Positions 1 through 64,000 of a DNA stretch of 64,000 bases are shown piece by piece. The DNA comes from Enterococcus phage 9181. Each line of letters opens with the position of its first letter. Within the stretch, counting starts at the first letter, position 1. Where the stretch lies: the sequence record MT939240.1. One strand, 5' to 3'. The position numbers and the translations under genes are program-made. The notes under the pieces were generated by a model. That model had not been told where the DNA came from, searched no databases, and saw nothing but the letters and a program-made list of their open reading frames with translations.

Positions 1-959
1 TGATCCGTGGAGGTTTGCCACAGGTTGGGGTAGCACCTTATGGACAGGTGCATGCACACAGCACTGGCAATCCAAATAGTACAGCTAAGAACGAAGCTGA
101 CTACATGCAAACAAAAGACATCAACACAGGCTTCTACACACATGTTGTAGGTAATGGTCAAGTATACCAAGTAGCTGAGGTCAACCGTGGCGCATGGGAC
201 GTTGGAGGAGGTTGGAACCAATGGGGTTATGCTTCTGTAGAGCTCATCGAATCCCACCGTAACAAAGATGAGTTTATGAGAGACTACCGTATCTATTGTG
301 AACTGCTTTATGACTTGGCTAAACAAGCTGGTTTACCAACAACTGTGGATGTGGGTAACACAGGTATCATCACTCATAACTATGCAACGCATAACCAACC
401 TAACAACGGCTCTGACCATGTTGACCCAATCCCTTACCTAGCTAAGTGGGGAATTAACTTGGAACAGTTCCGTAAAGACATTGCCAACGCCAAAGGTAAC
501 AACTCTAGTAACAAGCCAGCTGCCAAACCTAGTCCAAAGCCATCTACTCCTAAAGGACATGACGAAGCTGTGGCGGCTTCTAAGCCTAAACACCAAGGAA
601 ATGCTTGGGGTAAGCTTGATAAGTATCGTGAAGAACCTGCTGGGAAAATCCGTGTAGCTGGTTGGCTAGTTCCTGACAAACCTAATGGAGCGATTGGTGC
701 AACGGCTTGGGTATTGTTTATGCAACATGGCACTAACAAAGAGTTGACACGTATCCAGTCTCAAGGTATTAAACGACCTGACGTTAAGAAGCAGTATGGC
801 TATCAAGGTGGAGACGCCCTAGGATTTGACGTAACTGTTGACAAGAAACAATTCAAAGGTAAGAAAGTAGACGTTATCCTACGCCGTGCCAACAACGGCA
901 AGAATGGAGAATCTCCAGTAAACGACGTGCGGATTGACGACATCTACTTGACACTATAA
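1..959 (+). CDS. Endolysin, N-acetylmuramoyl-L-alanine amidase (Amidase_2, LytA-like catalytic domain) with a P/K/S-rich linker and an unidentified C-terminal wall-binding domain. The 5' end probably runs off the window.
   Basis: The frame is open from nt 3. The translated N-terminus ([20 protein letters not shown]...NEADY...[10 protein letters not shown]...VELIESH...[18 protein letters not shown]) closely resembles the pneumococcal LytA / phage Hbl-Ejl amidase domain. The C-terminal 120 aa has no choline-binding repeats. A terminator follows. Confidence 0.85.
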
Positions 960-965
960 TATAGA

Positions 966-996
966 AGAGACTTCCTTCGGGAGGTCTTTTTTATGT
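966..996 (+). terminator. Rho-independent terminator after the endolysin gene
   Basis: Hairpin GAGACTTCC-TTCG-GGAGGTCTC followed by TTTTTT. Confidence 0.6.
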
Positions 997-1043
997 CTAT
1001 TATTAAAATTTAATAAGAAATTACAAAAACATGAAAAAAGTTC

Positions 1044-1073
1044 TTGACACATTTACCTACTTCTGTGTATAAT
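1044..1073 (+). promoter_or_regulatory. Sigma-A type promoter (TTGACA-18-TATAAT)
   Basis: TTGACA at 1044-1049 and TATAAT at 1068-1073. Confidence 0.5.
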
Positions 1074-1270
1074 GGTTTTGACCCACCAAATAGAAAAGAT
1101 TATCAATTGCGTTCTGAAAGAAGATAAGTGAGCTTTAGCGAACAGCGTTGAGTGGTTTTTCGAAACGCTTTGTACTTTACCTAGGGTTTTGGGTTTAAGC
1201 ACCAGTATAGAATTTTATAAATACTTTAAATAAGTTCAAACCAAAGCTCTCAAAAAACCTTTCGAGCTAC

Positions 1271-1296
1271 CCGTTGACACGGGTTTATTTTTTTCT
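1271..1296 (+). terminator. Hairpin CCCGT-TGAC-ACGGG plus T-run. It is terminator-like and embeds a TTGACA.
   Basis: A 5-bp GC stem followed by TTTATTTTTTT. Confidence 0.4.
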
Positions 1297-1306
1297 TAAA
1301 AGCATA

Positions 1307-1336
1307 TTGACAAGAAGTCCCATTCAATGGTATATT
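1307..1336 (+). promoter_or_regulatory. Sigma-A promoter with extended -10 (TTGACA-18-TGGTATATT)
   Basis: TTGACA at 1307-1312, and TGG followed by TATATT at 1328-1336. It lies upstream of the gene at 1362. Confidence 0.5.
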
Positions 1337-1361
1337 ATATACAGACGAAAGGAGTGGCTAA

Positions 1362-1601
1362 ATGAATTTACTTAAAGCAATTGGATATACACTATGGAAA
1401 TGGTTTGTAGTAATGGTACTATTCTTAGCAATAGCATTCGTAGTTACTTTTTCAATGATATGGGTATTTGAAGGTATGGAACACCTGTTTGGAAAAAATG
1501 CTATCGGCGTGGGTGTTTTAGGGGCAATTGGAGTTGGCTTAATAATTGCATTTATTGTGGACGTTATGGAGGCATACGAAGATAAGTTCAAGGAGGACTA
1601 A
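1362..1601 (+). CDS. Small membrane protein (79 aa, two hydrophobic helices)
   Basis: RBS AAAGGAG lies 7 nt upstream of the ATG. The ORF is hydrophobic. Confidence 0.65.
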   Translation: MNLLKAIGYTLWKWFVVMVLFLAIAFVVTFSMIWVFEGMEHLFGKNAIGVGVLGAIGVGLIIAFIVDVMEAYEDKFKED

Positions 1602-1604
1602 TTC

Positions 1605-1853
1605 ATGAAGCTTAGTATCAACGAGATTGAAGTTAAAGTTTTTGATCGTCAGTCTAAAGGTGTGGAACGCTTCTCCCATAATATAGTAGGAGAGCTGTTG
1701 AACGATGTTGTTAATACTGGAATGAACAAACACTTTAAAGATTGCGAGACACTTATTCGTAATGAGATTCTTAATAACTATGCACATGCCGTTGCCCAGA
1801 CTTATGTAGTGGATCACTTATTCTTAGAAGTGCCACTGATGATTAGATTATAG
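1605..1853 (+). CDS. Hypothetical protein (82 aa)
   Basis: RBS AAGGAGG. The gene is tightly packed after the previous one. Confidence 0.6.
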   Translation: MKLSINEIEVKVFDRQSKGVERFSHNIVGELLNDVVNTGMNKHFKDCETLIRNEILNNYAHAVAQTYVVDHLFLEVPLMIRL

Positions 1854-1865
1854 GAGGAATGTTAA

Positions 1866-2048
1866 ATGGAATTTGATGCAGCTATGAAAAAGATTATTGA
1901 GGACTTGGCAAAGTCACGTACAATGCTTGATGATATTCGCAGACACCGTTACAGCTTTACAGAAGAGGAGTACAAGCACCTTAAGAAGGCTATCCGATTG
2001 AATATGAGACTCCTCAATAAAGACCTAAAGGAGATGCGTGGGTATTGA
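1866..2048 (+). CDS. Hypothetical protein (60 aa)
   Basis: RBS TAGGAGG. Confidence 0.5.
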   Translation: MEFDAAMKKIIEDLAKSRTMLDDIRRHRYSFTEEEYKHLKKAIRLNMRLLNKDLKEMRGY

Positions 2049-2195
2049 AATTTGTATGGGTAATTGTCAATGTGATTTACAAAGACGTAGAGACAGTGTT
2101 TGACTCCGAAGAGAAGGCTCATAAGTGGTGGGAAGCTCGTAACCAATCCCAAGCCTACAAGATTGAAAAGAAAGTTTTGCGATAGGAGTGTAAAA

Positions 2196-2483
2196 TGGAT
2201 GGAATTAGTAGATAAAATGTTGTTCGCCAGAAAATATGCCATCAGACAAATCGTACTGGCTAAGAGGGAATATGTAGAGTGCCAAGAAATGTATCATAGA
2301 GCTTTGGAGCTCAATAGAAAAAGAGGTGGCACAGACGAGCTTGCGAAACGTTACATGCTCTATATGAAAAAAGAGTTACACGAAGCCCACAAAGACTTGG
2401 AATACCACCGCACGAACTTACGGATGTTCGAATGGGTGCTTAATCACAAACTTGGACATCATGTGCAAGTAACTAAAATTTAG
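2196..2483 (+). CDS. Hypothetical protein (95 aa; start moved to ATG 2196)
   Basis: AGGAG at 2181-2185 precedes ATG 2196. The longer ORF from 2100 lacks an RBS. Confidence 0.5.
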   Translation, partial: WMELVDKMLFARKYAIRQIVLAKREYVECQEMYHRALELNRKRGGTDELAKRYMLYMKKELHEAHKDLEYHRTNLRMFEWVLNHKLGHHVQVTKI

Positions 2484-2495
2484 GAGGCGTTGGCA

Positions 2496-2906
2496 ATGGC
2501 ATATGCAAAAGGACTAGACGGGAAGGTCTACAAGGATAAGGACGGAAACAAGTTTCATACCACAGATTTCGAGAACCTTCCCTACGAGCTGTGGAACTCC
2601 ACTACAGTGCTTTCATACTTGGATTGGTTAAATATTAATAAGTATGGTAAAGTTCCTGAGAAGCGTAACATGCAACAGACACGGGCGTTTATTAAGCGTG
2701 ATCTACAAACTTATGGGACAGCCGTTATCAAGGAGTTCTTACATCGTGCTGTACAGAGTTACAAAGGAAACATGGCATTCCCGACATTAAGCTACCCACA
2801 AGCTTTTTTATTGTACAAAGATAAGCTTATGGACAAGGCGATTGACTACACCGTCATGACTCGTGCATCAACATCAGAAATAGACTTAGATTCTATAGAG
2901 TGGTAA
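2496..2906 (+). CDS. Hypothetical protein (136 aa)
   Basis: AGGAGG at 2482-2487 precedes ATG 2496. Confidence 0.6.
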   Translation: MAYAKGLDGKVYKDKDGNKFHTTDFENLPYELWNSTTVLSYLDWLNINKYGKVPEKRNMQQTRAFIKRDLQTYGTAVIKEFLHRAVQSYKGNMAFPTLSYPQAFLLYKDKLMDKAIDYTVMTRASTSEIDLDSIEW

Positions 2907-3019
2907 GTCAAAATTATAGAGACTTAAATAAAGATTTAAGCTAAGCAGACTCTGCAATTATTAGCTTATTATTCATTGGGAGAATAACATTATTTCAATA
3001 ATCATTAGGGAGGTCACAC

Positions 3020-3178
3020 ATGCCACGTTTCAACTGCTACAAAATTGAATACATCGATTGGAAAGGTCGCTTAGGCACTGAGTACCTTTTCGCAGCGGAC
3101 GAAGAGGATGCGGAATACAATGCAAATAACATTCAAGGGCTCTATAAAGTTATATCAATAGAACTAGAATATATTTAG
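3020..3178 (+). CDS. Small hypothetical protein (52 aa)
   Basis: GGGAGG at 3007-3012 precedes the ATG at 3020. The ORF is below the 60-aa cutoff of the ORF track. Confidence 0.4.
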   Translation: MPRFNCYKIEYIDWKGRLGTEYLFAADEEDAEYNANNIQGLYKVISIELEYI

Positions 3179-3196
3179 CAAGAACCATTCTAATGC

Positions 3197-3225
3197 TTGA
3201 CATTACCTCCGTTTTATGGTATAGT
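3197..3225 (+). promoter_or_regulatory. Sigma-A promoter TTGACA-17-TGGTATAGT. It carries the conserved CTAATGCTTGACATTA motif.
   Basis: TTGACA at 3197-3202 and TATAGT at 3220-3225, preceded by TGG. Confidence 0.55.
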
Positions 3226-3288
3226 ATTAAGAGTAGAGAGATACGTTTCATCCATCTTTTTAACAACACTTTTAACGGAGGTTTTTCA

Positions 3289-4158
3289 ATGGCTAGAGGT
3301 TTAGAAGCTATCAAAGCAGCACAAGCAAGTGACGGAAAAAAGGTATCATCAATTCGTACTTATCTTAAGAAAGGCGAAAGCTTGTTAGTACGCATTCCAG
3401 AAACAGTCCTTGACACAATTAATGTAAAACAAGTAGTAAGCGTATGGGAACCACGCATTTTACCAACACTAGCTTATAAAGCTAACGGCATCACTGACAA
3501 ACGTGACTTGTTCGACGAAGCTTTAGAACTAATGAAAGCAGATCACTTCAAAGCAATCGCTAACGGAGAGATTGTAAAAGGTTCTGAGGAAGACAAGAAA
3601 TCATATCGCAACTCTTTGATTTTACAACCTAAACCAACATACTTGTTTAGTGTTATTCCTTTGGTAGACTTTACTCAAGGTAAGGCAACATTCCCAGCAG
3701 GCACACCAATCATTTTAGAAACAAACAATGGTAAGAACGGAGCCAACATTGAAGCTCTTATTTCTACTTTACAAAACTTAGAGCGAAAATTCAATACAAA
3801 AGCATTCACAATTACGGCAACGGGTTCTAATACCTTCTCAATCACTCCAGAAGACTTAGATGATGACCGAGCGGTAAGCAAAGAAGCTTTGAAAGTTTTT
3901 GAAGCAACTAAATCTTTAGAAACTTTACCAGAAGAACTTAAGGAGTTTTACACTCACGAATATGGTAAGTTAGCCGTTAAACAAGAATTGTTCGACAATG
4001 CTCTATTTGAAGCTAACGAAGAAAACCAACTAGGTAAACTTAAAGAAATTGGGTTCGACGTTACTCGCCTAGAAGGAATCAACGAACCATCAGAAGAAGA
4101 TGTTGCTGAGGCATTCGGAACATCTGACGAAGACCTTGAAAATGAGCTACCATTCTAA
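3289..4158 (+). CDS. Putative ssDNA-binding protein-like protein (289 aa) with an acidic C-terminal tail ending ...DEDLENELPF
   Basis: RBS GGAGG 9 nt upstream. It is the first gene after a strong promoter. The C-terminal acidic tail with a terminal F resembles the SSB DDDIPF / T7 gp2.5 tails. The rest of the sequence is not recognised. Confidence 0.4.
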   Translation: MARGLEAIKAAQASDGKKVSSIRTYLKKGESLLVRIPETVLDTINVKQVVSVWEPRILPTLAYKANGITDKRDLFDEALELMKADHFKAIANGEIVKGSEEDKKSYRNSLILQPKPTYLFSVIPLVDFTQGKATFPAGTPIILETNNGKNGANIEALISTLQNLERKFNTKAFTITATGSNTFSITPEDLDDDRAVSKEALKVFEATKSLETLPEELKEFYTHEYGKLAVKQELFDNALFEANEENQLGKLKEIGFDVTRLEGINEPSEEDVAEAFGTSDEDLENELPF

Positions 4159-4190
4159 CGAATGGGGCTCTTCCCTTTAGGAGGAATACA

Positions 4191-4730
4191 ATGGAATTAG
4201 AAAAACAACCACCTATTGAAATGGATTTAGAAAAGACTTACGTCGTAATGAATCCCAAGCAATGGTTAGACATTGGTAACGCACTTATGGTAGCAAGCAA
4301 TCAATTGGAGTTTGCCGAGCAAGTATATACAGGCGACCCAATGGTTAAGTCACAAATGGTATTGGCAATCTACTCAGCAATTGGCGTTCTGAACAAGGTT
4401 CACTCCCGTTCGAAAGACTTTATGGACGACTCAGAAGTATCTGCTGACACCATGTTAGAATCCATTCATGACCAACTGGTTGACATGGCTGCCCAAGTTT
4501 ACCCACTGCTTAACGAAGAAGACAAACAAGCTTTGGTAGAGGATAAGAAGAAACTTTCCCAAGCGCTTAACAAAGAGTTCTCGAACCGAGTGTATAGTCG
4601 TTTATCAGACGATGACCAAGTTGTTGAGAAATTCGATAACGAAGAGGAATTGCATGGAATGGTTGACGCAACCTACTCCAATCATTTAGATGGAATGGTT
4701 GATGAAGCTTTCGGGGAGGTCACTAAATGA
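4191..4730 (+). CDS. Hypothetical protein (179 aa)
   Basis: RBS AGGAGG. Confidence 0.6.
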   Translation: MELEKQPPIEMDLEKTYVVMNPKQWLDIGNALMVASNQLEFAEQVYTGDPMVKSQMVLAIYSAIGVLNKVHSRSKDFMDDSEVSADTMLESIHDQLVDMAAQVYPLLNEEDKQALVEDKKKLSQALNKEFSNRVYSRLSDDDQVVEKFDNEEELHGMVDATYSNHLDGMVDEAFGEVTK

Positions 4731-5146
4731 AGTCTGATCCAATAAAGTCAGTCATTAAAATCTACCGTGACGATACCTACAACAAAGAGTTTAGCTTAGA
4801 GTTCTTCAAAGAGGACTTGGACTATGACAATTCAGATGGTGCTGATACACATTTGTGGACACCTACAACGTTCATGCTAGGTGTTGGAGAGTCTCTGAAA
4901 GTCCTTTGTGATGAAGCTATGATGATCTTATTAAATGACCCACCTGAATTACCAAGCGTTTTAAACATAGATGTTGAGTTCCTTTTGCAAGGAATGGATT
5001 TACAAGCACATACAGTATTCGCTTCAAACGCCGTTATTAAAACTAGTGTAGAAGCTCAGTCAGAGCGCCTACTAACACAACTTGTTCCCCAAATTACGGA
5101 ACATCTTAAGAAGTACATTAACCCTCAGCCAGAAATGAGTGAGTGA
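4727..5146 (+). CDS. Hypothetical protein (139 aa)
   Basis: ATGA start/stop overlap with the upstream gene. Confidence 0.6.
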   Translation: MKSDPIKSVIKIYRDDTYNKEFSLEFFKEDLDYDNSDGADTHLWTPTTFMLGVGESLKVLCDEAMMILLNDPPELPSVLNIDVEFLLQGMDLQAHTVFASNAVIKTSVEAQSERLLTQLVPQITEHLKKYINPQPEMSE

Positions 5147-5348
5147 TATGGACTATTCTAAATGGTATGTGGGAGACAAGGTGTTCTACCAAGGTCAAAC
5201 CTGTGCCAACACCGTTAAATACGGGGAAGAGTATGAAGTGGTTAGGTTGGTATCAGGAAAGCCTCACCATGCTTTCATCCTTGATGACTTAGGGAATGAG
5301 AAGCTTATCCAAATGAGTTCACTATTTGTTAAGGTAGGTGGTAAGTAG
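5139..5348 (+). CDS. Small protein with a KxGDxV SH3/KOW-like motif (69 aa)
   Basis: Overlapping start. The motif YVGDKVFYQGQ recurs in several other proteins in the window. Confidence 0.5.
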   Translation: MSDMDYSKWYVGDKVFYQGQTCANTVKYGEEYEVVRLVSGKPHHAFILDDLGNEKLIQMSSLFVKVGGK

Positions 5349-5391
5349 TGATTTACAAAAGCTATTTATTAGAAAAGTTTGATTATAACGC

Positions 5392-5420
5392 TTGACAAAT
5401 GATCCATAATATGGTATAGT
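5392..5420 (+). promoter_or_regulatory. Sigma-A promoter TTGACA-17-TGGTATAGT driving the non-coding/tRNA unit
   Basis: TTGACA at 5392-5397 and TGG followed by TATAGT at 5412-5420. Confidence 0.55.
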
Positions 5421-6050
5421 ATTATTATTGATAAATAAGATGACATTTTGAGTCACATGCAAGGTAGCTGCGGGCACAGTTATCTTGCTTCTCTTAGGGG
5501 AGTGGCGTGAGGCATACGCACCGTGGAAGACACGGGGAAGTCAATAATTCATGAATAAACCTTCCATTATCTCTGGTTCGAATCCAGTCTTCCCTATAAC
5601 CTACAAAAGTAGGTCAATTAATTGGCGGTGGTTGCACGCCCCTTGATGATCGTTCGCTCAGTAACACGGTTGTCATTAACTCAATTAAGATGTTAAGCCT
5701 GAGCCATCTAACGAGAGTGACTGGTTGCATACGCCATGGACAAATGCGATCGAGGTTCCGTGCTAGTGCCTTAAGGGTAGCTCCCATAGCACCTTACATA
5801 TTTCCGTGACAAAGAGTTGTAAGAAGTGTATTCCTCTTTGGTTCGACTAGTCTTTACTAGCTCGTACGAGTTCGCAAGAAACTTAGGCAGACGTGCCCTT
5901 CCCACAAGTCAGCCGGTCAGGTGGGTTGCAGCGGATGTTCTCGTTGAAGCTGTCGTAAAGTGGACACCCTTGACCACTATAAATAAAGTTGCATAGGGGC
6001 GGAGACGTGGTAGTTAACCCTTGGGCATAAGCTTCTCTGCTCAAGTAAAT

Positions 6051-6121
6051 AGGTGAGTAGTGTAATGGTATCACAACGGACTCCAAATCCGTTAATGAGG
6101 GTTCGACTCCTTCCTTGCCTG
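6051..6121 (+). tRNA. tRNA-Trp (anticodon CCA)
   Basis: Hand-folded. The acceptor AGGTGAG/CTTGCCT forms 7 bp with 2 GU pairs. The anticodon arm is ACGGA-CTCCAAA-TCCGT. The T arm is GAGGG-TTCGACT-CCTTC. The D arm is GTGT..AATGG. No CCA is encoded. Confidence 0.6.
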
Positions 6122-6125
6122 TTAT

Positions 6126-6197
6126 AGCCACGTGGTGTAATGGAAAGCACAACAGACTTCTAATCTGTTAGTGGAGGTTCAAATCCTTCCGTGGCTG
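6126..6197 (+). tRNA. tRNA-Arg (anticodon UCU)
   Basis: Hand-folded. The acceptor AGCCACG/CGTGGCT is a perfect 7 bp. The D stem is GTGT/GCAC. The anticodon arm is ACAGA-CTTCTAA-TCTGT. The T arm is GGAGG-TTCAAAT-CCTTC. Confidence 0.65.
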
Positions 6198-6679
6198 TTG
6201 GAATGGCGATGGGTAACATGGACTGTCCGCCACCCAAGATGTGCTGCTTTCATACATCTAAAAGATGAGCCCTCGGTGCAGGTCGTTGAAAAAGCTTAGT
6301 ACTTTGTCTTCTATATGGGGACTTGGTAAGATGAGCCCTGACATTGGCTATCTCGTCATAGCCCTTGTAACCACGCCACGATTCTTTCGACAAAATACAT
6401 GGATTTCCGTGGTGGTGTGGGATTTGTTAGTTGGCAAGCAACTTTAAAACTTGATATTAGAGCGAGACTTAATGGCTCGTCAGTCAGATAAGACAGAAAC
6501 ATCAGTGGTTGGAGCTTTTACACTTAAAACAAAAAGATGGATAAGTTAGGCGTTACTTGTGAAGTGTTGCTAGAAGTTGATCGCTCTGGTGGGAGGTGCA
6601 AGTCCTCTCACGCCTATTGGGCAAACGCCCATTACCACATAAGGTTGAAATTCCTTGCATTTTTCATTCCTCCCTTTTG

Positions 6680-6712
6680 ACCCACTGTAGCGGCAACTAC
6701 GGTGGGGTTTTT
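6680..6712 (+). terminator. Rho-independent terminator ending the tRNA/non-coding unit
   Basis: A 10-bp stem CCCACTGTAG / CTACGGTGGG followed by TTTTTT. Confidence 0.65.
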
Positions 6713-6716
6713 TAAT

Positions 6717-6746
6717 GTTGACGTAAACACTTACTATATGGTATAC
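6717..6746 (+). promoter_or_regulatory. Sigma-A promoter TTGACG-18-TGGTATACT
   Basis: TTGACG at 6717-6722 and TATACT at 6741-6746, preceded by TGG. Confidence 0.5.
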
Positions 6747-6776
6747 TACATACATACTTTAAAAGGAGGAACTTAA

Positions 6777-6971
6777 ATGATTCCAGTAGAAATATTTAAC
6801 GATAGTATAGGGCAGTATGAAGAGTTACACCTCAACGCATTTCATGTAATGCAAAGCCACCCTATGGGAGAAGGCTACTTCCATGTAATTCTTACGAGTG
6901 GTAGTAGACTTAAATGCAGAGGTAAATACAACCTGTTCCTATCTCGTATGAAAGCCGTTCTGAAAGGATGA
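6777..6971 (+). CDS. Hypothetical protein (64 aa)
   Basis: Strong RBS AAAGGAGG. Confidence 0.55.
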   Translation: MIPVEIFNDSIGQYEELHLNAFHVMQSHPMGEGYFHVILTSGSRLKCRGKYNLFLSRMKAVLKG

Positions 6972-6975
6972 TTAA

Positions 6976-7929
6976 ATGATCGAGAATTACAACCTTGGTA
7001 ACGGTATTGTCATTCAGATTGATATAGCCGAATATTTACAACGTTTCGAATGGGAGAATGCACGGTGGAAAGAGGATCGCTTAATAGCCTCCTCTCCATT
7101 CCGTAATGATGGTTCTCCCTCATTTTATGTAAACTTCAACAATGATTGGAGCGGTACAGCAGGTGATTCAGGAACTGGACAGACATGGAATTTAGTAGGA
7201 CTTACAGCAGAGCTTTATGGGATCACTTATGAAGAGGCGTTCGAACAGCTTCGGGACGAGTTCTTTGTCAAACCTTACGAAGTTCCAGACATTTCCATTA
7301 AACTTAGAACACCTGAGGTTGCGTCATCCTTTGACTTGCCTCCCGTGAAGTTTTCAGGATACCTAAACGACCGAGGCATTACACTAGAGACTCAGAAAGC
7401 CTATCGAATATCAGAAGGAGACGGAGCCATTAACTTGCCATACATAGATGGAAGCGGAGTTGTAAGAGCCATTAAGCATCGTAAGATAGCTGAGAAAGAT
7501 TTCTGGTATGAGTCTGGAACACATTCTATTAATGATCTACTTTTCGGATACCATTTAATATATGAGCAGAAACCTTCTACACTGTGGATATGCGAGGCTG
7601 AGATAGATGCCATGTCAGCTCATGAAATGGGCTATATTGGGGTGTCCACAGGTTCCGCACACATATCTGAACGTCAGATAGAACTCATCTGTAAGACGGG
7701 CGTTTCCAATATTGTGGTTGCAACCGATAACGACCTAGCTGGGAATAAGGCGTCTGGGGAGATTGTAGAACTCCTTAAGGATAAGGATCAATTCAACCTT
7801 TACAGAGCATTGCTACCTCTTGGCAAAGACCTTAACGAATACTTAATGAAGTATCCCTCAAAAGTAAAAGTAAAGAAGTTAAGTAGTGTGGGTAGCCTTC
7901 GCAAAAAGATATGGTTCAAGGCTGTTTAA
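6976..7929 (+). CDS. DNA primase, DnaG-like TOPRIM domain protein (317 aa)
   Basis: TOPRIM motifs: CEAEID (Glu) and VATDNDLAGN (DxD). Confidence 0.7.
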   Translation: MIENYNLGNGIVIQIDIAEYLQRFEWENARWKEDRLIASSPFRNDGSPSFYVNFNNDWSGTAGDSGTGQTWNLVGLTAELYGITYEEAFEQLRDEFFVKPYEVPDISIKLRTPEVASSFDLPPVKFSGYLNDRGITLETQKAYRISEGDGAINLPYIDGSGVVRAIKHRKIAEKDFWYESGTHSINDLLFGYHLIYEQKPSTLWICEAEIDAMSAHEMGYIGVSTGSAHISERQIELICKTGVSNIVVATDNDLAGNKASGEIVELLKDKDQFNLYRALLPLGKDLNEYLMKYPSKVKVKKLSSVGSLRKKIWFKAV

Positions 7930-7989
7930 GCTTGACAAAAACCCTTTCTTATGATAACATAAAAAGGTAATTAAAAAAGGAGGAAATAT

Positions 7990-8268
7990 ATGATTGGTCA
8001 CTATGTTAAGGTAATGTTAAAGAACGTCTCCAAGTTATTCTGGGGGTTCGTAGTACTAGGAGCAGCCGTTGAGCTAACTGTCGAAAAAGGGTATCTACAT
8101 TTAATGGGAGTTGTATCCATAGCTTGTATTATTGGATTGATTGGGCAATTCATCTATGTGTGCTTCCAGTACAACAAATTAAAGAAGCTTATGGTAAAAG
8201 AATTAAACGTTACACCTGAACGTGCTAAAGAGATTCTAAAAGAAGCTTACAAGGAGGAAGAAGATTAA
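7990..8268 (+). CDS. Small membrane protein (92 aa, 2 TM)
   Basis: RBS AAGGAGG. Two hydrophobic helices. Confidence 0.6.
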   Translation: MIGHYVKVMLKNVSKLFWGFVVLGAAVELTVEKGYLHLMGVVSIACIIGLIGQFIYVCFQYNKLKKLMVKELNVTPERAKEILKEAYKEEED

Positions 8269-9251
8269 TGCCATTTTTCAAATACCCTTCACTAACAAAT
8301 GAGTATGCAGTTGCCAAGTCCCGATCAATCCTGTCAAAGATGAATACCATCGCTTACTCAACAGAAAAGATTCATGGATCAAATGTTCAATATGTGTTTG
8401 ACGACCGTGATGATGTAGTTAACTTTGGAGCCTTCTCACGTAATGGTAAAAAGGTGGGAGGTAAGGACGACAATGGCGAACACATCGTGGACACTCAGTT
8501 TAAGTTAGTAATGGATATTGCCTTTCAGATGGACTTACCAAACATTGCAAGTTCCATCTTTACAGAGTTTAATCATGTGGATAGTATCAACATTTATGGA
8601 GAGTATTTTGGAAGTGGCGTTCAGAGAACACAGTATTTTATTAATGAACGTAATGAGCGTGGTTTCCAAGTATTTGACATCTTCTTGCATTACAAAGGAG
8701 ACCCTCAGGAAGTCTATCGTTCAATGGGGCTATTAGAACTAATTGACTTTGTAGGTCGTGACAAAATGGTTCCAATTGAGGACATTGTCTTCCTTTCAAA
8801 CCTTATTGAAAAGGATATTGTTGAACGATCCCATTATGGAGGGGAACGTGAAGGTAACGTCTATAAGGAAATACATGGTTCTTGGATTGACCCTGTTACC
8901 AAGTATTGTGGCATTAAGCATAAACGACCTGAGTTCCTAGAAGTTTCCAAAGCACCTAAGCAGCCTAAAGCTAAACTATCTGACGAGTTCTTAGAAGTTG
9001 TGGAAAGACTTTCTACTTACGTTACAGAGAACCGTGTCCGCAACATCCATTCACATGGTGACATTAAGTTTATCACAAAGAACATCGGAGCTATCATGCT
9101 TGAAGTTAAGAAAGACATCCTTAAGGAGTTTGAGGATAATGAAGAATCAATTCCTAATGTAGACCTAAGCAAAGCTATTAGAGCGTGTGACCGAGACATT
9201 GCCTTGGCTGTTAGGAAAGTCATTGCAGAGGTCGGAGACATGGAGGACTAA
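8268..9251 (+). CDS. ATP-dependent RNA ligase, Rnl2 family (327 aa)
   Basis: Nucleotidyltransferase motif I EKIHGSN, motif III-like IYGEYFG and motif V EGNVYKE all match Rnl2 (T4 Rnl2 motif I is KIHGTN). Confidence 0.65.
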   Translation: MPFFKYPSLTNEYAVAKSRSILSKMNTIAYSTEKIHGSNVQYVFDDRDDVVNFGAFSRNGKKVGGKDDNGEHIVDTQFKLVMDIAFQMDLPNIASSIFTEFNHVDSINIYGEYFGSGVQRTQYFINERNERGFQVFDIFLHYKGDPQEVYRSMGLLELIDFVGRDKMVPIEDIVFLSNLIEKDIVERSHYGGEREGNVYKEIHGSWIDPVTKYCGIKHKRPEFLEVSKAPKQPKAKLSDEFLEVVERLSTYVTENRVRNIHSHGDIKFITKNIGAIMLEVKKDILKEFEDNEESIPNVDLSKAIRACDRDIALAVRKVIAEVGDMED

Positions 9252-9252
9252 T

Positions 9253-9459
9253 ATGGAAATAAAAGCTTCTGTTAAAGACGTAGCATCGTGGGTTAAGAAA
9301 GAGGATGTTGAAGAGCTTGTAAAAGCCTTCGGTCTACTTGACCAACAAGAAGAAGAGAATATCTGTGAGTATTGTGGGCTTGAACACTTAGATCAATGGG
9401 AAGCTATGGACTGCTACAACTTCCATAACGACCCAGAATATGACCCTTGGGATATTTAG
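9253..9459 (+). CDS. Small Cys-containing acidic protein (68 aa)
   Basis: AGGA RBS upstream of ATG 9253. Contains CEYCG...C. Confidence 0.45.
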   Translation: MEIKASVKDVASWVKKEDVEELVKAFGLLDQQEEENICEYCGLEHLDQWEAMDCYNFHNDPEYDPWDI

Positions 9460-9468
9460 GAGGACTAA

Positions 9469-9618
9469 ATGAAATACGAATGTGAGATATCTCCCAGCTA
9501 CGAAAGCCTTACAAGGTTTATGAATTTTTACGACATTGCACCAGAACAAATTATCACTATTGGGTACGACCATAATAACGACTCGGTTAGCATGATTTAT
9601 ATTAAGGATGGGAGATAA
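9469..9618 (+). CDS. Small hypothetical protein (49 aa)
   Basis: RBS TAGGAGG. Confidence 0.45.
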   Translation: MKYECEISPSYESLTRFMNFYDIAPEQIITIGYDHNNDSVSMIYIKDGR

Positions 9619-9621
9619 GCT

Positions 9622-9786
9622 AGTGGAAAACATTTTATTAATTAGTATCGATGTTAAAACAGGCAAGGCACAGGGAGTGTGGAACGGAGAAGGCGAGACT
9701 TACGATTCTGTAGAAGAAACAAAAGAGCTGTTACAGACGCTTATTGAAGAGTTACCGTTAAAGGATAAGGAGGAGTTGTTCGAATA
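9622..9786 (+). CDS. Small hypothetical protein (54 aa, GTG start)
   Basis: GGGAGA RBS precedes the GTG. The ORF fills the gap before the HNH gene. Confidence 0.3.
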
Positions 9787-10323
9787 ATGCAAGAACGTTG
9801 GTGCGGAGTTTTAGGGTTGGAAAAATACTATGAAGTTTCCGACCGTGGGAGAATACGAACGGTCACTAGAAGAGACTCTCGTGGTCAGTTACGCCCCTCT
9901 AAATTTCTTAAGCCTTCTGGGAGATACTTGGCAACTACTTGTAGTATAGATGGAGGAAAACATTTCAGACTGTATGTACACAAAGAAGTATTGAGAGCCT
10001 TTTGCGGAGAAAGACCTGATGGAATGTTCATCAACCACATCAACGGTAATAAACATGATAACCGATTGGATAACCTTGAATATGTTACTCCTAAAGAGAA
10101 TAATGAACATGCTATGAGGAATGGTTTGACTAGTAAAAATTCCGTCGTAAAGATAACTCAACTAGATACAGGAATAATTTCACACCACCTATCAAAGAGA
10201 AAGGCATCCAAGTTTCTCAAAAAATACCCGTCCTATATAGCTGAAATATCCAGAGGATTGTACAAAAACACTAATCTAATAATAGAGGAGATACCATATG
10301 ACAATACACTGCGTTATATATAG
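9787..10323 (+). CDS. HNH homing endonuclease with N-terminal NUMOD4 motif (178 aa)
   Basis: NUMOD4 motif YEVSDRGRIRT, and HNH motif HINGNKHDNRLDNLEYVT. Confidence 0.8.
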   Translation: MQERWCGVLGLEKYYEVSDRGRIRTVTRRDSRGQLRPSKFLKPSGRYLATTCSIDGGKHFRLYVHKEVLRAFCGERPDGMFINHINGNKHDNRLDNLEYVTPKENNEHAMRNGLTSKNSVVKITQLDTGIISHHLSKRKASKFLKKYPSYIAEISRGLYKNTNLIIEEIPYDNTLRYI

Positions 10324-10759
10324 CCAACCTAATTGCATCAAATGTAAGATGACCTCAGAGAAGTTACAGAAGGTTATGCGAGTGAAACATGAACACCTTT
10401 TTGACAAGGGTAATGATGACTGGTCTCAACGTAAGATTGAGAAGTTCCGTGACCAAGGTTATGGATCATTTCCAGTGGTTAGAATCTACGAAGACGAAAC
10501 TGGAAGACGCCTCGATGACTGGTGTGATTTCCGTCCAGACCTTATTCAAAAATATTCTGCAATGGCTACAGAAGGTTTACCAGAAACAAAGCAGTTAAAA
10601 GAACATCGTGTTACAGTCACTGTCACTAAGGAAGTAAATATTATTGGAGACCCTGCTGAACCTAAACATGTTGCTGACATGGCGTTGAGTAAGTTAAAAG
10701 GTGACGGACTCAGTTGGAAAGTCCAGTCGGTAGAGGTAATTCCAGAACAAGTTAATTAA
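10298..10759 (+). CDS. NrdH/glutaredoxin-like redoxin with a ~75-aa C-terminal extension (153 aa)
   Basis: N-terminal VIYSQPNCIKC has a CxxC motif in thioredoxin-fold context. Confidence 0.5.
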   Translation: MTIHCVIYSQPNCIKCKMTSEKLQKVMRVKHEHLFDKGNDDWSQRKIEKFRDQGYGSFPVVRIYEDETGRRLDDWCDFRPDLIQKYSAMATEGLPETKQLKEHRVTVTVTKEVNIIGDPAEPKHVADMALSKLKGDGLSWKVQSVEVIPEQVN

Positions 10760-10839
10760 TCTTTTAAATGGAGGCTTGACAAAGCCTCTTTTTTATGCTA
10801 TATTATAACAGTAGATTAACAAGGGACGGGGATGAATTA

Positions 10840-11613
10840 GTGAAGAAATCAGTTTTAAAAGACAAGCTTATAAAAATGACTGGCAAGTCTGCGGAGGAGA
10901 TCGAACCTCTGATTACACACATATATGTACAACTCTTCGGAGTCTCTGGAAACGGAGGTAAATTCGGGGAGGCACACATTCCACGAGAGTTCTCGGACTA
11001 CTTTTTAGAAAACTCTCCTGTAGCACAAAAGCAAGGAGACATTTACAGAACTTTAACAAGGTATGTCGAGACCTTCAAGAGATACTACAACCCAAAAGAT
11101 GGTGACCAACCAATCTGTAATATTTATCTATGGAGCAATGAAAAAGGAAATGGTAAATCAACTACGGCAGCGGCATTACTAAATGAGTTTATGATTATGG
11201 GGTGGAAAGCCTCCGTATCACTTTCTCGTAGTTGGGATAAACCACCAGCATTCTTCTTGGATGTGAATGAATTACAAGCACTTTATAATAAGTTTACAAG
11301 AAATGGGATTGCTCAAGAGATTGCAGAAGAAGCTTCCCGTGAGTATTACAGATTGATTGACAAAGCTACAGTAGCACCACTTGTAGTATTCGATGATATC
11401 GGCGTAAGATCAGCAACAGAAGCTTTTCGTGGAGACATACATACCATCATTAATAAGCGTATGGTAGACGGATTGACTAGTATTTACACCTCAAACTTTC
11501 CATTGAAATACATGGCTGAGCTGTTTGATGAACGTATTTATGACCGTATTCACGCAAACTGCATAGACATCAATTTCAAAGGACAAAGCATGAGAGGAGT
11601 GAATGCTAAGTGA
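10840..11613 (+). CDS. DnaC/IstB-like AAA+ helicase loader (start uncertain; GTG 10840 chosen)
   Basis: Walker A GNGKSTTAAAL and Walker B VVFDDIG. Lies directly upstream of the DnaB-like helicase. ATG 10795 overlaps the promoter, so a downstream start is preferred. Confidence 0.6.
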   Translation: MKKSVLKDKLIKMTGKSAEEIEPLITHIYVQLFGVSGNGGKFGEAHIPREFSDYFLENSPVAQKQGDIYRTLTRYVETFKRYYNPKDGDQPICNIYLWSNEKGNGKSTTAAALLNEFMIMGWKASVSLSRSWDKPPAFFLDVNELQALYNKFTRNGIAQEIAEEASREYYRLIDKATVAPLVVFDDIGVRSATEAFRGDIHTIINKRMVDGLTSIYTSNFPLKYMAELFDERIYDRIHANCIDINFKGQSMRGVNAK

Positions 11614-12983
11614 GTAAAGCTACAATCACAGGAGAACTATTTCTATCAAAGGTTATTAATGATAACGATGTAACAGCTCTTAACCGGCACGGCATCACTC
11701 GTGAACACTTCCAAACATCAACCGAGCAGAAAGCCTACGACTTCATAATTGACTACGCTCGTTCCAACGAAGGGAATTCACCTAGTTATCAAGCACTACT
11801 TGAAAGAGTACCAGAGTTTGCATATCAAGCTTCTACAGAAGATTCATTCAAGTGGTTGGGAGAAAACATCAAGAAAGCAAAACTAAACCTTGCATTTACA
11901 AGCTTCTTTAATGGAGACGCATTTAATAAATTGTGGGCAGACTCTATCAAGGAGAACAATCCCCAAGGGTTTGCAGATGATGTAATCGCCGCTATCACTC
12001 ATATTAAGAACGATAACCGAATCAGCGGTAAGACAGGGCATTTGTTATCAGACGCCCCAGAGTGGTATGCTCCAGAATACTACGACCGCAAAGAAGGAAA
12101 TATTATCAAGTTCTGGAACAGTCATTTCAAAGGATTGGACGAGCTTCTTGGAGGAGGCTACCAAGGTGGTAACATGTACACTTGGTTTGCACGTTCAGGG
12201 CGTGGTAAATCTATTGTAACCATGGTAGAGGCGTTGTCAGCAGCTATTCAGGGAGCTAACGTTCTTATGTGGGTATTAGAAATGCCTAAGTACGAGTGGG
12301 CTTCACGGGCGTTCGCATTCCTATCTGCCCAAGAAGAAGTTAAACGTTCGGTTATTGACGGCGTAGATTACCTTGGGGGATATAATGTCCAAGAACTTAC
12401 AAAAGGTCAGTTGGACTACAACGAAGAAATGGACTTTATGACGTTTATCCAAACACTTAATGACAAGATTTCAGGATCGGTTACTATCAAAGCTGTGGAT
12501 GACGAAGACTTTATCAAGCGTGACGTACGCCAGTTAGAACGAGACATTGTGGAAACTGATGCAAACGTCGTTGTAGTTGACCCATTTTACTATATGAGTT
12601 ACTCTAAGAATACCTCTCAGACAGCAGGGGGAGACGCTGCCAACACTTCTAAGGAATTACGTGGTCTTGCAGGGCGTACTAAAGTCGTTCTACATGTAAT
12701 TACACAGGCTGACGAGGACAGCACAGAGAAACAAGGAGACGAACGGGAGTTGAAATTGCCTTCACGTTCAGAGGTTAAGAAGACTAAGCAAGTACTTGAG
12801 GATGCTTCTTACTTACTCTCTTTCGATAGTTGTGACGGGCGCTTCGCATTAGGAGTTAAGAAAGGTCGTTCTGGTGGGGAAGGAGAAGAGATTCAAGGTA
12901 TCTTCCTCCCTGCTATTGGATATATTAAAGAGTCTAACGACGCCATTGTCAAAGAATTGTTTGATAATAGCATTGAATTTTAA
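11610..12983 (+). CDS. Replicative DNA helicase, DnaB-like (457 aa)
   Basis: RecA-fold motifs FARSGRGKS and VVVDPFYYMS. The N-terminal domain is DnaB-like. Confidence 0.7.
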   Translation: MSKATITGELFLSKVINDNDVTALNRHGITREHFQTSTEQKAYDFIIDYARSNEGNSPSYQALLERVPEFAYQASTEDSFKWLGENIKKAKLNLAFTSFFNGDAFNKLWADSIKENNPQGFADDVIAAITHIKNDNRISGKTGHLLSDAPEWYAPEYYDRKEGNIIKFWNSHFKGLDELLGGGYQGGNMYTWFARSGRGKSIVTMVEALSAAIQGANVLMWVLEMPKYEWASRAFAFLSAQEEVKRSVIDGVDYLGGYNVQELTKGQLDYNEEMDFMTFIQTLNDKISGSVTIKAVDDEDFIKRDVRQLERDIVETDANVVVVDPFYYMSYSKNTSQTAGGDAANTSKELRGLAGRTKVVLHVITQADEDSTEKQGDERELKLPSRSEVKKTKQVLEDASYLLSFDSCDGRFALGVKKGRSGGEGEEIQGIFLPAIGYIKESNDAIVKELFDNSIEF

Positions 12984-12993
12984 GGAGGGCACT

Positions 12994-13791
12994 ATGGAAA
13001 AGAGCTTAAAGGATTTGAAAGTTGGAGATTACGTTCAGTGCCGTAGAAACATCAGAAAGTTTGTGAGTGGAGAGCTGTACATGGTTCAAAAGTCTTCCCA
13101 AGGGTATCTCAAAGTTACTTCTGGAATGACCCATGAGGCATACGAGAAAATGGATCACACTATGTATTTAGTAACCCCATTAGGAGGTCTATGTAGTATT
13201 TTCGAAGAACCCATGGAAAAGTACTTCGAATATCATAGCTTCAAACCTAAGTTTAAGGTTGGAGATGTAGCAGAACTTATAGCTGACGACTGTAATATGA
13301 CAGCGGAAGGCAATATACTCTATAAGTACGCAGGAGACACAGGAGTAGTTGCCAAAGTTACTAGAGTTTTTGGTACTCTGGTTTATGTAGAATGGGAAGA
13401 TGGATTTAAGGTCTACGAAACCAACTTAAAACTCCATGTGTCAACATCCAATAAAGAGGAGGAAACAGACATGAATAAATTTAAGGTAGGAGACAAGGTA
13501 GTATTAGATGGAGAAAGGTGGTCTTGCTTTAAAAACAAACCTTTTTACACGGTAACAGAAGCTACATCTGACGGTCGGATTAGACTATTGGATGATGACA
13601 TGGACGATTATTTCTGGGATGATATTGAGTTTAAATTTTACAAAGTTCCAGTTACGGAAGGTGTAGAAATGGCTGAGCACCTTAGAGAAGTTTTGGACGA
13701 TATGTCTCGACACTATGATGGGAATCACGAAAAGATCATGGTAGGGTTCGCAGGATACTTAGCAGGAATCATTAAGGGGGCTGAATTATGA
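12994..13791 (+). CDS. Hypothetical protein with three KVGD SH3/KOW-like repeats (265 aa)
   Basis: RBS AAGGAGGG. Repeats LKVGDYVQC, FKVGDVAEL and FKVGDKVVL. Confidence 0.6.
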   Translation: MEKSLKDLKVGDYVQCRRNIRKFVSGELYMVQKSSQGYLKVTSGMTHEAYEKMDHTMYLVTPLGGLCSIFEEPMEKYFEYHSFKPKFKVGDVAELIADDCNMTAEGNILYKYAGDTGVVAKVTRVFGTLVYVEWEDGFKVYETNLKLHVSTSNKEEETDMNKFKVGDKVVLDGERWSCFKNKPFYTVTEATSDGRIRLLDDDMDDYFWDDIEFKFYKVPVTEGVEMAEHLREVLDDMSRHYDGNHEKIMVGFAGYLAGIIKGAEL

Positions 13792-14348
13792 GTAAAAAAG
13801 AAAGAACTTTAGCAAATTTATCAAACGGTGGAATTATCCGTTGCATCAGTCCTATAAGAGGATTTAAAGAAGATTTATTATACAGAGCTAAAGACGAATC
13901 AGGCTGGCTTGTAACAAACTATGACAAGATGCAAGACCTTACCTTAGTTACACCAGATGGAGAGGTAGGTACTGTAGGTGGGGTGCTTCTCTCAAAATAT
14001 TTTGAACCTTATGAGTTTCAAGCAGATGATTTAGTCATACTAGAGAAACTTTTCAAAGATATTAAAGTATCGTCAGGACACCTATTGGATCAAGAATGCT
14101 ACAAAGTATCATGTGTTGATACGTCGGGAGTTGTGATTATTGAGGATACAAATAATAACGTCTGTGGTGTAAGCAAGACTTGTCTAGCACACTATGACGG
14201 AACCCAGAAAGCATTACGTGATCCTGAATATTATTGTGAACTTGCACGGCTGTACAATAACTTAGCTATCAACCTTAAGACAGCCCACGAAGCATCGCTT
14301 AAAATTGAGGATATTCGCAAATCCATAGACGAACACCTAACTAAATAA
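13788..14348 (+). CDS. Hypothetical protein (186 aa)
   Basis: Overlapping start. Coding-like composition. Confidence 0.55.
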   Translation: MSKKERTLANLSNGGIIRCISPIRGFKEDLLYRAKDESGWLVTNYDKMQDLTLVTPDGEVGTVGGVLLSKYFEPYEFQADDLVILEKLFKDIKVSSGHLLDQECYKVSCVDTSGVVIIEDTNNNVCGVSKTCLAHYDGTQKALRDPEYYCELARLYNNLAINLKTAHEASLKIEDIRKSIDEHLTK

Positions 14349-14351
14349 ATC

Positions 14352-14394
14352 CCAAGAAACCCTTGACAATTTCAGGGGTTTTTTGATATACTTA
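14352..14394 (+). promoter_or_regulatory. Terminator hairpin with embedded promoter (AACCC-TTGACAATTTCA-GGGGTT then T-run then TATACT)
   Basis: An inverted repeat flanks TTGACA. A T-run follows. A -10 TATACT lies 18 nt downstream of the -35. Confidence 0.45.
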
Positions 14395-14429
14395 TATTAT
14401 CAAATGAGACACATGAAAGAGGTTAAATA

Positions 14430-14984
14430 ATGGCAAAAGAGAAAGCCCCTAAATTTAAAGAAATCGAATATTATTCAAGCATAGATGTATCAGTAAATCC
14501 ATTCGTTGAGATCGGTGATTTGATAGAAGATCATAACTGGGAGTTTGAATTAAACCGTGAGACAGGCGACTTCACAAAGGTTCCTACAAAGGTTCAGTAC
14601 CTACAATGTAAAGGGTGTGAGTCTTGCAAACGTATTAAAAAATTGGGTAAGGTTATCCATGATTGGAAGGTCGCTAAGATCATTACTAAACCTTTCGAAG
14701 AGTGGACTAGAAAAGAAGTCTTGTGGCTACTGTCACAGCGTTACTCATTACGTGACATGTCGTTGATTACAGAATATGCAAACGTTCCTACCTTTTTGGA
14801 GGACGTTAAAGATAAGTTTGACGGCGTTGATGGGCTGAAAGCAATCTTCTTTTACAACATTCCTATCAGCATTGCTAAGCATATTAAGCGTATAGATGAG
14901 GAGGTTTTTGACAAACTTAAAGAAGAGTACGATGAAGAGTATGTAAGCGAACCAATTAAATTCTCTGAAAAGGTGGCTAGATAA
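14430..14984 (+). CDS. Hypothetical protein (184 aa)
   Basis: RBS AAAGAGG. Confidence 0.55.
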   Translation: MAKEKAPKFKEIEYYSSIDVSVNPFVEIGDLIEDHNWEFELNRETGDFTKVPTKVQYLQCKGCESCKRIKKLGKVIHDWKVAKIITKPFEEWTRKEVLWLLSQRYSLRDMSLITEYANVPTFLEDVKDKFDGVDGLKAIFFYNIPISIAKHIKRIDEEVFDKLKEEYDEEYVSEPIKFSEKVAR

Positions 14985-17605
14985 TGCTTAAGGTTAACCT
15001 ATCACTTGGAGACGAGTCTAAAGTAGACCCTCATGAAGCGATTGCAAAGGCGACAAAAGCTAAACAAATACCAACTATCGAAGAATCATGGGAAAAGATT
15101 CTAGGAATGAAGAACTCTAAGAAAGACTTAGAACGCCTGAATACCGTTAAGGAGCAGATGGAACTAGGTAATTTAGGGCGTGAGGAAGACAAGTTACATA
15201 AGGCTTTCTCGAAAGCCGAAGCACTACGTCTTTATAAACGCTACCAAGAGTCCATGCGTGAACAACGCTTAAAGGAAATGTTCACTAAGGACTTAGATAA
15301 GTACCCATTACTAACAGACATTGACCTGATTAACGACTATGTATATAAGGCTACACACGCTGATGGTATTCCATTACTTAACGCCGATCATATGGTTTCT
15401 CTCGATACCGAGACGGTTGGTAATGACGGTGGTGTTGACAAGTACCGTGAAAAGATAGCAGGGTGGTCACTAACCTTTTACAAAAATGGTGTTGAATACA
15501 ATGGTTACATTCCAATTGAACACTATCAGGAAGTTGAACCAGAGGTGTGGGAACTAGACCCACGTTGTGTAGACTATGATAAAGCCATTGGAGCTCTTTC
15601 TAGCATCCTTATCTCAGGTGTGGATACAGTCTGGCACAACGCCACATTTGACTTGGGTTTAATCTATGCTTTAACAGGAGTTGAACCTAAAGGAACCGTT
15701 CATGACACGCTTATTATTATGCACTTATTGAAAGAAGACTTGATGTCGTACGCTTTGAAAACACTGGCAACACAGTACCTGAACATCCCATCAGACACCT
15801 TCTCTGAAATGTTTGGTAAGAACGCCAAGTCCGCATACATTCCACTAGATGCCTTCCGTTGGTACGCTTCTAAAGATACTTGGGTTGGTTACAAGCTATT
15901 AGAATGGCAAGTTAAAATACTTTCTAAACCTCAATTCAGCAATATATTGAAGGCTTATTTACACATTGAAGCACCATGTATTAAGACCACTTTCCACACC
16001 GAGCGAACAGGGTTCGTAATGGACATGGAAGAAGTAGAACGACAACACGAGGAAAGTGTAGAACGTATCGCTGAATTAGAAAAGCGTTTAGCAGATCGTT
16101 TTGGAGACGTTAACTTCGGTTCCCCAGCACAGTTACAAAAGATGCTTTACTTTGACAACGACTGGAGTCAATATGTTACCAAGGATCACAAGAGTATTTT
16201 AGATGGTCATGAAAGCTTTGATGAATGGGGTATTAGTAATAATGGTAAGTTCGCAATGACTAACTCAGGAAGCATTATACTTGACCCTGTAGTTGTTACT
16301 ACGAACGAAGCGCTTGACTACCAAGGTAAAATTACTACCAAGACACTTGTCAAGCCTAAAAATAGCCAGTTAAAACTATCTGCTGACTCAGACGCTTTAA
16401 AAGCTATTGCAAAACATGCCCCAGAGCTTAGGGACTTGCTTGAACTTAAGGACTTGACTAAGCATTTAACATCATTTGTAGAGAAGATTCCAACCATGGT
16501 TTCTCCTGATGGACGATTACATGGAGACTTTAAACAAAGTAGCACTGTAACTCTTCGATACACTGCAAGCAATCCTAATTTACAACAGCAACCATACAAG
16601 GCTCGCTTAATGTTTACGGCACCAGAAGGGCAACTTATCCTAAGTGCCGATTTCTCGCAACAAGAACCTCGTCTAGCCACTCATATGAGTAATTGTAAGG
16701 CGTTGGCAGAACTTTACCGAGACGCACGTGACTTGTACTCGGAGACAGCCTCTTCAATCTTTAACAAGCCTCTCGAAGAGTGTGGGGATGGCTCCATTTA
16801 CCGTAAGCAAACAAAAGTCGTTGTACTTGCCGTTTTATATGGAATGTCACACTTCACTCTAGCAGGTATCCTAGGCATTTCTAATGATGAAGGCAAAGAG
16901 TTGATAGACAACTTCTATAAGACGTATCCAGAGCTACATAAATGGATTAAGAACAACGAGAAGGAAGTAGCTAAGCAGAAGTACGTTGAGACACCTTGGG
17001 GTACTCGTAGACGTTTTACTGATGTTAACTTTAACCTTCCTAAGAAGCCTTGGGGAGCTATGACAGAAGAAGATCGAAGAGCACGTTCAAACATCAACAG
17101 AGCCCTTCGCCAAGCTACTAATGCAAAGGTTCAGACCGCCGCTGCTATGCAAACTAAACAAGTTATGGTGGCTGCTGATAATCTTTTAGAAGAGCTTAAT
17201 AAAGCACGTGGCAAAGAGGTATTCCAATTCCTCGCCTTGGTGCATGATGAGATTCTGTACCTTGTTCCAGAAGATGTCACCAAAGATGAGGTAGAGTCTA
17301 TTCGTGATGTAATGATAAATACCGTCAAACTGATTGTTCCATCTAAGACTGATATGGCTTTGGGTAAATGTTGGGGAACACTTCAAGAGATAGATTACAT
17401 TGACCAAGACGTTTACTTGGTAGGTAGCACAAAAGCCAACCAGAAGACTGAGTGGACAGAAGGTATTGGGGAAGTAGTTAGTTGGAAGAAACTTTCTAGC
17501 CACCAACAAGGAGCCGTTTACGTTGATGGTAATGACACTGGTCTACGCCTTTCAGAAAAGGAATGGGCAAACTTCATTTCAAAAGTTTATAGCAAGAAAA
17601 AATAA
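14984..17605 (+). CDS. DNA polymerase I (family A) with 3'-5' exonuclease domain (873 aa)
   Basis: Exo I motif SLDTETVG, Pol A motif B RKQTKVVVLAVLYGMS, and motif C LVHDEIL. Confidence 0.9.
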   Translation: MLKVNLSLGDESKVDPHEAIAKATKAKQIPTIEESWEKILGMKNSKKDLERLNTVKEQMELGNLGREEDKLHKAFSKAEALRLYKRYQESMREQRLKEMFTKDLDKYPLLTDIDLINDYVYKATHADGIPLLNADHMVSLDTETVGNDGGVDKYREKIAGWSLTFYKNGVEYNGYIPIEHYQEVEPEVWELDPRCVDYDKAIGALSSILISGVDTVWHNATFDLGLIYALTGVEPKGTVHDTLIIMHLLKEDLMSYALKTLATQYLNIPSDTFSEMFGKNAKSAYIPLDAFRWYASKDTWVGYKLLEWQVKILSKPQFSNILKAYLHIEAPCIKTTFHTERTGFVMDMEEVERQHEESVERIAELEKRLADRFGDVNFGSPAQLQKMLYFDNDWSQYVTKDHKSILDGHESFDEWGISNNGKFAMTNSGSIILDPVVVTTNEALDYQGKITTKTLVKPKNSQLKLSADSDALKAIAKHAPELRDLLELKDLTKHLTSFVEKIPTMVSPDGRLHGDFKQSSTVTLRYTASNPNLQQQPYKARLMFTAPEGQLILSADFSQQEPRLATHMSNCKALAELYRDARDLYSETASSIFNKPLEECGDGSIYRKQTKVVVLAVLYGMSHFTLAGILGISNDEGKELIDNFYKTYPELHKWIKNNEKEVAKQKYVETPWGTRRRFTDVNFNLPKKPWGAMTEEDRRARSNINRALRQATNAKVQTAAAMQTKQVMVAADNLLEELNKARGKEVFQFLALVHDEILYLVPEDVTKDEVESIRDVMINTVKLIVPSKTDMALGKCWGTLQEIDYIDQDVYLVGSTKANQKTEWTEGIGEVVSWKKLSSHQQGAVYVDGNDTGLRLSEKEWANFISKVYSKKK

Positions 17606-17670
17606 GGGGTTGACAATATACCCCTTCCCATGCTATATTAAATTAGTAATCAAAACTAAGGAGGTTTCAC

Positions 17671-17919
17671 ATGGATAGAGAAGAATTAGAAGACTTGATT
17701 GACAGTTTACAGGCACAGCTTGACGAGGCACAGGACGACCTAAACGACGTAGAGGACGAGCTTTACGAAGCTGAGGAAGCTTTAGAAGAAGCAGAAGAAG
17801 CTGTCCTACAAGCTGAGAATTGGAAGGACAACATCCTTGACACTATCGAAGACCTTGAACAGCAACTCGAAGATGCCCAAGGAGAACTTGATGACCTTGA
17901 GGAAGAGGAGGACGAATAG
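17671..17919 (+). CDS. Hyperacidic coiled-coil protein (82 aa, about 45% D/E)
   Basis: RBS AAGGAGG. Extreme acidic composition, for example ...DDLNDVEDELYEAEEALEEAEEA.... Confidence 0.6.
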   Translation: MDREELEDLIDSLQAQLDEAQDDLNDVEDELYEAEEALEEAEEAVLQAENWKDNILDTIEDLEQQLEDAQGELDDLEEEEDE

Positions 17920-18248
17920 TGAAGCCTGTATTCGAACCATGGAAAGACAGAATCATTATAGGATCAAACATCTATGGAGAGAAGCACCTAGCTTTCATCG
18001 GAGGTGTAAATTGGGATGAGGAGTTAGAAGAATTTGTATATACCACAGAAGACGATTCTAGTGCATTCACCGAATCATACCTAATAGAAGAAGGAATAGT
18101 CTTAGTTGATAGAAATTACGAAACCACTAACGACCTTAAGGAGAGAATTGACGAGCTTTTGATAGAAAACTCTAACAAGAGTCGTATCATCAGGAACCTA
18201 AAGACCCGTCTAATTGAAATTCAAAGTATTGCAAAAGCAGTTTTATAA
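17919..18248 (+). CDS. Hypothetical protein (109 aa)
   Basis: ATGA overlap with the upstream gene. Confidence 0.55.
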   Translation: MKPVFEPWKDRIIIGSNIYGEKHLAFIGGVNWDEELEEFVYTTEDDSSAFTESYLIEEGIVLVDRNYETTNDLKERIDELLIENSNKSRIIRNLKTRLIEIQSIAKAVL

Positions 18249-18270
18249 ACAAAGGAAGAGGGATGTAAAT

Positions 18271-18801
18271 ATGGCAGTAAAGAAATCAGAGATTAAGAAC
18301 TTAGTACAAAACGAGTGGAACAAGAAAGTTAACGCACTTCGCAAAGACCGTAATGAGGCAACACACCGTCACGAAAGAGAACAACTAAAGCCATACGAAA
18401 CCTTATTCAAAGAGGTGTTTGAAGCTGAAAACAAATACACAGAAGCTCTTAATAAGGTTGCTGAGAAGTTAACCGAAGATGAGATTCGCATTTATGGATT
18501 CACTTATTTACGTTCTCCCCAATACGGCACAGACTTCGAACGCAACATGGAGAAGATAGTTCAAGACCTTTACAATGGAGCAATCAAAGGAACAGAAGCC
18601 GTTGCTCAACCGTACGAAGAAGAGATTAGCAAGATCAATGAAGCCTACCGAGGAGTTATGTCAAACGTGATCCAACTATCTCCTAAGAAAGGTTTAGACT
18701 ATATCATTAAGATGGGATTTGACGTTACTTCCATCACACCAACCACAGCAGAAGTTCCAATGGTGGTTGTCGATCCAGAAGCTCTTAAATTAGATAAATA
18801 G
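18271..18801 (+). CDS. Hypothetical protein (176 aa; start moved to ATG 18271)
   Basis: RBS GGAAGAGGG precedes ATG 18271. Confidence 0.5.
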   Translation: MAVKKSEIKNLVQNEWNKKVNALRKDRNEATHRHEREQLKPYETLFKEVFEAENKYTEALNKVAEKLTEDEIRIYGFTYLRSPQYGTDFERNMEKIVQDLYNGAIKGTEAVAQPYEEEISKINEAYRGVMSNVIQLSPKKGLDYIIKMGFDVTSITPTTAEVPMVVVDPEALKLDK

Positions 18802-18817
18802 TCAGGGGTATAACTTT

Positions 18818-18866
18818 GACACAAAGCCTTCTAATGCTTGACATTAGGGGCTTTTTGTGCTATAAT
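18818..18866 (+). promoter_or_regulatory. Terminator hairpin with embedded promoter carrying the conserved CTAATGCTTGACATTAG motif, followed by TATAAT
   Basis: Stem CTAATG/CATTAG around TTGA, flanked by GCC/GGC. T-run TTTTTGTGC follows. A -10 TATAAT follows. Confidence 0.5.
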
Positions 18867-18895
18867 TAGCAAGTAAACTATAGGAGGTAGAGAAC

Positions 18896-19243
18896 TTGAT
18901 TGAACAGTGGAGATACCTATATTACCAAGGGGTACTTTCAGATACATACGAAGTAAGTTCCTTTGGCAATATACGAAACGCCAAGAGCAAGAAGCTATTA
19001 AAACCACAGTACACCGGCTATGCCCACGTACGCATCAACCACAACGGACGAGTTCAAAACATACGACTTCATCGAGCAGTTGCTTCAACCTTTCTTCGAA
19101 AACTTGACACCGACAGCGTAGTAAACCACATTAACAATGATAAAACAGATAACCGTGTATGCAACTTAGAATGGATTTCCCAAGCCATGAACGTTCGCAA
19201 CTCACTAATGACTAGGGGGATTTTAAATGAAGAAGCCATCTAA
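18896..19243 (+). CDS. HNH endonuclease (115 aa, TTG start)
   Basis: AGGAGG RBS. Motifs YEVSSFGNIRN and HINNDKTDNRVCNLEW. Confidence 0.7.
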   Translation: MIEQWRYLYYQGVLSDTYEVSSFGNIRNAKSKKLLKPQYTGYAHVRINHNGRVQNIRLHRAVASTFLRKLDTDSVVNHINNDKTDNRVCNLEWISQAMNVRNSLMTRGILNEEAI

Positions 19244-20279
19244 GGGGCTAGCAGCCGTCACAGCACAAACAGGAGAGACTTATGAATACTCTCTCGAAGA
19301 TAAAATGGCACAAGTATTTACAGAGCAATTTGACAAGTTCTGTGAAAGAGGTATGGATACCGACGAAGAACTAACTAAATGGCTTTACATACAATACTTA
19401 GATGTACTGGGTATTAACCCACTTAAAGAAGTCCAAGACGAAATGGTATTCTTTAGAAGTTCCTCGACAGGATCGTGCCTACGTGAACAAACCATGAAAG
19501 TAATTGACTTTATGGAAGGTACTAAGAAGTCCGATCCAAGAGGTCACAAACAACCGCATCAAACAAGATGGACAGCCCTTGGTACAGCAGGCGGAGACGT
19601 GATGCAATTCTTTGTACTTCTTATGGAGAAACATTATGAGCGCCTTGTAGGAGAACCATTCGCATTCCGATTTGAACGTGATGAAGTAGGACATCCAATG
19701 TTTGAGCAATTCACCACAACTTACAAAGCATTTAAGAGTGGGAATATGCAGTGGGCTACAGGAGGTTCCGTAGATGGTATTATGGTATTCACTGACCCTG
19801 ATACAGGTAAAGAACATCGTGTAGGACTTGAGATTAAGTCTAAACAAACATCAGCAGCTAGAACTTCTTTATACTCAATGAAAGAGCCAGACAAGAAGCA
19901 CGTATGGCAAGTTAAGAACTACGCCATGTTACATGACTTGGAAAGCTACTTGATTGTCTACTTAAACTTCTCTCACAAGACATGGGAATACACCCCAGAA
20001 GACTACACTAAAACCCCAGACTTCCGAGTATTTGGTATTCACATTACAGAAGACGATAAAAAAGAGGTAACAGAACGTTTCTGGACAGCCGTTGAACACG
20101 CCCATGCAGGTACCTTCCCAGAGTTAGACCTTTCATCATGGACATTCAATGATTACAAAGTAGCTTGTGCCAAGAGTCTTACCTTAAAAGAGCTTGATCG
20201 CTTAGATAAGATTGCTGTTGGCAAGTTCCAAGAACAAGCATTGCAAGAGATTTATGACATCAGGGAGGCTTTCAGATAA
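19227..20279 (+). CDS. PD-(D/E)XK superfamily nuclease-like protein (350 aa). Candidate recombination exonuclease.
   Basis: D...ExK arrangement SVDGIMVF...GLEIKSK. RBS AGGGGGA. Confidence 0.45.
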   Translation: MKKPSKGLAAVTAQTGETYEYSLEDKMAQVFTEQFDKFCERGMDTDEELTKWLYIQYLDVLGINPLKEVQDEMVFFRSSSTGSCLREQTMKVIDFMEGTKKSDPRGHKQPHQTRWTALGTAGGDVMQFFVLLMEKHYERLVGEPFAFRFERDEVGHPMFEQFTTTYKAFKSGNMQWATGGSVDGIMVFTDPDTGKEHRVGLEIKSKQTSAARTSLYSMKEPDKKHVWQVKNYAMLHDLESYLIVYLNFSHKTWEYTPEDYTKTPDFRVFGIHITEDDKKEVTERFWTAVEHAHAGTFPELDLSSWTFNDYKVACAKSLTLKELDRLDKIAVGKFQEQALQEIYDIREAFR

Positions 20280-20608
20280 TGGAGAATAAATACTACAGAA
20301 CGCTAGTCATTCACGCCATCAAGAACGACTACGCAACCGAGTGGGAACTTTACTTAGACCTTGACCTAGAGGGTTACGACAGCCTTATGGTATATCTCAT
20401 GGATGCTGTTAACAACGCCCATGACGATGCTTATGAAAAGATTGTTGAACTGCCTGACATGACAGGCTGTGTTAAATACATTGATGCATCACTTATTACA
20501 GACTTTACACTTTCAGCAAACATTTCTAAAGAGGAAATGGAAGAAATGGTAGCAGACGCTTTAGGACTTGACGAATTTTATGACGACGAGGAGGAAGATT
20601 TATGGTAA
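20279..20608 (+). CDS. Acidic hypothetical protein (109 aa)
   Basis: Overlapping start. Acidic C-terminus. Confidence 0.5.
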   Translation: MENKYYRTLVIHAIKNDYATEWELYLDLDLEGYDSLMVYLMDAVNNAHDDAYEKIVELPDMTGCVKYIDASLITDFTLSANISKEEMEEMVADALGLDEFYDDEEEDLW

Positions 20609-21168
20609 GATATTTAGGACTTGATGTGAGCTCGGTTGCCACGGGTGTTGCGGTGGTGGACAGAGCCCCTGATGGCTCCCTTACCAAGGTAGTAACAGAC
20701 GTCATCACAACTTCCTCTAAGCAAGAGATTGGCAAGCGCCTAGTGCTCTTTGCAGAAACACTTCAAGGATTCTTCGATGAATATCAACCAGATTATGTGA
20801 TCCGTGAGGAAACCATTAACAACCGTGCTTCTAACGCCATCTTATTTAAGTTCTTAGGAGTGGCTCAATTCCTAGCATGCAACAATGGTCATCAAAAGAC
20901 TTACGAGTATTATCCTACAACTATCAAGAAGGAAGTCACAGGCGCTGGCAGAGCTTCTAAGGAGACTGTTGCCAAGTGTGCACAACAATACTTTAGAGAA
21001 GACTTATCGGAGCTCACAGACGACGAGACGGACGCTATTGCATCTATCTTAACACACCTTTCCAAAACATCCATCATAACAACTGTAGAAGATTATGACA
21101 ACCTACAGGAACACGACTCAGAACAACAACAACTTGTAGAGGGGTACGAGAATGGGACTATCCAATAG
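20602..21168 (+). CDS. RuvC-like Holliday junction resolvase (188 aa)
   Basis: N-terminal YLGLDVSSVATGVAVVD is typical of RuvC/YqgF folds. Confidence 0.65.
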   Translation: MVRYLGLDVSSVATGVAVVDRAPDGSLTKVVTDVITTSSKQEIGKRLVLFAETLQGFFDEYQPDYVIREETINNRASNAILFKFLGVAQFLACNNGHQKTYEYYPTTIKKEVTGAGRASKETVAKCAQQYFREDLSELTDDETDAIASILTHLSKTSIITTVEDYDNLQEHDSEQQQLVEGYENGTIQ

Positions 21169-21742
21169 CAAACAGATACGAATTGCAATTTCTGGAAAAA
21201 GCCGTTCAGGGAAAGATACTTTGGCTGATGCTATCAAGGCAGAATTTAAGCGTCAGGGAAAGACAGTTATCCCATTAGCTTTTGCAGATGGCATTAAAGA
21301 AATATATAAACAGAACTTCCGATATGTTAAAACCGACTGCAAACCTCGTGAAGCCTATATTACCATTGGAGAAGCCTTCCGTGCAGTAGATGAAAACGTG
21401 TGGGTTGAACGCCTTAAAGGACGTGTCGAAGAGAGCTACCAATGGGATGTAGTCATCGTGACAGACCTTCGCAGAAAGAACGAAGAGGAATACCTAAAGG
21501 ATGCTGGATTCACAACCATCTTAGTAGATTCCTCAGATGAGATTAGAATCGCCCGTGCCAAGGCTTTAGGAGAGCATTTAGAGGCTTCTAATGCAGGCGA
21601 TGATGAAGTAGATTTATTAACACCTGATATAACTATCCATAATGACAACGACGTTCGAGACTGGTCAGCACCTGCTCAAAGAATCGTAGAACAAATCAGA
21701 GAGGTGGCTACCATTAATGGATACCAACGAACAAAGAATTAA
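21152..21742 (+). CDS. Deoxynucleoside monophosphate kinase (T4 gp1-like P-loop kinase, 196 aa)
   Basis: P-loop ISGKSRSGKDTLAD resembles T4 dNMP kinase GVKRSGKDT. Confidence 0.6.
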   Translation: MGLSNSKQIRIAISGKSRSGKDTLADAIKAEFKRQGKTVIPLAFADGIKEIYKQNFRYVKTDCKPREAYITIGEAFRAVDENVWVERLKGRVEESYQWDVVIVTDLRRKNEEEYLKDAGFTTILVDSSDEIRIARAKALGEHLEASNAGDDEVDLLTPDITIHNDNDVRDWSAPAQRIVEQIREVATINGYQRTKN

Positions 21743-22448
21743 ACCAAGCAAGATTAAAGGAAATAGCCAGAACCGTGTATTAAAGGATGGAAGCGAGATT
21801 CGATATGACCTCCCCCTTTACCGCCAGATCACAGAGGCAGCTAATACACGACTTTTCTCAAAGGCTGTACAATACTTAATCGAAAGCAAACTTTATAAAG
21901 TCTTCCTACCACGGGAAGTACGAGAAGAGTTTGTAAATGACATAACCGAAATCTATTACCGCAAGTTTGGATACTTGTCAGTGATGGATGACGCCTTGAC
22001 CAATTCCTTAGCCGAATACTTCTTACATAACGACGTTAAAGTAATGCCTGACTACACCGTTAAACGACCTGATTGTAACTTCTTTGAATATCCTTTCGAG
22101 GGACATCGAATGAGACTTCGTAATCACATGTCTCCATACCGCTTCGAAGTTCCTGTGGATACAGACTTCAACGAAATGCTCTTCAACGAAAACCTATTTT
22201 CAGATTCAACCCCAGAAGACGACTTAACACGAGTCGATGAGACCCTTGACATTACACAAGCATTTGAATTAGCTGACTTAACAAAGTTAGAGCAAGACAT
22301 CGTATGGCTTAACTCAGTGGTTGGAATGAGCCTCAGAGATATTGCTGACCTAAGCGATGAGTTTCCTAGTAAATCAGCCCTTTCATATAAGCTTAAGGAA
22401 GCTAAAGACAAGCTCAGAAAAGCTGTTGAAAAACACCAACTAAAATAA
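21717..22448 (+). CDS. Phage sigma factor (sigma-70 family, region 4 HTH at C-terminus; 243 aa)
   Basis: The C-terminal LEQDIVWLNSVVGMSLRDIADL...LSYKLKEAKDKLRKA matches the sigma region 4.2 pattern. Confidence 0.5.
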   Translation: MDTNEQRIKPSKIKGNSQNRVLKDGSEIRYDLPLYRQITEAANTRLFSKAVQYLIESKLYKVFLPREVREEFVNDITEIYYRKFGYLSVMDDALTNSLAEYFLHNDVKVMPDYTVKRPDCNFFEYPFEGHRMRLRNHMSPYRFEVPVDTDFNEMLFNENLFSDSTPEDDLTRVDETLDITQAFELADLTKLEQDIVWLNSVVGMSLRDIADLSDEFPSKSALSYKLKEAKDKLRKAVEKHQLK

Positions 22449-22455
22449 TCTAAAA

Positions 22456-22490
22456 ATCCCTTGACAAGTTCAGGGGGTTTTTGCTATACT
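22456..22490 (+). promoter_or_regulatory. Terminator hairpin with embedded promoter (CCC-TTGACAAGTTCA-GGGGG, then T-run, then TATACT)
   Basis: Same architecture as the element at 14352. Confidence 0.45.
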
Positions 22491-22518
22491 TGTTTAAGTA
22501 GTCGAGAGGAGGAAAGAA

Positions 22519-22734
22519 ATGTACCTTGTATTTTATAAATACGGAGAAGATTTGAAACCCCACTTTTTAGGAGCTTACAACTCCTACACAGAAGCACGTA
22601 ATAGTGCAATAGTTTCCGCTTCTTTTAAAACAGATACTGCCACGTTTAAAATTATTTCAGTAGTGATTGACTTAGACTCTGAGGACAGTCCATGGAAAGA
22701 CAAGAAAGAACTTGTGTGGGAGGGGCGTGATTAA
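22519..22734 (+). CDS. Hypothetical protein (71 aa)
   Basis: RBS GAGGAGG. Confidence 0.5.
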   Translation: MYLVFYKYGEDLKPHFLGAYNSYTEARNSAIVSASFKTDTATFKIISVVIDLDSEDSPWKDKKELVWEGRD

Positions 22735-22961
22735 TGGGTATTCTTAAAGAGTTCATAGCTGCGTTCGTAGAAACATTCCTAGAAGCATTAATTGGTTGTG
22801 TATTCGCCATAGCAATAACCGCACTACTCATTGGATACTTCTGGCTTATGTTATCAGTAGCTAAAAGCTTTTCATGGTTCACTACAGTAATTGTGTGTTC
22901 ATTTTTAACAAGTGTTTTAGTAGCCATCCTCGGAGCACTAGTAGAAATATTTGGATATTAA
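22734..22961 (+). CDS. Small membrane protein (75 aa)
   Basis: Two hydrophobic helices. Overlapping start. Confidence 0.5.
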   Translation: MGILKEFIAAFVETFLEALIGCVFAIAITALLIGYFWLMLSVAKSFSWFTTVIVCSFLTSVLVAILGALVEIFGY

Positions 22962-22979
22962 AGCGGAAAGGATTTGATT

Positions 22980-23780
22980 ATGATTTTAACATTGGCAGGC
23001 GTAATCGGAGTTGGTAAATCTTCGATGACACAATTATTAGCGGACTTATTAGACACCGAGGCGGTGTATGAGCCCGTTGATAACAATCCATTTTTAAAGA
23101 AATTCTATGAGGACAAAAGTAAATACGGGTTCTTATTCCAGATAGACATGCTATCTAAAAGGTTTGAAATGATTCAGACAGCCATGAGCGTTAACAATGG
23201 CATCTTGGATCGTTCCGTGTACGAGGATAGCATCTTCTTAGATCAACTCTATCAAGAAGGTCAAGTAACAGACCTTGAACAAGAGGTTTACCACAACCTA
23301 TTAAACCGCATGCTGAAAGAATTGGAGCCACTTCCTAAGAAGTCTCCAGACTTAATGATTGTTCTTAACTGCACGTTTGATGAAGAAATTAGACGTATCA
23401 ATTCACGAGCTAGAGAGTTTGAAAAGGTGGAAGAAGGCACTGAGCTATATGAGTACTTCAAACTCCATCACGAGAACTATCAGAAGTGGATTGAGAAAGA
23501 CTTGAACTTCCCCAAAATAGTCTTGGACGTCACTAATAAAGATTTTGTAAATAACCCCAAACACCAACTAGAATTGTTGACAACTATCTTGGTAAAGCTT
23601 AACGAAGTAGGTGCATTGACAACTTTAGACACGGTACGTAAACTATGTGAGATCAATTCAGTACCTTGGGACAAAGACAATGCCCAAGCTTATGCCATGT
23701 ACTTGTACAACAAACACGAAGGCAAGATGCCTTTCCACGAGCTTAGCCAATTCACTGACAACACTTCATTATATGAATAA
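22980..23780 (+). CDS. Deoxynucleoside kinase (dCK/dGK family, 266 aa)
   Basis: P-loop LAGVIGVGKSS, YEPV motif, and the dNK signature FYEDKSKYGFLFQ. Confidence 0.7.
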   Translation: MILTLAGVIGVGKSSMTQLLADLLDTEAVYEPVDNNPFLKKFYEDKSKYGFLFQIDMLSKRFEMIQTAMSVNNGILDRSVYEDSIFLDQLYQEGQVTDLEQEVYHNLLNRMLKELEPLPKKSPDLMIVLNCTFDEEIRRINSRAREFEKVEEGTELYEYFKLHHENYQKWIEKDLNFPKIVLDVTNKDFVNNPKHQLELLTTILVKLNEVGALTTLDTVRKLCEINSVPWDKDNAQAYAMYLYNKHEGKMPFHELSQFTDNTSLYE

Positions 23781-23836
23781 GCGCCATTTAACAGCGCATA
23801 TGCAACATTAAAATTATTGGAAGAAGGTATTTAATT

Positions 23837-24568
23837 TTGGAAAACATTACTAAACTGTTCACTATCAACTACTACAAAAAAGGTCTATCAGGGTGGTCGA
23901 AATCCTCCTACACATTATTAACGATTGGCTTAATTATCCAAGCATTTATCGGATTCGCTTTACCACTTGTTCAAGGTCAGCCAATCACTCTCACAGGAGT
24001 TACCGCCACTATTGCAGGGATGATAGGGTTCACTTGTACACTTGCTATTACTAACGAGCGCTCCATTAATGGTATCCTAGGGTTTATCTCAGCACTTCTT
24101 TTAATTGGTGTTGCCACAACTACAGGAAACTATTCAGACATTATTATGCAAGGTGCATACATTATTCTATTAGACATTCCAATTATCTTCTCCAAGCGTT
24201 GGAACAATGGATTAGAACCACGTAAGATGAATGTTAAGAACATGTTCGGAACAGTCGCTTTAATGATCTTATTCTTCATCGGACTTTATCTACTTGATAC
24301 AGTTATCCTACACTCCCCACAAGCTTTACTAGATGCTTCAAGCGCTATGATCGGTTTAGTCGGAGCCGTCTTATGTGTTCGAGGATTCCGTGCTCAATAC
24401 TACTTCTGGACTTTTCAAGGTCTTATGTCAGTAGCGTTATGGATTCAAACAGCAATGAATGGTCACGCCGTTTGGGTTCTTATGGTAACTTACATGTTGT
24501 ACCTAGGAAACGACTTGGTTGCATTCTTAGACTCAGGTTGGTTCAAAAAGAATAAAGCAAAAGCTTAA
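23837..24568 (+). CDS. PnuC-family (Pnu) nucleoside/nicotinamide-riboside transporter (243 aa, TTG start)
   Basis: Seven to eight predicted TM helices. The C-terminal LYLGNDLVAFLDSGW resembles the PnuC conserved ND...W segment. Confidence 0.5.
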   Translation: MENITKLFTINYYKKGLSGWSKSSYTLLTIGLIIQAFIGFALPLVQGQPITLTGVTATIAGMIGFTCTLAITNERSINGILGFISALLLIGVATTTGNYSDIIMQGAYIILLDIPIIFSKRWNNGLEPRKMNVKNMFGTVALMILFFIGLYLLDTVILHSPQALLDASSAMIGLVGAVLCVRGFRAQYYFWTFQGLMSVALWIQTAMNGHAVWVLMVTYMLYLGNDLVAFLDSGWFKKNKAKA

Positions 24569-24574
24569 TAACAG

Positions 24575-24600
24575 AGGCTTGGGAATTATCCCAAGTCTTT
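24575..24600 (+). terminator. Rho-independent terminator
   Basis: CTTGGG-AATTAT-CCCAAG followed by TCTTTTT. Confidence 0.6.
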
Positions 24601-24612
24601 TTAAATTTGTGC

Positions 24613-24648
24613 TTGACAGTTTTACTGTGGGCGTGGTATATTATATAC
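24613..24648 (+). promoter_or_regulatory. Sigma-A promoter TTGACA-18-TGGTATATT
   Basis: TTGACA at 24613-24618. Confidence 0.5.
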
Positions 24649-24669
24649 ATCGAAAGGGGAAATGACCGA

Positions 24670-25059
24670 TTGAAAAAAGAACAAAAGAAATACTTTGTAG
24701 AGATTCCTGAATACTATGGAGAGGCTTCCTACGTTGACCAAGAAAAAGCGTTGCAAGACACACCAGAAAACCGTTTAGAGTTTCTTGCTAGCTCTTGGTT
24801 AGGTGGATATATTCAAGAAATGTTTGAAGAGTATGAATCCCTTGAAGAAATTTTAGAAGAATTGGATAGTGAGGTAGAAGACTTTGTGAGAGGCAAAACG
24901 GACATCCTTTCTGGCAGAGTTTATGGAGACCATGATGATCCTAATTATTGTACCATCAAAGTTATCTCTTATGAAGAGCAGCTAGACAATATCTGGAGAG
25001 ACTTCCACCATAAGCGTGAACAATTCTTTAAACTATTCCTTGAGGAGGACGCTTCATGA
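24670..25059 (+). CDS. Hypothetical acidic protein (129 aa, TTG start after AAGGGGA)
   Basis: The longer ORF from 24607 overlaps the promoter. An RBS lies 10 nt before TTG 24670. Confidence 0.4.
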   Translation: MKKEQKKYFVEIPEYYGEASYVDQEKALQDTPENRLEFLASSWLGGYIQEMFEEYESLEEILEELDSEVEDFVRGKTDILSGRVYGDHDDPNYCTIKVISYEEQLDNIWRDFHHKREQFFKLFLEEDAS

Positions 25060-25277
25060 TTAAAATTACTACAACAATCGCAGACGAACTTAGCAGCCTT
25101 ATGAACGACTTGGATGAGATTAGAATCGACCGTAAAGAAATTACTTCAACTAATGACAAATTGCGGAGACAGATTGAGGACAATGAGGAAGAATTGTTGA
25201 CCTTACGTTGTGAGGAGCAATACAAGATTGAGCGAGTAATTGAAATAGAGAAGGGGTTGGGTATTAAACATGGATAA
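25056..25277 (+). CDS. Hypothetical protein (73 aa)
   Basis: RBS GAGGAGG. Confidence 0.5.
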   Translation: MIKITTTIADELSSLMNDLDEIRIDRKEITSTNDKLRRQIEDNEEELLTLRCEEQYKIERVIEIEKGLGIKHG

Positions 25278-25446
25278 AGAATACTTTTTAGAAGAGTTGG
25301 TAGACGGCGTGTTTAAGCTTGTTGAAAGTAGCGATGACTTTGGATACATTCAAGATACTTTATCCACCTTAGTTAAAACTAGTGAAGACATTCCTCGCTA
25401 CCGTGTCGTAGAGGCATGGGTAGACAAGTCTAGTATTTGGTGGTAG
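25270..25446 (+). CDS. Small hypothetical protein (58 aa)
   Basis: RBS GAAGGGG. The ORF fills the gap. Confidence 0.35.
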   Translation: MDKEYFLEELVDGVFKLVESSDDFGYIQDTLSTLVKTSEDIPRYRVVEAWVDKSSIWW

Positions 25447-25457
25447 GAGGTAAATAA

Positions 25458-25661
25458 ATGAGCTTATTTCAAGAAGGCGATAATATTACTAGTCGTAACC
25501 ACAATGACAAAAGCTTCTCATATAAGATCATCGAAGTAGAGGTATCTAACAAGCCCCAACAAAGTATGTATTGGGTTGTCAACAATCGTTCGGGCGTTAA
25601 ACTAAGATGTGCCCAACACGTCATAGATGGTAACTATAAACTTGTCGAGGAGGACAATTAA
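25458..25661 (+). CDS. Hypothetical protein (67 aa)
   Basis: RBS TAGGAGG. Confidence 0.5.
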   Translation: MSLFQEGDNITSRNHNDKSFSYKIIEVEVSNKPQQSMYWVVNNRSGVKLRCAQHVIDGNYKLVEEDN

Positions 25662-26080
25662 TGAAGTGCAAAGAATATGTTGTAAGGGGTACTGCCGATG
25701 GCAAGGACTTCGAATTAGGCTTTACGGGCACCAGTGATGAAGCCCTAGACAAACGTATGATGGAAGAATATATCAACAACCGTTTCGCAGGGAAAGAACG
25801 GGAGTACAAAATGTTTGTTAAAGTAAGTAAGGTAGAGCCTCTTATCAAGCTTGGAGAGATTACACGCTTTTTAGATGAATATGACGATTTCCAAGTAACT
25901 TTAAACGGACAAGAAGTAGACCGCATTATGGACATTGAGGAATTGATAGAGGGTTATTCAAATTACTACTTAGGATATATTTCCTACGGCGCAGAAGACT
26001 ATGGGGATATCATTTTTATGTACATTGATCTATTTGATAAAGAACACAAGGAGGACTACATTCATGAAGTACAAATATAA
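25661..26080 (+). CDS. Hypothetical protein (139 aa)
   Basis: Overlapping start/stop. Confidence 0.5.
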   Translation: MKCKEYVVRGTADGKDFELGFTGTSDEALDKRMMEEYINNRFAGKEREYKMFVKVSKVEPLIKLGEITRFLDEYDDFQVTLNGQEVDRIMDIEELIEGYSNYYLGYISYGAEDYGDIIFMYIDLFDKEHKEDYIHEVQI

Positions 26081-26549
26081 CTTTAAAAAAGGTGATGTTG
26101 TAAAGTGCGTAGATGTTGGAGCTAATGACCTCATCGCAGGCGGTTTGTATAAGGTGTTGAGTGATAGGATAACTAGTCATCCAGAAGAGCTACTTCATGT
26201 TGAGTGTATTAAAACGGGATCGACAGAAGCAGCCTTTGTAAGACGCTTTGAACATATTAAAACAATGGACAATCATACAGAAACATTCCGTTTAGCTGAG
26301 CTAGAGTCTGTTGAAAGAGCTATTTTAATTGAGATTAGCCGATATGAAAAAGAAATAAAGGAAGGTTTATTGTATCAACATGACCTATTCTTGAAGTATG
26401 GTAGGGATGCAGGAGTTGACTGGATCAGTGTTGATGACGTTGTGAACGCCCAAAGCAATAAGATGATGCTTGACAAAAAGCTTAAAGAGGTGCAGGGAGA
26501 GATCCAATCATTACGCCACAATATACTATTGGATGTGATATCATGCTGA
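26064..26549 (+). CDS. Hypothetical protein with N-terminal KKGDVVKCV SH3/KOW-like motif (161 aa)
   Basis: RBS AAGGAGG precedes ATG 26064. Confidence 0.5.
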   Translation: MKYKYNFKKGDVVKCVDVGANDLIAGGLYKVLSDRITSHPEELLHVECIKTGSTEAAFVRRFEHIKTMDNHTETFRLAELESVERAILIEISRYEKEIKEGLLYQHDLFLKYGRDAGVDWISVDDVVNAQSNKMMLDKKLKEVQGEIQSLRHNILLDVISC

Positions 26550-26797
26550 TGCTAGCAACAGGTATTTTCATGGGCTTCTTCCCCTCAGCTATCTTCATCA
26601 TGTGGATGGTGGGGTCAGAAGATGCACGTTGGGATAAATATACAAAGGAATTGAAAGAAGAGAATCAGAATTTTAAGCAGAACTCTATTAATGTAGCTTC
26701 CAAGTACCACGAGTATAAGGAAAGATGCTCAAAATTAGAGATAGAATATGACGTTTTAAAAGTTAAATACGAAAGGCTTTTGAAGGAGGGCATTTAG
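26543..26797 (+). CDS. Hypothetical protein with N-terminal TM helix (84 aa)
   Basis: Overlapping start. Confidence 0.45.
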   Translation: MLMLATGIFMGFFPSAIFIMWMVGSEDARWDKYTKELKEENQNFKQNSINVASKYHEYKERCSKLEIEYDVLKVKYERLLKEGI

Positions 26798-27000
26798 TGA
26801 AAGATTTGATGTTATCACTTGTGTTTGGGTTATGGGCGCTGGTAATCGGGGCTGTCATTGCTTTAGTAGTTGTAGTATTTCAAGTCCTAGCTAATGCCTT
26901 TGGTGCTTGGCTATACGCTTTCCCAATCTTTTCCTTGGTGGTAGTAGTGATAGTGTTTTTCAAACTAAGACGTGAAGTAAAGGAGTTTCGAGGTAAATGA
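26797..27000 (+). CDS. Small membrane protein (67 aa, 2 TM)
   Basis: Hydrophobic. Confidence 0.45.
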   Translation: MKDLMLSLVFGLWALVIGAVIALVVVVFQVLANAFGAWLYAFPIFSLVVVVIVFFKLRREVKEFRGK

Positions 27001-27512
27001 TGACAAGATATGCTTTTCATATAGGTGACAAGGTTATGCACAGGGTTCATACAGGAAAGCCTTACTTATTAATGGAGATAGCAGAAGAGATTGACACTAA
27101 TGATCCACACGAGAGAGTTAGTATAAAGTATTTGACAATGCCCGATAAGATTGTTTACCTAGAAGTAGCAGATTTAGTGCTTGCTACTGAAAAAGAAGAC
27201 GGTAGTTACGAAGCTGTTAAAGTAGAACCAGTTGACGAAAGTATTTTTGAGTCTATGCCAACAGAAGACTGTTACAAGGTGCCAGTACCTCGTGAAATGG
27301 CTCGTTTCTTAGATCAATACAAAGCTCTGGATATTGACTCATTAGACACCATCATTGACGCTTGGTTAGAAAGTCCTTATTGGGATGAGTATATGGAAAG
27401 CAAGGCTAGTGACCACTTGCGTTGGGACTACTTGTTGGTAGATGCCGTTCGCAAAGGATATACGATCTCAAAAGTATTTGATAAAGATTATATGGAGGAG
27501 TATTATCTATGA
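26997..27512 (+). CDS. Hypothetical protein (171 aa) with HIGDKVMH motif
   Basis: Overlapping start. Confidence 0.5.
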   Translation: MMTRYAFHIGDKVMHRVHTGKPYLLMEIAEEIDTNDPHERVSIKYLTMPDKIVYLEVADLVLATEKEDGSYEAVKVEPVDESIFESMPTEDCYKVPVPREMARFLDQYKALDIDSLDTIIDAWLESPYWDEYMESKASDHLRWDYLLVDAVRKGYTISKVFDKDYMEEYYL

Positions 27513-27958
27513 GAGAACCTATTTTCAGAGTGTATGTGAACAAGGTGGGGTATTTAGCCCCTCCCCAATTCCTCATTACACCACGTGGGGACGTTTTGCT
27601 CAACAATGGGGACGACACTTGGTCATACCCTCCGCAAGACCTTGCCTACGTACTTGAACGAAGACTTAGTACAACCAGTGTAAACGGCTCCGAGGTTATC
27701 TTTGAAGGAGACCTCGTTAAACTTATTCCTGAGACTTTTGATAGTGTTGAACCAACCTTTGGATATGCTGCCATACGAGACGGTAAGGAAGGTATTGTAC
27801 TTGAGGGAGACATAGACTTTATCGGACTCCATGACAACGGCGCTGATCGCAAGCTAGAGAAGCTTGGTAAGAATACTACGTGGGGCGAGCCTTACGATAT
27901 TGAAAAGATTATTAAAGACTTTTATGAAAGAGAGGGTATAGATACCGTTGGGAATTAA
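27509..27958 (+). CDS. Hypothetical protein (149 aa)
   Basis: Overlapping start. Confidence 0.5.
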   Translation: MREPIFRVYVNKVGYLAPPQFLITPRGDVLLNNGDDTWSYPPQDLAYVLERRLSTTSVNGSEVIFEGDLVKLIPETFDSVEPTFGYAAIRDGKEGIVLEGDIDFIGLHDNGADRKLEKLGKNTTWGEPYDIEKIIKDFYEREGIDTVGN

Positions 27959-28551
27959 CTTGAAGGACTTTATCAAAGCGGACAACATTAAGCTTAGTCG
28001 AGAAGAAGTCAAAGAGTTTTTGCAAAGCTTTCTTGACATTAAGGAAGGCGAAGAATGGGCACAGGTAGAGGACTTTCCCTAAATACTTTGTGAGCACCTT
28101 TGGCAGAGTGCTTTCCTTGAAGACTAGCAATGTTAAATTTATTGGCACGAAGCCTAATCATACGTTTGGGTATACGGGTATTACACTAATTAGTGCTAAT
28201 AGTAAAAGGAGAACCACCTTGCACAGAATCGTGGCAGAAACTTTTATCCCAAAGCCACCAGAGTGGAGAGAAGATTGGCATGTAAATCACATCTCAGGAG
28301 ACCCTACTAATAATTCAGTTACCAACTTAGAGTGGTGCACTGCAAGTGAAAATTATTTACATCCTAACTGTAACCGTAAACGCTCTAAAAAAGTTCGTCG
28401 GATAAGCATTGAAGACGGATCGACAGAAATTTTTCTCAATGCCTCTGTAGCGGCTAGATCAGTTGGTGGTAGGGCTTCAGAGGTTTGGCGAAAGTGTAAT
28501 AAAGCCTCTAAAAAATTAGATTATATGAATTATTTTTGGGAGTGGGCTTAG
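27948..28551 (+). pseudogene. HNH/NUMOD4 homing endonuclease interrupted by a +1 frame change at CCC-TAA (28077-28082). Either a programmed +1 frameshift or a pseudogene.
   Basis: The frame-3 ORF 27948-28082 ends ...GEEWAQVEDFP*. The frame-1 ORF from 28069 continues KYFVSTFGRVLSL...NHISGDPTNNSVTNLEW. Together these give a contiguous NUMOD4 motif (EEW..V..FP.Y.VS..GRV) followed by the HNH motif. Confidence 0.5.
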
Positions 28552-28608
28552 CGCCTGCTCCTATTAGCGTTTGCGAAAGATTTTTCTATCTCTTAAATTT
28601 CTCGATTA

Positions 28609-28690
28609 TTTTCCTAACCTTCAAGTTTTTAAAAAATTTTCCTAACCTTCAAGTTTTTAAAAAATTTTCCTAACCTTCAAATTTTCGTTT
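28609..28690. repeat. Tandem direct repeat, 3 copies of a 28-bp unit TTTTCCTAACCTTCAAGTTTTTAAAAAA
   Basis: Copies at 28609-28636 and 28637-28664, and a degenerate copy from 28665. Confidence 0.9.
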
Positions 28691-29033
28691 TATTTTTTTT
28701 TGACTTTCAAAAATCAAGAAATTTTTTCCTCTTAAGCTAAATTTTATACTTTTTTTCAATATACTATTTGAAATTCGTGTCATATACGAGCATTCTGGCG
28801 CCTTTTCAAAAGTCTTCCCGACCAATTACCCACTTAAAAACCTCAGGCAACGCCTCTGCCACACCTCGATCCACCACCTTGACCAAAAATGTTACGAATA
28901 CACGCATCAAAAAGCGTTTAGTTAGTTTGAACGTAACAACTTTATGATCCTTTCAATAAAAGATATTTAATAAGCATACAGCAAAGCATATTCAGGAGCA
29001 TATGAAATGCTGATTATGAGCATATGGAAACAT

Positions 29034-29195
29034 GTTCCCCAGATTTTTGAAGAACTTCACTTAAAATATAACAAAAACATCCCCAGAATTTTGCATACAC
29101 TCCCCCAGATTTTAAAAGAAAATCACATAAAACATAGTAGTGGTGTGTGCGTGTGTGCCCCCAGATTTTTTAAAAAACACACATAAAACGTAATG
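29034..29195. repeat. Dispersed direct repeats. Four copies of CCCCAGA(T/A)TTT, each followed by an A-rich run and a CAC(A/T)TAAAAC box.
   Basis: Copies at 29037, 29081, 29102 and 29158. Confidence 0.85.
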
Positions 29196-29552
29196 AAAAA
29201 CACTTACTTGAAAAGCTATCAAAATAACACTTTTTAAGTCAAAATTAAAGGAAAAAAATGCCCCTTTCCAGATCAATAAAATAACGAACTTCCTACCGAA
29301 AACATTAAAACCTTTAAAAGCGCCCTATTTTGCACACGTAAAAAAGCCTTGAAAGCCTTGATGTTATTGGGTTTGTGGCTGTTTTTAGTGTCCAATTTGT
29401 AAAAGTTTCTACTATTAAAAGCCACAAAAAAGAACGCCAAAAAACTTTTTAGGGAAAATAAGAGAAAACTCTTGTATTTATTTTCGATATGTATATAATA
29501 AAGAGTGTAGAGAACAACAAAACAAAAATAACAGCAAAAAGGGGGTTTTGGT

Positions 29553-29639
29553 ATGTTTGGCTTTTGGGTATCTATGTTAGTGATGTCTTTGCTAGTTTGT
29601 GGCTTTGTCGAGTGGTTAGGCAACGGCGAAAAGAAATAA
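29553..29639 (+). CDS. Tiny hydrophobic peptide (28 aa)
   Basis: RBS AAAGGGGG precedes the ATG. Single TM. Confidence 0.3.
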   Translation: MFGFWVSMLVMSLLVCGFVEWLGNGEKK

Positions 29640-29782
29640 CAGAAAGTTGAAAAAAGTGTTTGACAACCTCGAAAATGTTTGATACACTTAATGAGTATTA
29701 AAAAGTAACATCTATTCGGACGAGCTTCAAAATGTTTCACTTATTCTAACTGTTTCAAAAATACACTTAAGGAGGTTTGCAC

Positions 29783-29889
29783 GTGTTTAATTATCGGAAT
29801 GAAAAGCAACAAAAAGAGCGTGACTTTTTTACACGTTGGTTCATCATTCTAGGGGCTTTCATAGGAATTGCGTTGGCTTGGTTCATGTA
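29783..29889 (+). CDS. Tiny hydrophobic peptide (35 aa, GTG start)
   Basis: RBS TTAAGGAGG 6 nt upstream of the GTG. Confidence 0.35.
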
Positions 29890-29992
29890 AAAAGATTTTA
29901 AAAAGGACTTGCGAAGCAAGCGCCAAAATGCTATCATGAAAAAGTAGTCAAAAGGTTATAAAAAACTAACTTATAAAAAGGGGTTTTCAAAA

Positions 29993-30400
29993 ATGAAAAT
30001 TATTAAAACAGTAGAAAAACTTATTGAACGTGCAGAAAGAAAAGGCGTCGCAACTTTAAATAGAAAAGTAAATCAAGGTTACGGCGTTTATTACACTAGT
30101 GAAGTTTATCGAGTGGAAAAAGAGGGCAATATTTTCACGCTTTACCACTACGAAACAAAAACATGCCAGATTGACACAGCAACAGAGGAAATTTTGTATG
30201 TTTATGGTGAAAGCGTAAGCGATGCGGATAGCATTTTTACTTTTTTACATTATTTCGATATCGTGCTATCGTTTGGCTATAAACCAGTAAACGGTGGGTT
30301 TTATGCCAGCGTTAACGGTAAACAAATATTTATAGATGACTTTGACCGATTGGAAAACTTCACCAAAGCAATTAAAAAAGAAATTAAAACTAACTTATAA
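29993..30400 (+). CDS. Hypothetical protein (135 aa), first cassette-leader gene
   Basis: Preceded by the conserved leader AACTAACTTATAAAAAGGGGTTTTCAAAAATG. Confidence 0.6.
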   Translation: MKIIKTVEKLIERAERKGVATLNRKVNQGYGVYYTSEVYRVEKEGNIFTLYHYETKTCQIDTATEEILYVYGESVSDADSIFTFLHYFDIVLSFGYKPVNGGFYASVNGKQIFIDDFDRLENFTKAIKKEIKTNL

Positions 30401-30415
30401 AAAGGAGTTTTCAAA

Positions 30416-30883
30416 ATGAAAAAACTAACAAAAAACGAACAACATCAAAATGCAATCGAAGAGGCAACTCAAAGACTTATCAAAAAAGTGAATGATGTTA
30501 TTAATAGTCTTTCACAAGATGAAAAATTCTATACACTTTTAAATCTATCTCAGCAAGTTAACTCTTATGATTGTTCACTTGACACCTGTATCGAACCGAT
30601 TTCATTTATTGATGACTATCTTGCAGAAATGCCTTTTCTGGAAGCATTACAAAAAATAGACATGGATAATTTTGACCCATTAGATGATTATCTAATCATG
30701 ACTATCTATGGTATTGAATCGGCGGACGAGGCAAAAGCCTTAGAAGCTCTCGAATTAATACAAGATGAAATAGTAGAGGGAACTATTTTAAATTGGGAAC
30801 ATATTTATTATTATGATATCAATGAAAATATAGTTAACCTCATCAACAAATTTTATGAACTACTTGAAAGCAAAGAGGGGTAA
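30416..30883 (+). CDS. Acidic hypothetical protein (155 aa), second cassette-leader gene
   Basis: Same leader. Starts MKKLT. Confidence 0.6.
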   Translation: MKKLTKNEQHQNAIEEATQRLIKKVNDVINSLSQDEKFYTLLNLSQQVNSYDCSLDTCIEPISFIDDYLAEMPFLEALQKIDMDNFDPLDDYLIMTIYGIESADEAKALEALELIQDEIVEGTILNWEHIYYYDINENIVNLINKFYELLESKEG

Positions 30884-30886
30884 AAT

Positions 30887-31168
30887 TTGGCAACTAACTT
30901 CGAATTCATTCATAAGCAACTAGAGAGAAGCTTCCATCCCATCAATGACTTAAAACGCTCGCAAGTTTTAATGCGACAAGAAACAAAAAACCTACTAACA
31001 CAGATCAAGAAAGGGGCTTCCGTCAAAGATTTGGCGGAACCTTTGGAAAAAATGGTAAAAGACTTTGACCAACTAGCCTCGGACGTTCTTTCCGTGGAAT
31101 GTTATGTTAGGTCAATAAAAAACCCCATTCAGGAATCACTAGGAAGGAGGGTCAACAGTCATGACTAG
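30887..31168 (+). CDS. Hypothetical protein (93 aa, TTG start)
   Basis: GAGGGG RBS. Confidence 0.45.
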   Translation: MATNFEFIHKQLERSFHPINDLKRSQVLMRQETKNLLTQIKKGASVKDLAEPLEKMVKDFDQLASDVLSVECYVRSIKNPIQESLGRRVNSHD

Positions 31169-31466
31169 CCTATTAATTGGGGCGCTTGCTTTGGTTGGTT
31201 CGTTTACAGTCTATTATTACGCTTTCAAGGTTATATCAAACTTTTTAGACTGGATGAATGATTTTAAGTATAAAATAGAAAGGCAATCACAAAAGACAAG
31301 GGATAAAATAGCCGTAAAAAAATTCCTTAAGGAAGAAAAAGAAAGAGAGTTACAAGAGGCAATCTTACGAATGAAAGCCGAAAAACTTAAAAAAGAGAAA
31401 ATGTTAAGCGACCTAGCTAACGACTTAGAAAACGACGACACAAAAGAAGAGTACAAAACTTTTTAA
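31161..31466 (+). CDS. Membrane-anchored coiled-coil protein (101 aa)
   Basis: N-terminal TM helix, then a K/E-rich helix. Confidence 0.5.
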   Translation: MTSLLIGALALVGSFTVYYYAFKVISNFLDWMNDFKYKIERQSQKTRDKIAVKKFLKEEKERELQEAILRMKAEKLKKEKMLSDLANDLENDDTKEEYKTF

Positions 31467-31487
31467 TTAAAAAGGAGACTGGAAAAC

Positions 31488-31826
31488 ATGGAAAACAAAA
31501 AAGAGTTATTCATAAATAAAGGAGAAAAAAGGACTCAAGTAACTGACGGAAAAAATGCCGTATCATTCGAGCGTGTAAATAACGACATTTATGGAAATCC
31601 CCTCTACAGGGTGTATCCCGTAACTTATTCATTCAGAAGATTGAAAAGCGTATACAGAAATTATGAGAGTAAAGGTTACTACCTTGTTCAATCCTATAAC
31701 ATTCTGGCAGATTGTGCCCGTATTATTGACGAGGTTAACAACCTTGTAACGCTTCCCGAAAATTGGCGAACTGATTTCGATTACTATAAGGCGCTCGGAT
31801 ACACAAAAACAACGGCATTTATATAA
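31488..31826 (+). CDS. Hypothetical protein (112 aa)
   Basis: RBS AAAGGAG. Confidence 0.55.
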   Translation: MENKKELFINKGEKRTQVTDGKNAVSFERVNNDIYGNPLYRVYPVTYSFRRLKSVYRNYESKGYYLVQSYNILADCARIIDEVNNLVTLPENWRTDFDYYKALGYTKTTAFI

Positions 31827-31867
31827 AACGGATAAGAAAAGTTGAAAAATAAATTAAAAGGTGGAAA

Positions 31868-32149
31868 ATGAAAATGAAAATGAAAAATAGAGAGTATGAA
31901 AAAATTAAAGAATCGTTGGCTGCTTTTGGTGTAGAAAAGATAATAGCATATAAGATGCAACTCGAGGAGCTATTTGCTTCAGGTGAAAGCAACATAAAAA
32001 ACGTAGAGACCCGCTTGATTTTTGAAGTGTATTATGCTTGTGTACCTAAGGAATTGCGTAAGGATATTATGGACAATAACGATTATAACGACGCGCATAT
32101 TAAAACAGCAGTAAAAAAAGCTTTGAAAGAGTTGGGGATTTTAAAATGA
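31868..32149 (+). CDS. Hypothetical protein (93 aa)
   Basis: RBS AAGGTGG. Confidence 0.5.
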   Translation: MKMKMKNREYEKIKESLAAFGVEKIIAYKMQLEELFASGESNIKNVETRLIFEVYYACVPKELRKDIMDNNDYNDAHIKTAVKKALKELGILK

Positions 32150-32237
32150 ACGTGAAAGAGTAGGCTACACGAGAACAGGCAAAGGAAAACGGGCACGACC
32201 GCCGAAAACAAAACAATCAAAAAGGGGATAATTATCA

Positions 32238-32393
32238 TGCTAAACTTATTCATATTTTTATCACTTGTCAAAGGTGCATTCATTCTATTCGCAATCATTT
32301 CTGTAATTGCCGTTATTGGAATTTTTGCAATGTCTCAAAAAGCACTAGAAACAAAAATCAAAGAATTAAAACAATCAGGAGGCAAGTGGTAAA
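32238..32393 (+). CDS. Small membrane peptide (51 aa)
   Basis: RBS AAAGGGG. Strongly hydrophobic. Confidence 0.4.
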
Positions 32394-32394
32394 A

Positions 32395-32562
32395 TGAAAA
32401 AAGCAAACATTCAAACAAAACTCGAAAAACTTTGGTTAACTTATGTAATACAGCCCGAAAAGGTTCGTAACGAGCTATCTTTTACGGATTGGGTTTGTGT
32501 CGATAAGGATTGGCTAGTGGAAGAAAGAGAAAGACAAGCGAGCGTCAAGGCAACCAACTAAA
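32395..32562 (+). CDS. Small hypothetical protein (55 aa)
   Basis: RBS GGAGG. Confidence 0.4.
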
Positions 32563-32672
32563 AAAAACTAGAGAGGTTGGCAAGTTATACTTGTAAGCCT
32601 CTTTTTAATATGCTAATATAAAGGAGTAGTCAAAGAGCTATAAAAACTAACTTATAAAAAGGGGTTTTCAAA

Positions 32673-33122
32673 ATGAAAAAACTAACAACGCTAATCATTA
32701 TTACACTGGGAACGGTTCTGGCAACCTTTGCCACACCTCAAGAAACAAAGGCGGACACACTAAACGAATACACGGGAACGGCGTTCGCAAAAACTTTTAA
32801 AGTTGAAATGAATAAAAAAGAATACTTGCTAGCGATTGGGCAATCTGATTTTTATAGCTTCATACCTATGGAAAAAGCGAAGGAATTGGATATAAAAGAA
32901 GGACATATCTATAATATGTATTTTATGCGTGATAGTTATGAAGTATTTGCGATAGTTGACTATTCGGCGCCTCAATTTAAAGAGGGTAAAGACATCAAAG
33001 CACTACTTAACAACAATAAGAATTTCACGAAAGAGAATATCAAAGCAACAATCAAGGCGGAAGAAGATAACGCTATTCAGTGGGACTTAGGTATTACAAT
33101 GGACAAGATAGCAAGCTTATAA
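32673..33122 (+). CDS. Secreted protein with signal peptide (149 aa), third cassette-leader gene
   Basis: Same conserved leader. Starts MKKLTTLIIITLGTVLATFATPQETKA with an AxA-type cleavage site. A terminator follows. Confidence 0.6.
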   Translation: MKKLTTLIIITLGTVLATFATPQETKADTLNEYTGTAFAKTFKVEMNKKEYLLAIGQSDFYSFIPMEKAKELDIKEGHIYNMYFMRDSYEVFAIVDYSAPQFKEGKDIKALLNNNKNFTKENIKATIKAEEDNAIQWDLGITMDKIASL

Positions 33123-33152
33123 AAGAGCTAACAAAGATTTAACGAGGGGCGT

Positions 33153-33180
33153 TTGATACGCCTCTTTTTTATGCCCTTAA
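33153..33180 (+). terminator. Rho-independent terminator
   Basis: GAGGCGT-TTGAT-ACGCCTC followed by TTTTTT. Confidence 0.65.
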
Positions 33181-34394
33181 ATACTACTAACTAACGAAGC
33201 ATATGAGAACATTAAGCGACCAACGGACAAGCGACGGAATAAACAGGCGCTTATAATGCTCGTGTGTGCAATGATCTAATAAGGATACGGGAAGGCGTGT
33301 GTACTCCTTTAATAAGAGGCGTTTAAAATCCTTATAATATAGTTATGGGATAAGCTTGTGGGTTATGTAATGGATACACCTTTGACACACCCCCCCACTG
33401 ATTGGCTGCCAGCAAGAAGCCCCTCACGGTAACCCTATATAATACTATATTAAAAGCCTCGCAGAACGTACGAGAAGCCTCTCTAATGTAATAGGTAAGT
33501 ATATCATAATACTATTAAAAAGGTGGCAAAGTGTCTCTTTTGTAATAGTTAAAGGTAGCCCCATTTATTAGGCGTTAAGATAATCATCTGGCAATCATTT
33601 TCGGGAGGGGGCTATTTTATGCACGGGGCTTTTTGTGGTGGGCATTAGATTGGTGGGGCATAGCTTTGTCGGGGGCTTCTTATTGTGGTGGTTAAATAGT
33701 TTGCAAAGGTTTGGCTTTCCTTTGACGATACTGTTGTGATCCTTTTGAAATGGTAGTGGACTACGGACTCACACACCTAAAACACAATAGGGGTCGGGAG
33801 GTGTGGCAAAGGATCGGACACCCTACTAATCTCCCTACCATATTAATGGGATAATCGAGGCATGACCACGCCACACACAACGCCCCATTCATGCCCTCTA
33901 TAGTAAGGTGTATATGATGGGCTTCTCTTAGTTTACATAATGTACATTATACAAAGTAGTTTAATATATTAAGATAGCCTTGCCACGGCATGCATAGGGT
34001 AGCACCACACCACCACACACACGACCACGACAAGGCATGACCATCACTTCATAATAACAACAGCACACACACCGCCCGTCACACCACCACACACCACGAG
34101 CCACGCACACAGGTGAATGACCATAGCATAACAGAACGGCAGGCACCCCGAAGGGAGGGGGTAACTTAAAATTTTTGACGCGAGCCCGTGGACACTCAGT
34201 CTCTTGGAAATTTCGGATTTTCCCAAAAGGGGTCGTCAATTTTATTTTTTCTGGATTTCCTAAAGGGGCTCCGAAGCCTTTGCAATACCCTTACACACGA
34301 GGCGTTCACACAAGCTTTACACCTGATCCCACACTAGGCTTCACACACAAGTAATACACACACGGAGTGAAGAAAAGGTTACACATGAGCAATG

Positions 34395-34508
34395 CTAAAC
34401 GCCGCTCTTATTATCATTCTGATGATACTTTCTAAGTGATCTTGTTGCCAACCATCTTCCGATAAACGCCCCAATAGTTACCCACACCACTATCGTAAAT
34501 ACTCTCAC
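34395..34508 (-). CDS. Small membrane peptide (37 aa, GTG start)
   Basis: Strong RBS AGGAGG lies 6 nt upstream of the GTG on the minus strand. Confidence 0.35.
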   Translation of the reverse strand: MRVFTIVVWVTIGAFIGRWLATRSLRKYHQNDNKSGV

Positions 34509-34697
34509 AGCAAACTCCTCCTATATAAATCTAATAGCTTCTTTTACAGGCTCTGCGAACGGCAAGAACCTTGGGTCAATGTCTTCAATTTCCTTCTTAG
34601 TTAACTGGTAACCAGACTTACACCAGTAGCGTAGCTCTTCACTAGGAACCATCTTATAGTCATTTCGATCAGTGTTTACTTTAACGAGATACTGTCC

Positions 34698-35060
34698 TCA
34701 GATAATGACTTCGAAACGCTTCTCTCGATCCACTTCATAACCAACCTCCAAGGCTTTGAAAAAGGTCTTGACATTATGGTTTGATCCAAGCCATTCAGCT
34801 AGGTCTTCATCACAATCCTTGTTGTTGATAGCCTGCTCTATGCTAAAGGTGAATCTACTAATAGATTTTTCCATCCGCTTGATAAACTCACCCACATATG
34901 GTGGCACTACTGGTTTCTCGAATGGGGCACCATCAATCTGTTCTACAACACACAAAGCATCCTCATAGGCAGCTTTCCTAGAAACGCTCTCTATATCATC
35001 CCATTCCTGTAAGTATCCAATAACGTTTTTTAACTGTCTGACTGCTTCTTGTTTGTCCAT
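34698..35060 (-). CDS. DUF1642-like phage protein (120 aa)
   Basis: Shares the KPVVP.YV.E motif with the ORFs at 39253 and 40702. Confidence 0.55.
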   Translation of the reverse strand: MDKQEAVRQLKNVIGYLQEWDDIESVSRKAAYEDALCVVEQIDGAPFEKPVVPPYVGEFIKRMEKSISRFTFSIEQAINNKDCDEDLAEWLGSNHNVKTFFKALEVGYEVDREKRFEVII

Positions 35061-35152
35061 CTAATTCCCCCTAATACTTTATACTCCTTATTATACAGTA
35101 TCAAAAGGGTTTCTGTCAAGCACAAAAAAGACACCCTTAAGGTGCCTCTTGG

Positions 35153-35398
35153 TTAGTCTAGTCCATGGTAATACTGTATTTCCTGTTGCTTGCCAATGAT
35201 CACATAAAGGATATTACTGTTTGTAGTCGGCGTGATAACAGTCCCTCGATTGGAGAATTGTACAATACGGCTTTTAAACTGATTTGATACTTGGTCTGAT
35301 GCCGTAGCTCCGTACAAGCTTTCCTTAACATAATAAGATAGCTTTTCCCCATCCTTGAAGACAATGGTTACCTCTCTGCACTTGTCACTTCTGCTCAT
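35153..35398 (-). CDS. Hypothetical protein (81 aa)
   Basis: Overlapping stop/start with the upstream gene. Confidence 0.5.
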   Translation of the reverse strand: MSRSDKCREVTIVFKDGEKLSYYVKESLYGATASDQVSNQFKSRIVQFSNRGTVITPTTNSNILYVIIGKQQEIQYYHGLD

Positions 35399-35790
35399 TT
35401 AGGTTCCTCCAATTCAGTGATGTACAAGCCTGAGTCAACGGCTTTCCAAAGGTCGCTAACATCAGTGATGTAATCATCTTCCATAATCTCTTTTAGCTCA
35501 TCTTCCGTCCAGTATGGCTCAATGTAGTTTTCGTAAGTCCATTGACCAGCTTCTTCTTCACTTCCAAAGGTTCCCACCACTCGGTTAGTATCCAGTATGA
35601 CCACATACTTCCGAGGGCTTTCCTCATTAATCATTGGAGCGATTTTATCAGCCTTGATTACAAGTCTGTTGTGGTTAGATACAGTCGTTACTTCCACCGT
35701 TTCCCCATCCATTGAAATAAGATAGACCACAGTTCCTTTTGGATAAACGTTACCACTATGAGTTTTAACATCCTTTACTAATACATACAT
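35395..35790 (-). CDS. Hypothetical protein (131 aa)
   Basis: RBS AAGGGGGAA. Confidence 0.55.
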   Translation of the reverse strand: MYVLVKDVKTHSGNVYPKGTVVYLISMDGETVEVTTVSNHNRLVIKADKIAPMINEESPRKYVVILDTNRVVGTFGSEEEAGQWTYENYIEPYWTEDELKEIMEDDYITDVSDLWKAVDSGLYITELEEPK

Positions 35791-35802
35791 AAATATTCCC
35801 CC

Positions 35803-35952
35803 TTAAACCTCTTCGTAGTCCCACCAAATGACATCCTCATCATCTTCTAGTTGTTCACAAAGAGTTACTAATTCTTCTCGGCTAGCAACAAGTCTTTTTA
35901 GAACAACTCCATCATGTAGCTCAATAGTAAACTCAAAAAATTCTTCTTCCAT
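35803..35952 (-). CDS. Small acidic protein (49 aa)
   Basis: AGGAGG RBS. Translated by hand. Confidence 0.4.
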   Translation of the reverse strand: MEEEFFEFTIELHDGVVLKRLVASREELVTLCEQLEDDEDVIWWDYEEV

Positions 35953-36156
35953 ATGTCCTCCTTAGCGGCGTTGACCACACCTTATTAATCTCTCTTCGAA
36001 ATAATCAGTAGCAAAATGACAAGACCTACTAACAACACTCCCAGAAATAGATCAACAATAATTTCAAAAGTCATGTGTCGTCACCTCCGAGAGAAGCCCA
36101 GAACAAGCTTGCTGTCATCAGTAATAACACTGTGCCCATTGCTTCCGCAGCGAATA

Positions 36157-36384
36157 TTACCATAGTCGTACCTCATGTAGTTCAATGTAGGCGATGTTAG
36201 ATGGGCTCACAAAGTGGAAAGTAATGTCTCCCTCAGATAAGTCTGAAATAAGGGCTTTAACCCCAAGTTCCGCTAGGCTTTTTAAAAGGCTTTCCTTAAC
36301 ATCCCCAATACTCTCATCATGGGTTTCATAGGCTTCCACACCACTTGTGTATACTACTGTTACTCCAGTGTAAGTTGCAAACAT
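36157..36384 (-). CDS. Hypothetical protein (75 aa)
   Basis: RBS AAGGAGG. Confidence 0.5.
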   Translation of the reverse strand: MFATYTGVTVVYTSGVEAYETHDESIGDVKESLLKSLAELGVKALISDLSEGDITFHFVSPSNIAYIELHEVRLW

Positions 36385-36506
36385 GTAACGTCCTCCTTAA
36401 GGGTGGCGTTGACCACCGCTTTGTATAATACTAGTTTACCACCCATTATGGGAATCTGTCAATACCTTATATAAAAAAGACGTTCTTTCGAACGCCTCTG
36501 TAAATC

Positions 36507-37277
36507 TTATTTGAATAGCTCTTTCATTTCCTTACGGATATCTTCTAAATCATTGTCGGCAAAGGTAACCTTAAGTTTGGCTTTAGTACGTTGATCCTCA
36601 ATATCTTCTTCTTCCTTACGGAGCTCTAGGTATTCCTCGATAACATCTGTTGGGATATCTTCAAGGATGTCTAAAATTTCCTGTGCTTCGTCATACTTTG
36701 ATAAGTCCCTAAACCTCTCTTGACTTGATTCATTCTTAATAATAGTTTCATTACGTCTGTGCACAAGTTTAATATACTGCTCTTTTATATAAGATGCTCC
36801 AAAATATCCATTAAGCGACTCTAATAAAACATCACACGGATTGACCTTTTTAATGTAGGCATGGTCTCCTGCGTGGTAAAGTTCCCCTTGAGACTTGCTA
36901 GCCATAGACCCGTTGTGTATAATTTCCACTAGGTCGCCTTCTTTGAATTTTCCACTCCAGACAACTGGTTCTACTTGCCAGTCTAAAAAGGCAGCACTAT
37001 AGGTTGTGTAAAGTACATCACCAATTGATGTGGGAGTGGCACTCGTGCAAAGGTGGATGTTACCGTCCTTCTTATCACGGAAGTAATCACCAGCCTCTAT
37101 CTGACTTAGTTCAAAGCACTCTGGCTCATAGGGGTACCCATTCCATAAATCATCATCAGTAACGAACAAGTAGTCATCATCAGTGCTTGTTACAATGTAT
37201 TTCTTACCTTCTGTAATTCCTCTGTGACCCTTGGTGTTTACACACCTAACAAGATCGCCCTTTTTAAAAGTTGTCAT
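36507..37277 (-). CDS. Hypothetical protein with two KKGDLV SH3/KOW-like repeats and an acidic C-terminus (256 aa)
   Basis: Followed by a bidirectional terminator at about 36474-36500. Confidence 0.6.
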   Translation of the reverse strand: MTTFKKGDLVRCVNTKGHRGITEGKKYIVTSTDDDYLFVTDDDLWNGYPYEPECFELSQIEAGDYFRDKKDGNIHLCTSATPTSIGDVLYTTYSAAFLDWQVEPVVWSGKFKEGDLVEIIHNGSMASKSQGELYHAGDHAYIKKVNPCDVLLESLNGYFGASYIKEQYIKLVHRRNETIIKNESSQERFRDLSKYDEAQEILDILEDIPTDVIEEYLELRKEEEDIEDQRTKAKLKVTFADNDLEDIRKEMKELFK

Positions 37278-37523
37278 AAAAGTCCTCCTCTAACCATTCG
37301 TAACCCCAGTCTAAGACCTCGGCAACCAACCATGTTTGAAGTCGCCAGTTCTCAATTTCGAGGTACTCTAATTCATCTTCTATATACTTGCGTGCATGAT
37401 ACTTGTTCACACGCCTTTGGTAACGCTTCTCACGTTTGTAGTCCTCACGGCTTGGTTCACAGCCTTCGTACCAAAACTTAAACTTCCTCTTTGCTCTGAT
37501 ATAGTCTTTGTAACCCATCATCA
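37264..37523 (-). CDS. Basic hypothetical protein (86 aa; start moved)
   Basis: RBS GAAGGG lies 7 nt upstream of ATGATG. Confidence 0.4.
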
Positions 37524-37689
37524 ACAAACCCTTCTGAAAGTTCTTTGCGAACATCATCCCAAGAAGTTAGCACACCGTCACTGACTATACCTCCGCCACC
37601 TTCCACACCAAACTCAACGGTGCAACCAGCGGCGTTGACCACGGCTTCTAACCGATCCTTGTCAAGAGGCTTACGCTGAGTGGGTTCCA
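37478..37689 (-). CDS. Hypothetical protein (70 aa; start moved to MEPTQ)
   Basis: RBS AGGGAA precedes the ATG. Confidence 0.35.
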
Positions 37690-38155
37690 TAATCGTTCCC
37701 TGCGGTAAGCTCTCGAACGGCTTCCTCATGCTTGGTGGCAATGAAGTCAGAAGCTTCTCGGTAAGCTCTTTCGGCACGGTTCTTGGCATAGGTTAGTTGA
37801 CGCTCTAGTAAGGCTGTGTATTCAGACAATGTCATGACCTCTATGGAACGCACATCAAAGTAGCTTAACTCCTCACACTCTTTATTGATCTTGTGGACGT
37901 ATCCCATACAGAAATCATATTCAGCTTGGGTAATGGCTGATGAAGGCTTTTTGAAGCTTTCGATAAGTGTTACCTCATCTGTTACTTCATTAGGGAGGTT
38001 GTTCCCGTCCAACTTCTTAAGGAATGCAATACGGCTTGCAGGGTCTCCTGCACCAACTGTAACATCTTCAATAAGGACTTCCCCATCACGGGTTTTTCCT
38101 AGGAAGTCTGCCACCCGTTCACAATAAATTACATATACAAATTGTCGATTACTCA
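37671..38155 (-). CDS. Hypothetical protein (161 aa; start at MSNRQ)
   Basis: RBS AAGGAGAG lies 7 nt upstream of the ATG. Confidence 0.55.
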
Positions 38156-38421
38156 TATAAAAACTCTCCTTCTTCACGTTTTACAAAAAAGCTCAGTACA
38201 TCATCTTTGTGGATCATATCCTCAGCAAGTAAATCTAAATCCCGCTCAACAACCTCTTTTGACTCTGGGTCATAAATGCGTTCCGTAGTCCGTGTCTTTT
38301 CACGCTGAATGTGCAAGAAGGTTTTACCATTCCTGACATCCTCTAGGAATGCTCTGGCAGCGGAACCATATATCTCAAAACTCTCTCCAGAACTCTTAGT
38401 ATAAATAACTATTCTGTACAT
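38149..38421 (-). CDS. Hypothetical protein (90 aa)
   Basis: A minus-strand promoter lies at 38704-38733. Confidence 0.5.
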   Translation of the reverse strand: MYRIVIYTKSSGESFEIYGSAARAFLEDVRNGKTFLHIQREKTRTTERIYDPESKEVVERDLDLLAEDMIHKDDVLSFFVKREEGEFLYE

Positions 38422-38703
38422 TCCAAATCCCCCTTTCGTAACTATGAATATATCTTACCATAGCTGCAGGGAAACTGTCAATAACCAAAATAAAAAAACT
38501 CCATGCACAAATTGCACAGAGCTTTCCTTTAGACTTTATATGTTCTTTGTATAAGCTTTGGTAAAGGATTGTTACAAGCGCTTGGTATAGGTGTAGTTAA
38601 TGGGATAGGTATTAAGCACTTATCAGTAAATGGAAAAGTGTAAGGAGCGAAGCTCCTAGCGATCTTTGATCGCTTAGAGAAGCATCTTAAAACCTCTAAA
38701 ACC

Positions 38704-38733
38704 ATTATACATCACATGGGTATCCCTTGTCAA
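38704..38733 (-). promoter_or_regulatory. Minus-strand sigma-A promoter (TTGACA-18-TATAAT) carrying the CTAATGCTTGACA motif
   Basis: The reverse complement reads CTCTAATGCTTGACAAGGG....TATAAT. Confidence 0.5.
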
Positions 38734-38777
38734 GCATTAGAGGCTGTTTTTAAGTAATCTTAAGAAATTCTTAATAA

Positions 38778-39250
38778 TTACCTAAACGGGTTCTGAATCT
38801 TATTACCACTCTTCACTTTCCCATCATTAAACAACCCTGTTCCAACTGATTTACCATCAATGAGTATGTCATTGGGATCGCATCCTACATTCACGTCCTC
38901 AACGCTTACCGAAACCTTCTTGCCATCCTTTACATAAGCAATTTCAAAGTCTTTATGTGTGTGGAGTTCTAGTTCATCTAAAAGAAGCTCCATTAGCTTA
39001 GTCTGGATGCTCGGTGTCTTGGCTGGCATAGGCTCTCCAGTTACTTTTGGATTTCCAGGTAATTTTGGCAACCTAGTGAAGTTATTGTCCAGACTTTCCT
39101 TTGAAAACCATTCTTTAGCTCCTAATGGAGGTTGGAGAAGGTAAGGTAAACCTGTATTTTGTAAGTCCACCCCAACAATGGTATGCAGACCGCTGTCAAA
39201 CGAACTTGTAAAATCATTATAATACAGTAAATCACCGACTTCATACTTCA
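38778..39250 (-). CDS. Hypothetical protein (157 aa; start at MKYEVGD)
   Basis: RBS GGAGGATAA precedes the ATG. Confidence 0.5.
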
Positions 39251-39252
39251 TA

Positions 39253-39684
39253 CTAATTATCCTCCCGTAATTCTTTAAGAGGTAGCACCTCTGCCTCTCT
39301 TGGTAACTTGTTTGCCACAAATTTTGCCATGTCTTCATCAGTAAATAGATCAGCCTCTTGTGGGTCTCGTGTATAGGTGTAGTCAAACTTAGTGGTCATT
39401 CCTTCTGTTATAATCAATTTAGACAAGTTTACGTAGCGCCCTGCAGAATCCTTAACAGCGTATCCCCCTTCTTCACACTCATATCCCACAATTCCCATTT
39501 TGACTAGTGTTGGGATGGCTCCGTCAGTCTCCTCTATCCATTTACCTACGGGACTGTCTTCGTAATCTCGGCAGGCTTCCCAGATGGCAAAGTCAATGTC
39601 GTCCTTGTTCTCCTCGTACCAACTAGCAATATAAACGGGTACTACGGGTACTTGTACCATTGCTGATTTAGTCTTTAATGACAT
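39253..39684 (-). CDS. DUF1642-like phage protein (143 aa)
   Basis: Contains VPVVPVYIASWYEENKDDIDFAIWEAC. Confidence 0.55.
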   Translation of the reverse strand: MSLKTKSAMVQVPVVPVYIASWYEENKDDIDFAIWEACRDYEDSPVGKWIEETDGAIPTLVKMGIVGYECEEGGYAVKDSAGRYVNLSKLIITEGMTTKFDYTYTRDPQEADLFTDEDMAKFVANKLPREAEVLPLKELREDN

Positions 39685-39974
39685 TATAAAGTCTCTCCTT
39701 CGTTTTCAAAATTCCCTGCTTCAATACGATCTGCTAAAATCTGCGTGAACACTACTTCCTGACGGAGATCGAATGAGCAGAACTCTACTGCCAAGTCTCC
39801 TAATGTCTCTTCTAATTCTTCTGAGGCATATTCCATGTCGTTACTAAAGGCAAGGTCAGTCAGTAAATAAATTACTCCCGATATGTGGGTAGGTATAGTA
39901 CCAACCTTCTTAAGACCTTCCTCTAAACGGTTAACGAAATCTTCCATATCATAAATCTTTTGCACAGTGTTCAT
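39684..39974 (-). CDS. Hypothetical protein (96 aa)
   Basis: Coding-like composition. Confidence 0.5.
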   Translation of the reverse strand: MNTVQKIYDMEDFVNRLEEGLKKVGTIPTHISGVIYLLTDLAFSNDMEYASEELEETLGDLAVEFCSFDLRQEVVFTQILADRIEAGNFENEGETL

Positions 39975-39985
39975 ACATCTTCCCC

Positions 39986-40144
39986 CTACTTTTTAAATAG
40001 TTCCTTGTGGGCATTTCTTTCGTTGAGCTCGTTCTCAAGAAGTTCAATCGCCTTGTTGAGACCTTTTAACTCATCTAGCGTGCAATAGATATTTCTATAG
40101 GCTTGAAGGTGATTAATTACTTTCCTTAAAGATACTCTCATTAA
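39986..40144 (-). CDS. Small hypothetical protein (52 aa)
   Basis: Translated by hand. Confidence 0.3.
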   Translation of the reverse strand, partial: LMRVSLRKVINHLQAYRNIYCTLDELKGLNKAIELLENELNERNAHKELFKK

Positions 40145-40298
40145 ACCATCCCCTCATAACTGACTATTATTGAGTAGTAAGTGTACAACCCAGAAACAGA
40201 AGTTGAGAAATGGACTTGTACGCCTTCTTTATTAGCCGTTACCTTGTTTAACCATTTTTCTACCTCGTACAAACTAGAACTTTCGTAGGTTAAAAATT

Positions 40299-40487
40299 TC
40301 ACTCAGCAACATCTCCCATCTTCTCTGTATAAGACTGCTTTCGGATGATATCCTCAGCTAAGTTCTCTGCAACTGTCTGCAAGCTTTTCTCAAAGTATCC
40401 ATACCCAAATTCAACAAGTAGATGGGAGTAAATAGCTCCAGTTAGCTGTTCCTTGTTTATACATATAGTCGATTCCTGTTTATTCAT
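40299..40487 (-). CDS. Hypothetical protein (62 aa; start MNKQE)
   Basis: Conserved RBS/start GGAGGAAGCGGATGAATAAACAGG. Confidence 0.5.
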   Translation of the reverse strand: MNKQESTICINKEQLTGAIYSHLLVEFGYGYFEKSLQTVAENLAEDIIRKQSYTEKMGDVAE

Positions 40488-40498
40488 CCGCTTCCTCC

Positions 40499-40705
40499 TC
40501 AATCGTATTCAGCATCGCCTAGCTCAATATCATGTCCACAGTTCTGGCACGTAATTGCTCCAAAATTTCCGTAGTAAAGTTCACCTTCACCAAAAGCACC
40601 AGCGATTTTCTTCCAGTCTATTTCGATATGCTCGTCACATCTTGGGCAATCAAAGGAAATATAACTTGGTGTAGAGCAAATAGTGTAATCTGCTTTGCCA
40701 CTCAT
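40499..40705 (-). CDS. Zinc-ribbon protein (68 aa, two CxxC pairs)
   Basis: CPRC...CQNC. Confidence 0.5.
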   Translation of the reverse strand: MSGKADYTICSTPSYISFDCPRCDEHIEIDWKKIAGAFGEGELYYGNFGAITCQNCGHDIELGDAEYD

Positions 40706-41226
40706 ACTTTCTCTACGCTCCCATCAACCAACGTAGCGACTGCCTCGGCTTTTGTGCGGTCATCAAAAACAAATACATCATCATAAAATTTATATGCGGC
40801 TCCGTCTGCTTCAAGCGAATAAAGTGAAACCCAAGAGCTAAAATAATAATCGTTAGGTAGCTTAACCACCCACCGCGGCTCTTTCTCGACTTCGTAGCCG
40901 TCTTTCATGCGGATGAGGGTTTCGATTGGATTGTTTTCGGATTGTTGAATCCAATTCAACATCCCTTGCTCAGCAGAACCATAAGAATCTACACACAATT
41001 CCCAAATAAGAAATTCTAACTCATCTTTATTCTCTTCAAACCACTCCGCCACAAACTTCGGCACCACTGGCTTCTGTGGTTCGTCCAACTGTTTTGCTAG
41101 CTTAAGAGCGTGGTTATATGATTCGAATTTTGATCTCCAGAATCCCTCGCTTACACCTTCTTTAATGGCTCTCCACGCATTTTCCTCAAGCTCTTCTAAT
41201 TTCTTAATAAATTCCTGTTTATTCAT
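40702..41226 (-). CDS. DUF1642-like phage protein (174 aa; start MNKQE)
   Basis: Contains KPVVPKFVAEWFEENKDELEFLIWELC. Same conserved RBS/start as the ORF at 40487. Confidence 0.55.
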   Translation of the reverse strand: MNKQEFIKKLEELEENAWRAIKEGVSEGFWRSKFESYNHALKLAKQLDEPQKPVVPKFVAEWFEENKDELEFLIWELCVDSYGSAEQGMLNWIQQSENNPIETLIRMKDGYEVEKEPRWVVKLPNDYYFSSWVSLYSLEADGAAYKFYDDVFVFDDRTKAEAVATLVDGSVEKV

Positions 41227-41428
41227 CCGCTTCCTCCCATGATTCAATGATTTCAATAAATAATTGGTTATCTAACGCCATTACAAGCGTGACATCGTAA
41301 AACCAGTATTTCAAAGGTAAGTTCTGTGAGATATCCATTACTTTTCCTGTAAAAATGTTCTTGTTTTGGTAACGAATAATCACCGTTTCAACGTCGTTCA
41401 ATACGGCTAACAGTGCTCCTAAGGTCAT
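41219..41428 (-). CDS. Hypothetical protein (69 aa)
   Basis: Overlapping start. Confidence 0.4.
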   Translation of the reverse strand: MTLGALLAVLNDVETVIIRYQNKNIFTGKVMDISQNLPLKYWFYDVTLVMALDNQLFIEIIESWEEADE

Positions 41429-41483
41429 GACTCGTCCTCCTATACTTTTAGTAATTCAATAATTACTGGTTTCTTTCTATATT

Positions 41484-41765
41484 TCATCCTTCTGCCACCT
41501 CTTTCTGATTAACATCTTTCAAGGCTTCTACCTTCTTGGCTACTAAGTAGTACTGTCGTAGACTTACAATACAACTTCTTATAAATATGCCTACTAAGCA
41601 TAGTGAGGCTATTCCTATTATGGCTATCACAAGTATAGCTATTGCTACTGCTAAGAAGTGAACTTTAATAATCAGTGAGAATACTGCTAAAACAACAACG
41701 GTCATTAATAAGTACTGAGCAACTACTCTAATAGACCACCAGACAGTTTTAATTAATGGCTTCAT
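41484..41765 (-). CDS. Membrane protein (93 aa, 2-3 TM)
   Basis: Hydrophobic. Confidence 0.5.
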   Translation of the reverse strand: MKPLIKTVWWSIRVVAQYLLMTVVVLAVFSLIIKVHFLAVAIAILVIAIIGIASLCLVGIFIRSCIVSLRQYYLVAKKVEALKDVNQKEVAEG

Positions 41766-41932
41766 ATGGGCTCCTTAATTAGTCTAATTTCTTTTGGTTG
41801 ATAACCCCTATTAGTAAAGCATTTTTGAATAATAACTAAAGACTTGTAGTCAAACGGCACATCATACATAACACGTTCCCACTCTCCGTTTGGCTTACGT
41901 ACTTCAATACTGTAAACGAACTCATGTCTCAT
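41762..41932 (-). CDS. Small protein (56 aa; start MRHEF)
   Basis: RBS GGAGGAAGCAGATG. Confidence 0.4.
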   Translation of the reverse strand: MRHEFVYSIEVRKPNGEWERVMYDVPFDYKSLVIIQKCFTNRGYQPKEIRLIKEPI

Positions 41933-42161
41933 CTGCTTCCTCCACATCAAATTCTGCTCCCTCTACCTCGGTAAGGTCTAACAATATCTCGGTAAACTCT
42001 TTCATAGGAACTCCCATGCGGTGTGCAATTACTTCTGCAATAAACGATAGGTAAACGATTGAGTCGACGTCTTCTAAGTCTTTGCTACGTTTAACATGAT
42101 GAACACCTTGATCATCCTTTACAATAATAAACTCAGCAACAACCTCTTCTTTCTTAACCAT
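41922..42161 (-). CDS. Acidic hypothetical protein (79 aa)
   Basis: RBS AGGAGG. Confidence 0.5.
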   Translation of the reverse strand: MVKKEEVVAEFIIVKDDQGVHHVKRSKDLEDVDSIVYLSFIAEVIAHRMGVPMKEFTEILLDLTEVEGAEFDVEEADET

Positions 42162-42181
42162 TGGCTACCTCCTTTATATAG

Positions 42182-42397
42182 TTATTTGTCAAGCATGTAC
42201 CACTCCATCCACTCGATAGCTGAGGTAGCTTCTGCCGATTCCTCTTCGATCTCTCTATCAAGACGTGCCATCAATCCAGCCCTTACCTTTGTGTGAAGAT
42301 GGTTGTCGATGGAGACATCAGCCAACTGTTTTCTCAGTTGACCAATGTTTGCCACGGCTTTCAAGTAGGCTGTTTGAGCCTCGTATAATTCTTCCAC
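42182..42397 (-). CDS. Hypothetical protein (71 aa)
   Basis: Coding-like composition. Confidence 0.45.
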   Translation of the reverse strand: MEELYEAQTAYLKAVANIGQLRKQLADVSIDNHLHTKVRAGLMARLDREIEEESAEATSAIEWMEWYMLDK

Positions 42398-42486
42398 AGA
42401 GTGTCCTCCTTAAATAGTTACTAAGCCATTGTTACTTAGAAATTGGTTACGAATCTTCTTAATAAGTTCTTTCATATGCTTCCTCC

Positions 42487-42951
42487 TTAATCAACCATGT
42501 AGTAAGGCAAAAAGTTACCTTTGCTATCCTTTTTGACAATCTCTCCACCGATTTCCTTAGCTACCCATTTTGCATCATCAAGGCTCATGCCTGTAAGTCG
42601 AGGGTCTTCCTCCCACCCAAGTAAGGTAGTAGGTAGAACTATGGCTAAAGTATCTTCAAAGTTTAGGAAGAAGCTATTGCCAATGCGCACAAAGTAGTCT
42701 GTGGTGTATTCCACAATTCTGAAAGTAGTGTGCATTTCGTATTCAACGTATTTGTCATTCTCACTTACTTTACGATAATCATACTGAGGAATAACTTTAT
42801 GAGTCTTCATGAACTCTTTAAGCTCATATGAAAGAATTTTAGTTCCTTCTACATAAGGCTCAATTCCAAAATCCTCTCGTAAGGTTGTTTCCAAGACTTC
42901 CTCAACATTACTCCGTACGTTCTCTAAAGCTTCATTAAAATCATCGAACAA
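42487..42951 (-). CDS. Hypothetical protein (154 aa)
   Basis: Preceded by a minus-strand promoter at about 42975-43010. Confidence 0.55.
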   Translation of the reverse strand: MFDDFNEALENVRSNVEEVLETTLREDFGIEPYVEGTKILSYELKEFMKTHKVIPQYDYRKVSENDKYVEYEMHTTFRIVEYTTDYFVRIGNSFFLNFEDTLAIVLPTTLLGWEEDPRLTGMSLDDAKWVAKEIGGEIVKKDSKGNFLPYYMVD

Positions 42952-43030
42952 TTAAATCACTCCTTAATTGGTTTATAACATAGTTCATTATACCATATAC
43001 ACAGGTATTTGTAAAGGTCTTTTTGAAACT

Positions 43031-43522
43031 TTAGAAGTATCCCCACGAGTCTTCTAATGCTTGAGCCATCTTAGCTTCGTCAAGCGCTTGGTATGCCTTC
43101 TTCAAAAGCTCGGCTTCTGGAGTGTCTTCATTAAGCTTGATGTCCTTGCCAAGTGCCAAAGCGTCTTTAAGATATTCCTTAGCATCTTTAAGTTGTTCTA
43201 TCTCCTCTTGAGCCTCTTGGTACATTTCTTGCAGCCTAGCAATAGTCTGTAAATACTCTTCTTCTGTCTTTGTTGACATCCCTTGTTTTGGAGTAGTTAG
43301 GGACTTACCTCTTTCTAACCCCATTTTGTAAGTGTTGGAGATTATTCCCTGCAATGCAAAGGTCATATATTTAGGGTCTTCCTTCATTCCCATAAAAGCT
43401 TCAATGCCGAAAGCTTGACCTGTTCCTCTAGGTTCGTCTACGTTTCTTTCACTAACTCCTATGGTAACTATACTTGACATTATTTCTCGACTTACTTCTA
43501 GTTCTACTGTTGGCTCGTTCAT
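43031..43522 (-). CDS. Hypothetical coiled-coil protein (163 aa)
   Basis: Overlapping start. Confidence 0.5.
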   Translation of the reverse strand: MNEPTVELEVSREIMSSIVTIGVSERNVDEPRGTGQAFGIEAFMGMKEDPKYMTFALQGIISNTYKMGLERGKSLTTPKQGMSTKTEEEYLQTIARLQEMYQEAQEEIEQLKDAKEYLKDALALGKDIKLNEDTPEAELLKKAYQALDEAKMAQALEDSWGYF

Positions 43523-43902
43523 AATCTTTCCTCCTCACGATAGCTCCACTTGAAACCTTTGTGTTTACCACCTGTTTTAAGGGAGCGCATTATACCCCCT
43601 CCGTTGAAGCCATTCTTATTAGCTTGATAAATGGAGTCAAATGATATTGTTTGTCCTTCATCATCAATGCCTATAATAGCTTTGCTTCCACGATCAACTT
43701 CTCTTTCCACACCATAGTAGCGTTCTAATAGTTTGGAGACAGCAATTGAGCGCTTTTTCCACGTTCCTTTGACATTCATTGTAATTGCATAAGCATTACC
43801 ACTACCCTTTAAAAGTTGTTTAGTAACGTTATTACGTACTCTTCCGTCGTTTGATACGGAATATCTACCGTTAGTTTTATCAATCACTTTCCATTCAGTC
43901 AT
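43519..43902 (-). CDS. NUMOD4-motif protein lacking a recognisable HNH motif (127 aa)
   Basis: N-terminal TEWKVIDKTNGRYSVSNDGRVRN. Confidence 0.5.
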   Translation of the reverse strand: MTEWKVIDKTNGRYSVSNDGRVRNNVTKQLLKGSGNAYAITMNVKGTWKKRSIAVSKLLERYYGVEREVDRGSKAIIGIDDEGQTISFDSIYQANKNGFNGGGIMRSLKTGGKHKGFKWSYREEERL

Positions 43903-43924
43903 GATTGTTACCTCCTCAATAATC

Positions 43925-43962
43925 TACCGTAATCATACCATATACACTAAATATCTGTCAAC
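43925..43962 (-). promoter_or_regulatory. Minus-strand promoter TTGACA-18-TGGTATGAT with conserved TGTATATGGTATGAT
   Basis: The reverse complement reads GTTGTTGACAGATATTTAGTGTATATGGTATGATT. Confidence 0.5.
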
Positions 43963-44002
43963 AACTTTTCAATAAAAAAGACACCCTTTCGGATGTCCTT
44001 TG

Positions 44003-44392
44003 TTAAACGTGTCGCATGGCGTCTCTAAATCTTTTGATAGCAGACCATGAATAAAACATTCGCTCAGGTCTGTCTTCCCGACGCACTACAGAAGTGCTAG
44101 GTTCATAAGTCCAACCAACACCATTGCCGTACCAACTCTCTAAATTTAGTAGGATGTTAGCAAATCCTTCGCTAAAATCCTCTTCTAGTTCCTTATCAAC
44201 TGGTTTAATTGGATCGGTGTCTGCCCACGTCCACATATTAGGCAAGGCAATGCTGTAGGCAAACTCCTCGAAGTCAGAATACTCGTTAAATATAATTGTG
44301 ATGGCGGTATCAGTGTAGTTTACTATCTCTTTCAGTATCTGTCTGTCCCCGTATGCAATGGCTAATAGTACGGCGTCCTTAGGAAATTTCAA
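44003..44392 (-). CDS. Hypothetical protein (129 aa)
   Basis: A terminator-like hairpin lies downstream at about 43976-44000. Confidence 0.5.
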   Translation of the reverse strand: MKFPKDAVLLAIAYGDRQILKEIVNYTDTAITIIFNEYSDFEEFAYSIALPNMWTWADTDPIKPVDKELEEDFSEGFANILLNLESWYGNGVGWTYEPSTSVVRREDRPERMFYSWSAIKRFRDAMRHV

Positions 44393-44522
44393 TTGCTCAA
44401 CCCTCTCTACGGATAATATTAAGATAAAGTACTCTCAGAGCCTGTGAGAGCATTCCTAAGAGCTTTTAATAGCTCTCAGGTCTATTTATATTACTATGTG
44501 CTAAAAGCTCTCATAAAGCCTC

Positions 44523-44957
44523 TTACGAGGTATAGTCATACCTAGACTTTTTGATTGTATACCAGTAACCTGTTAAAGGGTTTAGAAACTTGTTAGGGTA
44601 TTTATCGAAGGTCTGCACTGCCCCTAGTGAGTTAACCTTTCTCCAAGCTTCGTTCTCATTATCAAATACTCTATATGTTTCTGTAGCTCCCGTTGGAATA
44701 GTTTTGGTAACCACAAAGCACTCACGGTTTCCGATAGGTTTACTTGATGTTGGTGCCTCGTCTTCTGAAAAGAACTCTCCTAAGGGATATCCCAATATAT
44801 TTGAAATCTTAAACAGAGTTGTCATTGAGATATTGGTTCCTCTTCGTTGCAAGAAGTTGTGTATTCCCATTTCTCTGCCCATGTAACTTCCTGTAATACC
44901 ATTTATTTCCATAAGGTATTCAATTCTATCCCAAAGCTTCTTTAAATCCTCTTTCAA
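44523..44957 (-). CDS. XRE-family HTH transcriptional regulator (144 aa)
   Basis: HTH segment ITGSYMGREMGIHNFLQRRGTNISMTTLFKISNILGY. Confidence 0.6.
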   Translation of the reverse strand: MKEDLKKLWDRIEYLMEINGITGSYMGREMGIHNFLQRRGTNISMTTLFKISNILGYPLGEFFSEDEAPTSSKPIGNRECFVVTKTIPTGATETYRVFDNENEAWRKVNSLGAVQTFDKYPNKFLNPLTGYWYTIKKSRYDYTS

Positions 44958-44959
44958 TT

Positions 44960-45754
44960 CTATTGTTCCTCCTTAATAGCAGTGATAACCTTTGAAATGA
45001 TGTGTGGATCAGTCTCTAATTCTAATTCATCAATAAACTGTTCAGGAGACATTAACCACTTGTCATGGTTTAAGTCATAATAAAACGAGGTGTAACTCGT
45101 GTACTTGACTTTTTCTGCAGTAACTACAACTGTCTCGATATATTGGGGGTCATTTAGTAAGCCGGTCACCAAATAATACCCTCTTACCTTCCCGTTTGTT
45201 TCCTTGTGTTTCCATACCTGACCAACCTCTGGGAAAAGTGTTACTTCTACTCCACTAACTTCTTCTCCTTCGGGAGTGACAAAAGTCTTTTGTATAGGCT
45301 CTTCAATAGTTACTTTACCGTTGCCTGATGAACCAAAGCCTTTTTCTCCACGGTCTTTGTGCTCAATCTCAGCAACTTCTTTCATTTGAGCGTAGGGTCT
45401 TTGAGTAAACACGATTTGAGCAATCTTGAATCCACGGCTGATGAACTGAGGTTTATTGGTAAGGTTGGTAACAATCACTTTGACTTCCCCTGTATACTCT
45501 TGGTCAACTGTCCCATACCATATGAGAAGCTCGCCTTGTAAAGAAAGTCCTGAACGAGGTCTTACACAACCTTCTACTTGATTAGGGATGTCAAATGCAA
45601 TTCCTGTTGGTAAAGCTTTTGTAGAACCTTCTTGTTGGAAAGGTGCTAATGTGATTGGTTCGCTTGTGAATAAGTCGAATCCTGAATCTGTTACACGTTT
45701 CTGGAAGGGAGTAGTAGCATGTTCTGAAAGTTTAGTGAAGTTGATTGATAGCAT
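44960..45754 (-). CDS. dut: dUTPase (trimeric dUTP diphosphatase) with a ~115-aa C-terminal extension (264 aa; start at MLSINF)
   Basis: dUTPase motifs VRPRSGLS and GTVDQEYTGEV. RBS AGGAGG. Confidence 0.7.
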   Translation of the reverse strand: MLSINFTKLSEHATTPFQKRVTDSGFDLFTSEPITLAPFQQEGSTKALPTGIAFDIPNQVEGCVRPRSGLSLQGELLIWYGTVDQEYTGEVKVIVTNLTNKPQFISRGFKIAQIVFTQRPYAQMKEVAEIEHKDRGEKGFGSSGNGKVTIEEPIQKTFVTPEGEEVSGVEVTLFPEVGQVWKHKETNGKVRGYYLVTGLLNDPQYIETVVVTAEKVKYTSYTSFYYDLNHDKWLMSPEQFIDELELETDPHIISKVITAIKEEQ

Positions 45755-45768
45755 ATGATGATTTCCTC

Positions 45769-46302
45769 CTATAATAAGCATTTAGCTTCTGAAACTAAAG
45801 TATTTCGTTCTCTTTTAATCTTGTCGATCTCTTCTTCAATTACTTCTAACTCGAGCATCTTAACTCGAAGCACATCACCACGTTTTAAAGTGGCTGTCAA
45901 TGTGTAAAGTTCTAATGCACGCTCTGTTAAAGCGATTAACTCTTGGGAAGAGTCTCTTATAGCTGTGTTAACTAACCGCTTAGCAGTGTTCTCAATAGCT
46001 TTCTGTAACTGCGGAGAACTCTTGGCAACTGCCTGTCGTAACTCGCTTGCTTCACGGTCAGTACTTCGATAAACAGTAATGACTTTCTTAGCACCTACGC
46101 TAATGATGTATGTGATTTCTTCTAACTCGTCTAACCATACTTGGCTACCGTCTGGTTTAACCTCAATTCGGTTAGCTCGTGAAAGACCTCCCCTAACAAA
46201 CTTAAGTATTTCCATGTTTGTTTTAGAGCTGTCAATACGTTCATTAAAACGCTGTGTAGCATGTGCTGATAAAGTATACTGTACGAAGTTAGGTACTCCC
46301 AT
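45769..46302 (-). CDS. Hypothetical protein (177 aa), first gene of the minus-strand block
   Basis: RBS GAGGAGG. Confidence 0.55.
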   Translation of the reverse strand: MGVPNFVQYTLSAHATQRFNERIDSSKTNMEILKFVRGGLSRANRIEVKPDGSQVWLDELEEITYIISVGAKKVITVYRSTDREASELRQAVAKSSPQLQKAIENTAKRLVNTAIRDSSQELIALTERALELYTLTATLKRGDVLRVKMLELEVIEEEIDKIKRERNTLVSEAKCLL

Positions 46303-46334
46303 TTAAATGTTCCTCCTCTTAACTGATGAATTAA

Positions 46335-46368
46335 TCATACCATATACATCGGAAAAGTGTCAATACCA
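46335..46368 (-). promoter_or_regulatory. Minus-strand promoter TTGACA-18-TGGTATGAT
   Basis: The reverse complement reads GGTATTGACACTTTTCCGATGTATATGGTATGATT. Confidence 0.5.
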
Positions 46369-46457
46369 TTTTGGACGTTTTTTAAATTTATCGGAATTGT
46401 CTGTTGTAGAGGCATTTATGTAAAAGTAATATACCTAATATAGTAAGGAGGACTAGA

Positions 46458-47102
46458 ATGGGTAAAATACAAATAGGCTCACGATCCATTGATGACAGTC
46501 GCCAACGGAAGTATATGACAACTTCCCAAGAACCAACTACATTTGACGGAGTTGATCTAACTACTCTAAAGCCTAAAATGAAACGTTTTGCAAGGCATTA
46601 TATGTCTACCGTCAACGTAACTCAGTCAGCAGAAGCTTCTGGGTACACCCCTGCAAGTGGTTTCCGACTTCTAAAACGAGCGGATGTTCAAGCTTACCTA
46701 CAGTGGTTAGTCACTGATGAAGCCAATGCGGACATCGCTTCCCCCACCGAAGTCCTAGAAGGATTGACACGGGCAGCTAACGGAGAAATGTATGACCAAG
46801 TTGTTTTGCAGAACGGTAAGATAGTTGAGAAAAGGATTGATGCAAAGGATCGTATCTCAGCTTATAACACATTAGCTAAATTCCATGGCTTGCTTCAACC
46901 AGAAGTACAAGTCAATCAACAATTCAATATCAACGTGGATATCGTTGACGCTGTGGAAGATGATGCAGAAGTTATTGAACCTGATGAAGAAGAAATTGTC
47001 GATGGAGACTTCACGGAACTTGAATCAGATGAAGATGAAGAGGTTGTCTTTAACTCTGCTGACTTTGATGCAGGATTCTTGGGAGGTATCGGTAAACAAT
47101 GA
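46458..47102 (+). CDS. terS: Terminase small subunit (214 aa)
   Basis: N-terminal HTH-like segment KMKRFARHYMSTVNVTQSAEASGY and an acidic C-terminus. Lies immediately upstream of TerL. Confidence 0.7.
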   Translation: MGKIQIGSRSIDDSRQRKYMTTSQEPTTFDGVDLTTLKPKMKRFARHYMSTVNVTQSAEASGYTPASGFRLLKRADVQAYLQWLVTDEANADIASPTEVLEGLTRAANGEMYDQVVLQNGKIVEKRIDAKDRISAYNTLAKFHGLLQPEVQVNQQFNINVDIVDAVEDDAEVIEPDEEEIVDGDFTELESDEDEEVVFNSADFDAGFLGGIGKQ

Positions 47103-48376
47103 CAATGGAGCCAGCTAACATAAACCTAAAGATTACTAAACGCTTCTTTAATGAAGTTTACATGAAGTATATGTACAATCAACCACTGGGACAGAAACGT
47201 ATCATGGTGTTCTATGGAGGAGCTGGTTCTGGTAAGTCTAAATTTGTAGTACAGAATGCCCTCCTCAAAGGTCTTAGTGAGAAGCGTAAGTTCCTAGTCT
47301 GTCGTAAAGTTGATAACACAATCCGTGACTCCATCTTTGCTGAGTTTGTACAAGGCTTACGAGAATTGAACATTTATGAGATATGTGATATTAAGAATAG
47401 TTATTTGACCATCACTCTTCCAAATGGGACTGAGTACATCTTCAAAGGGTTGGAAGACCCAGAACGGATCAAGTCCATCCAAGGTATCTCCGATATCATC
47501 ATGGAGGAAGCAACTGAGTTTACCATAGATGACTATTCCCAGCTTAACTTGCGTCTTCGTAACAAAGCTATCAAGAATAACCAAATTACTCTTATGTACA
47601 ACCCAGCTTCAAAGGCTAACTGGGTGTATGGAATGTTCCATGATCCTAAGAAGCCTAGACCAAAGAACTGTCAAGTTGTTCATACAACCTACAAAGACAA
47701 TCGCTTCTTATCAGCCGATTACCTAGAGAACTTGAAAGACATGATGAATACTAACCCAGTTTATTATGAAATCTATGCTTTAGGTAAGTTCGCAAGCCTT
47801 GGTAAGATGGTTTACACAAACTGGACTAGAGGTTCTCTTGACATCATGGAAGAGCTCAAGACTGGTAAGTGGAAACCTAAGTTCGGAATTGACTTTGGAT
47901 TTAGTAATGACCCCACAGTAATCATTTCCATCCTCGTTAACGTAGAGGAAAAGAAGATTTACGTGTTTGATGAGTTCTATAAGACGGGTATGTTCAACAG
48001 ACAAATATTTGAAGTCCTTAAGAAGAAGAACTTGTTGGGATATCATATGTTTGCTGACTCAGCAGCCCCAAAAGACATTGCAGAAATAAAACGACTTGGT
48101 GCTCGGTACTTGAAGCCTGCCAAGAAAGGTAAGGATTCCATTAACCACGGTATCCAATTCTTACAAGGTTACAAGATTATTGTAGACCCTCGTTGTAAGC
48201 ATACTATTGAAGAGTTTGAAAACTATGGTTGGAAGAAAATCAAAGGAACTAACGAGTATGAGAACAAGCCAATGGATAACTTCAACCACTGTATGGATGC
48301 TCTTAGATATGCTGTTTCAGATATGATACCACGAAACACTGTAAGAACTATTAATAAGTCACTACTTGGCTTATAA
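47099..48376 (+). CDS. terL: Terminase large subunit (425 aa)
   Basis: Walker A VFYGGAGSGKS and a C-terminal nuclease region. Confidence 0.85.
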   Translation: MTMEPANINLKITKRFFNEVYMKYMYNQPLGQKRIMVFYGGAGSGKSKFVVQNALLKGLSEKRKFLVCRKVDNTIRDSIFAEFVQGLRELNIYEICDIKNSYLTITLPNGTEYIFKGLEDPERIKSIQGISDIIMEEATEFTIDDYSQLNLRLRNKAIKNNQITLMYNPASKANWVYGMFHDPKKPRPKNCQVVHTTYKDNRFLSADYLENLKDMMNTNPVYYEIYALGKFASLGKMVYTNWTRGSLDIMEELKTGKWKPKFGIDFGFSNDPTVIISILVNVEEKKIYVFDEFYKTGMFNRQIFEVLKKKNLLGYHMFADSAAPKDIAEIKRLGARYLKPAKKGKDSINHGIQFLQGYKIIVDPRCKHTIEEFENYGWKKIKGTNEYENKPMDNFNHCMDALRYAVSDMIPRNTVRTINKSLLGL

Positions 48377-48388
48377 GGAGGAAACTAA

Positions 48389-49963
48389 ATGGCAATACCA
48401 GATTACCAAATTAACCCAGGCGATTTAATCACTACTAGAGAGAATCGAAAGTATCACCTTAAACGTGATTTTGACCTAGAAGAGATAATATCTCTTGCTG
48501 ACAATCATTACAACACGTCAAGTAACTACGACCTCTTGTACGACTATTACAAAGGAAATCACTACGCTATCCAGAACCGTACCTTTGATGATAAGAACAA
48601 ACCTAACAGCAAGGTGGTGCACAACTTCCCTAAACTGGTGGTCGACACTTCTGTGGCTTACCTTGTAGGAGAGCCTATCACATATGCTGGCGACGAAGCT
48701 ACTATCAAGGCTATGGAACCTATTATGCGAGATAACTTCATTGATGATCTTAACACAGAGGAAGCTAAGTTCTCTGCCATATTTGGTCATTGCTTCGAAC
48801 TAGCGTGGATTGACCGTGAGGGTAAACTCCGCTTTAAAGTGGTTTCACCTAAAAACTGTTTCATCGCTTACTCAATGGACTTAGATGAAGAACCCCTATG
48901 TGCGGTGTACTACAACCAATATAACACAATGAACAACCTTGAAACAGTCCGTGTTTATGAAGTGTTCTTAAAAGATAAGAAACTATCCTTTACTACCGAG
49001 ACTAAATTCAGTCCTAAGTCACAACACAAAGAGACAGCTATTAAGAACTTCCGAGAAGACCCAAGCGTCCTTAGGGTATTCCCTGCCTATGAACTAGTGG
49101 CTAATGAAGAACGTCTTGGGGACTTTGAAGCTCAACTAGGTTTGATTGATGCTTATAACTTGTCTGTTTCAGATAGTGTCAATGATATTGCCTACTGGAA
49201 TGATGCTTACCTATGGTTGCAAGGTTTTGACCTTTCCGAAGATGGCGAGTCAGTAGCTAACATGAAGAACGATAGAGTCATTGTAACTGATGAAGCTGGG
49301 AATGTCAAGTTCATTACAAAAGACATCAATGACAAGCATGTAGAGAATATTAAGAACCGTGCTCGTGAGGACATTTTTAGTCTTTCACAAACTCCTGATT
49401 TAGCATCTGAACAGTTTGCAGCTGCTTCTGGTGTGGCTATGAGAGCTAAGTCTCAACCGCTAGAGAACAAAACAGCTATGAAAGAAAGTAAGTTCAAGAA
49501 GATGTTGCAACACCGTTTCCAAGTGATCGCTGCATACTTATCTGTAAAACAGTCTACAGGAGCTAAGAACTTGAAACCTCTTGAAGTGGAACCTGTATTT
49601 GTACGTAACTTACCACAATCATATGCAGAACTTGCTGACATGGCTGTTAAGTTGAAAGACACGATGTCTGATGAAACAATTCTGGCTCAATTCCCATTCA
49701 TCACAAACCCTTCTGATGAAGCTTCCAAAGCATCTAAACAACGGGTTAGCCGTATGAAAGAGTCTAGTGATTCTTTTGGAGTTCCCACCTTGAACCAAAC
49801 AGCTAAGACAGCACAGGCTAACGCTCAATCAGCACAAGCTACCCCAAAGCTTAATAATGACCCATCTAAGAACAAAGGTATTGAAACGGGTGATCCAATG
49901 GCTGCTAAGGAACAGGAGAAAGCTCGTAACAAGAAGCCTATCCAACAACCTAAAGCAAAGTAA
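48389..49963 (+). CDS. Portal protein (524 aa)
   Basis: Size and position after TerL. Basic/acidic C-terminal tail. Confidence 0.75.
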   Translation: MAIPDYQINPGDLITTRENRKYHLKRDFDLEEIISLADNHYNTSSNYDLLYDYYKGNHYAIQNRTFDDKNKPNSKVVHNFPKLVVDTSVAYLVGEPITYAGDEATIKAMEPIMRDNFIDDLNTEEAKFSAIFGHCFELAWIDREGKLRFKVVSPKNCFIAYSMDLDEEPLCAVYYNQYNTMNNLETVRVYEVFLKDKKLSFTTETKFSPKSQHKETAIKNFREDPSVLRVFPAYELVANEERLGDFEAQLGLIDAYNLSVSDSVNDIAYWNDAYLWLQGFDLSEDGESVANMKNDRVIVTDEAGNVKFITKDINDKHVENIKNRAREDIFSLSQTPDLASEQFAAASGVAMRAKSQPLENKTAMKESKFKKMLQHRFQVIAAYLSVKQSTGAKNLKPLEVEPVFVRNLPQSYAELADMAVKLKDTMSDETILAQFPFITNPSDEASKASKQRVSRMKESSDSFGVPTLNQTAKTAQANAQSAQATPKLNNDPSKNKGIETGDPMAAKEQEKARNKKPIQQPKAK

Positions 49964-49975
49964 GGAGAATGATCC

Positions 49976-50722
49976 ATGGTTATGAAGTTTGATACAGACA
50001 TTGAAAGAGAACTTGTAAGCCTGATGATAGACTATCATGACGACCTTGGCGGACTTATCCTCCGCCTTAAGGTTGAATTGAATAACTTACTGTCAGACTA
50101 CATCCTTGAAGTAGCGGCTCTAAAGCCTAACGACGTTGCTCAACTCAATTTCCTTACTCAGCAACTACAGGACGATATTTCGGTTGTGTTAGCACCCCTC
50201 ATGACAGAGTACCTTGGGTTGACACAAGAAGCTCACGATAGGGCTGTAGAAGCCGTCATTGGACAAAATGACAAGCTAGAGGAGTTGCTAAGTGTAGGGA
50301 TGACAGACTCAGCAGGAAGCGTCGAGCAAGCTAAGCAAACTACCTACAACATTATTGCAGCTCTAGCTTCTGAGATTTCTTCAATAGCGCTTAGAGGACT
50401 TACAGATAAAAATGGAATTACTGCTTCTACCATCAGGGAACTAACTGATAAGAAGGACAGTCTCCTTTATCAAGTACGTAGGCACTTTGAAGCTTTCCTA
50501 AGCTTAATGATTAATGAAGGCGTAATTCAGTCTTCTCCAATTATGGGATACACACAATGGTATTGGCAAACCCATCCTGAACTTACAAGGAGCGGAACGT
50601 GCCCGACCTGTAAGGAGCACGCTCAGGGTGGAGTAAACAACGATGGGATATACAGTTCCCATGACTTACCAATGATCCCAGTTCATCCACACTGTGTATG
50701 TGTACTCATACCAGTACCTTAA
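49976..50722 (+). CDS. Minor head protein (SPP1 gp7 / Mu F-like head morphogenesis, 248 aa)
   Basis: Position after the portal. C-terminal Cys cluster. Confidence 0.5.
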   Translation: MVMKFDTDIERELVSLMIDYHDDLGGLILRLKVELNNLLSDYILEVAALKPNDVAQLNFLTQQLQDDISVVLAPLMTEYLGLTQEAHDRAVEAVIGQNDKLEELLSVGMTDSAGSVEQAKQTTYNIIAALASEISSIALRGLTDKNGITASTIRELTDKKDSLLYQVRRHFEAFLSLMINEGVIQSSPIMGYTQWYWQTHPELTRSGTCPTCKEHAQGGVNNDGIYSSHDLPMIPVHPHCVCVLIPVP

Positions 50723-50823
50723 CAAGAGTTTTGAGGCAAGGGCACTCTGAGAACTTCCAAAAATAAACCAAAGCACGCACAGGGCTTAACTGAACTGTGG
50801 AGGGCGAAGGAGAGAAATTAAAC

Positions 50824-51468
50824 ATGACAGATCAATTAGACAACTTAGGTATTGAGGATATTTTAGGTATTGTAGAAAGCAATGAGGAAATTGCTAATCA
50901 ATTGCAAGCCAAATTCGTGAATACTAAAACGGTAGAATCATTCTTACATACCCCAGAGGGCGAGAAAGTCGTGGCTCCGATTAAAGACGCTTACGCTTCT
51001 AAAGCTATCGAAGGATGGAAGAACAAAAACTTAGACCGTATCATTCAAGAAAAAGTTAACGAAATGAACCCACCTGAAACTAAAGAGCAGAAAGAACTTC
51101 AAGCTATGCAACAACGACTTGCAGCTATTGAAAAAGACAAACAGGCTCTGGAACAACAAGCGGTGGCAGCAGAGGAGTTAGCTAAACTAGGCTTACCTTC
51201 TAACTTTGCTTCTTATATCGTTGGGGACTCTACGGAGGTTACTAAGCATAAAGCTAAAAGTCTGGAAGTTGAAATTTCTAACTTCGTCAAACAAACTACA
51301 GATTCAGCTTTACAACAATATGGCTCACAAACGGCACCATCAAACTTAGACGGAGCAACTACTCAAGCTCAAAAAACATATGATGACCCATATGATATGA
51401 CTATTGAGGAAGCTACTGCGTTGAAGAATGACAATCCTGTACTTTACGCTAAATTATTCGGAGAGTAA
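50824..51468 (+). CDS. Scaffolding protein (214 aa; start at MTDQ)
   Basis: RBS GAAGGAGAG. Q/A/E-rich coiled coil directly upstream of the major capsid gene. Confidence 0.6.
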   Translation: MTDQLDNLGIEDILGIVESNEEIANQLQAKFVNTKTVESFLHTPEGEKVVAPIKDAYASKAIEGWKNKNLDRIIQEKVNEMNPPETKEQKELQAMQQRLAAIEKDKQALEQQAVAAEELAKLGLPSNFASYIVGDSTEVTKHKAKSLEVEISNFVKQTTDSALQQYGSQTAPSNLDGATTQAQKTYDDPYDMTIEEATALKNDNPVLYAKLFGE

Positions 51469-51505
51469 GGATAATTAAATTACTTATTAAAGGAGTTCAA
51501 TCATT

Positions 51506-52354
51506 ATGGCAAACGGATTCGCACCTAAAACAGGTCTTAAAGGTTCTAGCTCAACAGCTACAATCGACCAATTAATTAACCCTCAGGTTATCGGTAATTT
51601 CCTGAACAAAAAACTAGTAAACAAAATTGTCTTAGCTCCATTCGCAACTATTGACAATACTTTAATGAACAGCGCTGGGGATACTTTGAGCATTCCTCAA
51701 TGGAACTATATTGGCGAAGCAGAAGACGTAGCTGAATATGGAGAAATCCCAGTTAAAGAATTGAAAGCTACAATGACTTCTGTAACTGTTAAAAAAGTTG
51801 TTCAAGCTGTAACTCTTTCTGACGAAGCTATCTTATCAGCTCACATTCGTCCAGTTGATGAAGCTACTAACCAGATCGCTACATCTATCGCACAAAAAGT
51901 TGACAACGACTTCTTGACAGCTGTTAAAGCATTAGAACCAACTCCAGTTGAAGGTCTTGGAACTAAAGGTCAATACGCTTGGGTATTGGAAGGTCAAGCA
52001 GCATTCGGAGAAGATTTAGATGAACGTACTGCTTTGATTATCTCTCCTAAAATGCGTGCAAACATCTTGCTAGCACCTGACTTCGTTTATGTTAACCAAG
52101 GTGACAAGATTGTTTCTGGACAAATCGGTACTATCTTCGGGGTAGCTGTAGTCGTATCATCTAAACTAGCTGACAATGAAGCTATCTTAATCCGTGAAGG
52201 TGCGTTGAGCTTGTTGCTTAAACGTGGATTCAACGTTGAACCTATCCGTGAAGGTAAGATTCGTGCAACAACTATCTCTGCTGACCAACACTATGCTGCG
52301 TACGTACGTGACGCTACGAAAGTGGTTTACTTAACTGCAAAAGTGGGGGAGTAA
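51506..52354 (+). CDS. Major capsid protein (282 aa)
   Basis: Position, size and strong RBS. The capsid-decoration genes are followed by a strong terminator. Confidence 0.7.
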   Translation: MANGFAPKTGLKGSSSTATIDQLINPQVIGNFLNKKLVNKIVLAPFATIDNTLMNSAGDTLSIPQWNYIGEAEDVAEYGEIPVKELKATMTSVTVKKVVQAVTLSDEAILSAHIRPVDEATNQIATSIAQKVDNDFLTAVKALEPTPVEGLGTKGQYAWVLEGQAAFGEDLDERTALIISPKMRANILLAPDFVYVNQGDKIVSGQIGTIFGVAVVVSSKLADNEAILIREGALSLLLKRGFNVEPIREGKIRATTISADQHYAAYVRDATKVVYLTAKVGE

Positions 52355-52356
52355 AG

Positions 52357-52875
52357 GTGGAGACAGTAACTCCGTCACAACAAACTATGTCTATTAAGGT
52401 TGGGGATGCAGACAGAGCACTATCTTTCATGGTAGCTCCTGACGATGCTTCCAACAAAGCTTTAGACATCACTTCTAGCGACCCGACTGTAGCAACTTAT
52501 GTCAGTGGTAAAGTACATGCTTTAAAAGCAGGTAAAACTGACATTGTAGCTACTGCCCAAGATGGCTCAGGAGTATCTGGTAAGTGCGCTGTTACTGTAT
52601 CTGCTGCTGATGTTGCTGTTACAGGTGTGACTATTGCTCCTAAAACAGCCTCCATTGCAGTTGGTGCTACTCAACAGCTAACACCTACTGTAGCTCCTGC
52701 TGATGCTACTGACAAATCTGTTACTTACAAATCTAGTGCTGAGGCAATTGCCACAGTTAGTGCTAGTGGATTGGTAACAGCCGTTGCAGAGGGCGAGGCA
52801 ACTATTACTGTAACTACTAAGAGCGGTGCAAAAACCGACACTAGCGTAATTACTGTTACTGCTGCCGGAGCTTAA
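52357..52875 (+). CDS. Tandem Big_2 (bacterial Ig-like) domain protein, probable head decoration/fibre (172 aa)
   Basis: Big_2 signatures VTGVTIAPKTASIAVGATQQL...ATVSASGLVTAVAEGEATITVTT. Confidence 0.6.
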   Translation: METVTPSQQTMSIKVGDADRALSFMVAPDDASNKALDITSSDPTVATYVSGKVHALKAGKTDIVATAQDGSGVSGKCAVTVSAADVAVTGVTIAPKTASIAVGATQQLTPTVAPADATDKSVTYKSSAEAIATVSASGLVTAVAEGEATITVTTKSGAKTDTSVITVTAAGA

Positions 52876-52893
52876 TTAAATCAAACTCTTAAG

Positions 52894-52926
52894 GAGCCTG
52901 CCCTAACAGTGGGTGGGCTCTTTTTA
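52894..52926 (+). terminator. Rho-independent terminator after the capsid/decoration genes
   Basis: GAGCCTGCCC..GGGTGGGCTC followed by TTTTT. Confidence 0.65.
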
Positions 52927-52945
52927 TAGAGTAAGGAGGACTACT

Positions 52946-53329
52946 ATGGATTTTCCAGTAAGTAACACACCCCTCCCAGAAAAATACAAAGATGTTAACA
53001 TAGATGAACTAAAGATCATTCAAGGATATGGTTCAATCAGCCTACGAGACGACTTACTTAAACTTCTCAAAGGAAGAGCTATGCAACACATTTGTATTTA
53101 CATCAAGAAACCGTTTAGTGTCGCCTCCTTCCCACAAGCTCTGGAATATATCGCAGATGAGTTAGCAGCTAGCCGCTTAAGTTTGGTTAACTCAGAAGGT
53201 ATTAAAACAGAGGTTACGGATATCTCAAGGTTTGACTACTCAGAAGACATATATGCCAACTGGTATAAAGTATTGGATGATTGGGTAGCTCAAGAGAACG
53301 GTTCAACAAAAAGATTCTTCATGATGTAG
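52946..53329 (+). CDS. Putative head-tail connector/adaptor protein (127 aa)
   Basis: RBS AAGGAGG. Position in the module. Confidence 0.4.
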   Translation: MDFPVSNTPLPEKYKDVNIDELKIIQGYGSISLRDDLLKLLKGRAMQHICIYIKKPFSVASFPQALEYIADELAASRLSLVNSEGIKTEVTDISRFDYSEDIYANWYKVLDDWVAQENGSTKRFFMM

Positions 53330-53340
53330 GAGGTGTAATA

Positions 53341-53706
53341 ATGAGAGCTAATGAGTTAGTATCTCTAGTACAGTTTAACGACCCTGAGTACACTGATACT
53401 GGGGGTATCTATAACGGCGAAGCTACAGTTATTGCACAGGCTATCCCTGCTACGGTAACCTCCATGCCTACAGAAGTTAAATTGCTTATGAACCAAGATG
53501 TTCAACTAGAGGACAGATACCTTATCCAACACAAGTTCTTTGAATTGAAGGATGCTCGTGTTGATGCGGTGTACAGACACTCAAACAACACGTGGTATTA
53601 CATGTATAAGAACCATGAGACTGGCGCAGGACAGACTTGCTCATATCTGGTAGAGTACCGAGATACGAGACGGACAGAATGGACTGATGACGCATGGCAG
53701 GGGTAA
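53341..53706 (+). CDS. Putative head-tail joining protein (121 aa)
   Basis: RBS TAGGAGG. Confidence 0.4.
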   Translation: MRANELVSLVQFNDPEYTDTGGIYNGEATVIAQAIPATVTSMPTEVKLLMNQDVQLEDRYLIQHKFFELKDARVDAVYRHSNNTWYYMYKNHETGAGQTCSYLVEYRDTRRTEWTDDAWQG

Positions 53707-54071
53707 ATATACAAATAATATCACAACCCGACTGGGATGCTAAGGCTAGGAAGATGACTTCTCGTCTTTCTAACATAGCAACTTTCAGGGGGGATCAAAT
53801 GGTAGATGAGGTTAAACGAAATATCACTGCCAATGATAACATAGATACAGCCACTTTGATTGATAATCTGAGAGGGACTAAGAAAGTCTCTGGAGAACAG
53901 ATTGAAATGCAAGTTGAATCGGATGTATCAAGTCACCCAGAGGGTCACTCAGGTTATGCACCGATTCTTGAGTATGGTTCAAGTAGGACAAGAGCCTATA
54001 AGAACTTTGAACCAGCCTTGGAAACAGTAACCAAGATGGTTATGGAAGACCTCTCGGAAATGAAGTTATAG
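53694..54071 (+). CDS. Putative head-closure/tail-completion protein (125 aa)
   Basis: Position in the module. Confidence 0.35.
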   Translation: MAGVNIQIISQPDWDAKARKMTSRLSNIATFRGDQMVDEVKRNITANDNIDTATLIDNLRGTKKVSGEQIEMQVESDVSSHPEGHSGYAPILEYGSSRTRAYKNFEPALETVTKMVMEDLSEMKL

Positions 54072-54081
54072 GAGGTATAAG

Positions 54082-54567
54082 ATGGTTACAAAAGTTTCGA
54101 GTCTTACTCCTGATGCCTTAAATCCCATCGAGAGACCTGACAGAAAACCTTTAAGGTTTAGGTCAGCTTCCGTGGCTTTACAATCAGCTATCTACAAAGC
54201 ATGTACAGCTCAAGGAATAAACACATGGGATGGCACTAGCAGAAAGCCAAGCTATCCATTCGTAAAGTTAGGAGAGGAGTTAACAAGTGGTGGGGAACTC
54301 TCGAAAGATCATACCATCAGAAATATTAACTTGACTCTCCATATATGGTCTGACTTCCCTGACACGGCTGAGGTAAAAGCCTTGGGGGATTTCCTGATAG
54401 ACCTGATAATCTATTCGCCACTCCACTTGGAAGAGGGTTACTGCATTGGTAGTAAAAGTCTTGACCATGTGCGATACACAGAAGCCTCTAATGGTGTTAA
54501 CAAAGGCTCCCGTGGATACCTGTTCCTAGACATACAGGTTATAGATTCTTTAAACACACCAACTTAA
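54082..54567 (+). CDS. Putative tail completion protein (161 aa)
   Basis: RBS TAGGAGG. Position in the module. Confidence 0.35.
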   Translation: MVTKVSSLTPDALNPIERPDRKPLRFRSASVALQSAIYKACTAQGINTWDGTSRKPSYPFVKLGEELTSGGELSKDHTIRNINLTLHIWSDFPDTAEVKALGDFLIDLIIYSPLHLEEGYCIGSKSLDHVRYTEASNGVNKGSRGYLFLDIQVIDSLNTPT

Positions 54568-54589
54568 CTATCAAAGGAGATTACAAATT

Positions 54590-55291
54590 ATGGCACAACA
54601 AGATTTATGTCAAAGCAATTACGTCCGTGGGGTCGCGGTACTTATCGAAGTTCAGAACCCAGACACTGGTGAGTTCTCAAAAGTAGCTGCCCAACGTGGT
54701 GGTACATTAAACCGTGCAGCCGACACTTTGGATGCTTCTTCTAAAGAAGATTATGGATGGGCTAATAACGAAGCCGGTATCAAGTCTTGGTCAATCGACT
54801 GTGACGGGTTGTTCGTAGAGAATGTACAAGGTTTCGAAGACCTTAACGTAGCTTGGGTTAACGGAGATTGCGTACGTGTTCGGGTTCGCTTCCCTTCTGG
54901 GTTGACATTCGTTGGTAACGCAATTATCACAGACTTCCCAATCGAGTTCCCTTACGATGACGCTGTAACATACTCGTTGACATTTGAAGGTAAAGGCGCT
55001 TTGGTACAAGCGCAAACAACTCCAACAGTATTGCCTAAGTCTATCACACTAACTTCTGATAAACCTTCTATTGCGGTTGGAGCAAAAGCTCAATTAAGTG
55101 TTGCGTTCACTCCATCGAATACAACTGACCAAACAGTTATCTACACTTCTCTAAACCCTGCTGTTGCTACGGTTTCTGAAACTGGTGAGGTAACTGGTGT
55201 CAAAGCTGGTACTGCCACTATGAATGCTCGTTCTAACGCCAACTCTGCGGTAACGGCTATTGTCGACATTGCAGTAACGGCTGCACCCTAA
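54590..55291 (+). CDS. Major tail protein with C-terminal Big_2 Ig-like domain (233 aa)
   Basis: Position before the chaperone/tape-measure genes. C-terminal ITLTSDKPSIAVGAKAQL...ATVSETGEVTGVKAGTATM. A terminator follows. Confidence 0.6.
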   Translation: MAQQDLCQSNYVRGVAVLIEVQNPDTGEFSKVAAQRGGTLNRAADTLDASSKEDYGWANNEAGIKSWSIDCDGLFVENVQGFEDLNVAWVNGDCVRVRVRFPSGLTFVGNAIITDFPIEFPYDDAVTYSLTFEGKGALVQAQTTPTVLPKSITLTSDKPSIAVGAKAQLSVAFTPSNTTDQTVIYTSLNPAVATVSETGEVTGVKAGTATMNARSNANSAVTAIVDIAVTAAP

Positions 55292-55361
55292 TCCGCCCCA
55301 AAATGTTGAAGTAGCATCAATTACCTCAACGGGGGCTACTATCATCGCAGAATAGTTTATA

Positions 55362-55400
55362 AAGAGGCAGATGGGAAAGCCTGTCCGCCTCTTTATTTAT
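55362..55400 (+). terminator. Rho-independent terminator
   Basis: AGAGGC..GCCTCT stem followed by TTTATTTAT. Confidence 0.55.
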
Positions 55401-55416
55401 AAGGAGGGTACGATTA

Positions 55417-55860
55417 ATGGCTCGTACATTTAGAATTTACAACGGCTCTGACATGCTTAAGGAAGGTGCGTCACTAAATGTTCTGGATGATCTTAAACCA
55501 GCAACTAAGTATAACCTTTTTATCAGCGTTGTAGAGGATGGTAAAGAGTCAGCTAAGGTAGCTGTTCCAGAGTTTACCACAAAAGCTGCCACCGTAGCTG
55601 TTACAGGCGTAACCATTACTCCTGAGACAGCGGAAGTAGTAGTCGGAGCAACAACAAGGCTTACTGCGATTGTAGCGCCAGTTAAAGCTTCTAACAAGAA
55701 AGTAACTTTTAGCTCTTCTGATAAGGATGTTGCTACAGTAGGTTCTGACGGAACTGTATCAGGAGTTGCTACTGGAGAAGCTACAATTACAGTAACTACC
55801 GAAGATGGGGATAAAACTGACACAGCAGTAATTATAGTGGCAGAAGCATCTGCCGAATAA
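55417..55860 (+). CDS. Big_2 Ig-like domain protein (147 aa), tail-surface decoration candidate
   Basis: VTGVTITPETAEVVVGATTRL...ATVGSDGTVSGVATGEATITVTT. Confidence 0.55.
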   Translation: MARTFRIYNGSDMLKEGASLNVLDDLKPATKYNLFISVVEDGKESAKVAVPEFTTKAATVAVTGVTITPETAEVVVGATTRLTAIVAPVKASNKKVTFSSSDKDVATVGSDGTVSGVATGEATITVTTEDGDKTDTAVIIVAEASAE

Positions 55861-55907
55861 TAACATAATGAGCCTTGCCCACAGGGGTGGGGCTTTTATT
55901 TTTAAGC

Positions 55908-55936
55908 TTGACAGTTAGCCTTTTGTGTGCTATAAT
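55908..55936 (+). promoter_or_regulatory. Consensus sigma-A promoter TTGACA-17-TGCTATAAT inside the late module
   Basis: TTGACA at 55908-55913 and TATAAT at 55931-55936. Preceded by a terminator at 55871-55905. Confidence 0.55.
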
Positions 55937-55980
55937 GGACTACGGATATGTCTAACCTGCATACATAAAGGAGACTAAAA

Positions 55981-56415
55981 ATGATTATTCAATTTCAAGG
56001 AAAAAACAGAAACTTAAAGATGACTTACTTTTCCATTCACTTACTGGAACTAGCATTTTCACAGCCATATGCAAACTTCATCATGGAACAAACTCCATTT
56101 AACCAATCTCTCTATTGCTTCTGGGCAATGATCCAAAATGACAAAGAATTTGAAGGTCTTTCAGTACCACAGATTGCCGACCTTTTGGACGAATCCTTAG
56201 AAAAGGAAGAGTTCACTCTCCAAGAATACTTTGATAAGGTAAACAAGAGCTACTCTGATAGCTTGATCGTACAACAGCTATTCAAGAAGTCGGGCTCTGA
56301 GAATCCCAGTGGACGGGGAGAGGGAAACTCCCCTACTAGAAGTAAGGTACTTCATGCAATTATGCGGAGACTTCGGAATTTCGCCAAGCGATTTTTGGAG
56401 AAGCACCCCGAATGA
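55981..56415 (+). CDS. Tail assembly chaperone (gpG-like, 144 aa)
   Basis: Position immediately before the tape-measure gene. Overlaps a downstream +1-frame ORF. Confidence 0.6.
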   Translation: MIIQFQGKNRNLKMTYFSIHLLELAFSQPYANFIMEQTPFNQSLYCFWAMIQNDKEFEGLSVPQIADLLDESLEKEEFTLQEYFDKVNKSYSDSLIVQQLFKKSGSENPSGRGEGNSPTRSKVLHAIMRRLRNFAKRFLEKHPE

Positions 56416-56671
56416 GTTTAATGGATTAATTCGTGGTAGCCTAGTCAGACAACAACGGGAAGCTCGATTGATGCTTCCGCTATACCACTCTAAGAAAGCT
56501 CTTAAAACTAAGGACATCTTGGGATGGGAATTGACTGACGAGAATGAAGGCTTTGGAACAGAGAAAGCTAAACCTGCTAATGTGTTGGATAATTTCGATT
56601 CGTTAGAGGAAAAGATAGAGTACAAGAAAGCAGAGATCAAAGACTTATTCGATTCCTTTGACGATTTCTAA
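56267..56671 (+). CDS. Tail assembly chaperone frameshift extension (gpT-like region, +1 frame), expressed as a G-T fusion
   Basis: The frame-2 ORF is open from 56267 and overlaps the 3' end of the gpG ORF (frame 1). The G frame ends CAC CCC GAA TGA. Confidence 0.45.
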   Translation, partial: SYNSYSRSRALRIPVDGERETPLLEVRYFMQLCGDFGISPSDFWRSTPNEFNGLIRGSLVRQQREARLMLPLYHSKKALKTKDILGWELTDENEGFGTEKAKPANVLDNFDSLEEKIEYKKAEIKDLFDSFDDF

Positions 56672-56687
56672 GGAGGATATATCCTAA

Positions 56688-59600
56688 ATGGCAGATAATG
56701 AAATGAGAATAAAAATCGTTGTTGACCAATCTCAGTACCAAAGCGCCATGAAGAATTTGGGAAAACAACAAGGAAGCCTTATCGACGGGTTCGGCAAAGC
56801 TGGTAAAGCTGGTGGACTCTTCGGAAGGCAAGTATCACAAGGTATGGAGCAAGCCTCTAGCTCAGCATCCAAAGGTGTGAAGGCGTGGTCAAGTTTTAAC
56901 ACTGGCTTTGGTACAGTGACTGCTGCCTTAACCCCATTCACACTAGCTATGCAAGCTGGGGGTAAAGCCATTGGTGCTGCTGGTGGGTTCATTAAGAGCT
57001 CTCTATCAGACTATGCAACCTTTGAATCAACCTTGAAACAGGTTCAGATTATCGCAGGTGGTACAGATGCCGACATGAAACTCTTGGGAGACACCGCTAA
57101 AAAACTTGGTGCCAACACCTCCATCGGTGCTCAAGAAGTAGCTAACGCCGAGGTAGAGTTTGCTAAGTTAGGTTTCACGGCTTCTGAAACGGCAGATGCC
57201 ATGACTGGTATTGTTTACGCTTCTGAGGCTTCTGGATCATCCATGGAAACAACTTCAACCATCGTAGCTTCCGCCCTAAACACATGGAACCTTAAGGCTT
57301 CTGACGCTACCCATGTAGCTGATGTGCTTGCTCAAACAGCTAACCAAACTGCTGCAGACATGACAGACTTGGGATATACTTTCCAGTATGCTGGGGCAAC
57401 GGCTCAGTTAGGTGGAGCTTCCATGGAACAGCTTGCTGCCTATACTGGTATCATGGCTGACCAAGGTATCAAAGGTTCTAAAGCTGGTACAACATTGCGT
57501 ACAGCATTTATTAATTTGACTAAACCTACAGAGGGTGCAGCGGCTAAGTTACAAGAGTTAGGAGTCAACCTTAAGGATACCGAGGGTAATGCTCGTCCTA
57601 TCCCATCGGTAATTGCTGACTTGCAAGACAAGATGCAAGGTATGTCTAAGTCTGACATCATGGATATTTCCACAATCCTGTTTGGTAAAACTGGTGCTGC
57701 TGGCATGTCAATGGTCTTGCAAAAGACTTCAAAAGAGACTGCTGACCTTACTAAATCATTAGTAGACTCTACAGGAACAGCCGAAGCTCAAGCTAAAAAG
57801 ATGCGTGAGACTTTAGCTGGTCAGTTAGACCAAATACAGGATGGCTTTGCAACCTTAAAACTTAAGATCGGTGAAGCCTTCGCTCCCCTAGCCACAGAAG
57901 GTGCTAAGGCTATCAACGGAGTCTTGGATGATCTATCTGGAAAGGTAGACCAAGCAGCAGTATCATTCAAAGGATTTACTGAATCGGCTAACTTCGGAGC
58001 AATGAAACAATCATTCGGAGAGCTCGCAGGAGCTGCTGGTGACATGTTCGACAAGATGTTGGGTAGTGGTGGTTTCAAAGCCATTGCTGACGATGTTGTA
58101 CAGTTCAGCACACAGATTGCTAACGCTGGGACAGACTTAATGGACTTTGCAAGTAAATCAGGTGGGGCGATAGACTTCTTCGATGATCTTAACCAGAAAT
58201 TAAAAGATGCTTCTAAGGCTGTGGAAGAAGCCAACCCAATTGCTCAAGGATTGAACAAGCTTTTTGGTAAAGACAAATCCAAAGAAGCTGAGAATCACGC
58301 TACGGCTGTTGGTAAGTTTGCTTTAGCGGTTCGTAACATGAATGTCAACGCCCGTGAAATTCAAGCTGACCCATTCTCTTCAATGAACATTCCTAAAGCT
58401 GAGGCTGAAATGAGACTTATCGGGACGACCATGGCTGACCTTACTGAAAAGGGTAAAAACTTTACTCTTATTGACGAGACGCAAGTGACAGCTTTCCAAG
58501 GTGCTACACAGACTATTCAAACAGACTTGAACCAACTTACAGCTAAGGTTACTGCTGAGAATGCTAAGTATGCTCAAGACCCAAGTTACAATCCTGCTGG
58601 AGCATTAGCAAAAGCTACTCAAGCGAGCCTACCTGCCGTACAAGAGGCTTTGAATACTCAAGTAGCAACCACTCAAGCAGCTAACACTAAACAATTGGAT
58701 ATACTTACTCAGTTTATGGGAGAACAAACCTTGCTTACCACTGAGCAACAAGCTAATTTATTAGCAGCTGTTCAGACGGGTAATGACCAACAGGTTGCTG
58801 AGCAACAAACCCGTAACCAAGAGATATTAACTATCTACCAAAACTTGTCTAACATGACTGTTGACGAGCGTAACAGAGGTCTTGCAAGAATCGCTGACCT
58901 TGAGAGACAAAACACTGCTCAAGTAGTTCAAGAGGCTAACATCCGCTCTGAATCAATTATACAAACCCTAGCTGCCCAAGTAGCTGCCACAGGTAGTTTG
59001 TCAGAGGAACAAAAACAAACGGCTATCACTGCTGCTAACACCCAACGTGACGAAACTGTTAAAGCTGCCCAAGACCAGTATGTACAACGTGTAGCCGCCA
59101 TTAAGAACATGACAACAGAAGAGGTTACTGCCTCTGGACACTCCCGTGATGAACTTATCCGAGCTGCTGCCGATACCATGATTGGTACAGTTGGTCACGC
59201 TGAGACAATGCGTACTGAAACGGTTGGTAAGATTGAGGACATAGCTGCTAAAGCTGCTGAAACAGACGGTACTAAGATTAACATCGACGCCCTTACACAT
59301 GGTTTCGACGACGCTGTTCAACAGATGGAACGTGTACTTTCTTATAATGGTAGGACAGTTACAATTCCTGTAATGACAACTACTGTAGCTGGTTCGGTAG
59401 ATGCTGCCAAGGCTGCTGGCGGACCTGTTCCTACAAAGGCTCGTGGGGGTTTGACAAGCGGAGTTGCTGCCACTATGGGTACAGGTCAAACCACCTTCAA
59501 TGTAGGCGCCTCTGCTGCTGGTCAAGGTACTCAACTAGGTCAAGGAGGGTTCTCAATGTCCGGTGGTGGAGTTATTACCAATGAACGTGGAAGAGAAGTT

Positions 59601-59813
59601 ACTATGCCTGTTGGGAACACCACCTACATGAGACCTTTCGCAAGAGCCATTGCTGATGAGCTTCGTGCAATGACAGGTGGAGGTGGGGCTCAAGAGATTG
59701 TAGTTCCAGTATACCTCGACTCAAGAGAGTTTGCAATAGCAACTAATAAAGACATGTCAACAGAACAAGCCAAGTACAAGGCTTTGAAGAACAGAGCCCG
59801 TGGAAAGAAATAG
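56688..59813 (+). CDS. Tail tape measure protein (1041 aa)
   Basis: Typical tape-measure N-terminal region (...GSSMETTSTIVASALN...AQTANQTAADMTDLGYTFQYAG...) and length. Confidence 0.9.
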   Translation: MADNEMRIKIVVDQSQYQSAMKNLGKQQGSLIDGFGKAGKAGGLFGRQVSQGMEQASSSASKGVKAWSSFNTGFGTVTAALTPFTLAMQAGGKAIGAAGGFIKSSLSDYATFESTLKQVQIIAGGTDADMKLLGDTAKKLGANTSIGAQEVANAEVEFAKLGFTASETADAMTGIVYASEASGSSMETTSTIVASALNTWNLKASDATHVADVLAQTANQTAADMTDLGYTFQYAGATAQLGGASMEQLAAYTGIMADQGIKGSKAGTTLRTAFINLTKPTEGAAAKLQELGVNLKDTEGNARPIPSVIADLQDKMQGMSKSDIMDISTILFGKTGAAGMSMVLQKTSKETADLTKSLVDSTGTAEAQAKKMRETLAGQLDQIQDGFATLKLKIGEAFAPLATEGAKAINGVLDDLSGKVDQAAVSFKGFTESANFGAMKQSFGELAGAAGDMFDKMLGSGGFKAIADDVVQFSTQIANAGTDLMDFASKSGGAIDFFDDLNQKLKDASKAVEEANPIAQGLNKLFGKDKSKEAENHATAVGKFALAVRNMNVNAREIQADPFSSMNIPKAEAEMRLIGTTMADLTEKGKNFTLIDETQVTAFQGATQTIQTDLNQLTAKVTAENAKYAQDPSYNPAGALAKATQASLPAVQEALNTQVATTQAANTKQLDILTQFMGEQTLLTTEQQANLLAAVQTGNDQQVAEQQTRNQEILTIYQNLSNMTVDERNRGLARIADLERQNTAQVVQEANIRSESIIQTLAAQVAATGSLSEEQKQTAITAANTQRDETVKAAQDQYVQRVAAIKNMTTEEVTASGHSRDELIRAAADTMIGTVGHAETMRTETVGKIEDIAAKAAETDGTKINIDALTHGFDDAVQQMERVLSYNGRTVTIPVMTTTVAGSVDAAKAAGGPVPTKARGGLTSGVAATMGTGQTTFNVGASAAGQGTQLGQGGFSMSGGGVITNERGREVTMPVGNTTYMRPFARAIADELRAMTGGGGAQEIVVPVYLDSREFAIATNKDMSTEQAKYKALKNRARGKK

Positions 59814-59827
59814 GAGGAAATTAAATT

Positions 59828-62800
59828 ATGCCTTGTGTATATAAACCTAACTACGTGCCCTATGACTTCATGAACCTCTCCCCTGCATATCAGTGGGGGA
59901 TTGGTCGTGTGGCTGGGTACACTCACTTTGACCAAGCAGAGTTCCAAACTATTGAAGGGGAGTCTCATGTCACTTGGGATATCAACTTTAAGAATAAGAT
60001 TGCCAGAGACCTCACTTCTAACCCTCATCGCTTAATTGCTGAGAACAAGAACCACGTCTTCCATAATAACATCTTACGAGGCTCTCGATTCCTTTCCAAT
60101 CCAGTATTACTTTTCAACGGTGCTAAGTATGTTGAAACAGCCCAAGATAATAACTCTGCGGTCGCTATGTCTGAACAGACTGACCAAGGTCTGATGTTTT
60201 ACTGGGATGACTTTATAGGAGACTATGGTGTCATGAAAAAAGGAGACACCGTGACTATCTCAGTAGATATTCGTACCAACAACAAAGATGTTGACTTGGT
60301 GGAAGCAGTTCGCTTGAAAGCTACTCCTAACTTCGAGCCATATTCTAAAATCACTACACAGGAAGTTAACGACGGGTTTACTAGAATTGTCTTCCAAACT
60401 AAGGTACTGAATACTGAATGGCTTCCTGAGGATGGTTGGGAAACAATCTGGGGTGTACAGAACCCTGAGACCTCTTCCAAGTACACTGGTCGTGAGTGGA
60501 ACAAAGATCGTTTGATTGGGATTGTACAAAACATTCCTAACGTTCAATTGGAATACACTCGACCAATGGTTAGTTTGGAAGGTTCTACAACATATCAAGA
60601 AGCTGCTATGGATCAGATTACAAAGAATGTGTTTAGTTGGAATGGAATGCAAAAAAAACATATCCTTCAAGATAATGGATTGTTCGCCACTTCTAAATAT
60701 GATTATGAATATGCCAATCCAAACTTCTTATCAGTACCCCAAGGATCACAGTGGCAAGGTGTTGCATCACTTGTATTCATGAAGTTCACTAAGAAAGCTT
60801 ATCAAGTAAAACCGGAAGATGAGACTCTTAATGTATATGGTAAGTTAGTGTGGTACTCAGATAAAACTGAGACCTCTAAAATAGCTACTAACGTATTTAC
60901 GAAAGAAGATGGTAAGTACGGAGGGGAACTATCTATCCTACCTATACCAGAAGGTGCTAAATACTATAGGCTTCACGTAACGGCGCACTCACAGCAATCG
61001 GTAGAGTTCCGAATGGGATTTACTGATATCTCTTATGTAAACAACTCATCCCAATCAGCAGAGCTTACTCAAGCTATGTATGATGGCGTAGCTGAAATGT
61101 TGGATGGTAAAGTCGCTAGAGTATATGCTGACAACTACATTGAGCGTGTTAAGATAGATTATAAAATTGACTTGTTAGCAGAAATGAGACGAGCATTTCC
61201 TAAGATTTTCGAAGGTCTATCTATTGAAGAGTCTGTAGAAAGAATTAGAACTATTGCTTACTTGATGGACTTAACGGCTACTGCTCGTGGTGGTGATGAT
61301 GACAATATTATCCACTGGCACATGAAGAGTAGGGAGGGCATTGCTGGAGAAATCCATGGTTTCGGCAAAGAGGAACTTACAACATATACACATCGAAGTA
61401 CTTGGCAAGATTGGATTCAGGATGATGGTACTCTTTGGGGTTACTTCTATACTGACTCGCCAAGACCTAACAATGGTACTCAAGCTTGGATTGAGTTAGA
61501 TTACTTTAACATCCGCATGACAATCGTGGCTAAGAATACTGAGATTGATGCTTGGGGATTCCGCTCTGACGACTCCCGTTACGACAAGACTTCGGTAGAC
61601 ATTCCGATGATGCGTACTGAGGAGAATATGCAAAACTCTTCTGTACAGGTTACCCATGGTTATGACATCTACGGTATCGTAAATGCTAAGTACCCAGAGT
61701 TCTTTGGAGATTGCTACACCTATGAAGACTGTATCAACAAGCTTAACGAACGGATTGAATCATTCACATTCGAAGTGTCTTCTACAATCCCTGACCCAGA
61801 CGTAGGTGGAGCAGGCTATGTAAACTTCGTGGTAGAAGCTACGGAGCACATCAGAGACACTACTACTAAGCTAGATAAGAACACCTCTGACTTCATAATC
61901 GTACACAACGGATTGAACAAGTTTGTCCAAGAGAATGGTTATGTGTACTTAGGTGGGGAACGCCCTCCAGAAGACCGTAACACTGAGTTGGGTATTACTT
62001 CTAATGTAACCTTCCAATTGAAGTTTGATAAGAACTATGACAACAACAAGCGAATATTCCGTTACAACAAGAAAAAACAACCGTGGTTCCTTTTTGTAAG
62101 GGATATCCAACGCTCAGTACTTCCTCCCAAAGTTAACAACCTAGTTGACATGAACAGAGGTCGTAACCGATACTCATATGGTCAGACAGAGGAAGCTCGT
62201 TCAATAACACTTCAATGTTTTATTAAAGCTCCTTCTGAGCAAGACTTGGCTCCATTATTAGAGGAGTTAGCCGACTATTTAGACGTTGGAGAAACTACCC
62301 TACAACTGTATGACAACCCAGAACGTGTTTATAAAGTAGTCCTTGATGGATCGACGGACATTTCACAGACACTCCATATGGGAGAGTTGTCATTAAACTT
62401 TATTTTATTGGACAATTATGCGGTTGGTAAGGAAGTTGTAGTTAGAGAGAGCTTTGGCTCAAGCACTTCTGTGCCATTCTTACAGTTACAAAATGAAGGT
62501 ACTGCACCGACTTACCCAACATACCTACTAGATTTCAAAGAGGACGCCCAATTTGTCGACTTGATTGGTCAGAACGAGTCAGCTAACATTTCCGTTGGTA
62601 GACGTAGTAAGGCTAGTTCGGGAAGCACTAACAAGAATATGCGACCACAGGTATTCTACTCCAAGTTTACCGATAATGATGGGTCTGGGTGGATTGCTCT
62701 TAACGATACCTTGATATCTCAAAAGATAGAAGGTAAGAAACCCACTCTACAAGGTTCTGTGCAACGTTCTAATGGAATGATTAACATGAACCGATGGGAT

Positions 62801-63598
62801 TACGGCGACGCTAAAGATGGTTGGCACGGACATGGTGTTATTGGAACTCTTAAGAAGAATGTCAATAACTTTGTATGTGAGGCTTCGGCAACAATCCTTG
62901 GAAAACCTCTTAAGGAATCACTAAACGGATTCTTCCTTATCTTCTATGATGCAGTTAACAAACCTATTGCACGAGTTAAGTTAAGTACTCGTACAGCTGA
63001 TGGTCACTTAGACTCATATATTGTAGATGACGAAGAGGCAGATTCATGGGGTAACCATAACTTGGTTATCAGCCAAGGTGCCACGACTAAATGGGATAAT
63101 TTTCAAGGTAAGGTTATTGTAGAGCGTAAGAATAACCAATGGAGACTTACAGTAGGTCAGATGAAAGACCGTCGCTGGTCACCAGCTCCAGAGTCCAGTT
63201 TCAATATGGGAACAGCCATGTTGAAAGATGTTAAGACTACCGGTTGGAGAACTCTTGACTCAGCTACTTGGGACAGAGAAGTTGCTAGGGTTGGGATATT
63301 CCTAGCACAACGTCAACAACGTCCTAAGATAGGTCACGTATCACTACGACGCCTAATCGTGTGGGAAGATTTGACAGAAGATGCTACAACACCTGATGAA
63401 GACCCTATTATGATTAACGCTGGCGACCAAGTGGCTATTGACTCTGAGAAAGGTCAAGTGTATTTGAACGGCGTGGTAACTCCTAAGTTAGTAGACCCTA
63501 TGACAGACTGGTTCTCAATTGAGAAAGGCGAGAACTTAGTAGGTGTCAACAACTTCATTGGAGATTTGACAGTAGTATATAATGAACGATTTAAATAG
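59828..63598 (+). CDS. Large tail-tip protein (1256 aa) between tape measure and Tal. Distal tail protein (Dit)-like by position, with large insertions.
   Basis: Strong RBS TAGGAGG. Gene order is tape measure, this gene, Tal. The sequence is not recognised by eye. Confidence 0.45.
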   Translation: MPCVYKPNYVPYDFMNLSPAYQWGIGRVAGYTHFDQAEFQTIEGESHVTWDINFKNKIARDLTSNPHRLIAENKNHVFHNNILRGSRFLSNPVLLFNGAKYVETAQDNNSAVAMSEQTDQGLMFYWDDFIGDYGVMKKGDTVTISVDIRTNNKDVDLVEAVRLKATPNFEPYSKITTQEVNDGFTRIVFQTKVLNTEWLPEDGWETIWGVQNPETSSKYTGREWNKDRLIGIVQNIPNVQLEYTRPMVSLEGSTTYQEAAMDQITKNVFSWNGMQKKHILQDNGLFATSKYDYEYANPNFLSVPQGSQWQGVASLVFMKFTKKAYQVKPEDETLNVYGKLVWYSDKTETSKIATNVFTKEDGKYGGELSILPIPEGAKYYRLHVTAHSQQSVEFRMGFTDISYVNNSSQSAELTQAMYDGVAEMLDGKVARVYADNYIERVKIDYKIDLLAEMRRAFPKIFEGLSIEESVERIRTIAYLMDLTATARGGDDDNIIHWHMKSREGIAGEIHGFGKEELTTYTHRSTWQDWIQDDGTLWGYFYTDSPRPNNGTQAWIELDYFNIRMTIVAKNTEIDAWGFRSDDSRYDKTSVDIPMMRTEENMQNSSVQVTHGYDIYGIVNAKYPEFFGDCYTYEDCINKLNERIESFTFEVSSTIPDPDVGGAGYVNFVVEATEHIRDTTTKLDKNTSDFIIVHNGLNKFVQENGYVYLGGERPPEDRNTELGITSNVTFQLKFDKNYDNNKRIFRYNKKKQPWFLFVRDIQRSVLPPKVNNLVDMNRGRNRYSYGQTEEARSITLQCFIKAPSEQDLAPLLEELADYLDVGETTLQLYDNPERVYKVVLDGSTDISQTLHMGELSLNFILLDNYAVGKEVVVRESFGSSTSVPFLQLQNEGTAPTYPTYLLDFKEDAQFVDLIGQNESANISVGRRSKASSGSTNKNMRPQVFYSKFTDNDGSGWIALNDTLISQKIEGKKPTLQGSVQRSNGMINMNRWDYGDAKDGWHGHGVIGTLKKNVNNFVCEASATILGKPLKESLNGFFLIFYDAVNKPIARVKLSTRTADGHLDSYIVDDEEADSWGNHNLVISQGATTKWDNFQGKVIVERKNNQWRLTVGQMKDRRWSPAPESSFNMGTAMLKDVKTTGWRTLDSATWDREVARVGIFLAQRQQRPKIGHVSLRRLIVWEDLTEDATTPDEDPIMINAGDQVAIDSEKGQVYLNGVVTPKLVDPMTDWFSIEKGENLVGVNNFIGDLTVVYNERFK

Positions 63599-63609
63599 GA
63601 GGAAGATAC

Positions 63610-64000
63610 ATGATTACAATTAGAGGCATTAACGGAGACATCTTAACACACTTCGATAACAATGTCCCTGAGGGTAACCCGTACTTCGAACCAGTGATGA
63701 CAGATGACATGGAGAGCTTGGTTTCAAGCTTCTCCTTCTCTGTTCCTCTGGAATTAGCGGATACGGAGCACCTAGTAGGGCTTAACCAAGTTTTAGTCAA
63801 AGACCGCCAAGAAGACTTGAGACTGTTTGTTATTACAGATGTACACGAAGTATGGACAACTGTTGGGGGGACTTTGCAAGTAACTTGTGAAGATATCTCT
63901 ATTAATGAAATGAACAACATTATTGTGAGTCCTTTTGAAAGTCTTAACTTCCAAGATACTCTTACTAAAACTTTTAAGAATTCTGGATGGGCTCTTAAAT
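63610..64000 (+). CDS. Tail-associated lysin / baseplate hub (Tal) N-terminal region. 3' end beyond the window.
   Basis: N-terminal MITIRGINGDILTHFDNNVPEGNPYFEPVMTDDMESLVSSFSFSVP resembles the conserved phage minor structural protein N-terminal (Tal) region. RBS TAGGAGG. Confidence 0.5.
   Translation, partial: MITIRGINGDILTHFDNNVPEGNPYFEPVMTDDMESLVSSFSFSVPLELADTEHLVGLNQVLVKDRQEDLRLFVITDVHEVWTTVGGTLQVTCEDISINEMNNIIVSPFESLNFQDTLTKTFKNSGWALK

Follow-up and report, generated by a model that had tools for sequence, protein, structure and literature searches.

Why does Enterococcus phage 9181 carry, directly behind its DNA polymerase gene, a short gene for an 82-aa protein in which almost every second residue is acidic? 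We analyzed this gene within a 64,000-nucleotide stretch of the phage (sequence record MT939240.1), referred to here as the window; the features discussed are collected in Table 1. The original prediction, made from the sequence alone, was that the protein mimics DNA and counteracts restriction in the manner of Ocr and Arn-like proteins, inhibiting type I restriction-modification (R-M), BREX or other DNA-binding defense proteins.

Table 1. Coordinates of the acidic gene, its neighbors and the associated expression signals in the window
Feature	Position	Strand	Description	Basis
Hairpin AAGGGG-(TTGACAATATA)-CCCCTT	17604-17626	+	5' arm shares bases with the polymerase stop codon; -35 hexamer in the loop	Sequence
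Putative sigma-70-type promoter	17610-17639	+	TTGACA, 18-nt spacer, TGcTATATT (extended -10)	Consensus match
Shine-Dalgarno AAGGAGG	17658-17664	+	6 nt before the ATG of the acidic gene	
Gene of hyperacidic, predicted coiled-coil protein	17671-17919	+	ATG to TAG; 82 aa, net charge ~-36	ORF translation and composition
109-aa gene	17919-18248	+	GTG start overlaps the TAG stop of the acidic gene by one base, G (ATAGTG)	
176-aa phrog_1618 protein gene	18271-18801	+	Third gene of the unit	phrog_1618, E = 2e-12
Terminator-like hairpin and T-run	18828-18866	+	Hairpin at 18828-18850; overlaps a promoter at 18838-18866 (12/12 matches)	
Second acidic protein	20279-20608	+	109 aa, 27% Asp+Glu; between Cas4-like nuclease and RuvC	

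Composition and predicted structure of the acidic protein

The product of the gene, MDREELEDLIDSLQAQLDEAQDDLNDVEDELYEAEEALEEAEEAVLQAENWKDNILDTIEDLEQQLEDAQGELDDLEEEEDE, contains 23 Glu and 15 Asp (38/82 residues, 46.3%) and only two basic residues, R3 and K52, in good agreement with the predicted share of about 45% Asp+Glu and near lack of basic residues. With a net charge of ~-36 and a pI of ~4, it ranks first in acidity among the 356 window ORFs of 40 aa or more. Next in acidity is a minus-strand ORF (35803-35952) that encodes 49 aa with 35% Asp+Glu (MEEEFFEFTIELHDGVVLKRLVASREELVTLCEQLEDDEDVIWWDYEEV).

The continuous heptad pattern that had been described extends over the entire chain, in a single register without a stutter. 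Position a reads R I L L L L V K I L L E and position d reads L L A V A A A I L A L, so that hydrophobic residues or Ala occupy 9 of 12 a positions and all 11 d positions, and the acidic share at the b, c and f positions reaches 58-75%. Structure prediction, one of the checks originally proposed for this protein, gave one continuous helix over residues 3-81 with a mean pLDDT of 96 (AlphaFold2, single sequence, single chain). In an assumed parallel homodimer, 4-6 of the g-e' pairs would be repulsive and 0-1 attractive. With H at 0.374 against a boundary of 0.571, the free chain falls far into the disordered region of the charge-hydropathy plot, which means that a stable DNA-like rod is not assured.

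The chain also contains an internal repeat, residues 3-30 aligning with residues 52-79 at an offset of exactly seven heptads. The alignment score was 66, against 38 +/- 7 in composition shuffles, and was matched by 1 of 500 shuffles. At the DNA level the gene shows a 21-nt periodicity between 17709 and 17788, which suggests that it probably grew through duplication of heptads. We considered an intrachain helical hairpin formed by the two repeats and dropped it, since the AlphaFold2 helix is continuous and no member of the family has a central Gly or Pro.

Conservation of the gene

We compared the acidic gene with its ortholog in the Enterococcus hirae sewage phage EH802P1 and found 13 synonymous and 8 non-synonymous differences, corresponding to a dN/dS of 0.11; the six resulting amino-acid changes are all conservative. 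EH802P1 and the sewage phages EH802P2, EH93P1 and EH93P2 share 93% DNA identity with the window over a 5.6-kb stretch around the gene. Four contigs from public sequencing runs, of which three measure 68-71 kb, encode an identical 82-aa protein, and gene callers reported the gene independently on several assemblies.

Divergent orthologs were found by synteny, by tracing homologs of the neighboring 176-aa gene and reading the contigs that carry them. In every case the same slot held a hyperacidic ORF of 82-88 aa, including orthologs with 44-49% identity to the window protein in three lineages (L011, L014 and L015). Across six aligned members, Asp+Glu make up 46-50% of residues, the net charge ranges from -36 to -43, and hydrophobic residues fill 78% of a positions and 93% of d positions. 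Ala is invariant at d positions 34, 41, 48 and 69, and both termini are conserved (N-terminal MxREELE and C-terminal DAxGELxDLE motifs). Residue identity drops to its lowest values at the most exposed positions (0.53 at b and 0.60 at f), yet both remain acidic. With surface residues drifting and the seam and charge retained, what selection seems to maintain is the core of the helix, the two termini and the negative charge of the protein as a whole, and not a specific surface.

The family diverges in step with its surroundings. Relatives that carry it have neighboring proteins 47-61% identical to those of the window; with L014 as the reference, the identities are 48% (acidic protein), 47% (176-aa protein), 49% (upstream 184-aa protein) and 61% (polymerase). 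Further afield, the window polymerase is 50-55% identical to those of Saphexavirus (SAP6, phi47) and EG103P phages.

An ORF that is an orphan in every direct sequence search and has a low-complexity composition might be suspected of being spurious, or a non-functional GA-rich spacer. That reading is hardly conceivable here and can be regarded as effectively refuted by the sequence comparisons: besides the low dN/dS and the independent gene calls, the promoter and Shine-Dalgarno sequence are kept in relatives, and frame, length, heptad register and termini are all retained at 44-49% identity. By these measures the acidic gene is real and represents a conserved, narrowly distributed and uncharacterized family.

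The same comparisons bear on a second reading, in which the protein is a disordered polyanion that forms no rod and instead sequesters cations or polyamines, or binds HU and ribosomal proteins non-specifically, much as prothymosin-alpha does. Its position in the charge-hydropathy plot and the retention of charge without surface identity are what such a protein would be expected to show. A purely disordered polyanion would, however, need no hydrophobic register, so that the strictly conserved a/d seam with its four invariant d-position Ala, together with the conserved termini at both ends and the confidently predicted helix, makes this reading improbable.

Sequence, profile and structure searches

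Direct searches with the protein returned almost nothing beyond its close relatives. A word-indexed search against 5.8 billion proteins gave no match, and a full phmmer search against 1.84 billion representative proteins gave only a 42-aa chimeric fragment (P0001) and no relative. Among 50,697 phage records, tblastn found the four 93%-identical E. hirae phages and nothing else. A blastn search in distant mode matched only promoter-like DNA. Scans of IMG/VR and metagenomes by protein, by alignment and by the motifs MDREELE[DE] and DA[QE]GEL[DE]D recovered only an already-known contig. A profile built from the six members had no match and also missed its own members. Because the composition bias makes such searches insensitive, the absence of matches is weak evidence of absence. 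Hyperacidic proteins of this kind are invisible to composition-corrected sequence searches, and synteny is needed to find them.

Searches against curated families were similarly uninformative. No Pfam, PHROG or NCBIfam family scored above its cut-off for the window protein, the sub-threshold matches being generic coiled coils such as Laminin_II, SMC and BRE1, and a Pfam scan of all six members gave only generic coiled-coil families below gathering scores. Neither the window protein nor the six members matched a profile of the Ocr, ArdA, Arn or Gam families above the curated threshold. In the PDB, phmmer found only myosin, SMC, keratin and designed repeat proteins, all at E >= 0.1, and Foldseek found 0 matches to the single-helix model, as expected for one helix. 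One family of unassigned function, phrog_5328, matched the L015 ortholog at E = 6.9e-8 (residues 2-79 against profile positions 3-80 of 101), a match that may be compositional; its E-value against the window protein was 0.009, and the L011 and L014 orthologs had no match to it. A tblastn search with the L015 ortholog for phrog_5328 members returned nothing owing to low-complexity masking.

Gene neighborhood and expression signals

Between the stop codon of the DNA polymerase gene (14984-17605; family A, 873 aa) and the start of the acidic gene lie 65 nt, which confirms the placement of the acidic gene just behind the polymerase. The polymerase gene closes an upstream series encoding a primase, RNA ligase, thioredoxin-like protein, DnaC-like loader and DnaB-like helicase, and the genes further downstream encode an HNH endonuclease, a Cas4-like nuclease (phrog_1706), an acidic-tailed protein, RuvC and nucleotide kinases. 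The acidic gene is thus located at the junction of replication and recombination genes and not at the leading or first-expressed end.

The polymerase gene is intact in the window, and in L011 (943-4622) and L012 an HNH endonuclease gene splits it into 530-aa and 332-aa parts. In L013 (1527-4335) the polymerase has 764 aa and is followed by an overlapping HNH gene, and in L016 it also has 764 aa, with no HNH gene directly after it. At least three free-standing HNH genes are present in the window (at 9787, 18896 and 28090). Taken together, these arrangements point to homing-endonuclease traffic in and around the polymerase gene. A glycosyltransferase-like protein (phrog_12231) is encoded at 14430-14984, just before the polymerase, and a dNMP kinase, a thymidylate-kinase-like protein and a PnuC-like NMN transporter at 21152-21742, 22974-23780 and 23837-24568, respectively. 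These genes hint at modified DNA or nucleotide salvage, which would bear on the host restriction systems that matter to the phage. The second acidic protein that had been pointed out downstream does exist, and it has an acidic C-terminal tail that ends in an invariant Trp in all relatives (DDEEEDLW, DEEEDEDEW, EEEDDGEW); the dN/dS of its gene is 0.24. Acidic tails that end in an aromatic residue and serve to recruit partner proteins are found on SSB and T7 gp2.5, and this tail resembles them.

A putative sigma-70-type promoter of near-consensus sequence precedes a three-gene unit that opens with the acidic gene; the promoter matches 11 of 12 consensus positions plus the TG and is kept in relatives. 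Six promoter sites of this type lie on the plus strand between 8000 and 27000, all of them intergenic; when the whole window was scanned by regex, nine were found, again on the plus strand only. The hairpin upstream of the gene has no T-run after it and is probably a weak terminator or none; its stem and layout are kept upstream of orthologs at six other loci, including those with 44-49% identical proteins. The ribosome-binding site is as strong as had been claimed, and its GGAGG core is kept at all orthologous loci. At the other end of the unit, the hairpin and T-run behind the phrog_1618 gene likely mark its 3' end.

Both of these hairpins belong to a recurring arrangement. Terminator-promoter composites are found at 10770-10804, 14355-14392, 17604-17639, 18828-18866 and 22453-22490, all intergenic and on the plus strand, in which a G+C-rich hairpin carries TTGACA (-35) in its loop or 3' arm and is followed by a TG-extended -10. 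Their spacers carry a T-run except at 17604, the composite whose layout recurs in the divergent relatives. Further consensus promoters are located at 1307, 24613, 29660 and 55908.

Co-transcribed genes and a possible role within the phage

The base shared between the stop of the acidic gene and the start of the 109-aa gene indicates that the two are translationally coupled. In L015 the corresponding gene, which encodes a 131-aa homolog, overlaps the acidic gene by 8 nt, and in L011 and L014 it is missing. The 109-aa protein is an orphan whose N-terminal part is globular and whose C-terminal helix has many basic residues. It is the fastest-evolving protein of the block, with 73% amino-acid identity to EH802P1 and a dN/dS of 0.29, compared with 92-96% identity for the products of the flanking genes. 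A Pfam scan of the protein gave only a sub-threshold match to NucS_C (E = 0.009; cut-off 24 bits).

The 176-aa phrog_1618 protein is predicted to be all-helical (AlphaFold2, mean pLDDT 87), with a 65-residue N-terminal helix rich in basic residues and conserved Lys/Arg at K4, K5, K9, K19, R24 and K25. Its invariant C-terminal peptide, VPMVVVDPEALKL, is predicted to be disordered and looks like a docking motif. The model gave no informative structural match in the PDB or BFVD. The BFVD entry A0A7L7SMH9 is 100% identical to the protein, which means that a phage with the identical protein is already represented in BFVD/UniProt. In every relative found, the acidic gene lies between the polymerase gene and the phrog_1618 gene, with the 109-aa gene sometimes intervening. 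The temperate phage phiFL4A encodes a 26%-identical homolog, gp20, between a gp2.5-like SSB and a family A polymerase.

This constant company marks the acidic gene as a conserved core component, which, like its translational coupling and its rate of divergence, fits a function within the phage as well as one against the host. The main alternative is that the acidic protein does not act on the host at all and serves the phage's own replication proteins as a partner, regulator or chaperone. Its helix would bind the basic-rich helices of the 109-aa and/or 176-aa proteins, or a basic patch on the polymerase, either as the subunit of a hetero-coiled-coil or as a charge-neutralizing chaperone controlling DNA binding. 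In addition to the unbroken adjacency to the phrog_1618 gene, this alternative draws on the equal divergence of the two proteins (48% vs 47% identity), the conserved N-terminal Lys/Arg of the 176-aa protein, and the proximity of phrog_1618 to a family A polymerase in phiFL4A also. The stop/start overlap with the 109-aa gene in two lineages suggests coupled, probably equimolar synthesis, and the lack of attractive g-e' pairs for self-association is as found in obligate heterodimer zippers. However, the phiFL4A homolog has no acidic partner gene and L011 and L014 have no 109-aa gene, so that neither neighbor strictly needs, or is needed by, the acidic protein. Neither is basic enough for a charge of -36 (the N-terminal 41 residues of the 176-aa protein carry a net charge of ~+5, far short of neutralizing it), and the free drift of acidic surface residues would be unusual for a specific obligate interface. 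We therefore consider a role within the phage's replication machinery rather unlikely, on balance. Were the protein nevertheless a replication subunit or regulator, a role would be assigned to the uncharacterized phrog_1618 module beside family A polymerases.

A proposed coiled-coil decoy of DNA

The reading that we prefer, with confidence that stays short of even, is that the acidic protein acts as a coiled-coil mimic of DNA. In this model two chains would pair through the Leu/Ile/Val/Ala seam at the a and d positions, forming a rod ~117 Å long and ~20 Å wide, about as wide as double-stranded DNA. Nearly all of its outward b, c and f positions are Asp or Glu, so that its charge per unit length would be that of B-form DNA. 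If two-stranded pairing is assumed, the six members would carry -72 to -86 charges per dimer over ~117-126 Å, or -0.61 to -0.68 e/Å (-0.62 for the window protein), compared with -0.59 for B-DNA; a dimer length of ~117 Å equals ~35 bp. The rod could then serve as a competitive decoy that fills the DNA-binding surface of a DNA-binding protein. Since like charges disfavor both a free helix and a free homodimer, folding would probably be coupled to binding a basic partner surface or counter-ions. Our preference for the decoy is based on the conservation of the family, the match in charge density, the precedent of T7 gp5.9 and the position behind the polymerase.

What might such a decoy bind? It would be expressed from a host-type promoter, at the head of a three-gene unit in the replication/recombination module, and by this position the most likely class of target would be a host nuclease acting on dsDNA ends or on foreign DNA. 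Candidates include RexAB/AddAB, by comparison with RecBCD for T7 gp5.9 and lambda Gam, or a system of the R-M/BREX type. A RexAB/AddAB-type dsDNA-end nuclease is no less likely to be the target than type I R-M or BREX, which had been proposed by analogy.

The narrower form of the original prediction, an Ocr/Arn-like anti-restriction protein that blocks type I R-M and/or BREX, shares the charge and shape arguments made for the decoy, and one DNA mimic often inhibits several defense systems (bioRxiv 10.1101/2025.06.06.658234). The protein has no match to the Ocr, ArdA or Arn families, however, and its gene lies mid-module and is not leading or first-expressed, a position that a gp5.9- or Gam-like role, or one internal to the phage, fits at least as well. 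Moreover, the glycosyltransferase-like gene and the several nucleotide kinases suggest that DNA modification may already blunt classical R-M. The anti-restriction version thus seems a quite unlikely one. The broader idea of a DNA mimic is a reasonable one, favored by the small size, the hyperacidity, the predicted helix, the charge density calculated for a dimer, the conserved charge and the gp5.9 precedent; homology to Ocr or Arn was not found.

If the protein is indeed a decoy, it could show which enterococcal nuclease or defense limits these ~70-kb phages, which bears on enterococcal phage therapy. Its 82-aa, one-helix architecture would also offer a scaffold for engineered inhibitors of DNA-binding proteins.

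Comparison with known systems

Acidic zippers that need a basic partner, such as the E-coil of designed E-coil/K-coil pairs and the Fos leucine zipper, resemble the acidic protein in their heptad seam, acidic e and g positions and essentially complete lack of attractive g-e' self-pairs. Unlike these zippers, the acidic protein is also acidic at b, c and f, and no sufficiently basic partner helix was identified for it.

Ocr and ArdA are dimeric rods whose carboxylates imitate DNA phosphates. T7 Ocr (gp0.3) and ArdA are small and strongly acidic and, if a dimer is assumed for the acidic protein, have a comparable charge per length. Their folds are a helical bundle or multi-domain, in contrast to the single-helix coiled coil predicted here. 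The ocr gene is also the first to enter and be expressed, whereas the acidic gene sits mid-module. Acidic residues make up ~29% of Ocr (PMC11322646).

A further comparison is with the enterococcal phage protein TifA (phi47 orf65), an inhibitor of type IV restriction (PMC11322646). The 65th CDS of phi47 (UOX39270.1; ON086985.1 37068-37475; 8852-9259 in L009) encodes 135 aa with Leu32 and 21.5% acidic residues and lies two genes downstream of the polymerase. By its ordinal position, Leu32 and acidity this CDS fits TifA/orf65, which would mean that the slot behind the polymerase can hold anti-defense genes. TifA thus shares with the acidic protein its acidity, a related enterococcal phage lineage (polymerase ~51% identical) and, if the assignment is correct, the post-polymerase slot. 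At 135 aa, SH3-like and ~21% acidic, TifA is otherwise a different protein, and its authors do not consider it a DNA mimic (PMC11322646). No homolog of TifA was found in the window.

By mimicry, lambda Gam inhibits the host nuclease that acts on dsDNA ends (PMC9836394). This acidic, helical protein is dimeric and is encoded beside phage recombination genes, a setting comparable to the module of the acidic gene. Gam differs in having a long N-terminal helix and a dimerization domain and in being much less acidic, and there is no match in sequence or family between the two.

The closest parallel is T7 gp5.9, a small acidic protein that forms a parallel coiled-coil dimer, blocks RecBCD and MukBEF by mimicking DNA and is the only natural coiled-coil DNA mimic described (PMC9836394, PMC7617805). 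Like gp5.9 (PDB 8B1R), the acidic protein is small, acidic and, by prediction, helical and a coiled coil, and the mechanism proposed for it, competitive mimicry of DNA, is that of gp5.9. The loci are also alike: the gp5.9 gene lies between gene 5 (polymerase) and gene 6 (exonuclease), and in the window a family A polymerase gene is followed by the acidic gene and, further downstream, by those of the Cas4-like nuclease and RuvC. The two proteins differ in scale, gp5.9 having 52 aa, 25% Asp+Glu, a net charge of -8 and an extra short beta element, compared with 82 aa, 46%, -36 and a predicted helix throughout. They have no detectable sequence similarity (BLASTP aligned 8 residues, E = 1.5). The hosts differ as well: the phage studied here infects a Gram-positive bacterium, which has RexAB/AddAB in place of RecBCD, and the specificity described for gp5.9 is for RecBCD and not for AddAB.

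We raise, more speculatively than the decoy itself, the possibility that, after gp5.9, this family provides a second natural case of a coiled-coil DNA mimic, and the first in a phage of Gram-positive bacteria. As a minimal single helix, the protein would carry the charge density of B-DNA over ~35 bp, fold only on its target, disable a host DNA-end nuclease or defense complex (RexAB/AddAB, SMC/Wadjet-like or R-M/BREX) and share no ancestry with known mimics. In that case the coiled-coil solution of T7 gp5.9 would have arisen independently in Gram-positive phages, in a far more charged and minimal form.

Follow-up and report, generated by a model that had tools for sequence, protein, structure and literature searches.

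A kinase-transporter gene pair in Enterococcus phage 9181 as a predicted deoxynucleoside salvage cassette

A stretch of 64,000 nucleotides from Enterococcus phage 9181 (MT939240.1; hereafter the window) was analyzed around a deoxynucleoside kinase (dNK) gene and a gene for a Pnu-family transporter, which lie 57 nt apart on the same strand. The features considered are the following.

21152-21742, plus strand: dNMP kinase gene, in the preceding transcription unit
22452-22482, plus strand: hairpin flanked by an A-run and a U-run
22461-22490, plus strand: predicted sigma-70-type promoter, TTGACA-18-TG-n-TATACT
22519-22734, plus strand: small ORF of 71 amino acids, first gene of the operon
22734-22961, plus strand: small hydrophobic ORF of 75 amino acids
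22980-23780, plus strand: dNK of 266 amino acids, predicted to be of the dA/dG/dC type
23607-23777, plus strand: helical C-terminal tail of the kinase, approximately residues 210-266
23837-24568, plus strand: Pnu-family facilitator of 243 amino acids with eight transmembrane (TM) helices, predicted deoxynucleoside carrier
24573-24600, plus strand: predicted intrinsic terminator
44960-45781, minus strand: ORF of a dUTPase

The initial annotation had placed the kinase and the transporter between a terminator/promoter element and a terminator, and this arrangement was recovered. The RNA fold of the hairpin (-14.5 kcal/mol, z -3.54) was equalled in 1 of 200 shuffles; it probably ends the upstream transcription unit and shares sequence with the -35 box of the operon promoter. 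The latter matches the consensus at 11 of 12 positions, has an extended -10 element and ties with the next promoter (24613-24642) for the best score between 20.5 and 26.5 kb. At the other end, a 12-bp stem, a 4-nt loop and a T-run (-16.9 kcal/mol, z -4.17, none of 200 shuffles as good) make up the predicted terminator that closes the operon. Neither of the two small ORFs has a Pfam or PHROG match. For the 71-aa ORF, homologues were detected in L005, a close relative, and a weaker one (E 1.4e-8) in a single IMG/VR locus, L139; the 75-aa ORF, probably encoding a membrane protein, is otherwise present only in L005 and EH802P1. Both were considered as accessory subunits and rejected, being restricted to close relatives apart from the weak match in L139.

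Two other enzymes had been assigned to the same salvage route. The dNMP kinase was identified as proposed (phrog_139, E 4e-35; PF21448, 38.6 bits). The dUTPase is likewise present (PF00692, 93.8 bits), but it is encoded 21 kb from the cassette, on the opposite strand, and does not belong to the module. Searches of the 64-kb window with phmmer and tblastn returned no NadR or NMNAT, as first reported, and no second Pnu, NrdD, NrdH, ThyA or NDT; nor does the window contain a ribonucleotide reductase or a nicotinamide riboside (NR) kinase. An Rfam scan of the window yielded two tRNAs and no riboswitch, and two NrdR-box matches were found in it, against 1.26 expected by chance, both distant and none at the operon.

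The kinase ORF starts at ATG, with a second in-frame candidate, TTG, at 22974. Its product scored 132.8 bits against the Pfam dNK model PF01712 (cut-off 27, E 1.7e-38) and fell below the cut-offs of both thymidylate-kinase models (PF02223, 25 versus 27; TIGR00041, 26 versus 83), so that its original placement in the dCK/dGK family holds and it is not a thymidylate kinase. The top PDB sequence matches were the dAK of Giardia (8PUU, E 1e-22) and that of M. mycoides (2JAQ), and a PDB profile search returned dNK, dCK and dGK structures together with the dNK-like NDUFA10, and nothing else. The AlphaFold2 model (pLDDT 90.8) adopts the dNK fold; its best 50 Foldseek matches are all dAK, dCK or dGK structures and reach target TM-scores of 0.86. 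All dNK motifs were found: P-loop, catalytic Glu (E-P-V), base-binding Gln, D/E-R-S and Arg-rich lid. In the alignment with reference kinases, residues G12, K13, E31, Y43, Q54, R61, D77-R78-S79, D83, R143, R145 and E148 are invariant and R139 is conserved in at least 90%; the phage residues align to dCK E53, Y86, Q97, R104, E127-R128-S129, D133 and the lid arginines. R61 and D83 are the counterparts of dCK R104 and D133, the Arg/Asp pair of dA/dG/dC kinases, which is mutated in a dCK variant crystallised with bound thymidine (title of PDB 3QEO). Judged from these residues, the substrate range of the phage kinase is most likely dA, dG and dC.

Core fold and catalytic and substrate residues are thus common to the phage kinase, the dAKs 2JAQ and 8PUU, and human dCK and dGK. 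By contrast to these bacterial and eukaryotic enzymes, the phage kinase carries an additional helical tail of about 55 residues at its C-terminus, which is absent from cellular dNKs. Three helices are predicted in it (residues 215-225, 232-245 and 252-265; pLDDT 90-97), and it contains the conserved motif [FY]H-x-[LV]-[SA] ... D. A Pnu gene is adjacent in all 14 dNK loci with the tail, and in an ORF scan none of the 69 dNK loci lacking the tail motif had a Pnu gene within 600 nt; at one of these (L041), a partial Pnu gene adjoins the dNK and runs off the contig end, as shown by tblastn alone. The tail was found only in phage kinases whose gene adjoins a Pnu gene.

The transporter ORF starts at TTG. 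As initially annotated, its product belongs to the PnuC family and has seven to eight TM helices: it scored 81.6 bits against PF04973 (cut-off 27.3) and matched phrog_1880 (E 8e-61). Since both family assignments pass curated thresholds, neither of the findings that would have spoken against the initial annotation, a transporter outside the Pnu family or a kinase of another family, was obtained. The AlphaFold2 model of the transporter (pLDDT 91.8) has eight TM helices, and the only PDB entry that it matches significantly is that of PnuC, 4QTN (TM-score 0.76-0.80), in agreement with the Pnu architecture of a seven-TM core, built from two three-helix repeats and a linker helix, with an optional N-terminal helix. 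The same 1+7 TM organization is seen in PnuC from N. mucosa (4QTN), E. coli and H. influenzae and in S. woodyi PnuT. Gate and pore residues are conserved over 25 diverse homologues.

Within this family, the transporter stands apart from the NR carriers. It passes TIGR01528, the NCBI equivalog model for NR transporters (63.7, cut-off 42.45), yet it does not cluster with validated NR carriers: in BLASTP local alignments with the carriers of E. coli, N. mucosa and the NARP3 type it is about 19-24% identical (E 0.3-0.65 for the E. coli carrier, not significant), compared with 26-35% among the validated carriers themselves and at least 40% inside the transporter's own clade. The relationship between this clade and a set of NR-type carriers was recovered by hhalign with a probability of 98.8%. 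The difference extends to the ligand site. The published motif WxxW(x)3D/N, whose D/N residue is required for ligand binding in PnuT and touches NR in PnuC (PMC5749112), is invariant as WxxWxxxN in five NR-type or NadR-linked carriers, and is not found in the phage protein. The segment of TM6 aligned to it reads Y188-Y-F-W191-T-F-Q194-G195, and this YxxWxxQG pattern runs through all 25 clade members with little or no variation. The second Trp alone is retained, as are Tyr/Trp at the proposed gate positions; relative to PnuC and PnuT, the first Trp is replaced by Tyr, and the Asn/Asp by Gly following a conserved Gln, at about 20% overall identity. The published motif alone was used to describe the ligand site: the NR-contact residues of the NARP3 paper (Q124, Q196, N214 and Y242) could be placed only by assuming a numbering offset of 25 residues, and one of the four (Q171 by SEQRES numbers) varies among NR carriers, so these residues were set aside.

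Bacterial relatives link the clade to deoxyribonucleotide metabolism. A "NrdR-regulated PnuC-like deoxyribonucleoside transporter", PnuN, was predicted by Rodionov and Gelfand in 2005, as cited in PMC7749635, and the name persists as an annotation string in SEED/RAST. With the NrdR-box consensus and tandem rule of PMC4009431, the 29 kb of sequence lying upstream of the bacterial members gave 36 matches, and 791 kb of background gave 9. Of the 79 bacterial loci, 19 have two boxes in tandem, spaced by about 30 nt; no such pair was found in 787 kb of background or in any phage locus scanned. The NrdR boxes are a trait of bacterial members of the clade and not of the phage gene. The relatives with tandem boxes are about 40% identical to the transporter. 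Its closest bacterial homologues (59-65% identity) stand alone, lacking both an NrdR-box match and a dNK in the vicinity, and a dNK is adjacent or nearby at only 2 of the 79 bacterial loci. No Rfam element was found upstream of the homologues L003 and L004. AhpC and an alpha/beta-hydrolase were discarded as functional neighbours, their proximity being genus-level synteny of Companilactobacillus with no pathway signal, as were QueT and a secreted nuclease beside the closest homologue, which are not recurrent. Relatives of the transporter are also present in bee-gut Lactobacillus species. The phage transporter shares the Pnu family and fold with PnuN, as well as co-localization with a dNK, with which it is physically paired; it differs in having a phage promoter and no NrdR box. 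Its putative assignment to PnuN was made through these clade features, the reference PnuN of PMC7749635 being that of L. acidophilus. No substrate experiment on any member of the PnuN clade was found in the literature searched.

A dNK gene adjoins this type of Pnu gene in at least six phage lineages: the E. hirae phages, to which the phage of about 70 kb studied here belongs, Schiekvirus, Denvervirus, Lactococcus phage KSY1, and the metagenomic lineages L024/L025 and L132. The order is reversed in L131, with Pnu preceding dNK. Kinase and transporter identities drop together in most lineages (65/72.5%, 48/42% and 42/42%), with the rank inverted in L024 (74/56%). The pair-bearing loci are not all independent, and the cassette may have had a single origin and spread by transfer. 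Denvervirus phages encode a nucleoside 2-deoxyribosyltransferase and NrdH in addition to the pair. In the Schiekvirus EFDG1, the dNK and this Pnu type, in that order, lie between NrdD and NrdH, and 3 kb away a NadR-like gene is followed by a different Pnu gene (PF04973), whose product has no BLASTP similarity to the window transporter. The two EFDG1 transporters are gp152 and AVV19_p18. This NadR-like gene was found in 27 Enterococcus phage records, all resembling EFDG1 in their size of about 145-157 kb, among which there are no E. hirae phages. Matches to AAA_28 among the phage neighbours, considered as a possible NR kinase beside Lactobacillus phage copies, proved to be this same Schiekvirus gene with its own Pnu partner. 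Overall, dNK is the top family among the phage neighbours, accounting for 10 of the 133 neighbour proteins. In many phages of Lactobacillus and Weissella, no dNK lies within 5 kb of this Pnu type, and in L027 and L028 this type sits after a PnrA/Bmp nucleoside-binding lipoprotein and before a second Pnu paralogue. GenBank orthologues from Schiekvirus and Denvervirus carry the PnuN label quoted above, so the pairing already figures in annotation strings; no paper describing or testing it was found in the literature searched.

Pnu genes are known to co-localize with substrate-trapping kinases (PMC5749112), and in phages this design is exemplified by NARP3, which consists of a PnuC-like NR transporter and a NadR-like RNK/NMNAT (Sci Adv 2026, PMC13464706). 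Both NARP3 and the present cassette consist of two adjacent, co-directional phage genes encoding a Pnu facilitator and a trapping kinase. They differ in the kinase, which here is of the dNK family instead of NadR and comes with no NMNAT, in the transporter, with its altered ligand motif and about 20% identity to NARP3-type carriers, in their hosts (Lactobacillales versus Enterobacteriaceae) and in the predicted product (dNMP versus NAD+). By analogy, the cassette would be the dNK version of a Pnu-plus-trapping-kinase design of which NARP3 is the NR version, and the two types occur together in Schiekvirus genomes.

On these grounds we infer, with a probability of roughly 0.6, that the operon encodes a deoxynucleoside salvage cassette of two components, in which import is combined with trapping by the kinase. 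The analysis shows the family and fold of both proteins, the intact kinase motifs, the operon structure, the conserved linkage and the split of the clade from NR carriers. By analogy with PnuT and PnuC, the Pnu protein would be an uncoupled facilitator inserted in the host membrane, through which external deoxynucleosides would diffuse into the cell. The co-expressed kinase would convert them, most likely dA, dG and dC, to dNMPs, a metabolic trapping that would keep the gradient inward because the carrier cannot pass dNMPs. From the dNMPs, the phage dNMP kinase and host NDP kinase would next make dNTPs, to be used by the family-A DNA polymerase of the phage. Since the window lacks a ribonucleotide reductase, it is through the cassette that the phage itself would contribute to the supply of dNTPs. 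The proposal that a dNK-linked Pnu subfamily imports deoxynucleosides was already made in the initial annotation, and it is now the best-supported reading in view of a pair conserved over unrelated phages even in inverted order, the NrdR boxes upstream of bacterial members, a ligand motif unlike that of NR and thiamine carriers, and the presence of separate dNK-Pnu and NadR-Pnu pairs together in 27 Schiekvirus records.

It is rather unlikely that the compound carried is another nucleoside-like one, whether a base, a modified nucleoside, ribonucleosides or nucleosides of a broad range, and that the kinase acts mainly on internally generated deoxynucleosides. Pnu carriers have diversified towards NR, thiamine and riboflavin, the majority of bacterial members lack a linked kinase, and the context of L027 and L028 points to nucleosides in general, all of which would suit such a carrier. 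Against it, NrdR control is specific to deoxyribonucleotide supply, dNK is the only recurrent enzymatic partner found, and the further partners are NrdD, NrdH and the deoxyribosyltransferase.

Import of NR, which host enzymes would turn into NAD+ as a NARP3-like supply or counter-defence, the adjacent kinase reflecting general clustering of nucleotide genes, appears improbable. It would accord with the scores against PF04973 and the NCBI equivalog, with the experimental restoration of NAD+ by phage PnuC-NadR pairs (PMC13464706) and with the NAD role that the authors of the L. plantarum phage genomes assumed for this type of gene (PMC6669764). However, the partners and regulation typical of NR-specific PnuC, namely NadR or RNK-NMNAT and a riboswitch, were not found at the phage locus; the window has no NadR, NMNAT or NR kinase, and the E. 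hirae phage records have no NadR-like gene. NadR-bearing Schiekvirus phages have a different Pnu directly downstream of NadR. The altered ligand motif and the low identity (20-23%) to validated NR carriers also argue against NR, as do the NrdR boxes of bacterial relatives, next to the lack of Rfam riboswitches in the window, L003 and L004.

A bolder proposal, and an improbable one, is that the cassette counters dNTP shortage as a deoxynucleotide analogue of NARP3, with the kinase docked on the transporter. Host defences of the dGTPase-type triphosphohydrolase kind, or starvation, would turn dNTPs into deoxynucleosides, which the phage kinase would recapture and the Pnu channel would top up from outside; docking through the tail would physically channel import and phosphorylation.

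That the two genes are functionally uncoupled and the membrane protein serves something other than transport, for example membrane perturbation or superinfection exclusion, is very improbable: the small hydrophobic protein encoded in the operon would fit, but the Pnu fold is predicted with high confidence and its gate and pore residues are conserved, linkage to dNK survives inversion of gene order, and the kinase tail co-occurs with the transporter gene.

Several observations count against the salvage reading itself. PnuN is a prediction of 2005, the transporter passes TIGR01528 and NCBI names its relatives as PnuC. The closest bacterial homologues stand alone, dNKs are scarce at bacterial loci, Lactobacillus and Weissella phages have dNK-less copies and the phage locus has no NrdR box. 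A cytosolic dNK would also be useful without import, for instance by re-phosphorylating internally generated deoxynucleosides.

For the 2005 prediction of a deoxynucleoside Pnu carrier, this compact operon provides a clean test system of two genes, one for the transporter and one for its cognate kinase, and related phages supply a natural NR-specific control pair. The bacterial relatives are named "nicotinamide riboside transporter PnuC" by NCBI, and many such labels in Lactobacillaceae and their phages are probably wrong. The same cassette is carried by Schiekvirus phages, which are in therapeutic use against Enterococcus. If the salvage reading is true, phages of lactic acid bacteria and Enterococcus would import ready-made DNA precursors, besides the NAD+ precursors of NARP3, which would have a bearing on the way nutrient conditions in the gut or in fermentations govern phage replication.

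The window represents the greater part of a ~70-kb Enterococcus phage genome. The initial 25 kb of the window were 92% identical over 91-95% of their length to the Enterococcus hirae phages EH802P1, EH802P2, EH93P1 and EH93P2, besides which no close DNA relatives of this segment were found; the transporter was 99% identical to a protein encoded on a 69.6-kb metagenomic contig. The two ORFs proposed in the initial annotation proved to be real and lie, kinase then transporter, at the 3' end of a four-gene operon. The kinase was confirmed as a deoxynucleoside kinase (dNK; Pfam dNK, 132.8 bits), thymidylate-kinase models scoring under their cut-offs, and the transporter as a Pnu-family protein (PF04973, 81.6 bits; TIGR01528, 63.7 bits; phrog_1880, E 8e-61). 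The promoter and terminator said to flank the module were also located.

Elements of the operon
22452-22482, hairpin overlapping the operon promoter
22461-22490, operon promoter, TTGACA-18-TATACT
22519-22734, first gene, small lineage-specific ORF
22734-22961, second gene, small lineage-specific ORF
22980-23780, plus strand, third gene, kinase, 266 aa
23837-24568, plus strand, fourth gene, transporter, 243 aa
24573-24600, strong terminator, the next promoter following immediately

Directly 5' of the operon, a 243-aa ORF (21717-22448) has a weak sigma-70 region-4-like C-terminus (TIGR02937, E 0.003; phrog_3512, E 5e-4; phrog_14385, E 9e-22) and may encode a phage sigma factor steering middle or late promoters. 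The dNMP kinase (21152-21742) and dUTPase (44960-45781, minus strand) named in the initial annotation were both present, and neither NadR nor NMNAT was found in the window, in agreement with it; nor were a second Pnu, NrdD, NrdH, ThyA, a deoxyribosyltransferase or a riboswitch found there, or an NrdR box near the operon. In the 273-aa dUTPase, the dUTPase domain spans residues 22-153 only, leaving a C-terminal extension of ~120 residues without family match. Elsewhere in the window, two adjacent tRNA genes, tRNA-Trp(CCA) and tRNA-Arg(TCT), occupy 6050-6198, and 2 kb 3' of them an Rnl2-type RNA ligase is encoded (8268-9251); the arrangement hints at tRNA repair as a possible theme. Small minus-strand genes, almost none with a family match (one DUF1642), form a block of inverted GC skew (~34000-46300) between plus-strand replication genes and large plus-strand ORFs at 46-64 kb, the latter assumed to be structural genes.

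Searching the PDB with the kinase, both by sequence and by profile, returned only deoxynucleoside kinases (Giardia dAK 8PUU, M. mycoides dAK 2JAQ, human dCK and dGK, Drosophila dNK) and the dNK-like NDUFA10. Its AlphaFold2 model (pLDDT 90.8) gave Foldseek matches that were all dAK, dCK or dGK. Residues G12-K13, E31, Y43, Q54, R61, D77-R78-S79, D83, R143, R145 and E148 were invariant in an alignment of phage, bacterial and reference kinases, and profile alignment placed the invariant residues on dCK E53, Y86, Q97, R104, E127-R128-S129, D133 and the lid arginines, whose roles are established by structural work on dCK and dNK. Because R61 and D83 are the counterparts of dCK R104 and D133, the pair mutated in a dCK variant crystallised with thymidine (according to the title of PDB 3QEO), the enzyme is predicted to be of the dA/dG/dC type and not a thymidine kinase.

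The transporter model (pLDDT 91.8) comprises eight helices, one N-terminal plus the seven-helix Pnu core, and its sole PDB match was PnuC 4QTN (TM-score 0.76-0.80). It belongs to a clade of phage and Lactobacillaceae proteins sharing at least 40% identity. Its identity to E. coli PnuC (a non-significant alignment), N. mucosa PnuC and a phage carrier of the NARP3 type was only about 19-24%, these three being 26-35% identical to one another. The Pnu ligand motif in TM6 is WxxW(x)3D/N, whose D/N contacts nicotinamide riboside (NR) in PnuC and, when mutated, abolishes thiamine binding in PnuT (PMC5749112). W-x-x-W-x-x-x-N was invariant in all five NR-type or NadR-linked carriers aligned; onto it the transporter aligned Y188-Y-F-W191-T-F-Q194-G195 (profile-profile, 98.8% probability), with Y188, W191 and G195 invariant and Q194 nearly so among 25 clade members. 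As judged from these alignments, the transporter is a Pnu-fold member lacking one defining ligand-site motif, the pattern expected of an altered substrate. On two IMG/VR contigs (L027/L028, 129 and 81 kb long; positions 3830-6428), a gene for a PnrA/Bmp-type nucleoside-binding lipoprotein precedes two tandem Pnu paralogues, one 43% and the other 30-31% identical to the transporter.

Bacterial relatives were scanned at 79 loci (78 Lactobacillaceae and one Alloscardovia), drawn from the best 80 of 115 relatives; those 80 included no Enterococcus genome. These genes mostly stand alone, a dNK being nearby in two of the 79. Matches to the NrdR-box consensus acaCwAtATaTwGtg (PMC4009431) were ~100-fold enriched upstream of them (36 in 29 kb versus 9 in 791 kb). 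Tandem boxes ~30 nt apart preceded 19 of the 79 and were absent from 787 kb of background, the loci bearing them not being independent because they are mostly from Companilactobacillus; single boxes also occurred upstream in Latilactobacillus and Lacticaseibacillus. These boxes tie the clade to PnuN, an 'NrdR-regulated PnuC-like' group proposed to be deoxynucleoside carriers (a 2005 prediction cited in PMC7749635). NCBI calls the bacterial members 'nicotinamide riboside transporter PnuC'. Since many of them have tandem NrdR boxes upstream and no NR-type motif, this name probably reflects over-annotation by the TIGR01528 equivalog model.

The best-supported model for a cassette whose architecture, linkage and clade separation were observed directly is deoxynucleoside uptake and trapping (probability roughly 0.6), in which we infer the substrate. 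Deoxynucleosides would enter through the Pnu protein by facilitated diffusion and be trapped by the ATP-dependent kinase, and the phage dNMP kinase with host NDP kinase would take the products to dNTPs. Facilitated diffusion with kinase trapping has been shown in PnuT and inferred for the Pnu family (PMC5749112), and is the basis of NARP3, a phage PnuC-like NR transporter plus NadR-like enzyme (PMC13464706). Another nucleoside-like substrate is rather doubtful.

That the transporter imports NR for processing by host enzymes is unlikely. The one discussion of this phage gene type found in the literature assumes a role in NAD metabolism, stating that function is unverified (PMC6669764). Against NR import stands the Schiekvirus EFDG1 (NC_029009), which has a dNK-Pnu pair at 4154-5735 and, 3 kb downstream (7769-9641), a NadR-like enzyme (PF01467 and PF13521; E 1e-102 against E. 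coli NadR) directly followed by another PF04973 protein, in which BLASTP detected no similarity to the transporter of the window. Each kinase therefore has its own transporter within one genome, the NadR-like enzyme's being separate from the dNK-linked one, and this layout is the strongest argument against the latter being an NR carrier. Salmonella phage rokbiter has the same NadR-then-PnuC order, a NARP3-type arrangement, and in Vibrio phages 70E37.6 and ICP1 a ~330-350-aa ORF immediately precedes PnuC (annotated as cytidyltransferase-related in the former, hypothetical in the latter). The NadR-like gene occurred at 97% identity or more in 27 records of Enterococcus phages, each ~145-157 kb long, as is EFDG1, and none from an E. 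hirae phage. The second of the two pairs that Schiekvirus phages carry, NadR-like enzyme with Pnu, appears to be a Gram-positive equivalent of NARP3, whose distribution the available text of PMC13464706 gives as mainly Salmonella and Escherichia phages, with no mention there of this Schiekvirus pair.

Gene order around the dNK-Pnu pair in phages
E. hirae phages: dNK, Pnu (EH802P1 with an HNH endonuclease gene in between)
Schiekvirus: NrdD, (endonuclease), dNK, Pnu, NrdH
Denvervirus 9183: LOG-like, nucleoside 2-deoxyribosyltransferase, dNK, Pnu, NrdH
Lactococcus phage KSY1: dNK, Pnu
Metagenomic contigs L024/L025: dNK, Pnu
L132, a DnaE/gyrase phage: dNK, Pnu
L131, a relative of the window phage: inverted, Pnu, dNK, then thymidylate synthase

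Among 133 proteins flanking window-type Pnu in IMG/VR loci, dNK was the commonest family. Measured against the window proteins, kinase and transporter identities dropped jointly in most lineages (65/72.5%, 48/42%, 42/42%), the behaviour expected of a pair that travels together; in the exception, L024, the order of the two identities is reversed (74/56%). Many Lactobacillus and Weissella phages have the transporter with no dNK within 5 kb. A lack of functional coupling between the two proteins is very improbable. In the 94% identical phage EH802P1, 536 nt (5227-5762 of its locus) take the place of 59 nt (window 23762-23820) comprising the last kinase codons and intergenic spacer. The insert puts an I-HmuI-like HNH endonuclease gene exactly between the two genes and is apparently a homing-endonuclease insertion polymorphism. 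Further HNH genes lie in the window at 9787-10323 and 28090-28551, and a related gene was called in a near-identical contig at the position of window 18896-19243.

Kinase residues ~210-266 (window 23607-23777) form a tail of three extra helices (pLDDT 90-97, AlphaFold2), missing from every reference kinase, with the conserved motif [FY]H-x-[LV]-[SA] ... D. In all 12 IMG/VR dNK loci with a kinase alignable across the tail, a Pnu gene lay at most 54 nt away, overlapping in KSY1; the same was true of L131 and L132, tail-bearing loci picked by hand outside the 12. An ORF scan found no Pnu gene within 600 nt of the dNK in 69 loci lacking the tail motif; one of these showed, by tblastn only, an adjoining partial Pnu gene at a contig end, and two more had a Pnu gene 1.6-1.8 kb away. 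The nearest tail-less kinases (70-74% identity, 231 aa), on ~43-kb contigs bearing phage lysis and tail genes, come after a glutaredoxin gene and lack a transporter. Among the loci examined, the kinase tail was found only in phage dNKs adjoining a Pnu gene. Shared descent of the cassette accounts for much of this co-occurrence. Contact with the transporter is a hypothesis compatible with the pattern, and docking to it or oligomerisation are guesses at the tail's role.

Some orthologues already carry the GenBank/RAST labels 'deoxyadenosine/deoxyguanosine kinase' and 'NrdR-regulated deoxyribonucleotide transporter, PnuC-like', and neither a description of a phage dNK-Pnu cassette nor a measured PnuN substrate was found in the literature searched. 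Because annotations name the pieces and the Pnu-plus-kinase design is known, the cassette is not categorically new; it is a sibling of NARP3, with which it shares that design, and a variation on it.

Follow-up and report, generated by a model that had tools for sequence, protein, structure and literature searches.

The DNA analysed here (the window) is a stretch of 64,000 nt from Enterococcus phage 9181 (MT939240.1), and all coordinates refer to it. The last gene in a run of small same-strand ORFs encodes a putative HNH endonuclease, and its coding sequence is divided between two reading frames. The minus strand carries only short ORFs here, and the pattern of variation across codon positions is compatible with coding on the plus strand alone. 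The locus contains the following features:

27930..27936, plus strand: Shine-Dalgarno-like GAGAGGG, 11 nt 5' of the TTG start of the upstream ORF (direct reading)
27948..28082, plus strand: frame-0 ORF of 44 codons and TAA, with a TTG start, ending GAC TTT CCC TAA
28050..28125, plus strand: NUMOD4 motif (Pfam PF07463), residues 35-59 of the joined protein, interrupted by an extra T at 28080
28066..28068, plus strand: TAG stop in the +1 frame, 9 nt 5' of the shift site, closing the +1 frame upstream in the window
28074..28083, plus strand: proposed +1 shift site UUU CCC UAA A, of which CCC TAA A is identical in 20/20 loci
28077-28079 and 28080-28082, plus strand: CCC and TAA, the end of the 44-codon ORF
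28081..28551, plus strand: +1-frame ORF of 156 codons and TAG, whose product comprises the rest of NUMOD4, the HNH catalytic core and a helical region at the C-terminus
28219..28353, plus strand: HNH_3 catalytic domain (Pfam PF13392, 36 bits), residues 91-135 of the joined protein

The start of the 44-codon ORF overlaps the stop codon of the preceding 149-aa gene. Relatives of the phage carry GAAGAGG at equal spacing and a GTG start codon, compared with GAGAGGG and TTG in the window. The product of this ORF contains a helical N-terminal extension of 33 residues and EEWAQVEDFP, which is the first half of the NUMOD4 motif. From 28081 onwards, the +1 frame reads AAA TAC TTT GTG AGC ACC TTT GGC AGA GTG and terminates at TAG (28549-28551). 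Because the TAG at 28066..28068 closes this frame, the 156-codon ORF of the window is not extendable upstream in its own frame.

Both borders of the gene have features of their own. On the 5' side, about half of the relatives contain an 88-aa ORF between the 149-aa gene and the endonuclease gene (L001, L002, L003, L008 and L013-L015, at about 2049-2315 or equivalent), which is absent from the window. Its boundary is a shared [G/T]TGGGAATTAA at the start of the 44-codon ORF (27948-27958 in the window), and the ORF is a small presence/absence cassette adjoining the nuclease gene. On the 3' side, about 1.4 kb (28552-29990) is devoid of any credible ORF and carries iteron-like direct repeats: 28569-28680 holds three units of 28 nt, and 29037-29199 holds four units that contain CCCCAGATTTT. 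In GenBank, the record of the related phage EH802P1 stops just past the endonuclease gene. The region might act as an origin, have a regulatory role or form a genome end.

The original prediction described an HNH/NUMOD4 endonuclease gene split by a +1 change of frame exactly at CCC-UAA, and held that skipping the T of TAA would restore one contiguous NUMOD4 motif followed by an intact HNH motif. The coordinates and frames can be read directly from the sequence: the upstream ORF ends ...EDFP-TAA and the +1 frame continues KYFVSTFGRV... When T28080 is skipped, the joined reading comprises 200 residues and is matched by both Pfam NUMOD4 (25.3 bits; cut-off 23.4) and HNH_3 (36 bits). The NUMOD4 match spans the junction between residues 44 and 45 and is found only with the joined reading; neither the upstream half alone nor the downstream half alone yields a match to Pfam NUMOD4. 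Both parts of the description are therefore upheld.

Homology and predicted fold extend across the junction. Intact single-frame homologues are present at 52-58% identity (51% by tblastn for EC55P1), and the joined reading aligns with them gaplessly at the junction. Among them are a gene of Enterococcus phage EC55P1 labelled “DNA endonuclease” and one that occupies the same position in a 72-kb JGI contig. Residues on both sides of the junction are invariant (E35, W37, V40, F43 and P44 before it; Y46, S49, G52 and R53 after it), as are H92, N113, H114 and N126 of the HNH core among 56 homologues. When the family profile was compared with solved structures, the sole match was to I-HmuI (1U3E; residues 2-98, E = 1.5e-11). 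An AlphaFold model of the joined protein, built from the 56 homologues, has a mean pLDDT of 86, and a predicted beta-strand formed by residues 43-49 (FPKYFVS; pLDDT 91-94) crosses the junction. I-HmuI 1U3E was again the sole significant match when this model was compared with the PDB using Foldseek (E = 4e-11, 180 aligned columns). On the basis of homology and modelling, the joined product is predicted to be an I-HmuI-like NUMOD4/HNH endonuclease.

The window contains two more NUMOD4/HNH paralogues (9787-10323 and 18896-19243), both of which are intact. The endonuclease gene itself occupies the same genome position in all relatives, and no presence/absence polymorphism was seen among them. A hypervariable segment is present within the protein: at residues 71-100 (28159-28248), third-position diversity among relatives reaches 0.41-0.66 versus about 0.1 in flanking sequence, with a dN/dS of about 0.33. 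Recombination between alleles is one possible cause, and a changing specificity for the DNA target is another.

To compare the locus across relatives, we assembled 20 loci, consisting of four Enterococcus hirae phage isolates (EH802P1, EH802P2, EH93P1 and EH93P2) and 16 metagenome contigs, which together provide 14 distinct sequences of 604 nt. The four isolates are 86-90% identical to the window in this region, and the junction of each (4/4) is identical to that of the window. In 20/20 loci, the junction reads CCC TAA ATA C, the upstream ORF has 44 codons and the downstream ORF has exactly 156. The Phe codon before CCC is TTT or TTC among relatives, with TTC in L005-L007. The two-frame gene is real and conserved, and its layout is not private to phage 9181.

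Comparison with homologous phages favours the original prediction in that the split is kept in all close relatives. When 5.8 billion protein clusters were searched, ten close ones were recovered (76-92% identity). Each represents a downstream half, and the start codons picked by gene callers vary. No intact allele was found among the matches, and none closer than 58% identity. In other searches, tblastn against GenBank phages recovered the four E. hirae phages and the intact EC55P1 gene (51% identity) and nothing else, a search of IMG/VR for further clade members or an intact allele gave no match, and in a single metagenome scan the matches were limited to distant HNH genes at 30-45% identity. 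In GenBank, the two halves are recorded as separate hypothetical proteins in OP172807.1 (L001 2440-2910) and OP172804.1 (L002 2474-2908), and the downstream half of EH802P2 and EH802P1 is without any annotation. None of these records annotates the gene as joined or frameshifted.

Each half of the gene is under purifying selection in its own frame. In the upstream ORF, the numbers of variable columns at codon positions 1, 2 and 3 are 4, 3 and 22 when read in frame 0 (P = 3e-6); in the downstream ORF, they are 57, 43 and 111 when read in the +1 frame (P = 7e-9). Pooled Nei-Gojobori dN/dS for the upstream ORF is 0.12 in frame 0 and 2.2 and 1.5 in the other two frames, and for the downstream ORF is 0.18 in the +1 frame and 1.1 and 1.9 in the other two. 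A change-point scan of the first 196 nt placed the change in codon periodicity at 28077-28092, a 16-nt interval that contains CCC TAA. Individual substitutions near the junction follow the same division. In L005-L007, TTC replaces TTT before CCC, which is synonymous in frame 0, and replaces TTT twice after the stop, which is synonymous in the +1 frame; in L004 and L008, GAT GAA replaces GAG GAC, changing ED to DE in frame 0.

Gene callers have in some cases proposed a long +1-frame ORF beginning further upstream (P0002, P0005). These apparent longer forms are the +1 frame read back across the upstream ORF. They were rejected, given that dN/dS in the upstream +1 frame is 2.2 and that a TAG closes this frame in the window.

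Two cautions apply to the selection analysis. Near the junction, third-position diversity is about 0.12 (0.09-0.13), the same level as in the flanking genes, which show 93-95% identity across all loci. The clade is shallow here, with diversity at the background level, and as a result the invariance of CCC and TAA is not significant alone. We considered lowered synonymous change at the site as a mark of an overlapping signal and rejected it, since diversity there is at the level of the flanking genes and it is the HNH body that is the outlier (diversity 0.47-0.66 at codons 71-90). Secondly, recombination with intact HNH genes may be the source of some of the divergence in the downstream ORF. 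If so, the selection argument is weaker for that segment.

These two ORFs are probably one gene, decoded through a conserved +1 ribosomal frameshift at UUU CCC UAA A. We infer the slip itself, its efficiency and its purpose as follows. Ribosomes would initiate at a weak start codon (TTG or GTG) overlapping the preceding gene's stop and, after 44 codons, would hold peptidyl-tRNA(Pro) on the rare codon CCC with UAA in the A site. The majority would terminate and release a 44-residue peptide. A minority would slip +1 from CCC to CCU and read on from AAA (Lys) for 156 further codons, the end product being a 200-residue enzyme. The predicted trans-frame tryptic peptide is EGEEWAQVEDFPK, with the Lys provided by the +1 frame and followed by YFVSTFGR. 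The likely purpose of such a slip would be to maintain a low dose of a DNA-cutting enzyme, adding to the effects of a weak start codon and translational coupling.

Several properties of the site are in line with this proposal. CCC T at 28077-28080 permits P-site re-pairing from CCC to CCU in 20/20 related loci, the stop codon directly 3' of the slippery codon (TAA, 28080-28082) is invariant in all relatives, and the nascent peptide ends in Phe-Pro in all relatives. CCC is used for 8.6% of Pro codons in the window (37/429). In Firmicutes, a single tRNA(Pro) UGG isoacceptor reads CCC by wobble, and slippage would be favoured if this holds for the host. The phage tRNA genes at 6050-6198 encode tRNA-Trp(CCA) and tRNA-Arg(UCU), and there is no tRNA-Pro among them. 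Other properties count against the proposal. UAA followed by A is an efficient terminator, and the frameshift yield could be low as a result. A Shine-Dalgarno-like GAGG is located 5 nt 5' of the site (28068-28071), and is lost in L004 and L008 (2/14 variants). No stimulatory RNA structure was detected around the site using RNAalifold, with shuffled z-scores of about 0.

Other ways of changing frame at this position were also considered. A tandem slip on UUU CCC U was rejected as a requirement: L005-L007 carry UUC CCC, and due to this TTC codon only the CCC to CCU slip is conserved. Transcriptional slippage was rejected on sequence grounds, there being no homopolymer run. A +1 slip is the simplest route between the frames, given that the KYFVSTFGR codons are conserved in the absence of a shared internal start bearing a Shine-Dalgarno sequence, that CCC can re-pair with CCU, and that a stop codon occupies the A site. 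The original prediction that this is a recoding site rather than a random indel gains support from the identical junction in all 20 loci, purifying selection in two frames, the switch in periodicity and published cases of CCC_UAA.

The main rival explanation, that the gene is split without recoding, is unlikely. On this explanation, an ancestral 1-nt insertion persists, the 44-residue peptide is released and a truncated HNH enzyme is made by termination-reinitiation at one of three +1-frame codons (4, 10 or 13), with the truncated enzyme possibly complemented in trans by the small peptide. Candidate starts do exist. There is a GTG at codon 4, 8 nt past the stop, in 11/14 distinct sequences, and in all relatives codon 10 is either GTG or ATG and codon 13 either TTG or GTG. 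Gene callers picked these internal starts, and selection on the downstream ORF is equally compatible with their use. However, the codon-4 GTG is lost (GCG or GTT) in 3/14 distinct sequences (L001, with L003 repeating it, L004 and L008), and no candidate internal start has a Shine-Dalgarno sequence whereas real gene starts nearby have one. The nine +1 codons between the stop and the first start shared by all relatives (KYFVSTFGR) also evolve as coding sequence, with four synonymous changes and one non-synonymous change. Furthermore, the NUMOD4 residues encoded by the upstream ORF stay conserved, and reinitiation would cut through the confidently predicted beta-strand at residues 43-49.

The probability is lower still that the locus is a decaying pseudogene, whose endonuclease was knocked out by a frameshift mutation in an ancestor and whose remnants are yet to erode. 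Degeneration is frequent among homing endonuclease genes, and the junction region is about 6-7% diverged among relatives, meaning that the event need not be ancient. GenBank annotators also left the downstream half of EH802P2 unannotated. Against this, the 14 variants of the downstream ORF record at least 300 substitution events with no stops (P = 9e-8 if neutral) and no indels, dN/dS is 0.12 and 0.18 in the correct frames, every locus has ORFs of exactly 44 and 156 codons, and the catalytic residues are invariant. One extra base beside a short C run is a common type of sequencing or assembly error, but the explanation that a spurious base splits an intact gene is effectively refuted by the identical junction in the four isolates, each sequenced independently, and in contigs that derive from no fewer than 16 different sequencing runs and were built with several assemblers, and by the lack of an intact allele among the matches from the 5.8-billion-cluster search.

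The original prediction also pointed to a second +1 candidate within the phage, in the tail assembly chaperone gene near CCC GAA UGA. The relevant features are as follows:

55981-56415: G ORF of the tail assembly chaperone
to 56671: T frame of the chaperone, open to this position
56688: tape measure gene

The T ORF is indeed in the +1 frame, compared with the usual -1, and the same layout is found in the Saphexavirus phages TV16 and IME-EF1. The proposed site is very unlikely to be the right one. A +1-frame peptide shared with TV16 and IME-EF1, LEVRYFMQLCGDFGISPSDFWRSTPNEFNG, begins about 90 nt 5' of CCC GAA TGA, and the shift must therefore be further upstream. CCC AGT at 56305-56310 lies just before this conserved peptide, and the equivalent position in TV16 and IME-EF1 is CCC AGA. 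From its position, CCC AGT is likely to be the chaperone +1 shift site, with a sense codon in the A site.

A further CCC TAA is found at the end of the major tail protein gene (54590-55291), which closes with GCA CCC TAA T. The +1 frame runs on for 21 codons here, and this extension (NPPQNVEVASITSTGATIIAE) resembles the first strands of an FN3 domain. It is followed on the 3' side by a terminator-like hairpin, a strong RBS and a separate ORF encoding a 147-aa Ig-like protein (55417-55860), which seems to hold the remainder of the FN3 domain. EH93P1 (L104) has ACA CCC TCG TGA at the end of its major tail protein gene and the same +1 peptide. This arrangement recalls the layout of SPP1 gp17.1*, but the extension looks interrupted.

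Judging from the tail genes and the endonuclease gene together, it is plausible that a CCC-based +1 mechanism is shared within this phage group. A broader reading would treat the frameshift as a dosage or sensing device, as opposed to a tolerated lesion, with one host-dependent, CCC-based weakness in decoding controlling three unrelated genes and the endonuclease gene being the first of the homing-endonuclease type to be expressed by programmed frameshifting. We regard this as doubtful and put it forward tentatively. The amount of nuclease would be set by the speed of host termination at Phe-Pro-UAA together with the hold of tRNA(Pro) on the rare CCC, and the three genes would be the endonuclease gene, the chaperone gene with its CCC AGT, and the gene for the major tail protein, which ends in CCC TAA.

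CCC-stop recoding has an established role in phage tail and capsid proteins, fixing the proportions in which two useful products are made. In phage 9181, the same signal occurs early in the gene of a DNA-cutting enzyme, and the shift would be needed for any enzyme to be made. If true, this adds homing-endonuclease-type genes to the short list of non-structural phage genes under +1 frameshifting and provides a simple explanation for the low dosing of a potentially toxic nuclease. It would also mean that the annotation of these phages needs correction, with the halves currently being separate hypothetical proteins or unannotated. The locus serves as a caution for annotation pipelines that such split genes are not to be dismissed as pseudogenes.

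The mechanism proposed here is already known; the literature searched contained no instance of it in a gene of the homing-endonuclease type. Specifically, no frameshifted HNH or homing endonuclease was found in that literature, and nothing was found on the EH802 and EH93 phages. CCC_UGA is the classic shifty stop, and CCC_UAA is also used by phages Q54 and SPP1 (Gurvich et al. 2011, PMC3082878). In SPP1, slippage from the rare codon CCC to CCU within CCCUAA yields gp17.1 and gp17.1* at a ratio of 3:1 (Godinho et al. 2018, PMC6316719). The SPP1 17.1/17.1* system and that of the Lactococcus phage Q54 share with the mechanism proposed for the phage 9181 gene the identical CCCUAA, re-pairing from a rare CCC to CCU and the gene's own UAA in the A site, as well as a Firmicute host and no need for downstream RNA structure. 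They differ in what the shift achieves. In SPP1, it adds an optional FN3 domain and results in two useful structural proteins at a fixed 3:1 ratio, whereas in phage 9181 it would take place 44 codons into a nuclease gene, would be required for any functional product, and would leave a short peptide as the product of termination.

The tsh genes of Listeria phages PSA, A118 and A500 contain (AAA)CCC_UGA, with CCC accounting for 5% of host Pro codons (Atkins et al. 2016, PMC5009743). They resemble the phage 9181 gene in having a P-site proline codon beside a stop and a low-GC Gram-positive host in which CCC is rare. In contrast, their stop is UGA, they encode the major tail protein, and their shift adds a C-terminal extension as opposed to restoring an interrupted domain. 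At the UUC_CCC_UGA of E. coli pheL, +1 frameshifting occurs at up to 15%. It depends on the penultimate Phe as its main stimulator, whether encoded by UUC or by UUU, and the sequence on the 3' side is irrelevant. The nascent peptide of the phage 9181 gene has the same Phe-Pro end. The pheL stop is UGA, however, and its shift appears incidental, with a +1 product that is not conserved; phage 9181 has UAA and a conserved enzyme.

Both Listeria PSA and prfB had been cited in the original prediction as precedents for a proline codon next to a stop. The CCC-UGA of PSA is an apt precedent, but prfB is not, as its P-site codon is CUU (Leu). The prfB site (CUU_UGA_C) is nonetheless similar in that an early in-frame stop makes a +1 shift obligatory for the full-length protein. 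Aside from Leu CUU versus Pro CCC in the P site, prfB has a precisely spaced Shine-Dalgarno-like stimulator 3 nt upstream compared with the non-conserved GAGG 5 nt upstream in phage 9181, and the autoregulatory logic of RF2 has no counterpart in the phage gene, where UAA is read by both release factors. A prfB-type autoregulatory site was therefore rejected for the phage 9181 gene, the site being CCC_UAA_A and its GAGG not conserved.

With respect to the protein, the closest known system is I-HmuI (1U3E), a nicking HNH homing endonuclease from Bacillus phage SPO1. The two share an N-terminal beta-sheet NUMOD4 module, an HNH core and a C-terminal helical DNA-binding part. I-HmuI is encoded within an intron in a single frame, whereas the phage 9181 gene is free-standing, occupies two frames and carries an extra 33-residue N-terminal extension.

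Follow-up and report, generated by a model that had tools for sequence, protein, structure and literature searches.

A dif-like XerC/XerD site within the predicted terminal repeat of an Enterococcus siphophage

In phage P1, Cre acts on two direct loxP sites in the terminal redundancy of the linear virion DNA, which gives RecA-independent cyclisation after injection. The recombinase is encoded by P1 itself and, because packaging is headful, two lox sites are present in only some virions. Host enzymes do related work on extrachromosomal replicons: cer of ColE1 and psi of pSC101 are XerCD core sites through which the replicon acts on itself, and both require about 180 bp of accessory sequence as well as host PepA with ArgR or ArcA. 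Xer recombination at the chromosomal dif site normally requires FtsK at the septum, and among viruses, small integrating ssDNA phages are known to exploit host Xer recombination. In phage T7, the terminal repeat at the concatemer junction has short repeat arrays and pac signals on its flanks; all T7 genes run in one direction, the genome does not circularise, and no Xer site is known in it.

Here we analysed a 64,000-nucleotide stretch (the window) of the genome of Enterococcus phage 9181 (MT939240.1), a lytic siphophage with ~85% nucleotide identity to the E. hirae phages EH802P/EH93P (EH phages), whose DNA polymerase and TerL are ~50% and 65% identical, respectively, to their Saphexavirus counterparts. 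We read a non-coding block of the window, with a probability of roughly 0.6, as the region where the two chromosome ends meet (a concatemer junction) in a linear genome that has a short direct terminal repeat (DTR); the Xer site inside this repeat is most likely recombined by host XerC/XerD. The presence, at the probable genome ends, of a near-perfect copy of dif, the site of XerC/XerD chromosome-dimer resolution in the host, suggests that the phage borrows host XerC/XerD to join or circularise its own DNA.

The non-coding block and its predicted terminal repeat

The last rightward gene of the window stops at 33122. The replication-module operon to which it belongs is ended by an intrinsic terminator on the plus strand (33144..33172; 33144-33166 in the terminator scan), identical in the EH phages and in L211, a relative with 70% identity. 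On the other side, at the right edge of the block, lies a 37-aa ORF on the minus strand (34395..34508), the last gene of the leftward operon, which has a GGAGGAG ribosome-binding site and is retained in EH802P2 with an in-frame 3-nt indel. Both the ORF listing and the alignment with relatives revealed no credible gene in between, so that the gene-free block of ~1.3 kb described in the initial annotation was borne out, its extent being 33123-34394; the transcription switch placed there was equally confirmed, rightward and leftward operons converging at the block. ORF-finder hits within it had been regarded as low-complexity artefacts, and the listed ORFs do overlap the CA/GT tracts; the longest (33961-34239, minus strand) is disrupted by 1-nt indels in the closest relatives, as judged by alignment. 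Several records annotate spurious small ORFs inside the homologous block. When the block-flanking proteins were used as tblastn queries, matches were restricted to four EH phages or unrelated DUF1642 proteins, and neither the 149-aa protein next to the block nor a 29-nt motif from within it had a match in IMG/VR.

Some 73 Saphexavirus-type records have a block homologous to 33123-34394, and its position and orientation are the same in SAP6, EG103P2 and EC55P2; the junction layout is common to four lineages. In the Saphexavirus records of vB_EfaS_TV16 (MN939408) and SE (PP583004), DTRs of 340 and 343 bp, respectively, are annotated inside the homologous block, and both copies are identical. The records of BC611 and fHoEfa06 terminate at the same base as those of TV16 and SE, and BC611 has the repeat at both ends. 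A packaging or regulatory hub had been among the functions suggested for the block, and the homology to a region holding annotated DTRs and record termini supports the packaging, or genome-end, version of that suggestion. The TerL of the phage is a relative of SAP6 TerL (65% identity over 419 aa), and PhageTerm called 'DTR (short)' for three Saphexaviruses (PMC11465766). Against fixed ends count the 'headful' packaging assigned by PhageTerm to two Saphexaviruses (PMC13227665) and the membership of headful packagers, for example SPP1, in this TerL family (Terminase_3). The ends of the EG103P3 record were uninformative as repeat evidence, sharing only a 55-nt assembly overlap.

Mapping of the TV16 and SE DTRs by MAFFT alignment of eight junctions predicts a direct terminal repeat of ~438 bp at 33756..34193. 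Homology to the annotated terminal repeats is clear from this alignment; the exact borders in this phage are predicted from relatives with ~46% identity across the block, and should be good to a few nucleotides. As a read-through of a collapsed or concatemer-type junction, the window has a single copy of the repeat; the Logan contigs L018 and L234 likewise run straight through one copy. The predicted repeat is preceded by a unique non-coding spacer of the right chromosome arm (33173..33755, from the last gene to the repeat), the equivalent of which, ~630 nt long, lies ahead of the right DTR in TV16 and SE. It is followed by a unique non-coding spacer of the left chromosome arm (34194..34394), which has its equivalent after the left DTR in the same two phages.

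The motif GTGGAC is present at both predicted repeat borders, and conserved islands coincide with the mapped borders at 33744-33763 (identity 0.65) and 34184-34203 (identity 0.74), compared with a background of 0.46. The island over the right border, in which CCCGTGGAC precedes and ACTCAGTCTC follows the predicted end, aligns to the terminal base of the TV16, SE, BC611 and fHoEfa06 records (ending in GCGCGCGAC) and is a candidate terminase processing site; the five genomes of the window lineage all have GGACACTCAGTCTC at this island. A further conserved island, CCGAAGGGAGGGGGTAACTT (34148..34167, plus strand), lies ~30 nt inward of the right border; its AGGGGGT is invariant in five lineages, while L234, a closer relative, has GGGTGGGGGC there. 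An interpretation of AGGGGGT as a KOPS or SRS-like element was dropped, as the motif fails in some lineages. Just outside the repeat, a direct-repeat pair (34213..34269, plus strand; repeat family D16) consists of GGATTTTCCCAAAAGGGG and GGATTTCCTAAAGGGG, 36 nt apart, with a T-rich core between them (TCAATTTTATTTTTTCT). This island scores 0.85, and its two-repeat layout is retained in Saphexavirus, EG103P2 and EC55P2 despite different sequence; it is a candidate protein-binding (packaging recognition) site.

With such genome ends, both gene arms would be transcribed toward the chromosome ends, and the order would be rightward arm, terminator, unique spacer of ~580 nt, terminal repeat of ~440 bp, unique spacer of ~200 nt and end of the leftward arm. 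The border islands and the paired direct repeats outside the right border would be the terminase signals for cutting and duplicating the repeat, the recognition of the border islands by terminase being predicted from sequence.

A dif-like site inside the predicted repeat and its possible uses

The best-conserved element of the block, which was absent from the initial annotation, is a dif-like XerC/XerD site on the minus strand (33930..33957; ACTTTGTATAA-TGTACA-TTATGTAAACT). It spans 28 bp in the 11 + 6 + 11 layout of dif with partial dyad symmetry, and is composed of the XerC arm ACTTTGTATAA (33957-33947), the core TGTACA (33946-33941) and the XerD arm TTATGTAAACT (33940-33930). Comparison with the Enterococcus chromosomal dif (ACTTTGTATAA-TATATA-TTATGTAAACT) revealed two mismatches, both in the core, a similarity for which 0 matches are expected by chance. 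The dif of E. mundtii is ACTTTGTATAATATATATTATGTAAACT (PMC4131831). In genome scans this 28-mer was found, among the matches listed, once per fetched locus in E. mundtii, E. villorum, E. gallinarum, E. thailandicus, Vagococcus and Tetragenococcus. The phage arms match the dif arms of the four Enterococcus species at 22/22 bases, a host-genus comparison in which E. hirae and E. faecalis dif are not among the matches listed.

Conservation of the site follows the ranking expected of dif (XerD arm > XerC arm > core). Across 17 phage sequences and L234, the XerD arm is invariant and the XerC arm differs at positions 5-7 only, the positions that are variable among bacterial dif sites. The phage core is never the host TATATA but TGTACA, CATGTA, TGTGTA, TAGCTA or TACACA, with one mismatch to the host in each half. 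The cores differ even among close relatives (the window versus L018 and L234; EG103P2 versus EG103P3), and conservation between lineages does not extend into the flanks. In TV16, SE and BC611, the dif-like site falls within the annotated repeat. Dif-like BLAST matches in Bacillus phage P59 and Staphylococcus Twort-like phages were weak and failed the arm consensus. Of the large ORFs tested, none was identified as a tyrosine recombinase, and Pfam and PHROGs scans of 32 ORFs detected neither a phage recombinase nor an Xer activator. A literature search of limited coverage, by which novelty is not proven, found no report of dif/Xer in Enterococcus, Saphexavirus or tailed (lytic) phages.

Given its position in the predicted terminal repeat, the site would be present as two direct copies in every virion DNA. 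Host XerC/XerD, whose binding to the site and role in cyclisation we infer from the match to dif, would recombine the two copies within one molecule to yield a unit-length circle and a repeat-length fragment, or copies on different molecules to yield a head-to-tail junction. Such cyclisation would resemble the Cre-loxP reaction of phage P1 but with host enzymes, and the private, non-host core would prevent exchange between the phage site and the host chromosome. Against this role count the normal dependence of dif recombination on FtsK, no Xer activator having been found among the phage ORFs scanned, and the replication genes of the phage: with a PolA-type polymerase, a DnaB-like helicase, a primase and a Cas4-like nuclease, it might replicate in linear form and build concatemers via its repeats, no circle being needed.

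The same evidence of a self-specific Xer site (arms, conservation and private core) applies to a multimer-resolution or unit-circle function like that of ColE1 cer or pSC101 psi, in which XerCD would cut circles or concatemers to monomer circles rather than join incoming ends, and would thereby provide more templates or a plasmid-like carrier state. Any concatemer has the site in direct repeats at unit-length spacing. Moreover, private-core dif-like sites are common in the intergenic DNA of other Firmicutes viral contigs, many of which come from isolate genomes, and plasmid or prophage states are possible for these. However, resolving concatemers has no obvious benefit for phages that package from them, the lineage-wide placement of the site within the terminal repeat is unnecessary for resolution, and no partition or plasmid-maintenance genes were found among the ORFs tested. 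We consider a resolution function unlikely.

Less probable again is an attachment site, which would serve IMEX-like integration into the host dif via XerCD and entail lysogeny or pseudolysogeny in a phage regarded as strictly lytic. The arms are indeed those of the host dif, no phage recombinase was found among the ORFs tested, and the IMEX elements CTX-phi, VGJ-phi, TLC-phi and the gokushoviruses integrate in this way (PMC3025954). However, the core is mismatched to TATATA in both halves in every lineage, which should block stable strand exchange by XerC or XerD, so that the core homology to host dif sufficient for strand exchange in IMEX is lacking. The variation of cores between close relatives also speaks against integration, as does the finding that IMG/VR contigs with a host-type core have no Saphexavirus-like flanks.

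Other features of the block and the readings built on them

Several features listed in the initial annotation could be located. The G-rich array reported at ~33600-33700 is present at 33604-33691 (38.6% G, 10.9% C) as five or six GGGGC-like G-runs with ~16 nt spacing, on the plus strand only. Throughout the window lineage, with L211 included (down to ~70% identity), it lies between -330 and -260 nt relative to dif; it is similar but shifted in Saphexavirus and absent in the EG103P and EC55P2 lineages. The C/A-rich tract on the same strand is real at 33990-34115 (40.5% C, 35.7% A), where it lies inside the predicted repeat and is lineage-specific. The duplicated ATAATACTAT(A)TTAAAAG boxes at 33438 and 33507 were recovered at 33438-33456 and 33507-33525; they are invariant in the EH phages, are followed by hairpins at 33457-33475 and 33511-33549, and are possibly protein-binding sites. 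The hairpin with a CACACCT/AGGTGTG stem does exist, at 33773-33805 and not at 33784-33812 as first placed, and is disrupted in the EH phages without compensation.

The leading idea of the initial annotation was a replication origin, in which initiator-binding repeats would be combined with skewed tracts aiding unwinding or priming. In its favour, the block is a large conserved non-coding region with a conserved periodic G-run array and paired direct repeats, the cumulative GC skew turns at the block, and the GGCGTT core is modestly enriched (5 occurrences over both strands versus 0.9 expected at the window's rate). The 'at least six' copies of (G)AGGCGTT(T/A), however, could not be reproduced, exact AGGCGTT occurring three times (33317, 33570 and 34300) and GAGGCGTT[TA] once. 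The GGCGTT copies are irregularly spaced, one of them being an arm of the terminator stem, and the copy at 34300 is missing in EH802P2. A tandem-repeat search of the block found none, there are no regularly spaced iterons, and no DnaA boxes were detected in the block even with one mismatch allowed. Nor does the block contain an AT-rich stretch for unwinding, its G+C content being 41-49% versus 40% for the whole window, and the turn in GC skew coincides with the coding-strand switch. An origin in the block is thus very doubtful, and a better candidate is 28552-29270, which has long A/T runs, four occurrences of CCCCAGATTTT in a 133-nt span and a 28-nt tandem repeat (2.8 copies, 98% identity).

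Transcription of the block into a structured non-coding RNA, or the formation of regulatory G-quadruplexes, could draw on a block G+C above that of the surrounding DNA, on the strand-asymmetric conserved G-run array and on one compensatory change, a C:G to G:C double change that preserves the stem of hairpin 33511-33549 in L211 and is the only such pair found. Rfam searches at the gathering threshold and at E-values up to 10 identified no family in the block other than noise, and two tRNAs elsewhere. Folding of 33425-33600 and 33170-33760, each on both strands, yielded z-scores of -0.11 to +0.54 versus shuffled sequence, and the promoter/terminator scan of the block gave counts at the shuffled level save the 33144 terminator, with no convincing pair. 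The claimed G-quadruplex capacity did not hold, as there is no canonical motif (four G3+ runs, loops <=7 nt); the sole candidate is a G3x4 stretch at 33625 with loops up to 12 nt, and the loops of the four conserved G-runs (10-16 nt) are too long for canonical quadruplexes. With the CACACCT hairpin not conserved and the G-run array missing in two lineages, we regard both the RNA and the quadruplex reading as highly improbable.

Wider occurrence and comparison with known systems

Dif sites with non-host cores, mostly intergenic, were found in 89 IMG/VR viral contigs, and Bacillus phage Anath has such a site at a convergent junction, so the heterospecific-dif strategy may be widespread. For one dif-bearing contig of ~129 kb (L178), no relative was found in the phage collection. 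As a tentative generalisation, which we consider possible rather than probable, Firmicutes lytic tailed phages would have heterospecific dif sites (host-perfect arms, private core) in their terminal repeats, at which the host resolvase would cyclise or concatenate incoming genomes and leave the host chromosome untouched. If true, this would be a Cre-lox-like system with the recombinase outsourced to the host; it would make XerC, XerD and perhaps FtsK new host factors on which such phages depend, and would give linear virion DNA a new way of reaching the replicating form. Saphexaviruses rank among the Enterococcus phages most often used as therapy candidates, and dependence on a host factor would predict a path to resistance; in safety assessment, a recombination site with arms identical to those of host dif deserves attention. 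Marking the block as a genome-end region in annotation would set the opening point of the genome and drop the spurious small ORFs. Core-variant dif sites could also be used as orthogonal recombination sites for Gram-positive bacteria.

Like T7, the phage would have a short, exact terminal repeat that is situated in non-coding DNA and adjoined by short repeated motifs. The Enterococcus chromosomal dif has the same 11 + 6 + 11 bp layout and arms identical at 22/22 bases, whereas its core is TATATA instead of TGTACA, its flanks are unrelated, and it is located at the replication terminus of the host rather than in a phage terminal repeat. An accessory module like that required by cer and psi was not recognisable at the phage site.

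The IMEX elements (CTX-phi, VGJ-phi, TLC-phi and gokushovirus prophages) are alike in having a dif-like site on a virus without its own recombinase, but they are small ssDNA or non-tailed viruses integrating at dif, whereas the phage studied here is a 68-kb tailed lytic phage with no sign of integration. In IMEX sites, the XerD arm is often degenerate and the core longer (PMC3025954), unlike the perfect arms and heterospecific 6-bp core found here.

The DTRs of the Saphexaviruses TV16 and SE are alike in their position at the convergent junction, in orientation, in the homologous border islands and in the dif-like site inside the repeat. They differ in repeat size, which is 340-343 bp in Saphexavirus and ~438 bp here as predicted from alignment, in the distance from the dif site to the left repeat border (89-90 nt versus 174 nt here) and in the biased tract inside the repeat, which is G-rich in Saphexavirus and CA-rich here on the same strand. 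Compared with P1, the recombinase would be that of the host, and every virion would have two sites.

The convergent junction and its surroundings

The window covers most of a lytic-type Enterococcus siphophage genome. Two Logan contigs, SRR24907945_3953 (68,099 nt) and SRR22802270_262 (71,192 nt), are 99% and 96.7% identical to it, respectively, and the region of the junction block matches four E. hirae phages (EH802P1, EH802P2, EH93P1 and EH93P2; the EH phages) at ~85% nucleotide identity. Identity to Saphexaviruses, among them SAP6, BC611 and IME-EF1, is ~50% for the DNA polymerase and 65% for the large terminase. The block (33123-34394) lies at a convergent junction because a rightward gene arm (1 to 33122, + strand; endolysin, primase, RNA ligase, DnaB-like helicase, PolA, Cas4-like nuclease and, by a weak, sub-threshold match, a DnaC/IstB-like loader) meets a leftward arm running from 46302 down to 34395. 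A second rightward arm (from 46458, + strand) carries TerS and TerL, with structural genes assigned by position.

As the initial annotation held, the block is without a credible gene: its ORFs coincide with low-complexity tracts, and 1-nt indels disrupt the longest of them in the phages most closely related. Also recovered as reported there were a G-rich array, a CA-rich tract and a pair of ATAATACTAT boxes. The stem of a hairpin, ACTATTAAAAAG...CTTTTGTAATAGT (33511-33549), is maintained in contig L211 (70% identity), where a double change replaces C:G by G:C; in SAP6-type phages another hairpin, with ACTATTAAA in its loop, occupies this position.

The arms show further features. Adjacent tRNA-Trp (CCA) and tRNA-Arg (TCT) genes lie at 6050-6198 in the rightward arm. 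A ~70-nt element occurs twice (29925-29992 and 32605-32672), upstream of the genes starting at 29993 and 32673; it contains TGCTATCAT or TGCTAATAT (extended -10-like), followed by AGTAGTCAAA and TATAAAAACTAACTTATAAAAAGGGGTTTTCAAAA, and resembles a promoter with leader and ribosome-binding site that has been duplicated. The Logan contig L018 (SRR24907945_3953) breaks at this element. The DUF1642 gene adjoining the block (34521-35060, - strand) carries at codon 121 an in-frame TGA where L018 has GGA, giving ORFs of 120 and 43 aa in the window; it is intact (179 aa) in L018 and in another close Logan contig, L234. Missing from L018 are ~710 nt at 40499-41210, where the window has a second DUF1642 ORF (40702-41256, - strand). 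Free-standing HNH endonuclease genes adjoin both the junction block and a second non-coding block at 28552-29270, with an HNH_3 ORF at 28090-28551, and EH93P1 (L002, 7195-7692) has an I-HmuI-like gene inserted at the junction block's left edge, the point at which its homology to the window stops.

Probable genome ends in the junction block

The junction block probably holds the genome ends. Among close relatives, identity in the block (83-85%) is like that in the flanking genes (84-93%), which makes them little informative alone, so more distant relatives were compared. SAP6 possesses an equivalent ~1.2 kb non-coding block at its own convergent junction, which as a BLAST query matched 73 records, many of them terminating inside the block. 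The Saphexavirus records TV16 and SE annotate a 'left/right direct repeat' of 340 bp and a 'DTR' of 343 bp, respectively, the two copies being identical in each; the BC611 and fHoEfa06 records share the same terminal base (...GGGGCGCGCGAC), and ~340 nt are repeated at the two ends of the BC611 record. Three Saphexaviruses were classed by PhageTerm as 'DTR (short)' (PMC11465766), and one other paper gives 'headful' (PMC13227665). When eight junctions (window, two EH phages, TV16, SE, SAP6, EG103P2 and EC55P2) were aligned with MAFFT, the TV16 and SE repeats fell on window 33756-34193. Of the roles proposed initially, that of packaging is favoured by this homology.

Mean identity of the window to the four other lineages is 0.46 across the block and rises in five islands: the predicted left repeat border (33744-33763, 0.65), a central island (33931-33950, 0.85), an island containing an invariant AGGGGGT (34148-34167, 0.76), the predicted right repeat border between CCCGTGGAC and ACTCAGTCTC (34184-34203, 0.74), and an island flanked by the direct repeats GGATTTTCCCAAAAGGGG and GGATTTCCTAAAGGGG (34241-34260, 0.85). 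These repeats lie 36 nt apart, and their two-copy layout recurs in all lineages with divergent sequence. We infer that the border islands and paired repeats are terminase processing and recognition signals. In several public records, among them TV16 (MN939408, 132-347 and 484-624) and SE (PP583004, 57541-57758), small hypothetical proteins are annotated within the terminal repeat and spacers; these ORFs are probably spurious because of their indel pattern and lack of conservation.

A dif-like site in the central island

Searching IMG/VR with the conserved palindrome retrieved Saphexaviruses and unrelated low-GC contigs with TAGTTTACATAATATATATTATACAAAGT, which on the opposite strand reads ACTTTGTATAA-TATATA-TTATGTAAACT. 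This sequence is published (PMC4131831) as the single chromosomal dif (XerC arm, 6-bp core, XerD arm) of Enterococcus mundtii QU 25, where it lies at the GC-skew shift. In a scan of one genome per species, the matches listed, which did not include E. hirae or E. faecalis, showed one copy of this host 28-mer per fetched locus in E. mundtii, E. villorum, E. gallinarum, E. thailandicus, Enterococcus sp., Vagococcus and Tetragenococcus, and the other Bacilli dif sites among them differed only at XerC-arm positions 5-7. The window carries ACTTTGTATAA-TGTACA-TTATGTAAACT at 33930-33957 (- strand), with two mismatches to the host dif, both in the core; no such match is expected by chance. Judged by its sequence, the central conserved island is a dif site, and we estimate the probability that it is a functional Xer site at roughly 80%.

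Across 17 phage sequences from five lineages plus Bacillus phage Anath, with L234 added, the XerD arm is invariant and the XerC arm varies at positions 5-7 only (TGT, CGC, AGT, GGT, TGG), which is where bacterial dif sites vary as well. The core is TGTACA in the window and EG103P3, CATGTA in L018, L234 and the EH phages, TGTGTA in all Saphexaviruses, TAGCTA in EG103P2 and TACACA in EC55P2; the host core TATATA is absent from all compared phage sites. All five Enterococcus-phage cores mismatch the host once per half, and four are double transitions preserving pyrimidine-purine alternation. The site flanks are unrelated between lineages. Even the window and L018, 99% identical overall, have different cores: 71 of their ~73 differences in 32644-35200, including the core and XerC arm, fall within a ~420-bp patch around the site (33680-34098). 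In places the patch is EH93P1-like, which suggests its exchange between co-circulating phages. EG103P2 (L016) and EG103P3 (L149), from the same E. gallinarum isolation strain and 87% identical across the junction, have different cores and XerC arms (ACTTAGTATAA-TAGCTA and ACTTTGTATAA-TGTACA), the EG103P3 28-mer being identical to that of the window.

Heterology in the central region blocks productive exchange between tyrosine-recombinase sites, as with lox and FRT spacer variants and Xer sites. The conservation pattern matches a working Xer site whose core is private to the phage and, taken with this effect, fits selection for XerC/XerD binding in which recombination is confined to phage copies and spares the host chromosome.

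Possible roles of the site and competing explanations

We tentatively propose end joining or cyclisation as the likeliest role of the site. In TV16, SE and BC611, and by alignment in the window too, it is contained in the terminal repeat, so each virion DNA would have it twice in direct orientation. Recombination between the two copies would yield a unit-length circle with one repeat and a repeat-length linear fragment; the one-repeat junction predicted for the circle is exactly the junction in the assemblies, and the intermolecular version would generate a head-to-tail junction. The scheme would resemble Cre-loxP cyclisation of P1, except that the enzyme would be host-supplied; neither a tyrosine recombinase nor a recognisable activator was found in the 32 ORFs tested. 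The normal FtsK dependence of dif recombination and a T7-like replication gene set, able to work on linear DNA, weigh against end joining or cyclisation, which is also tempered by the terminal repeat of the window lineage being a predicted one. Resolution of multimers or production of unit circles could use the same site, but is unlikely, leaving its placement in the repeat unexplained. Integration of the IMEX type is quite doubtful given core mismatches to the host in both halves.

A replication origin in the block, as initially suggested, is improbable, with none of the defining features present. Only three exact heptamers stand of the at least six AGGCGTT iterons claimed; the GGCGTT core has five copies on both strands of the block versus 0.9 expected, irregularly spaced, one being a terminator arm and one missing in EH802P2. 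Tandem repeats, DnaA boxes and canonical G-quadruplex motifs are all absent from the block. A far better candidate is 28552-29270, inside the rightward operon, which looks far more origin-like: it contains a 28-nt tandem repeat, ATTTTCCTAACCTTCAAGTTTTTAAAAA (28608-28685; 2.8 copies, 98% identity), four of the five window matches to CCCCAGATTTT within 133 nt (29037-29169), and long A/T runs, and the EH phage records annotate no gene at its equivalent.

That the block is a template for structured RNA or forms a G-quadruplex is scarcely credible, since Rfam was negative, folding z-scores were ~0, canonical quadruplexes would need shorter loops between G-runs and the G-run array is missing in two lineages, although the window lineage (L211 included) keeps it and Saphexavirus has a shifted form. 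Repeated protein-binding sites are as likely an explanation of the array as quadruplexes. The CACACCT/AGGTGTG hairpin described earlier exists, but at 33773-33805, and is lost in the EH phages.

An IMG/VR scan for ACTTNNNATAA-N6-TTATGTAAACT revealed 97 Firmicutes-type dif-like sites in viral contigs (loci L152-L233), 89 of them with non-host cores, on many unrelated contigs of 4-129 kb; ~80% of these sites overlap no ORF of at least 80 aa and most are intergenic. One site, ACTTCCTATAA-CCTTAA-TTATGTAAACT, recurs 16 times in contigs of ~32-44% G+C, many from isolate genomes. Bacillus phage Anath (MG983742, 51036-51063; L146) has a perfect-armed ACTTCGTATAA-TATCTA-TTATGTAAACT at a convergent junction. 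Phage dif-like sites may therefore extend well beyond the Enterococcus phage group. Full-text literature searches turned up no dif site described for tailed lytic phages or for terminal repeats; the Xer exploitation found was in filamentous, gokusho- and non-tailed phages and plasmids only.
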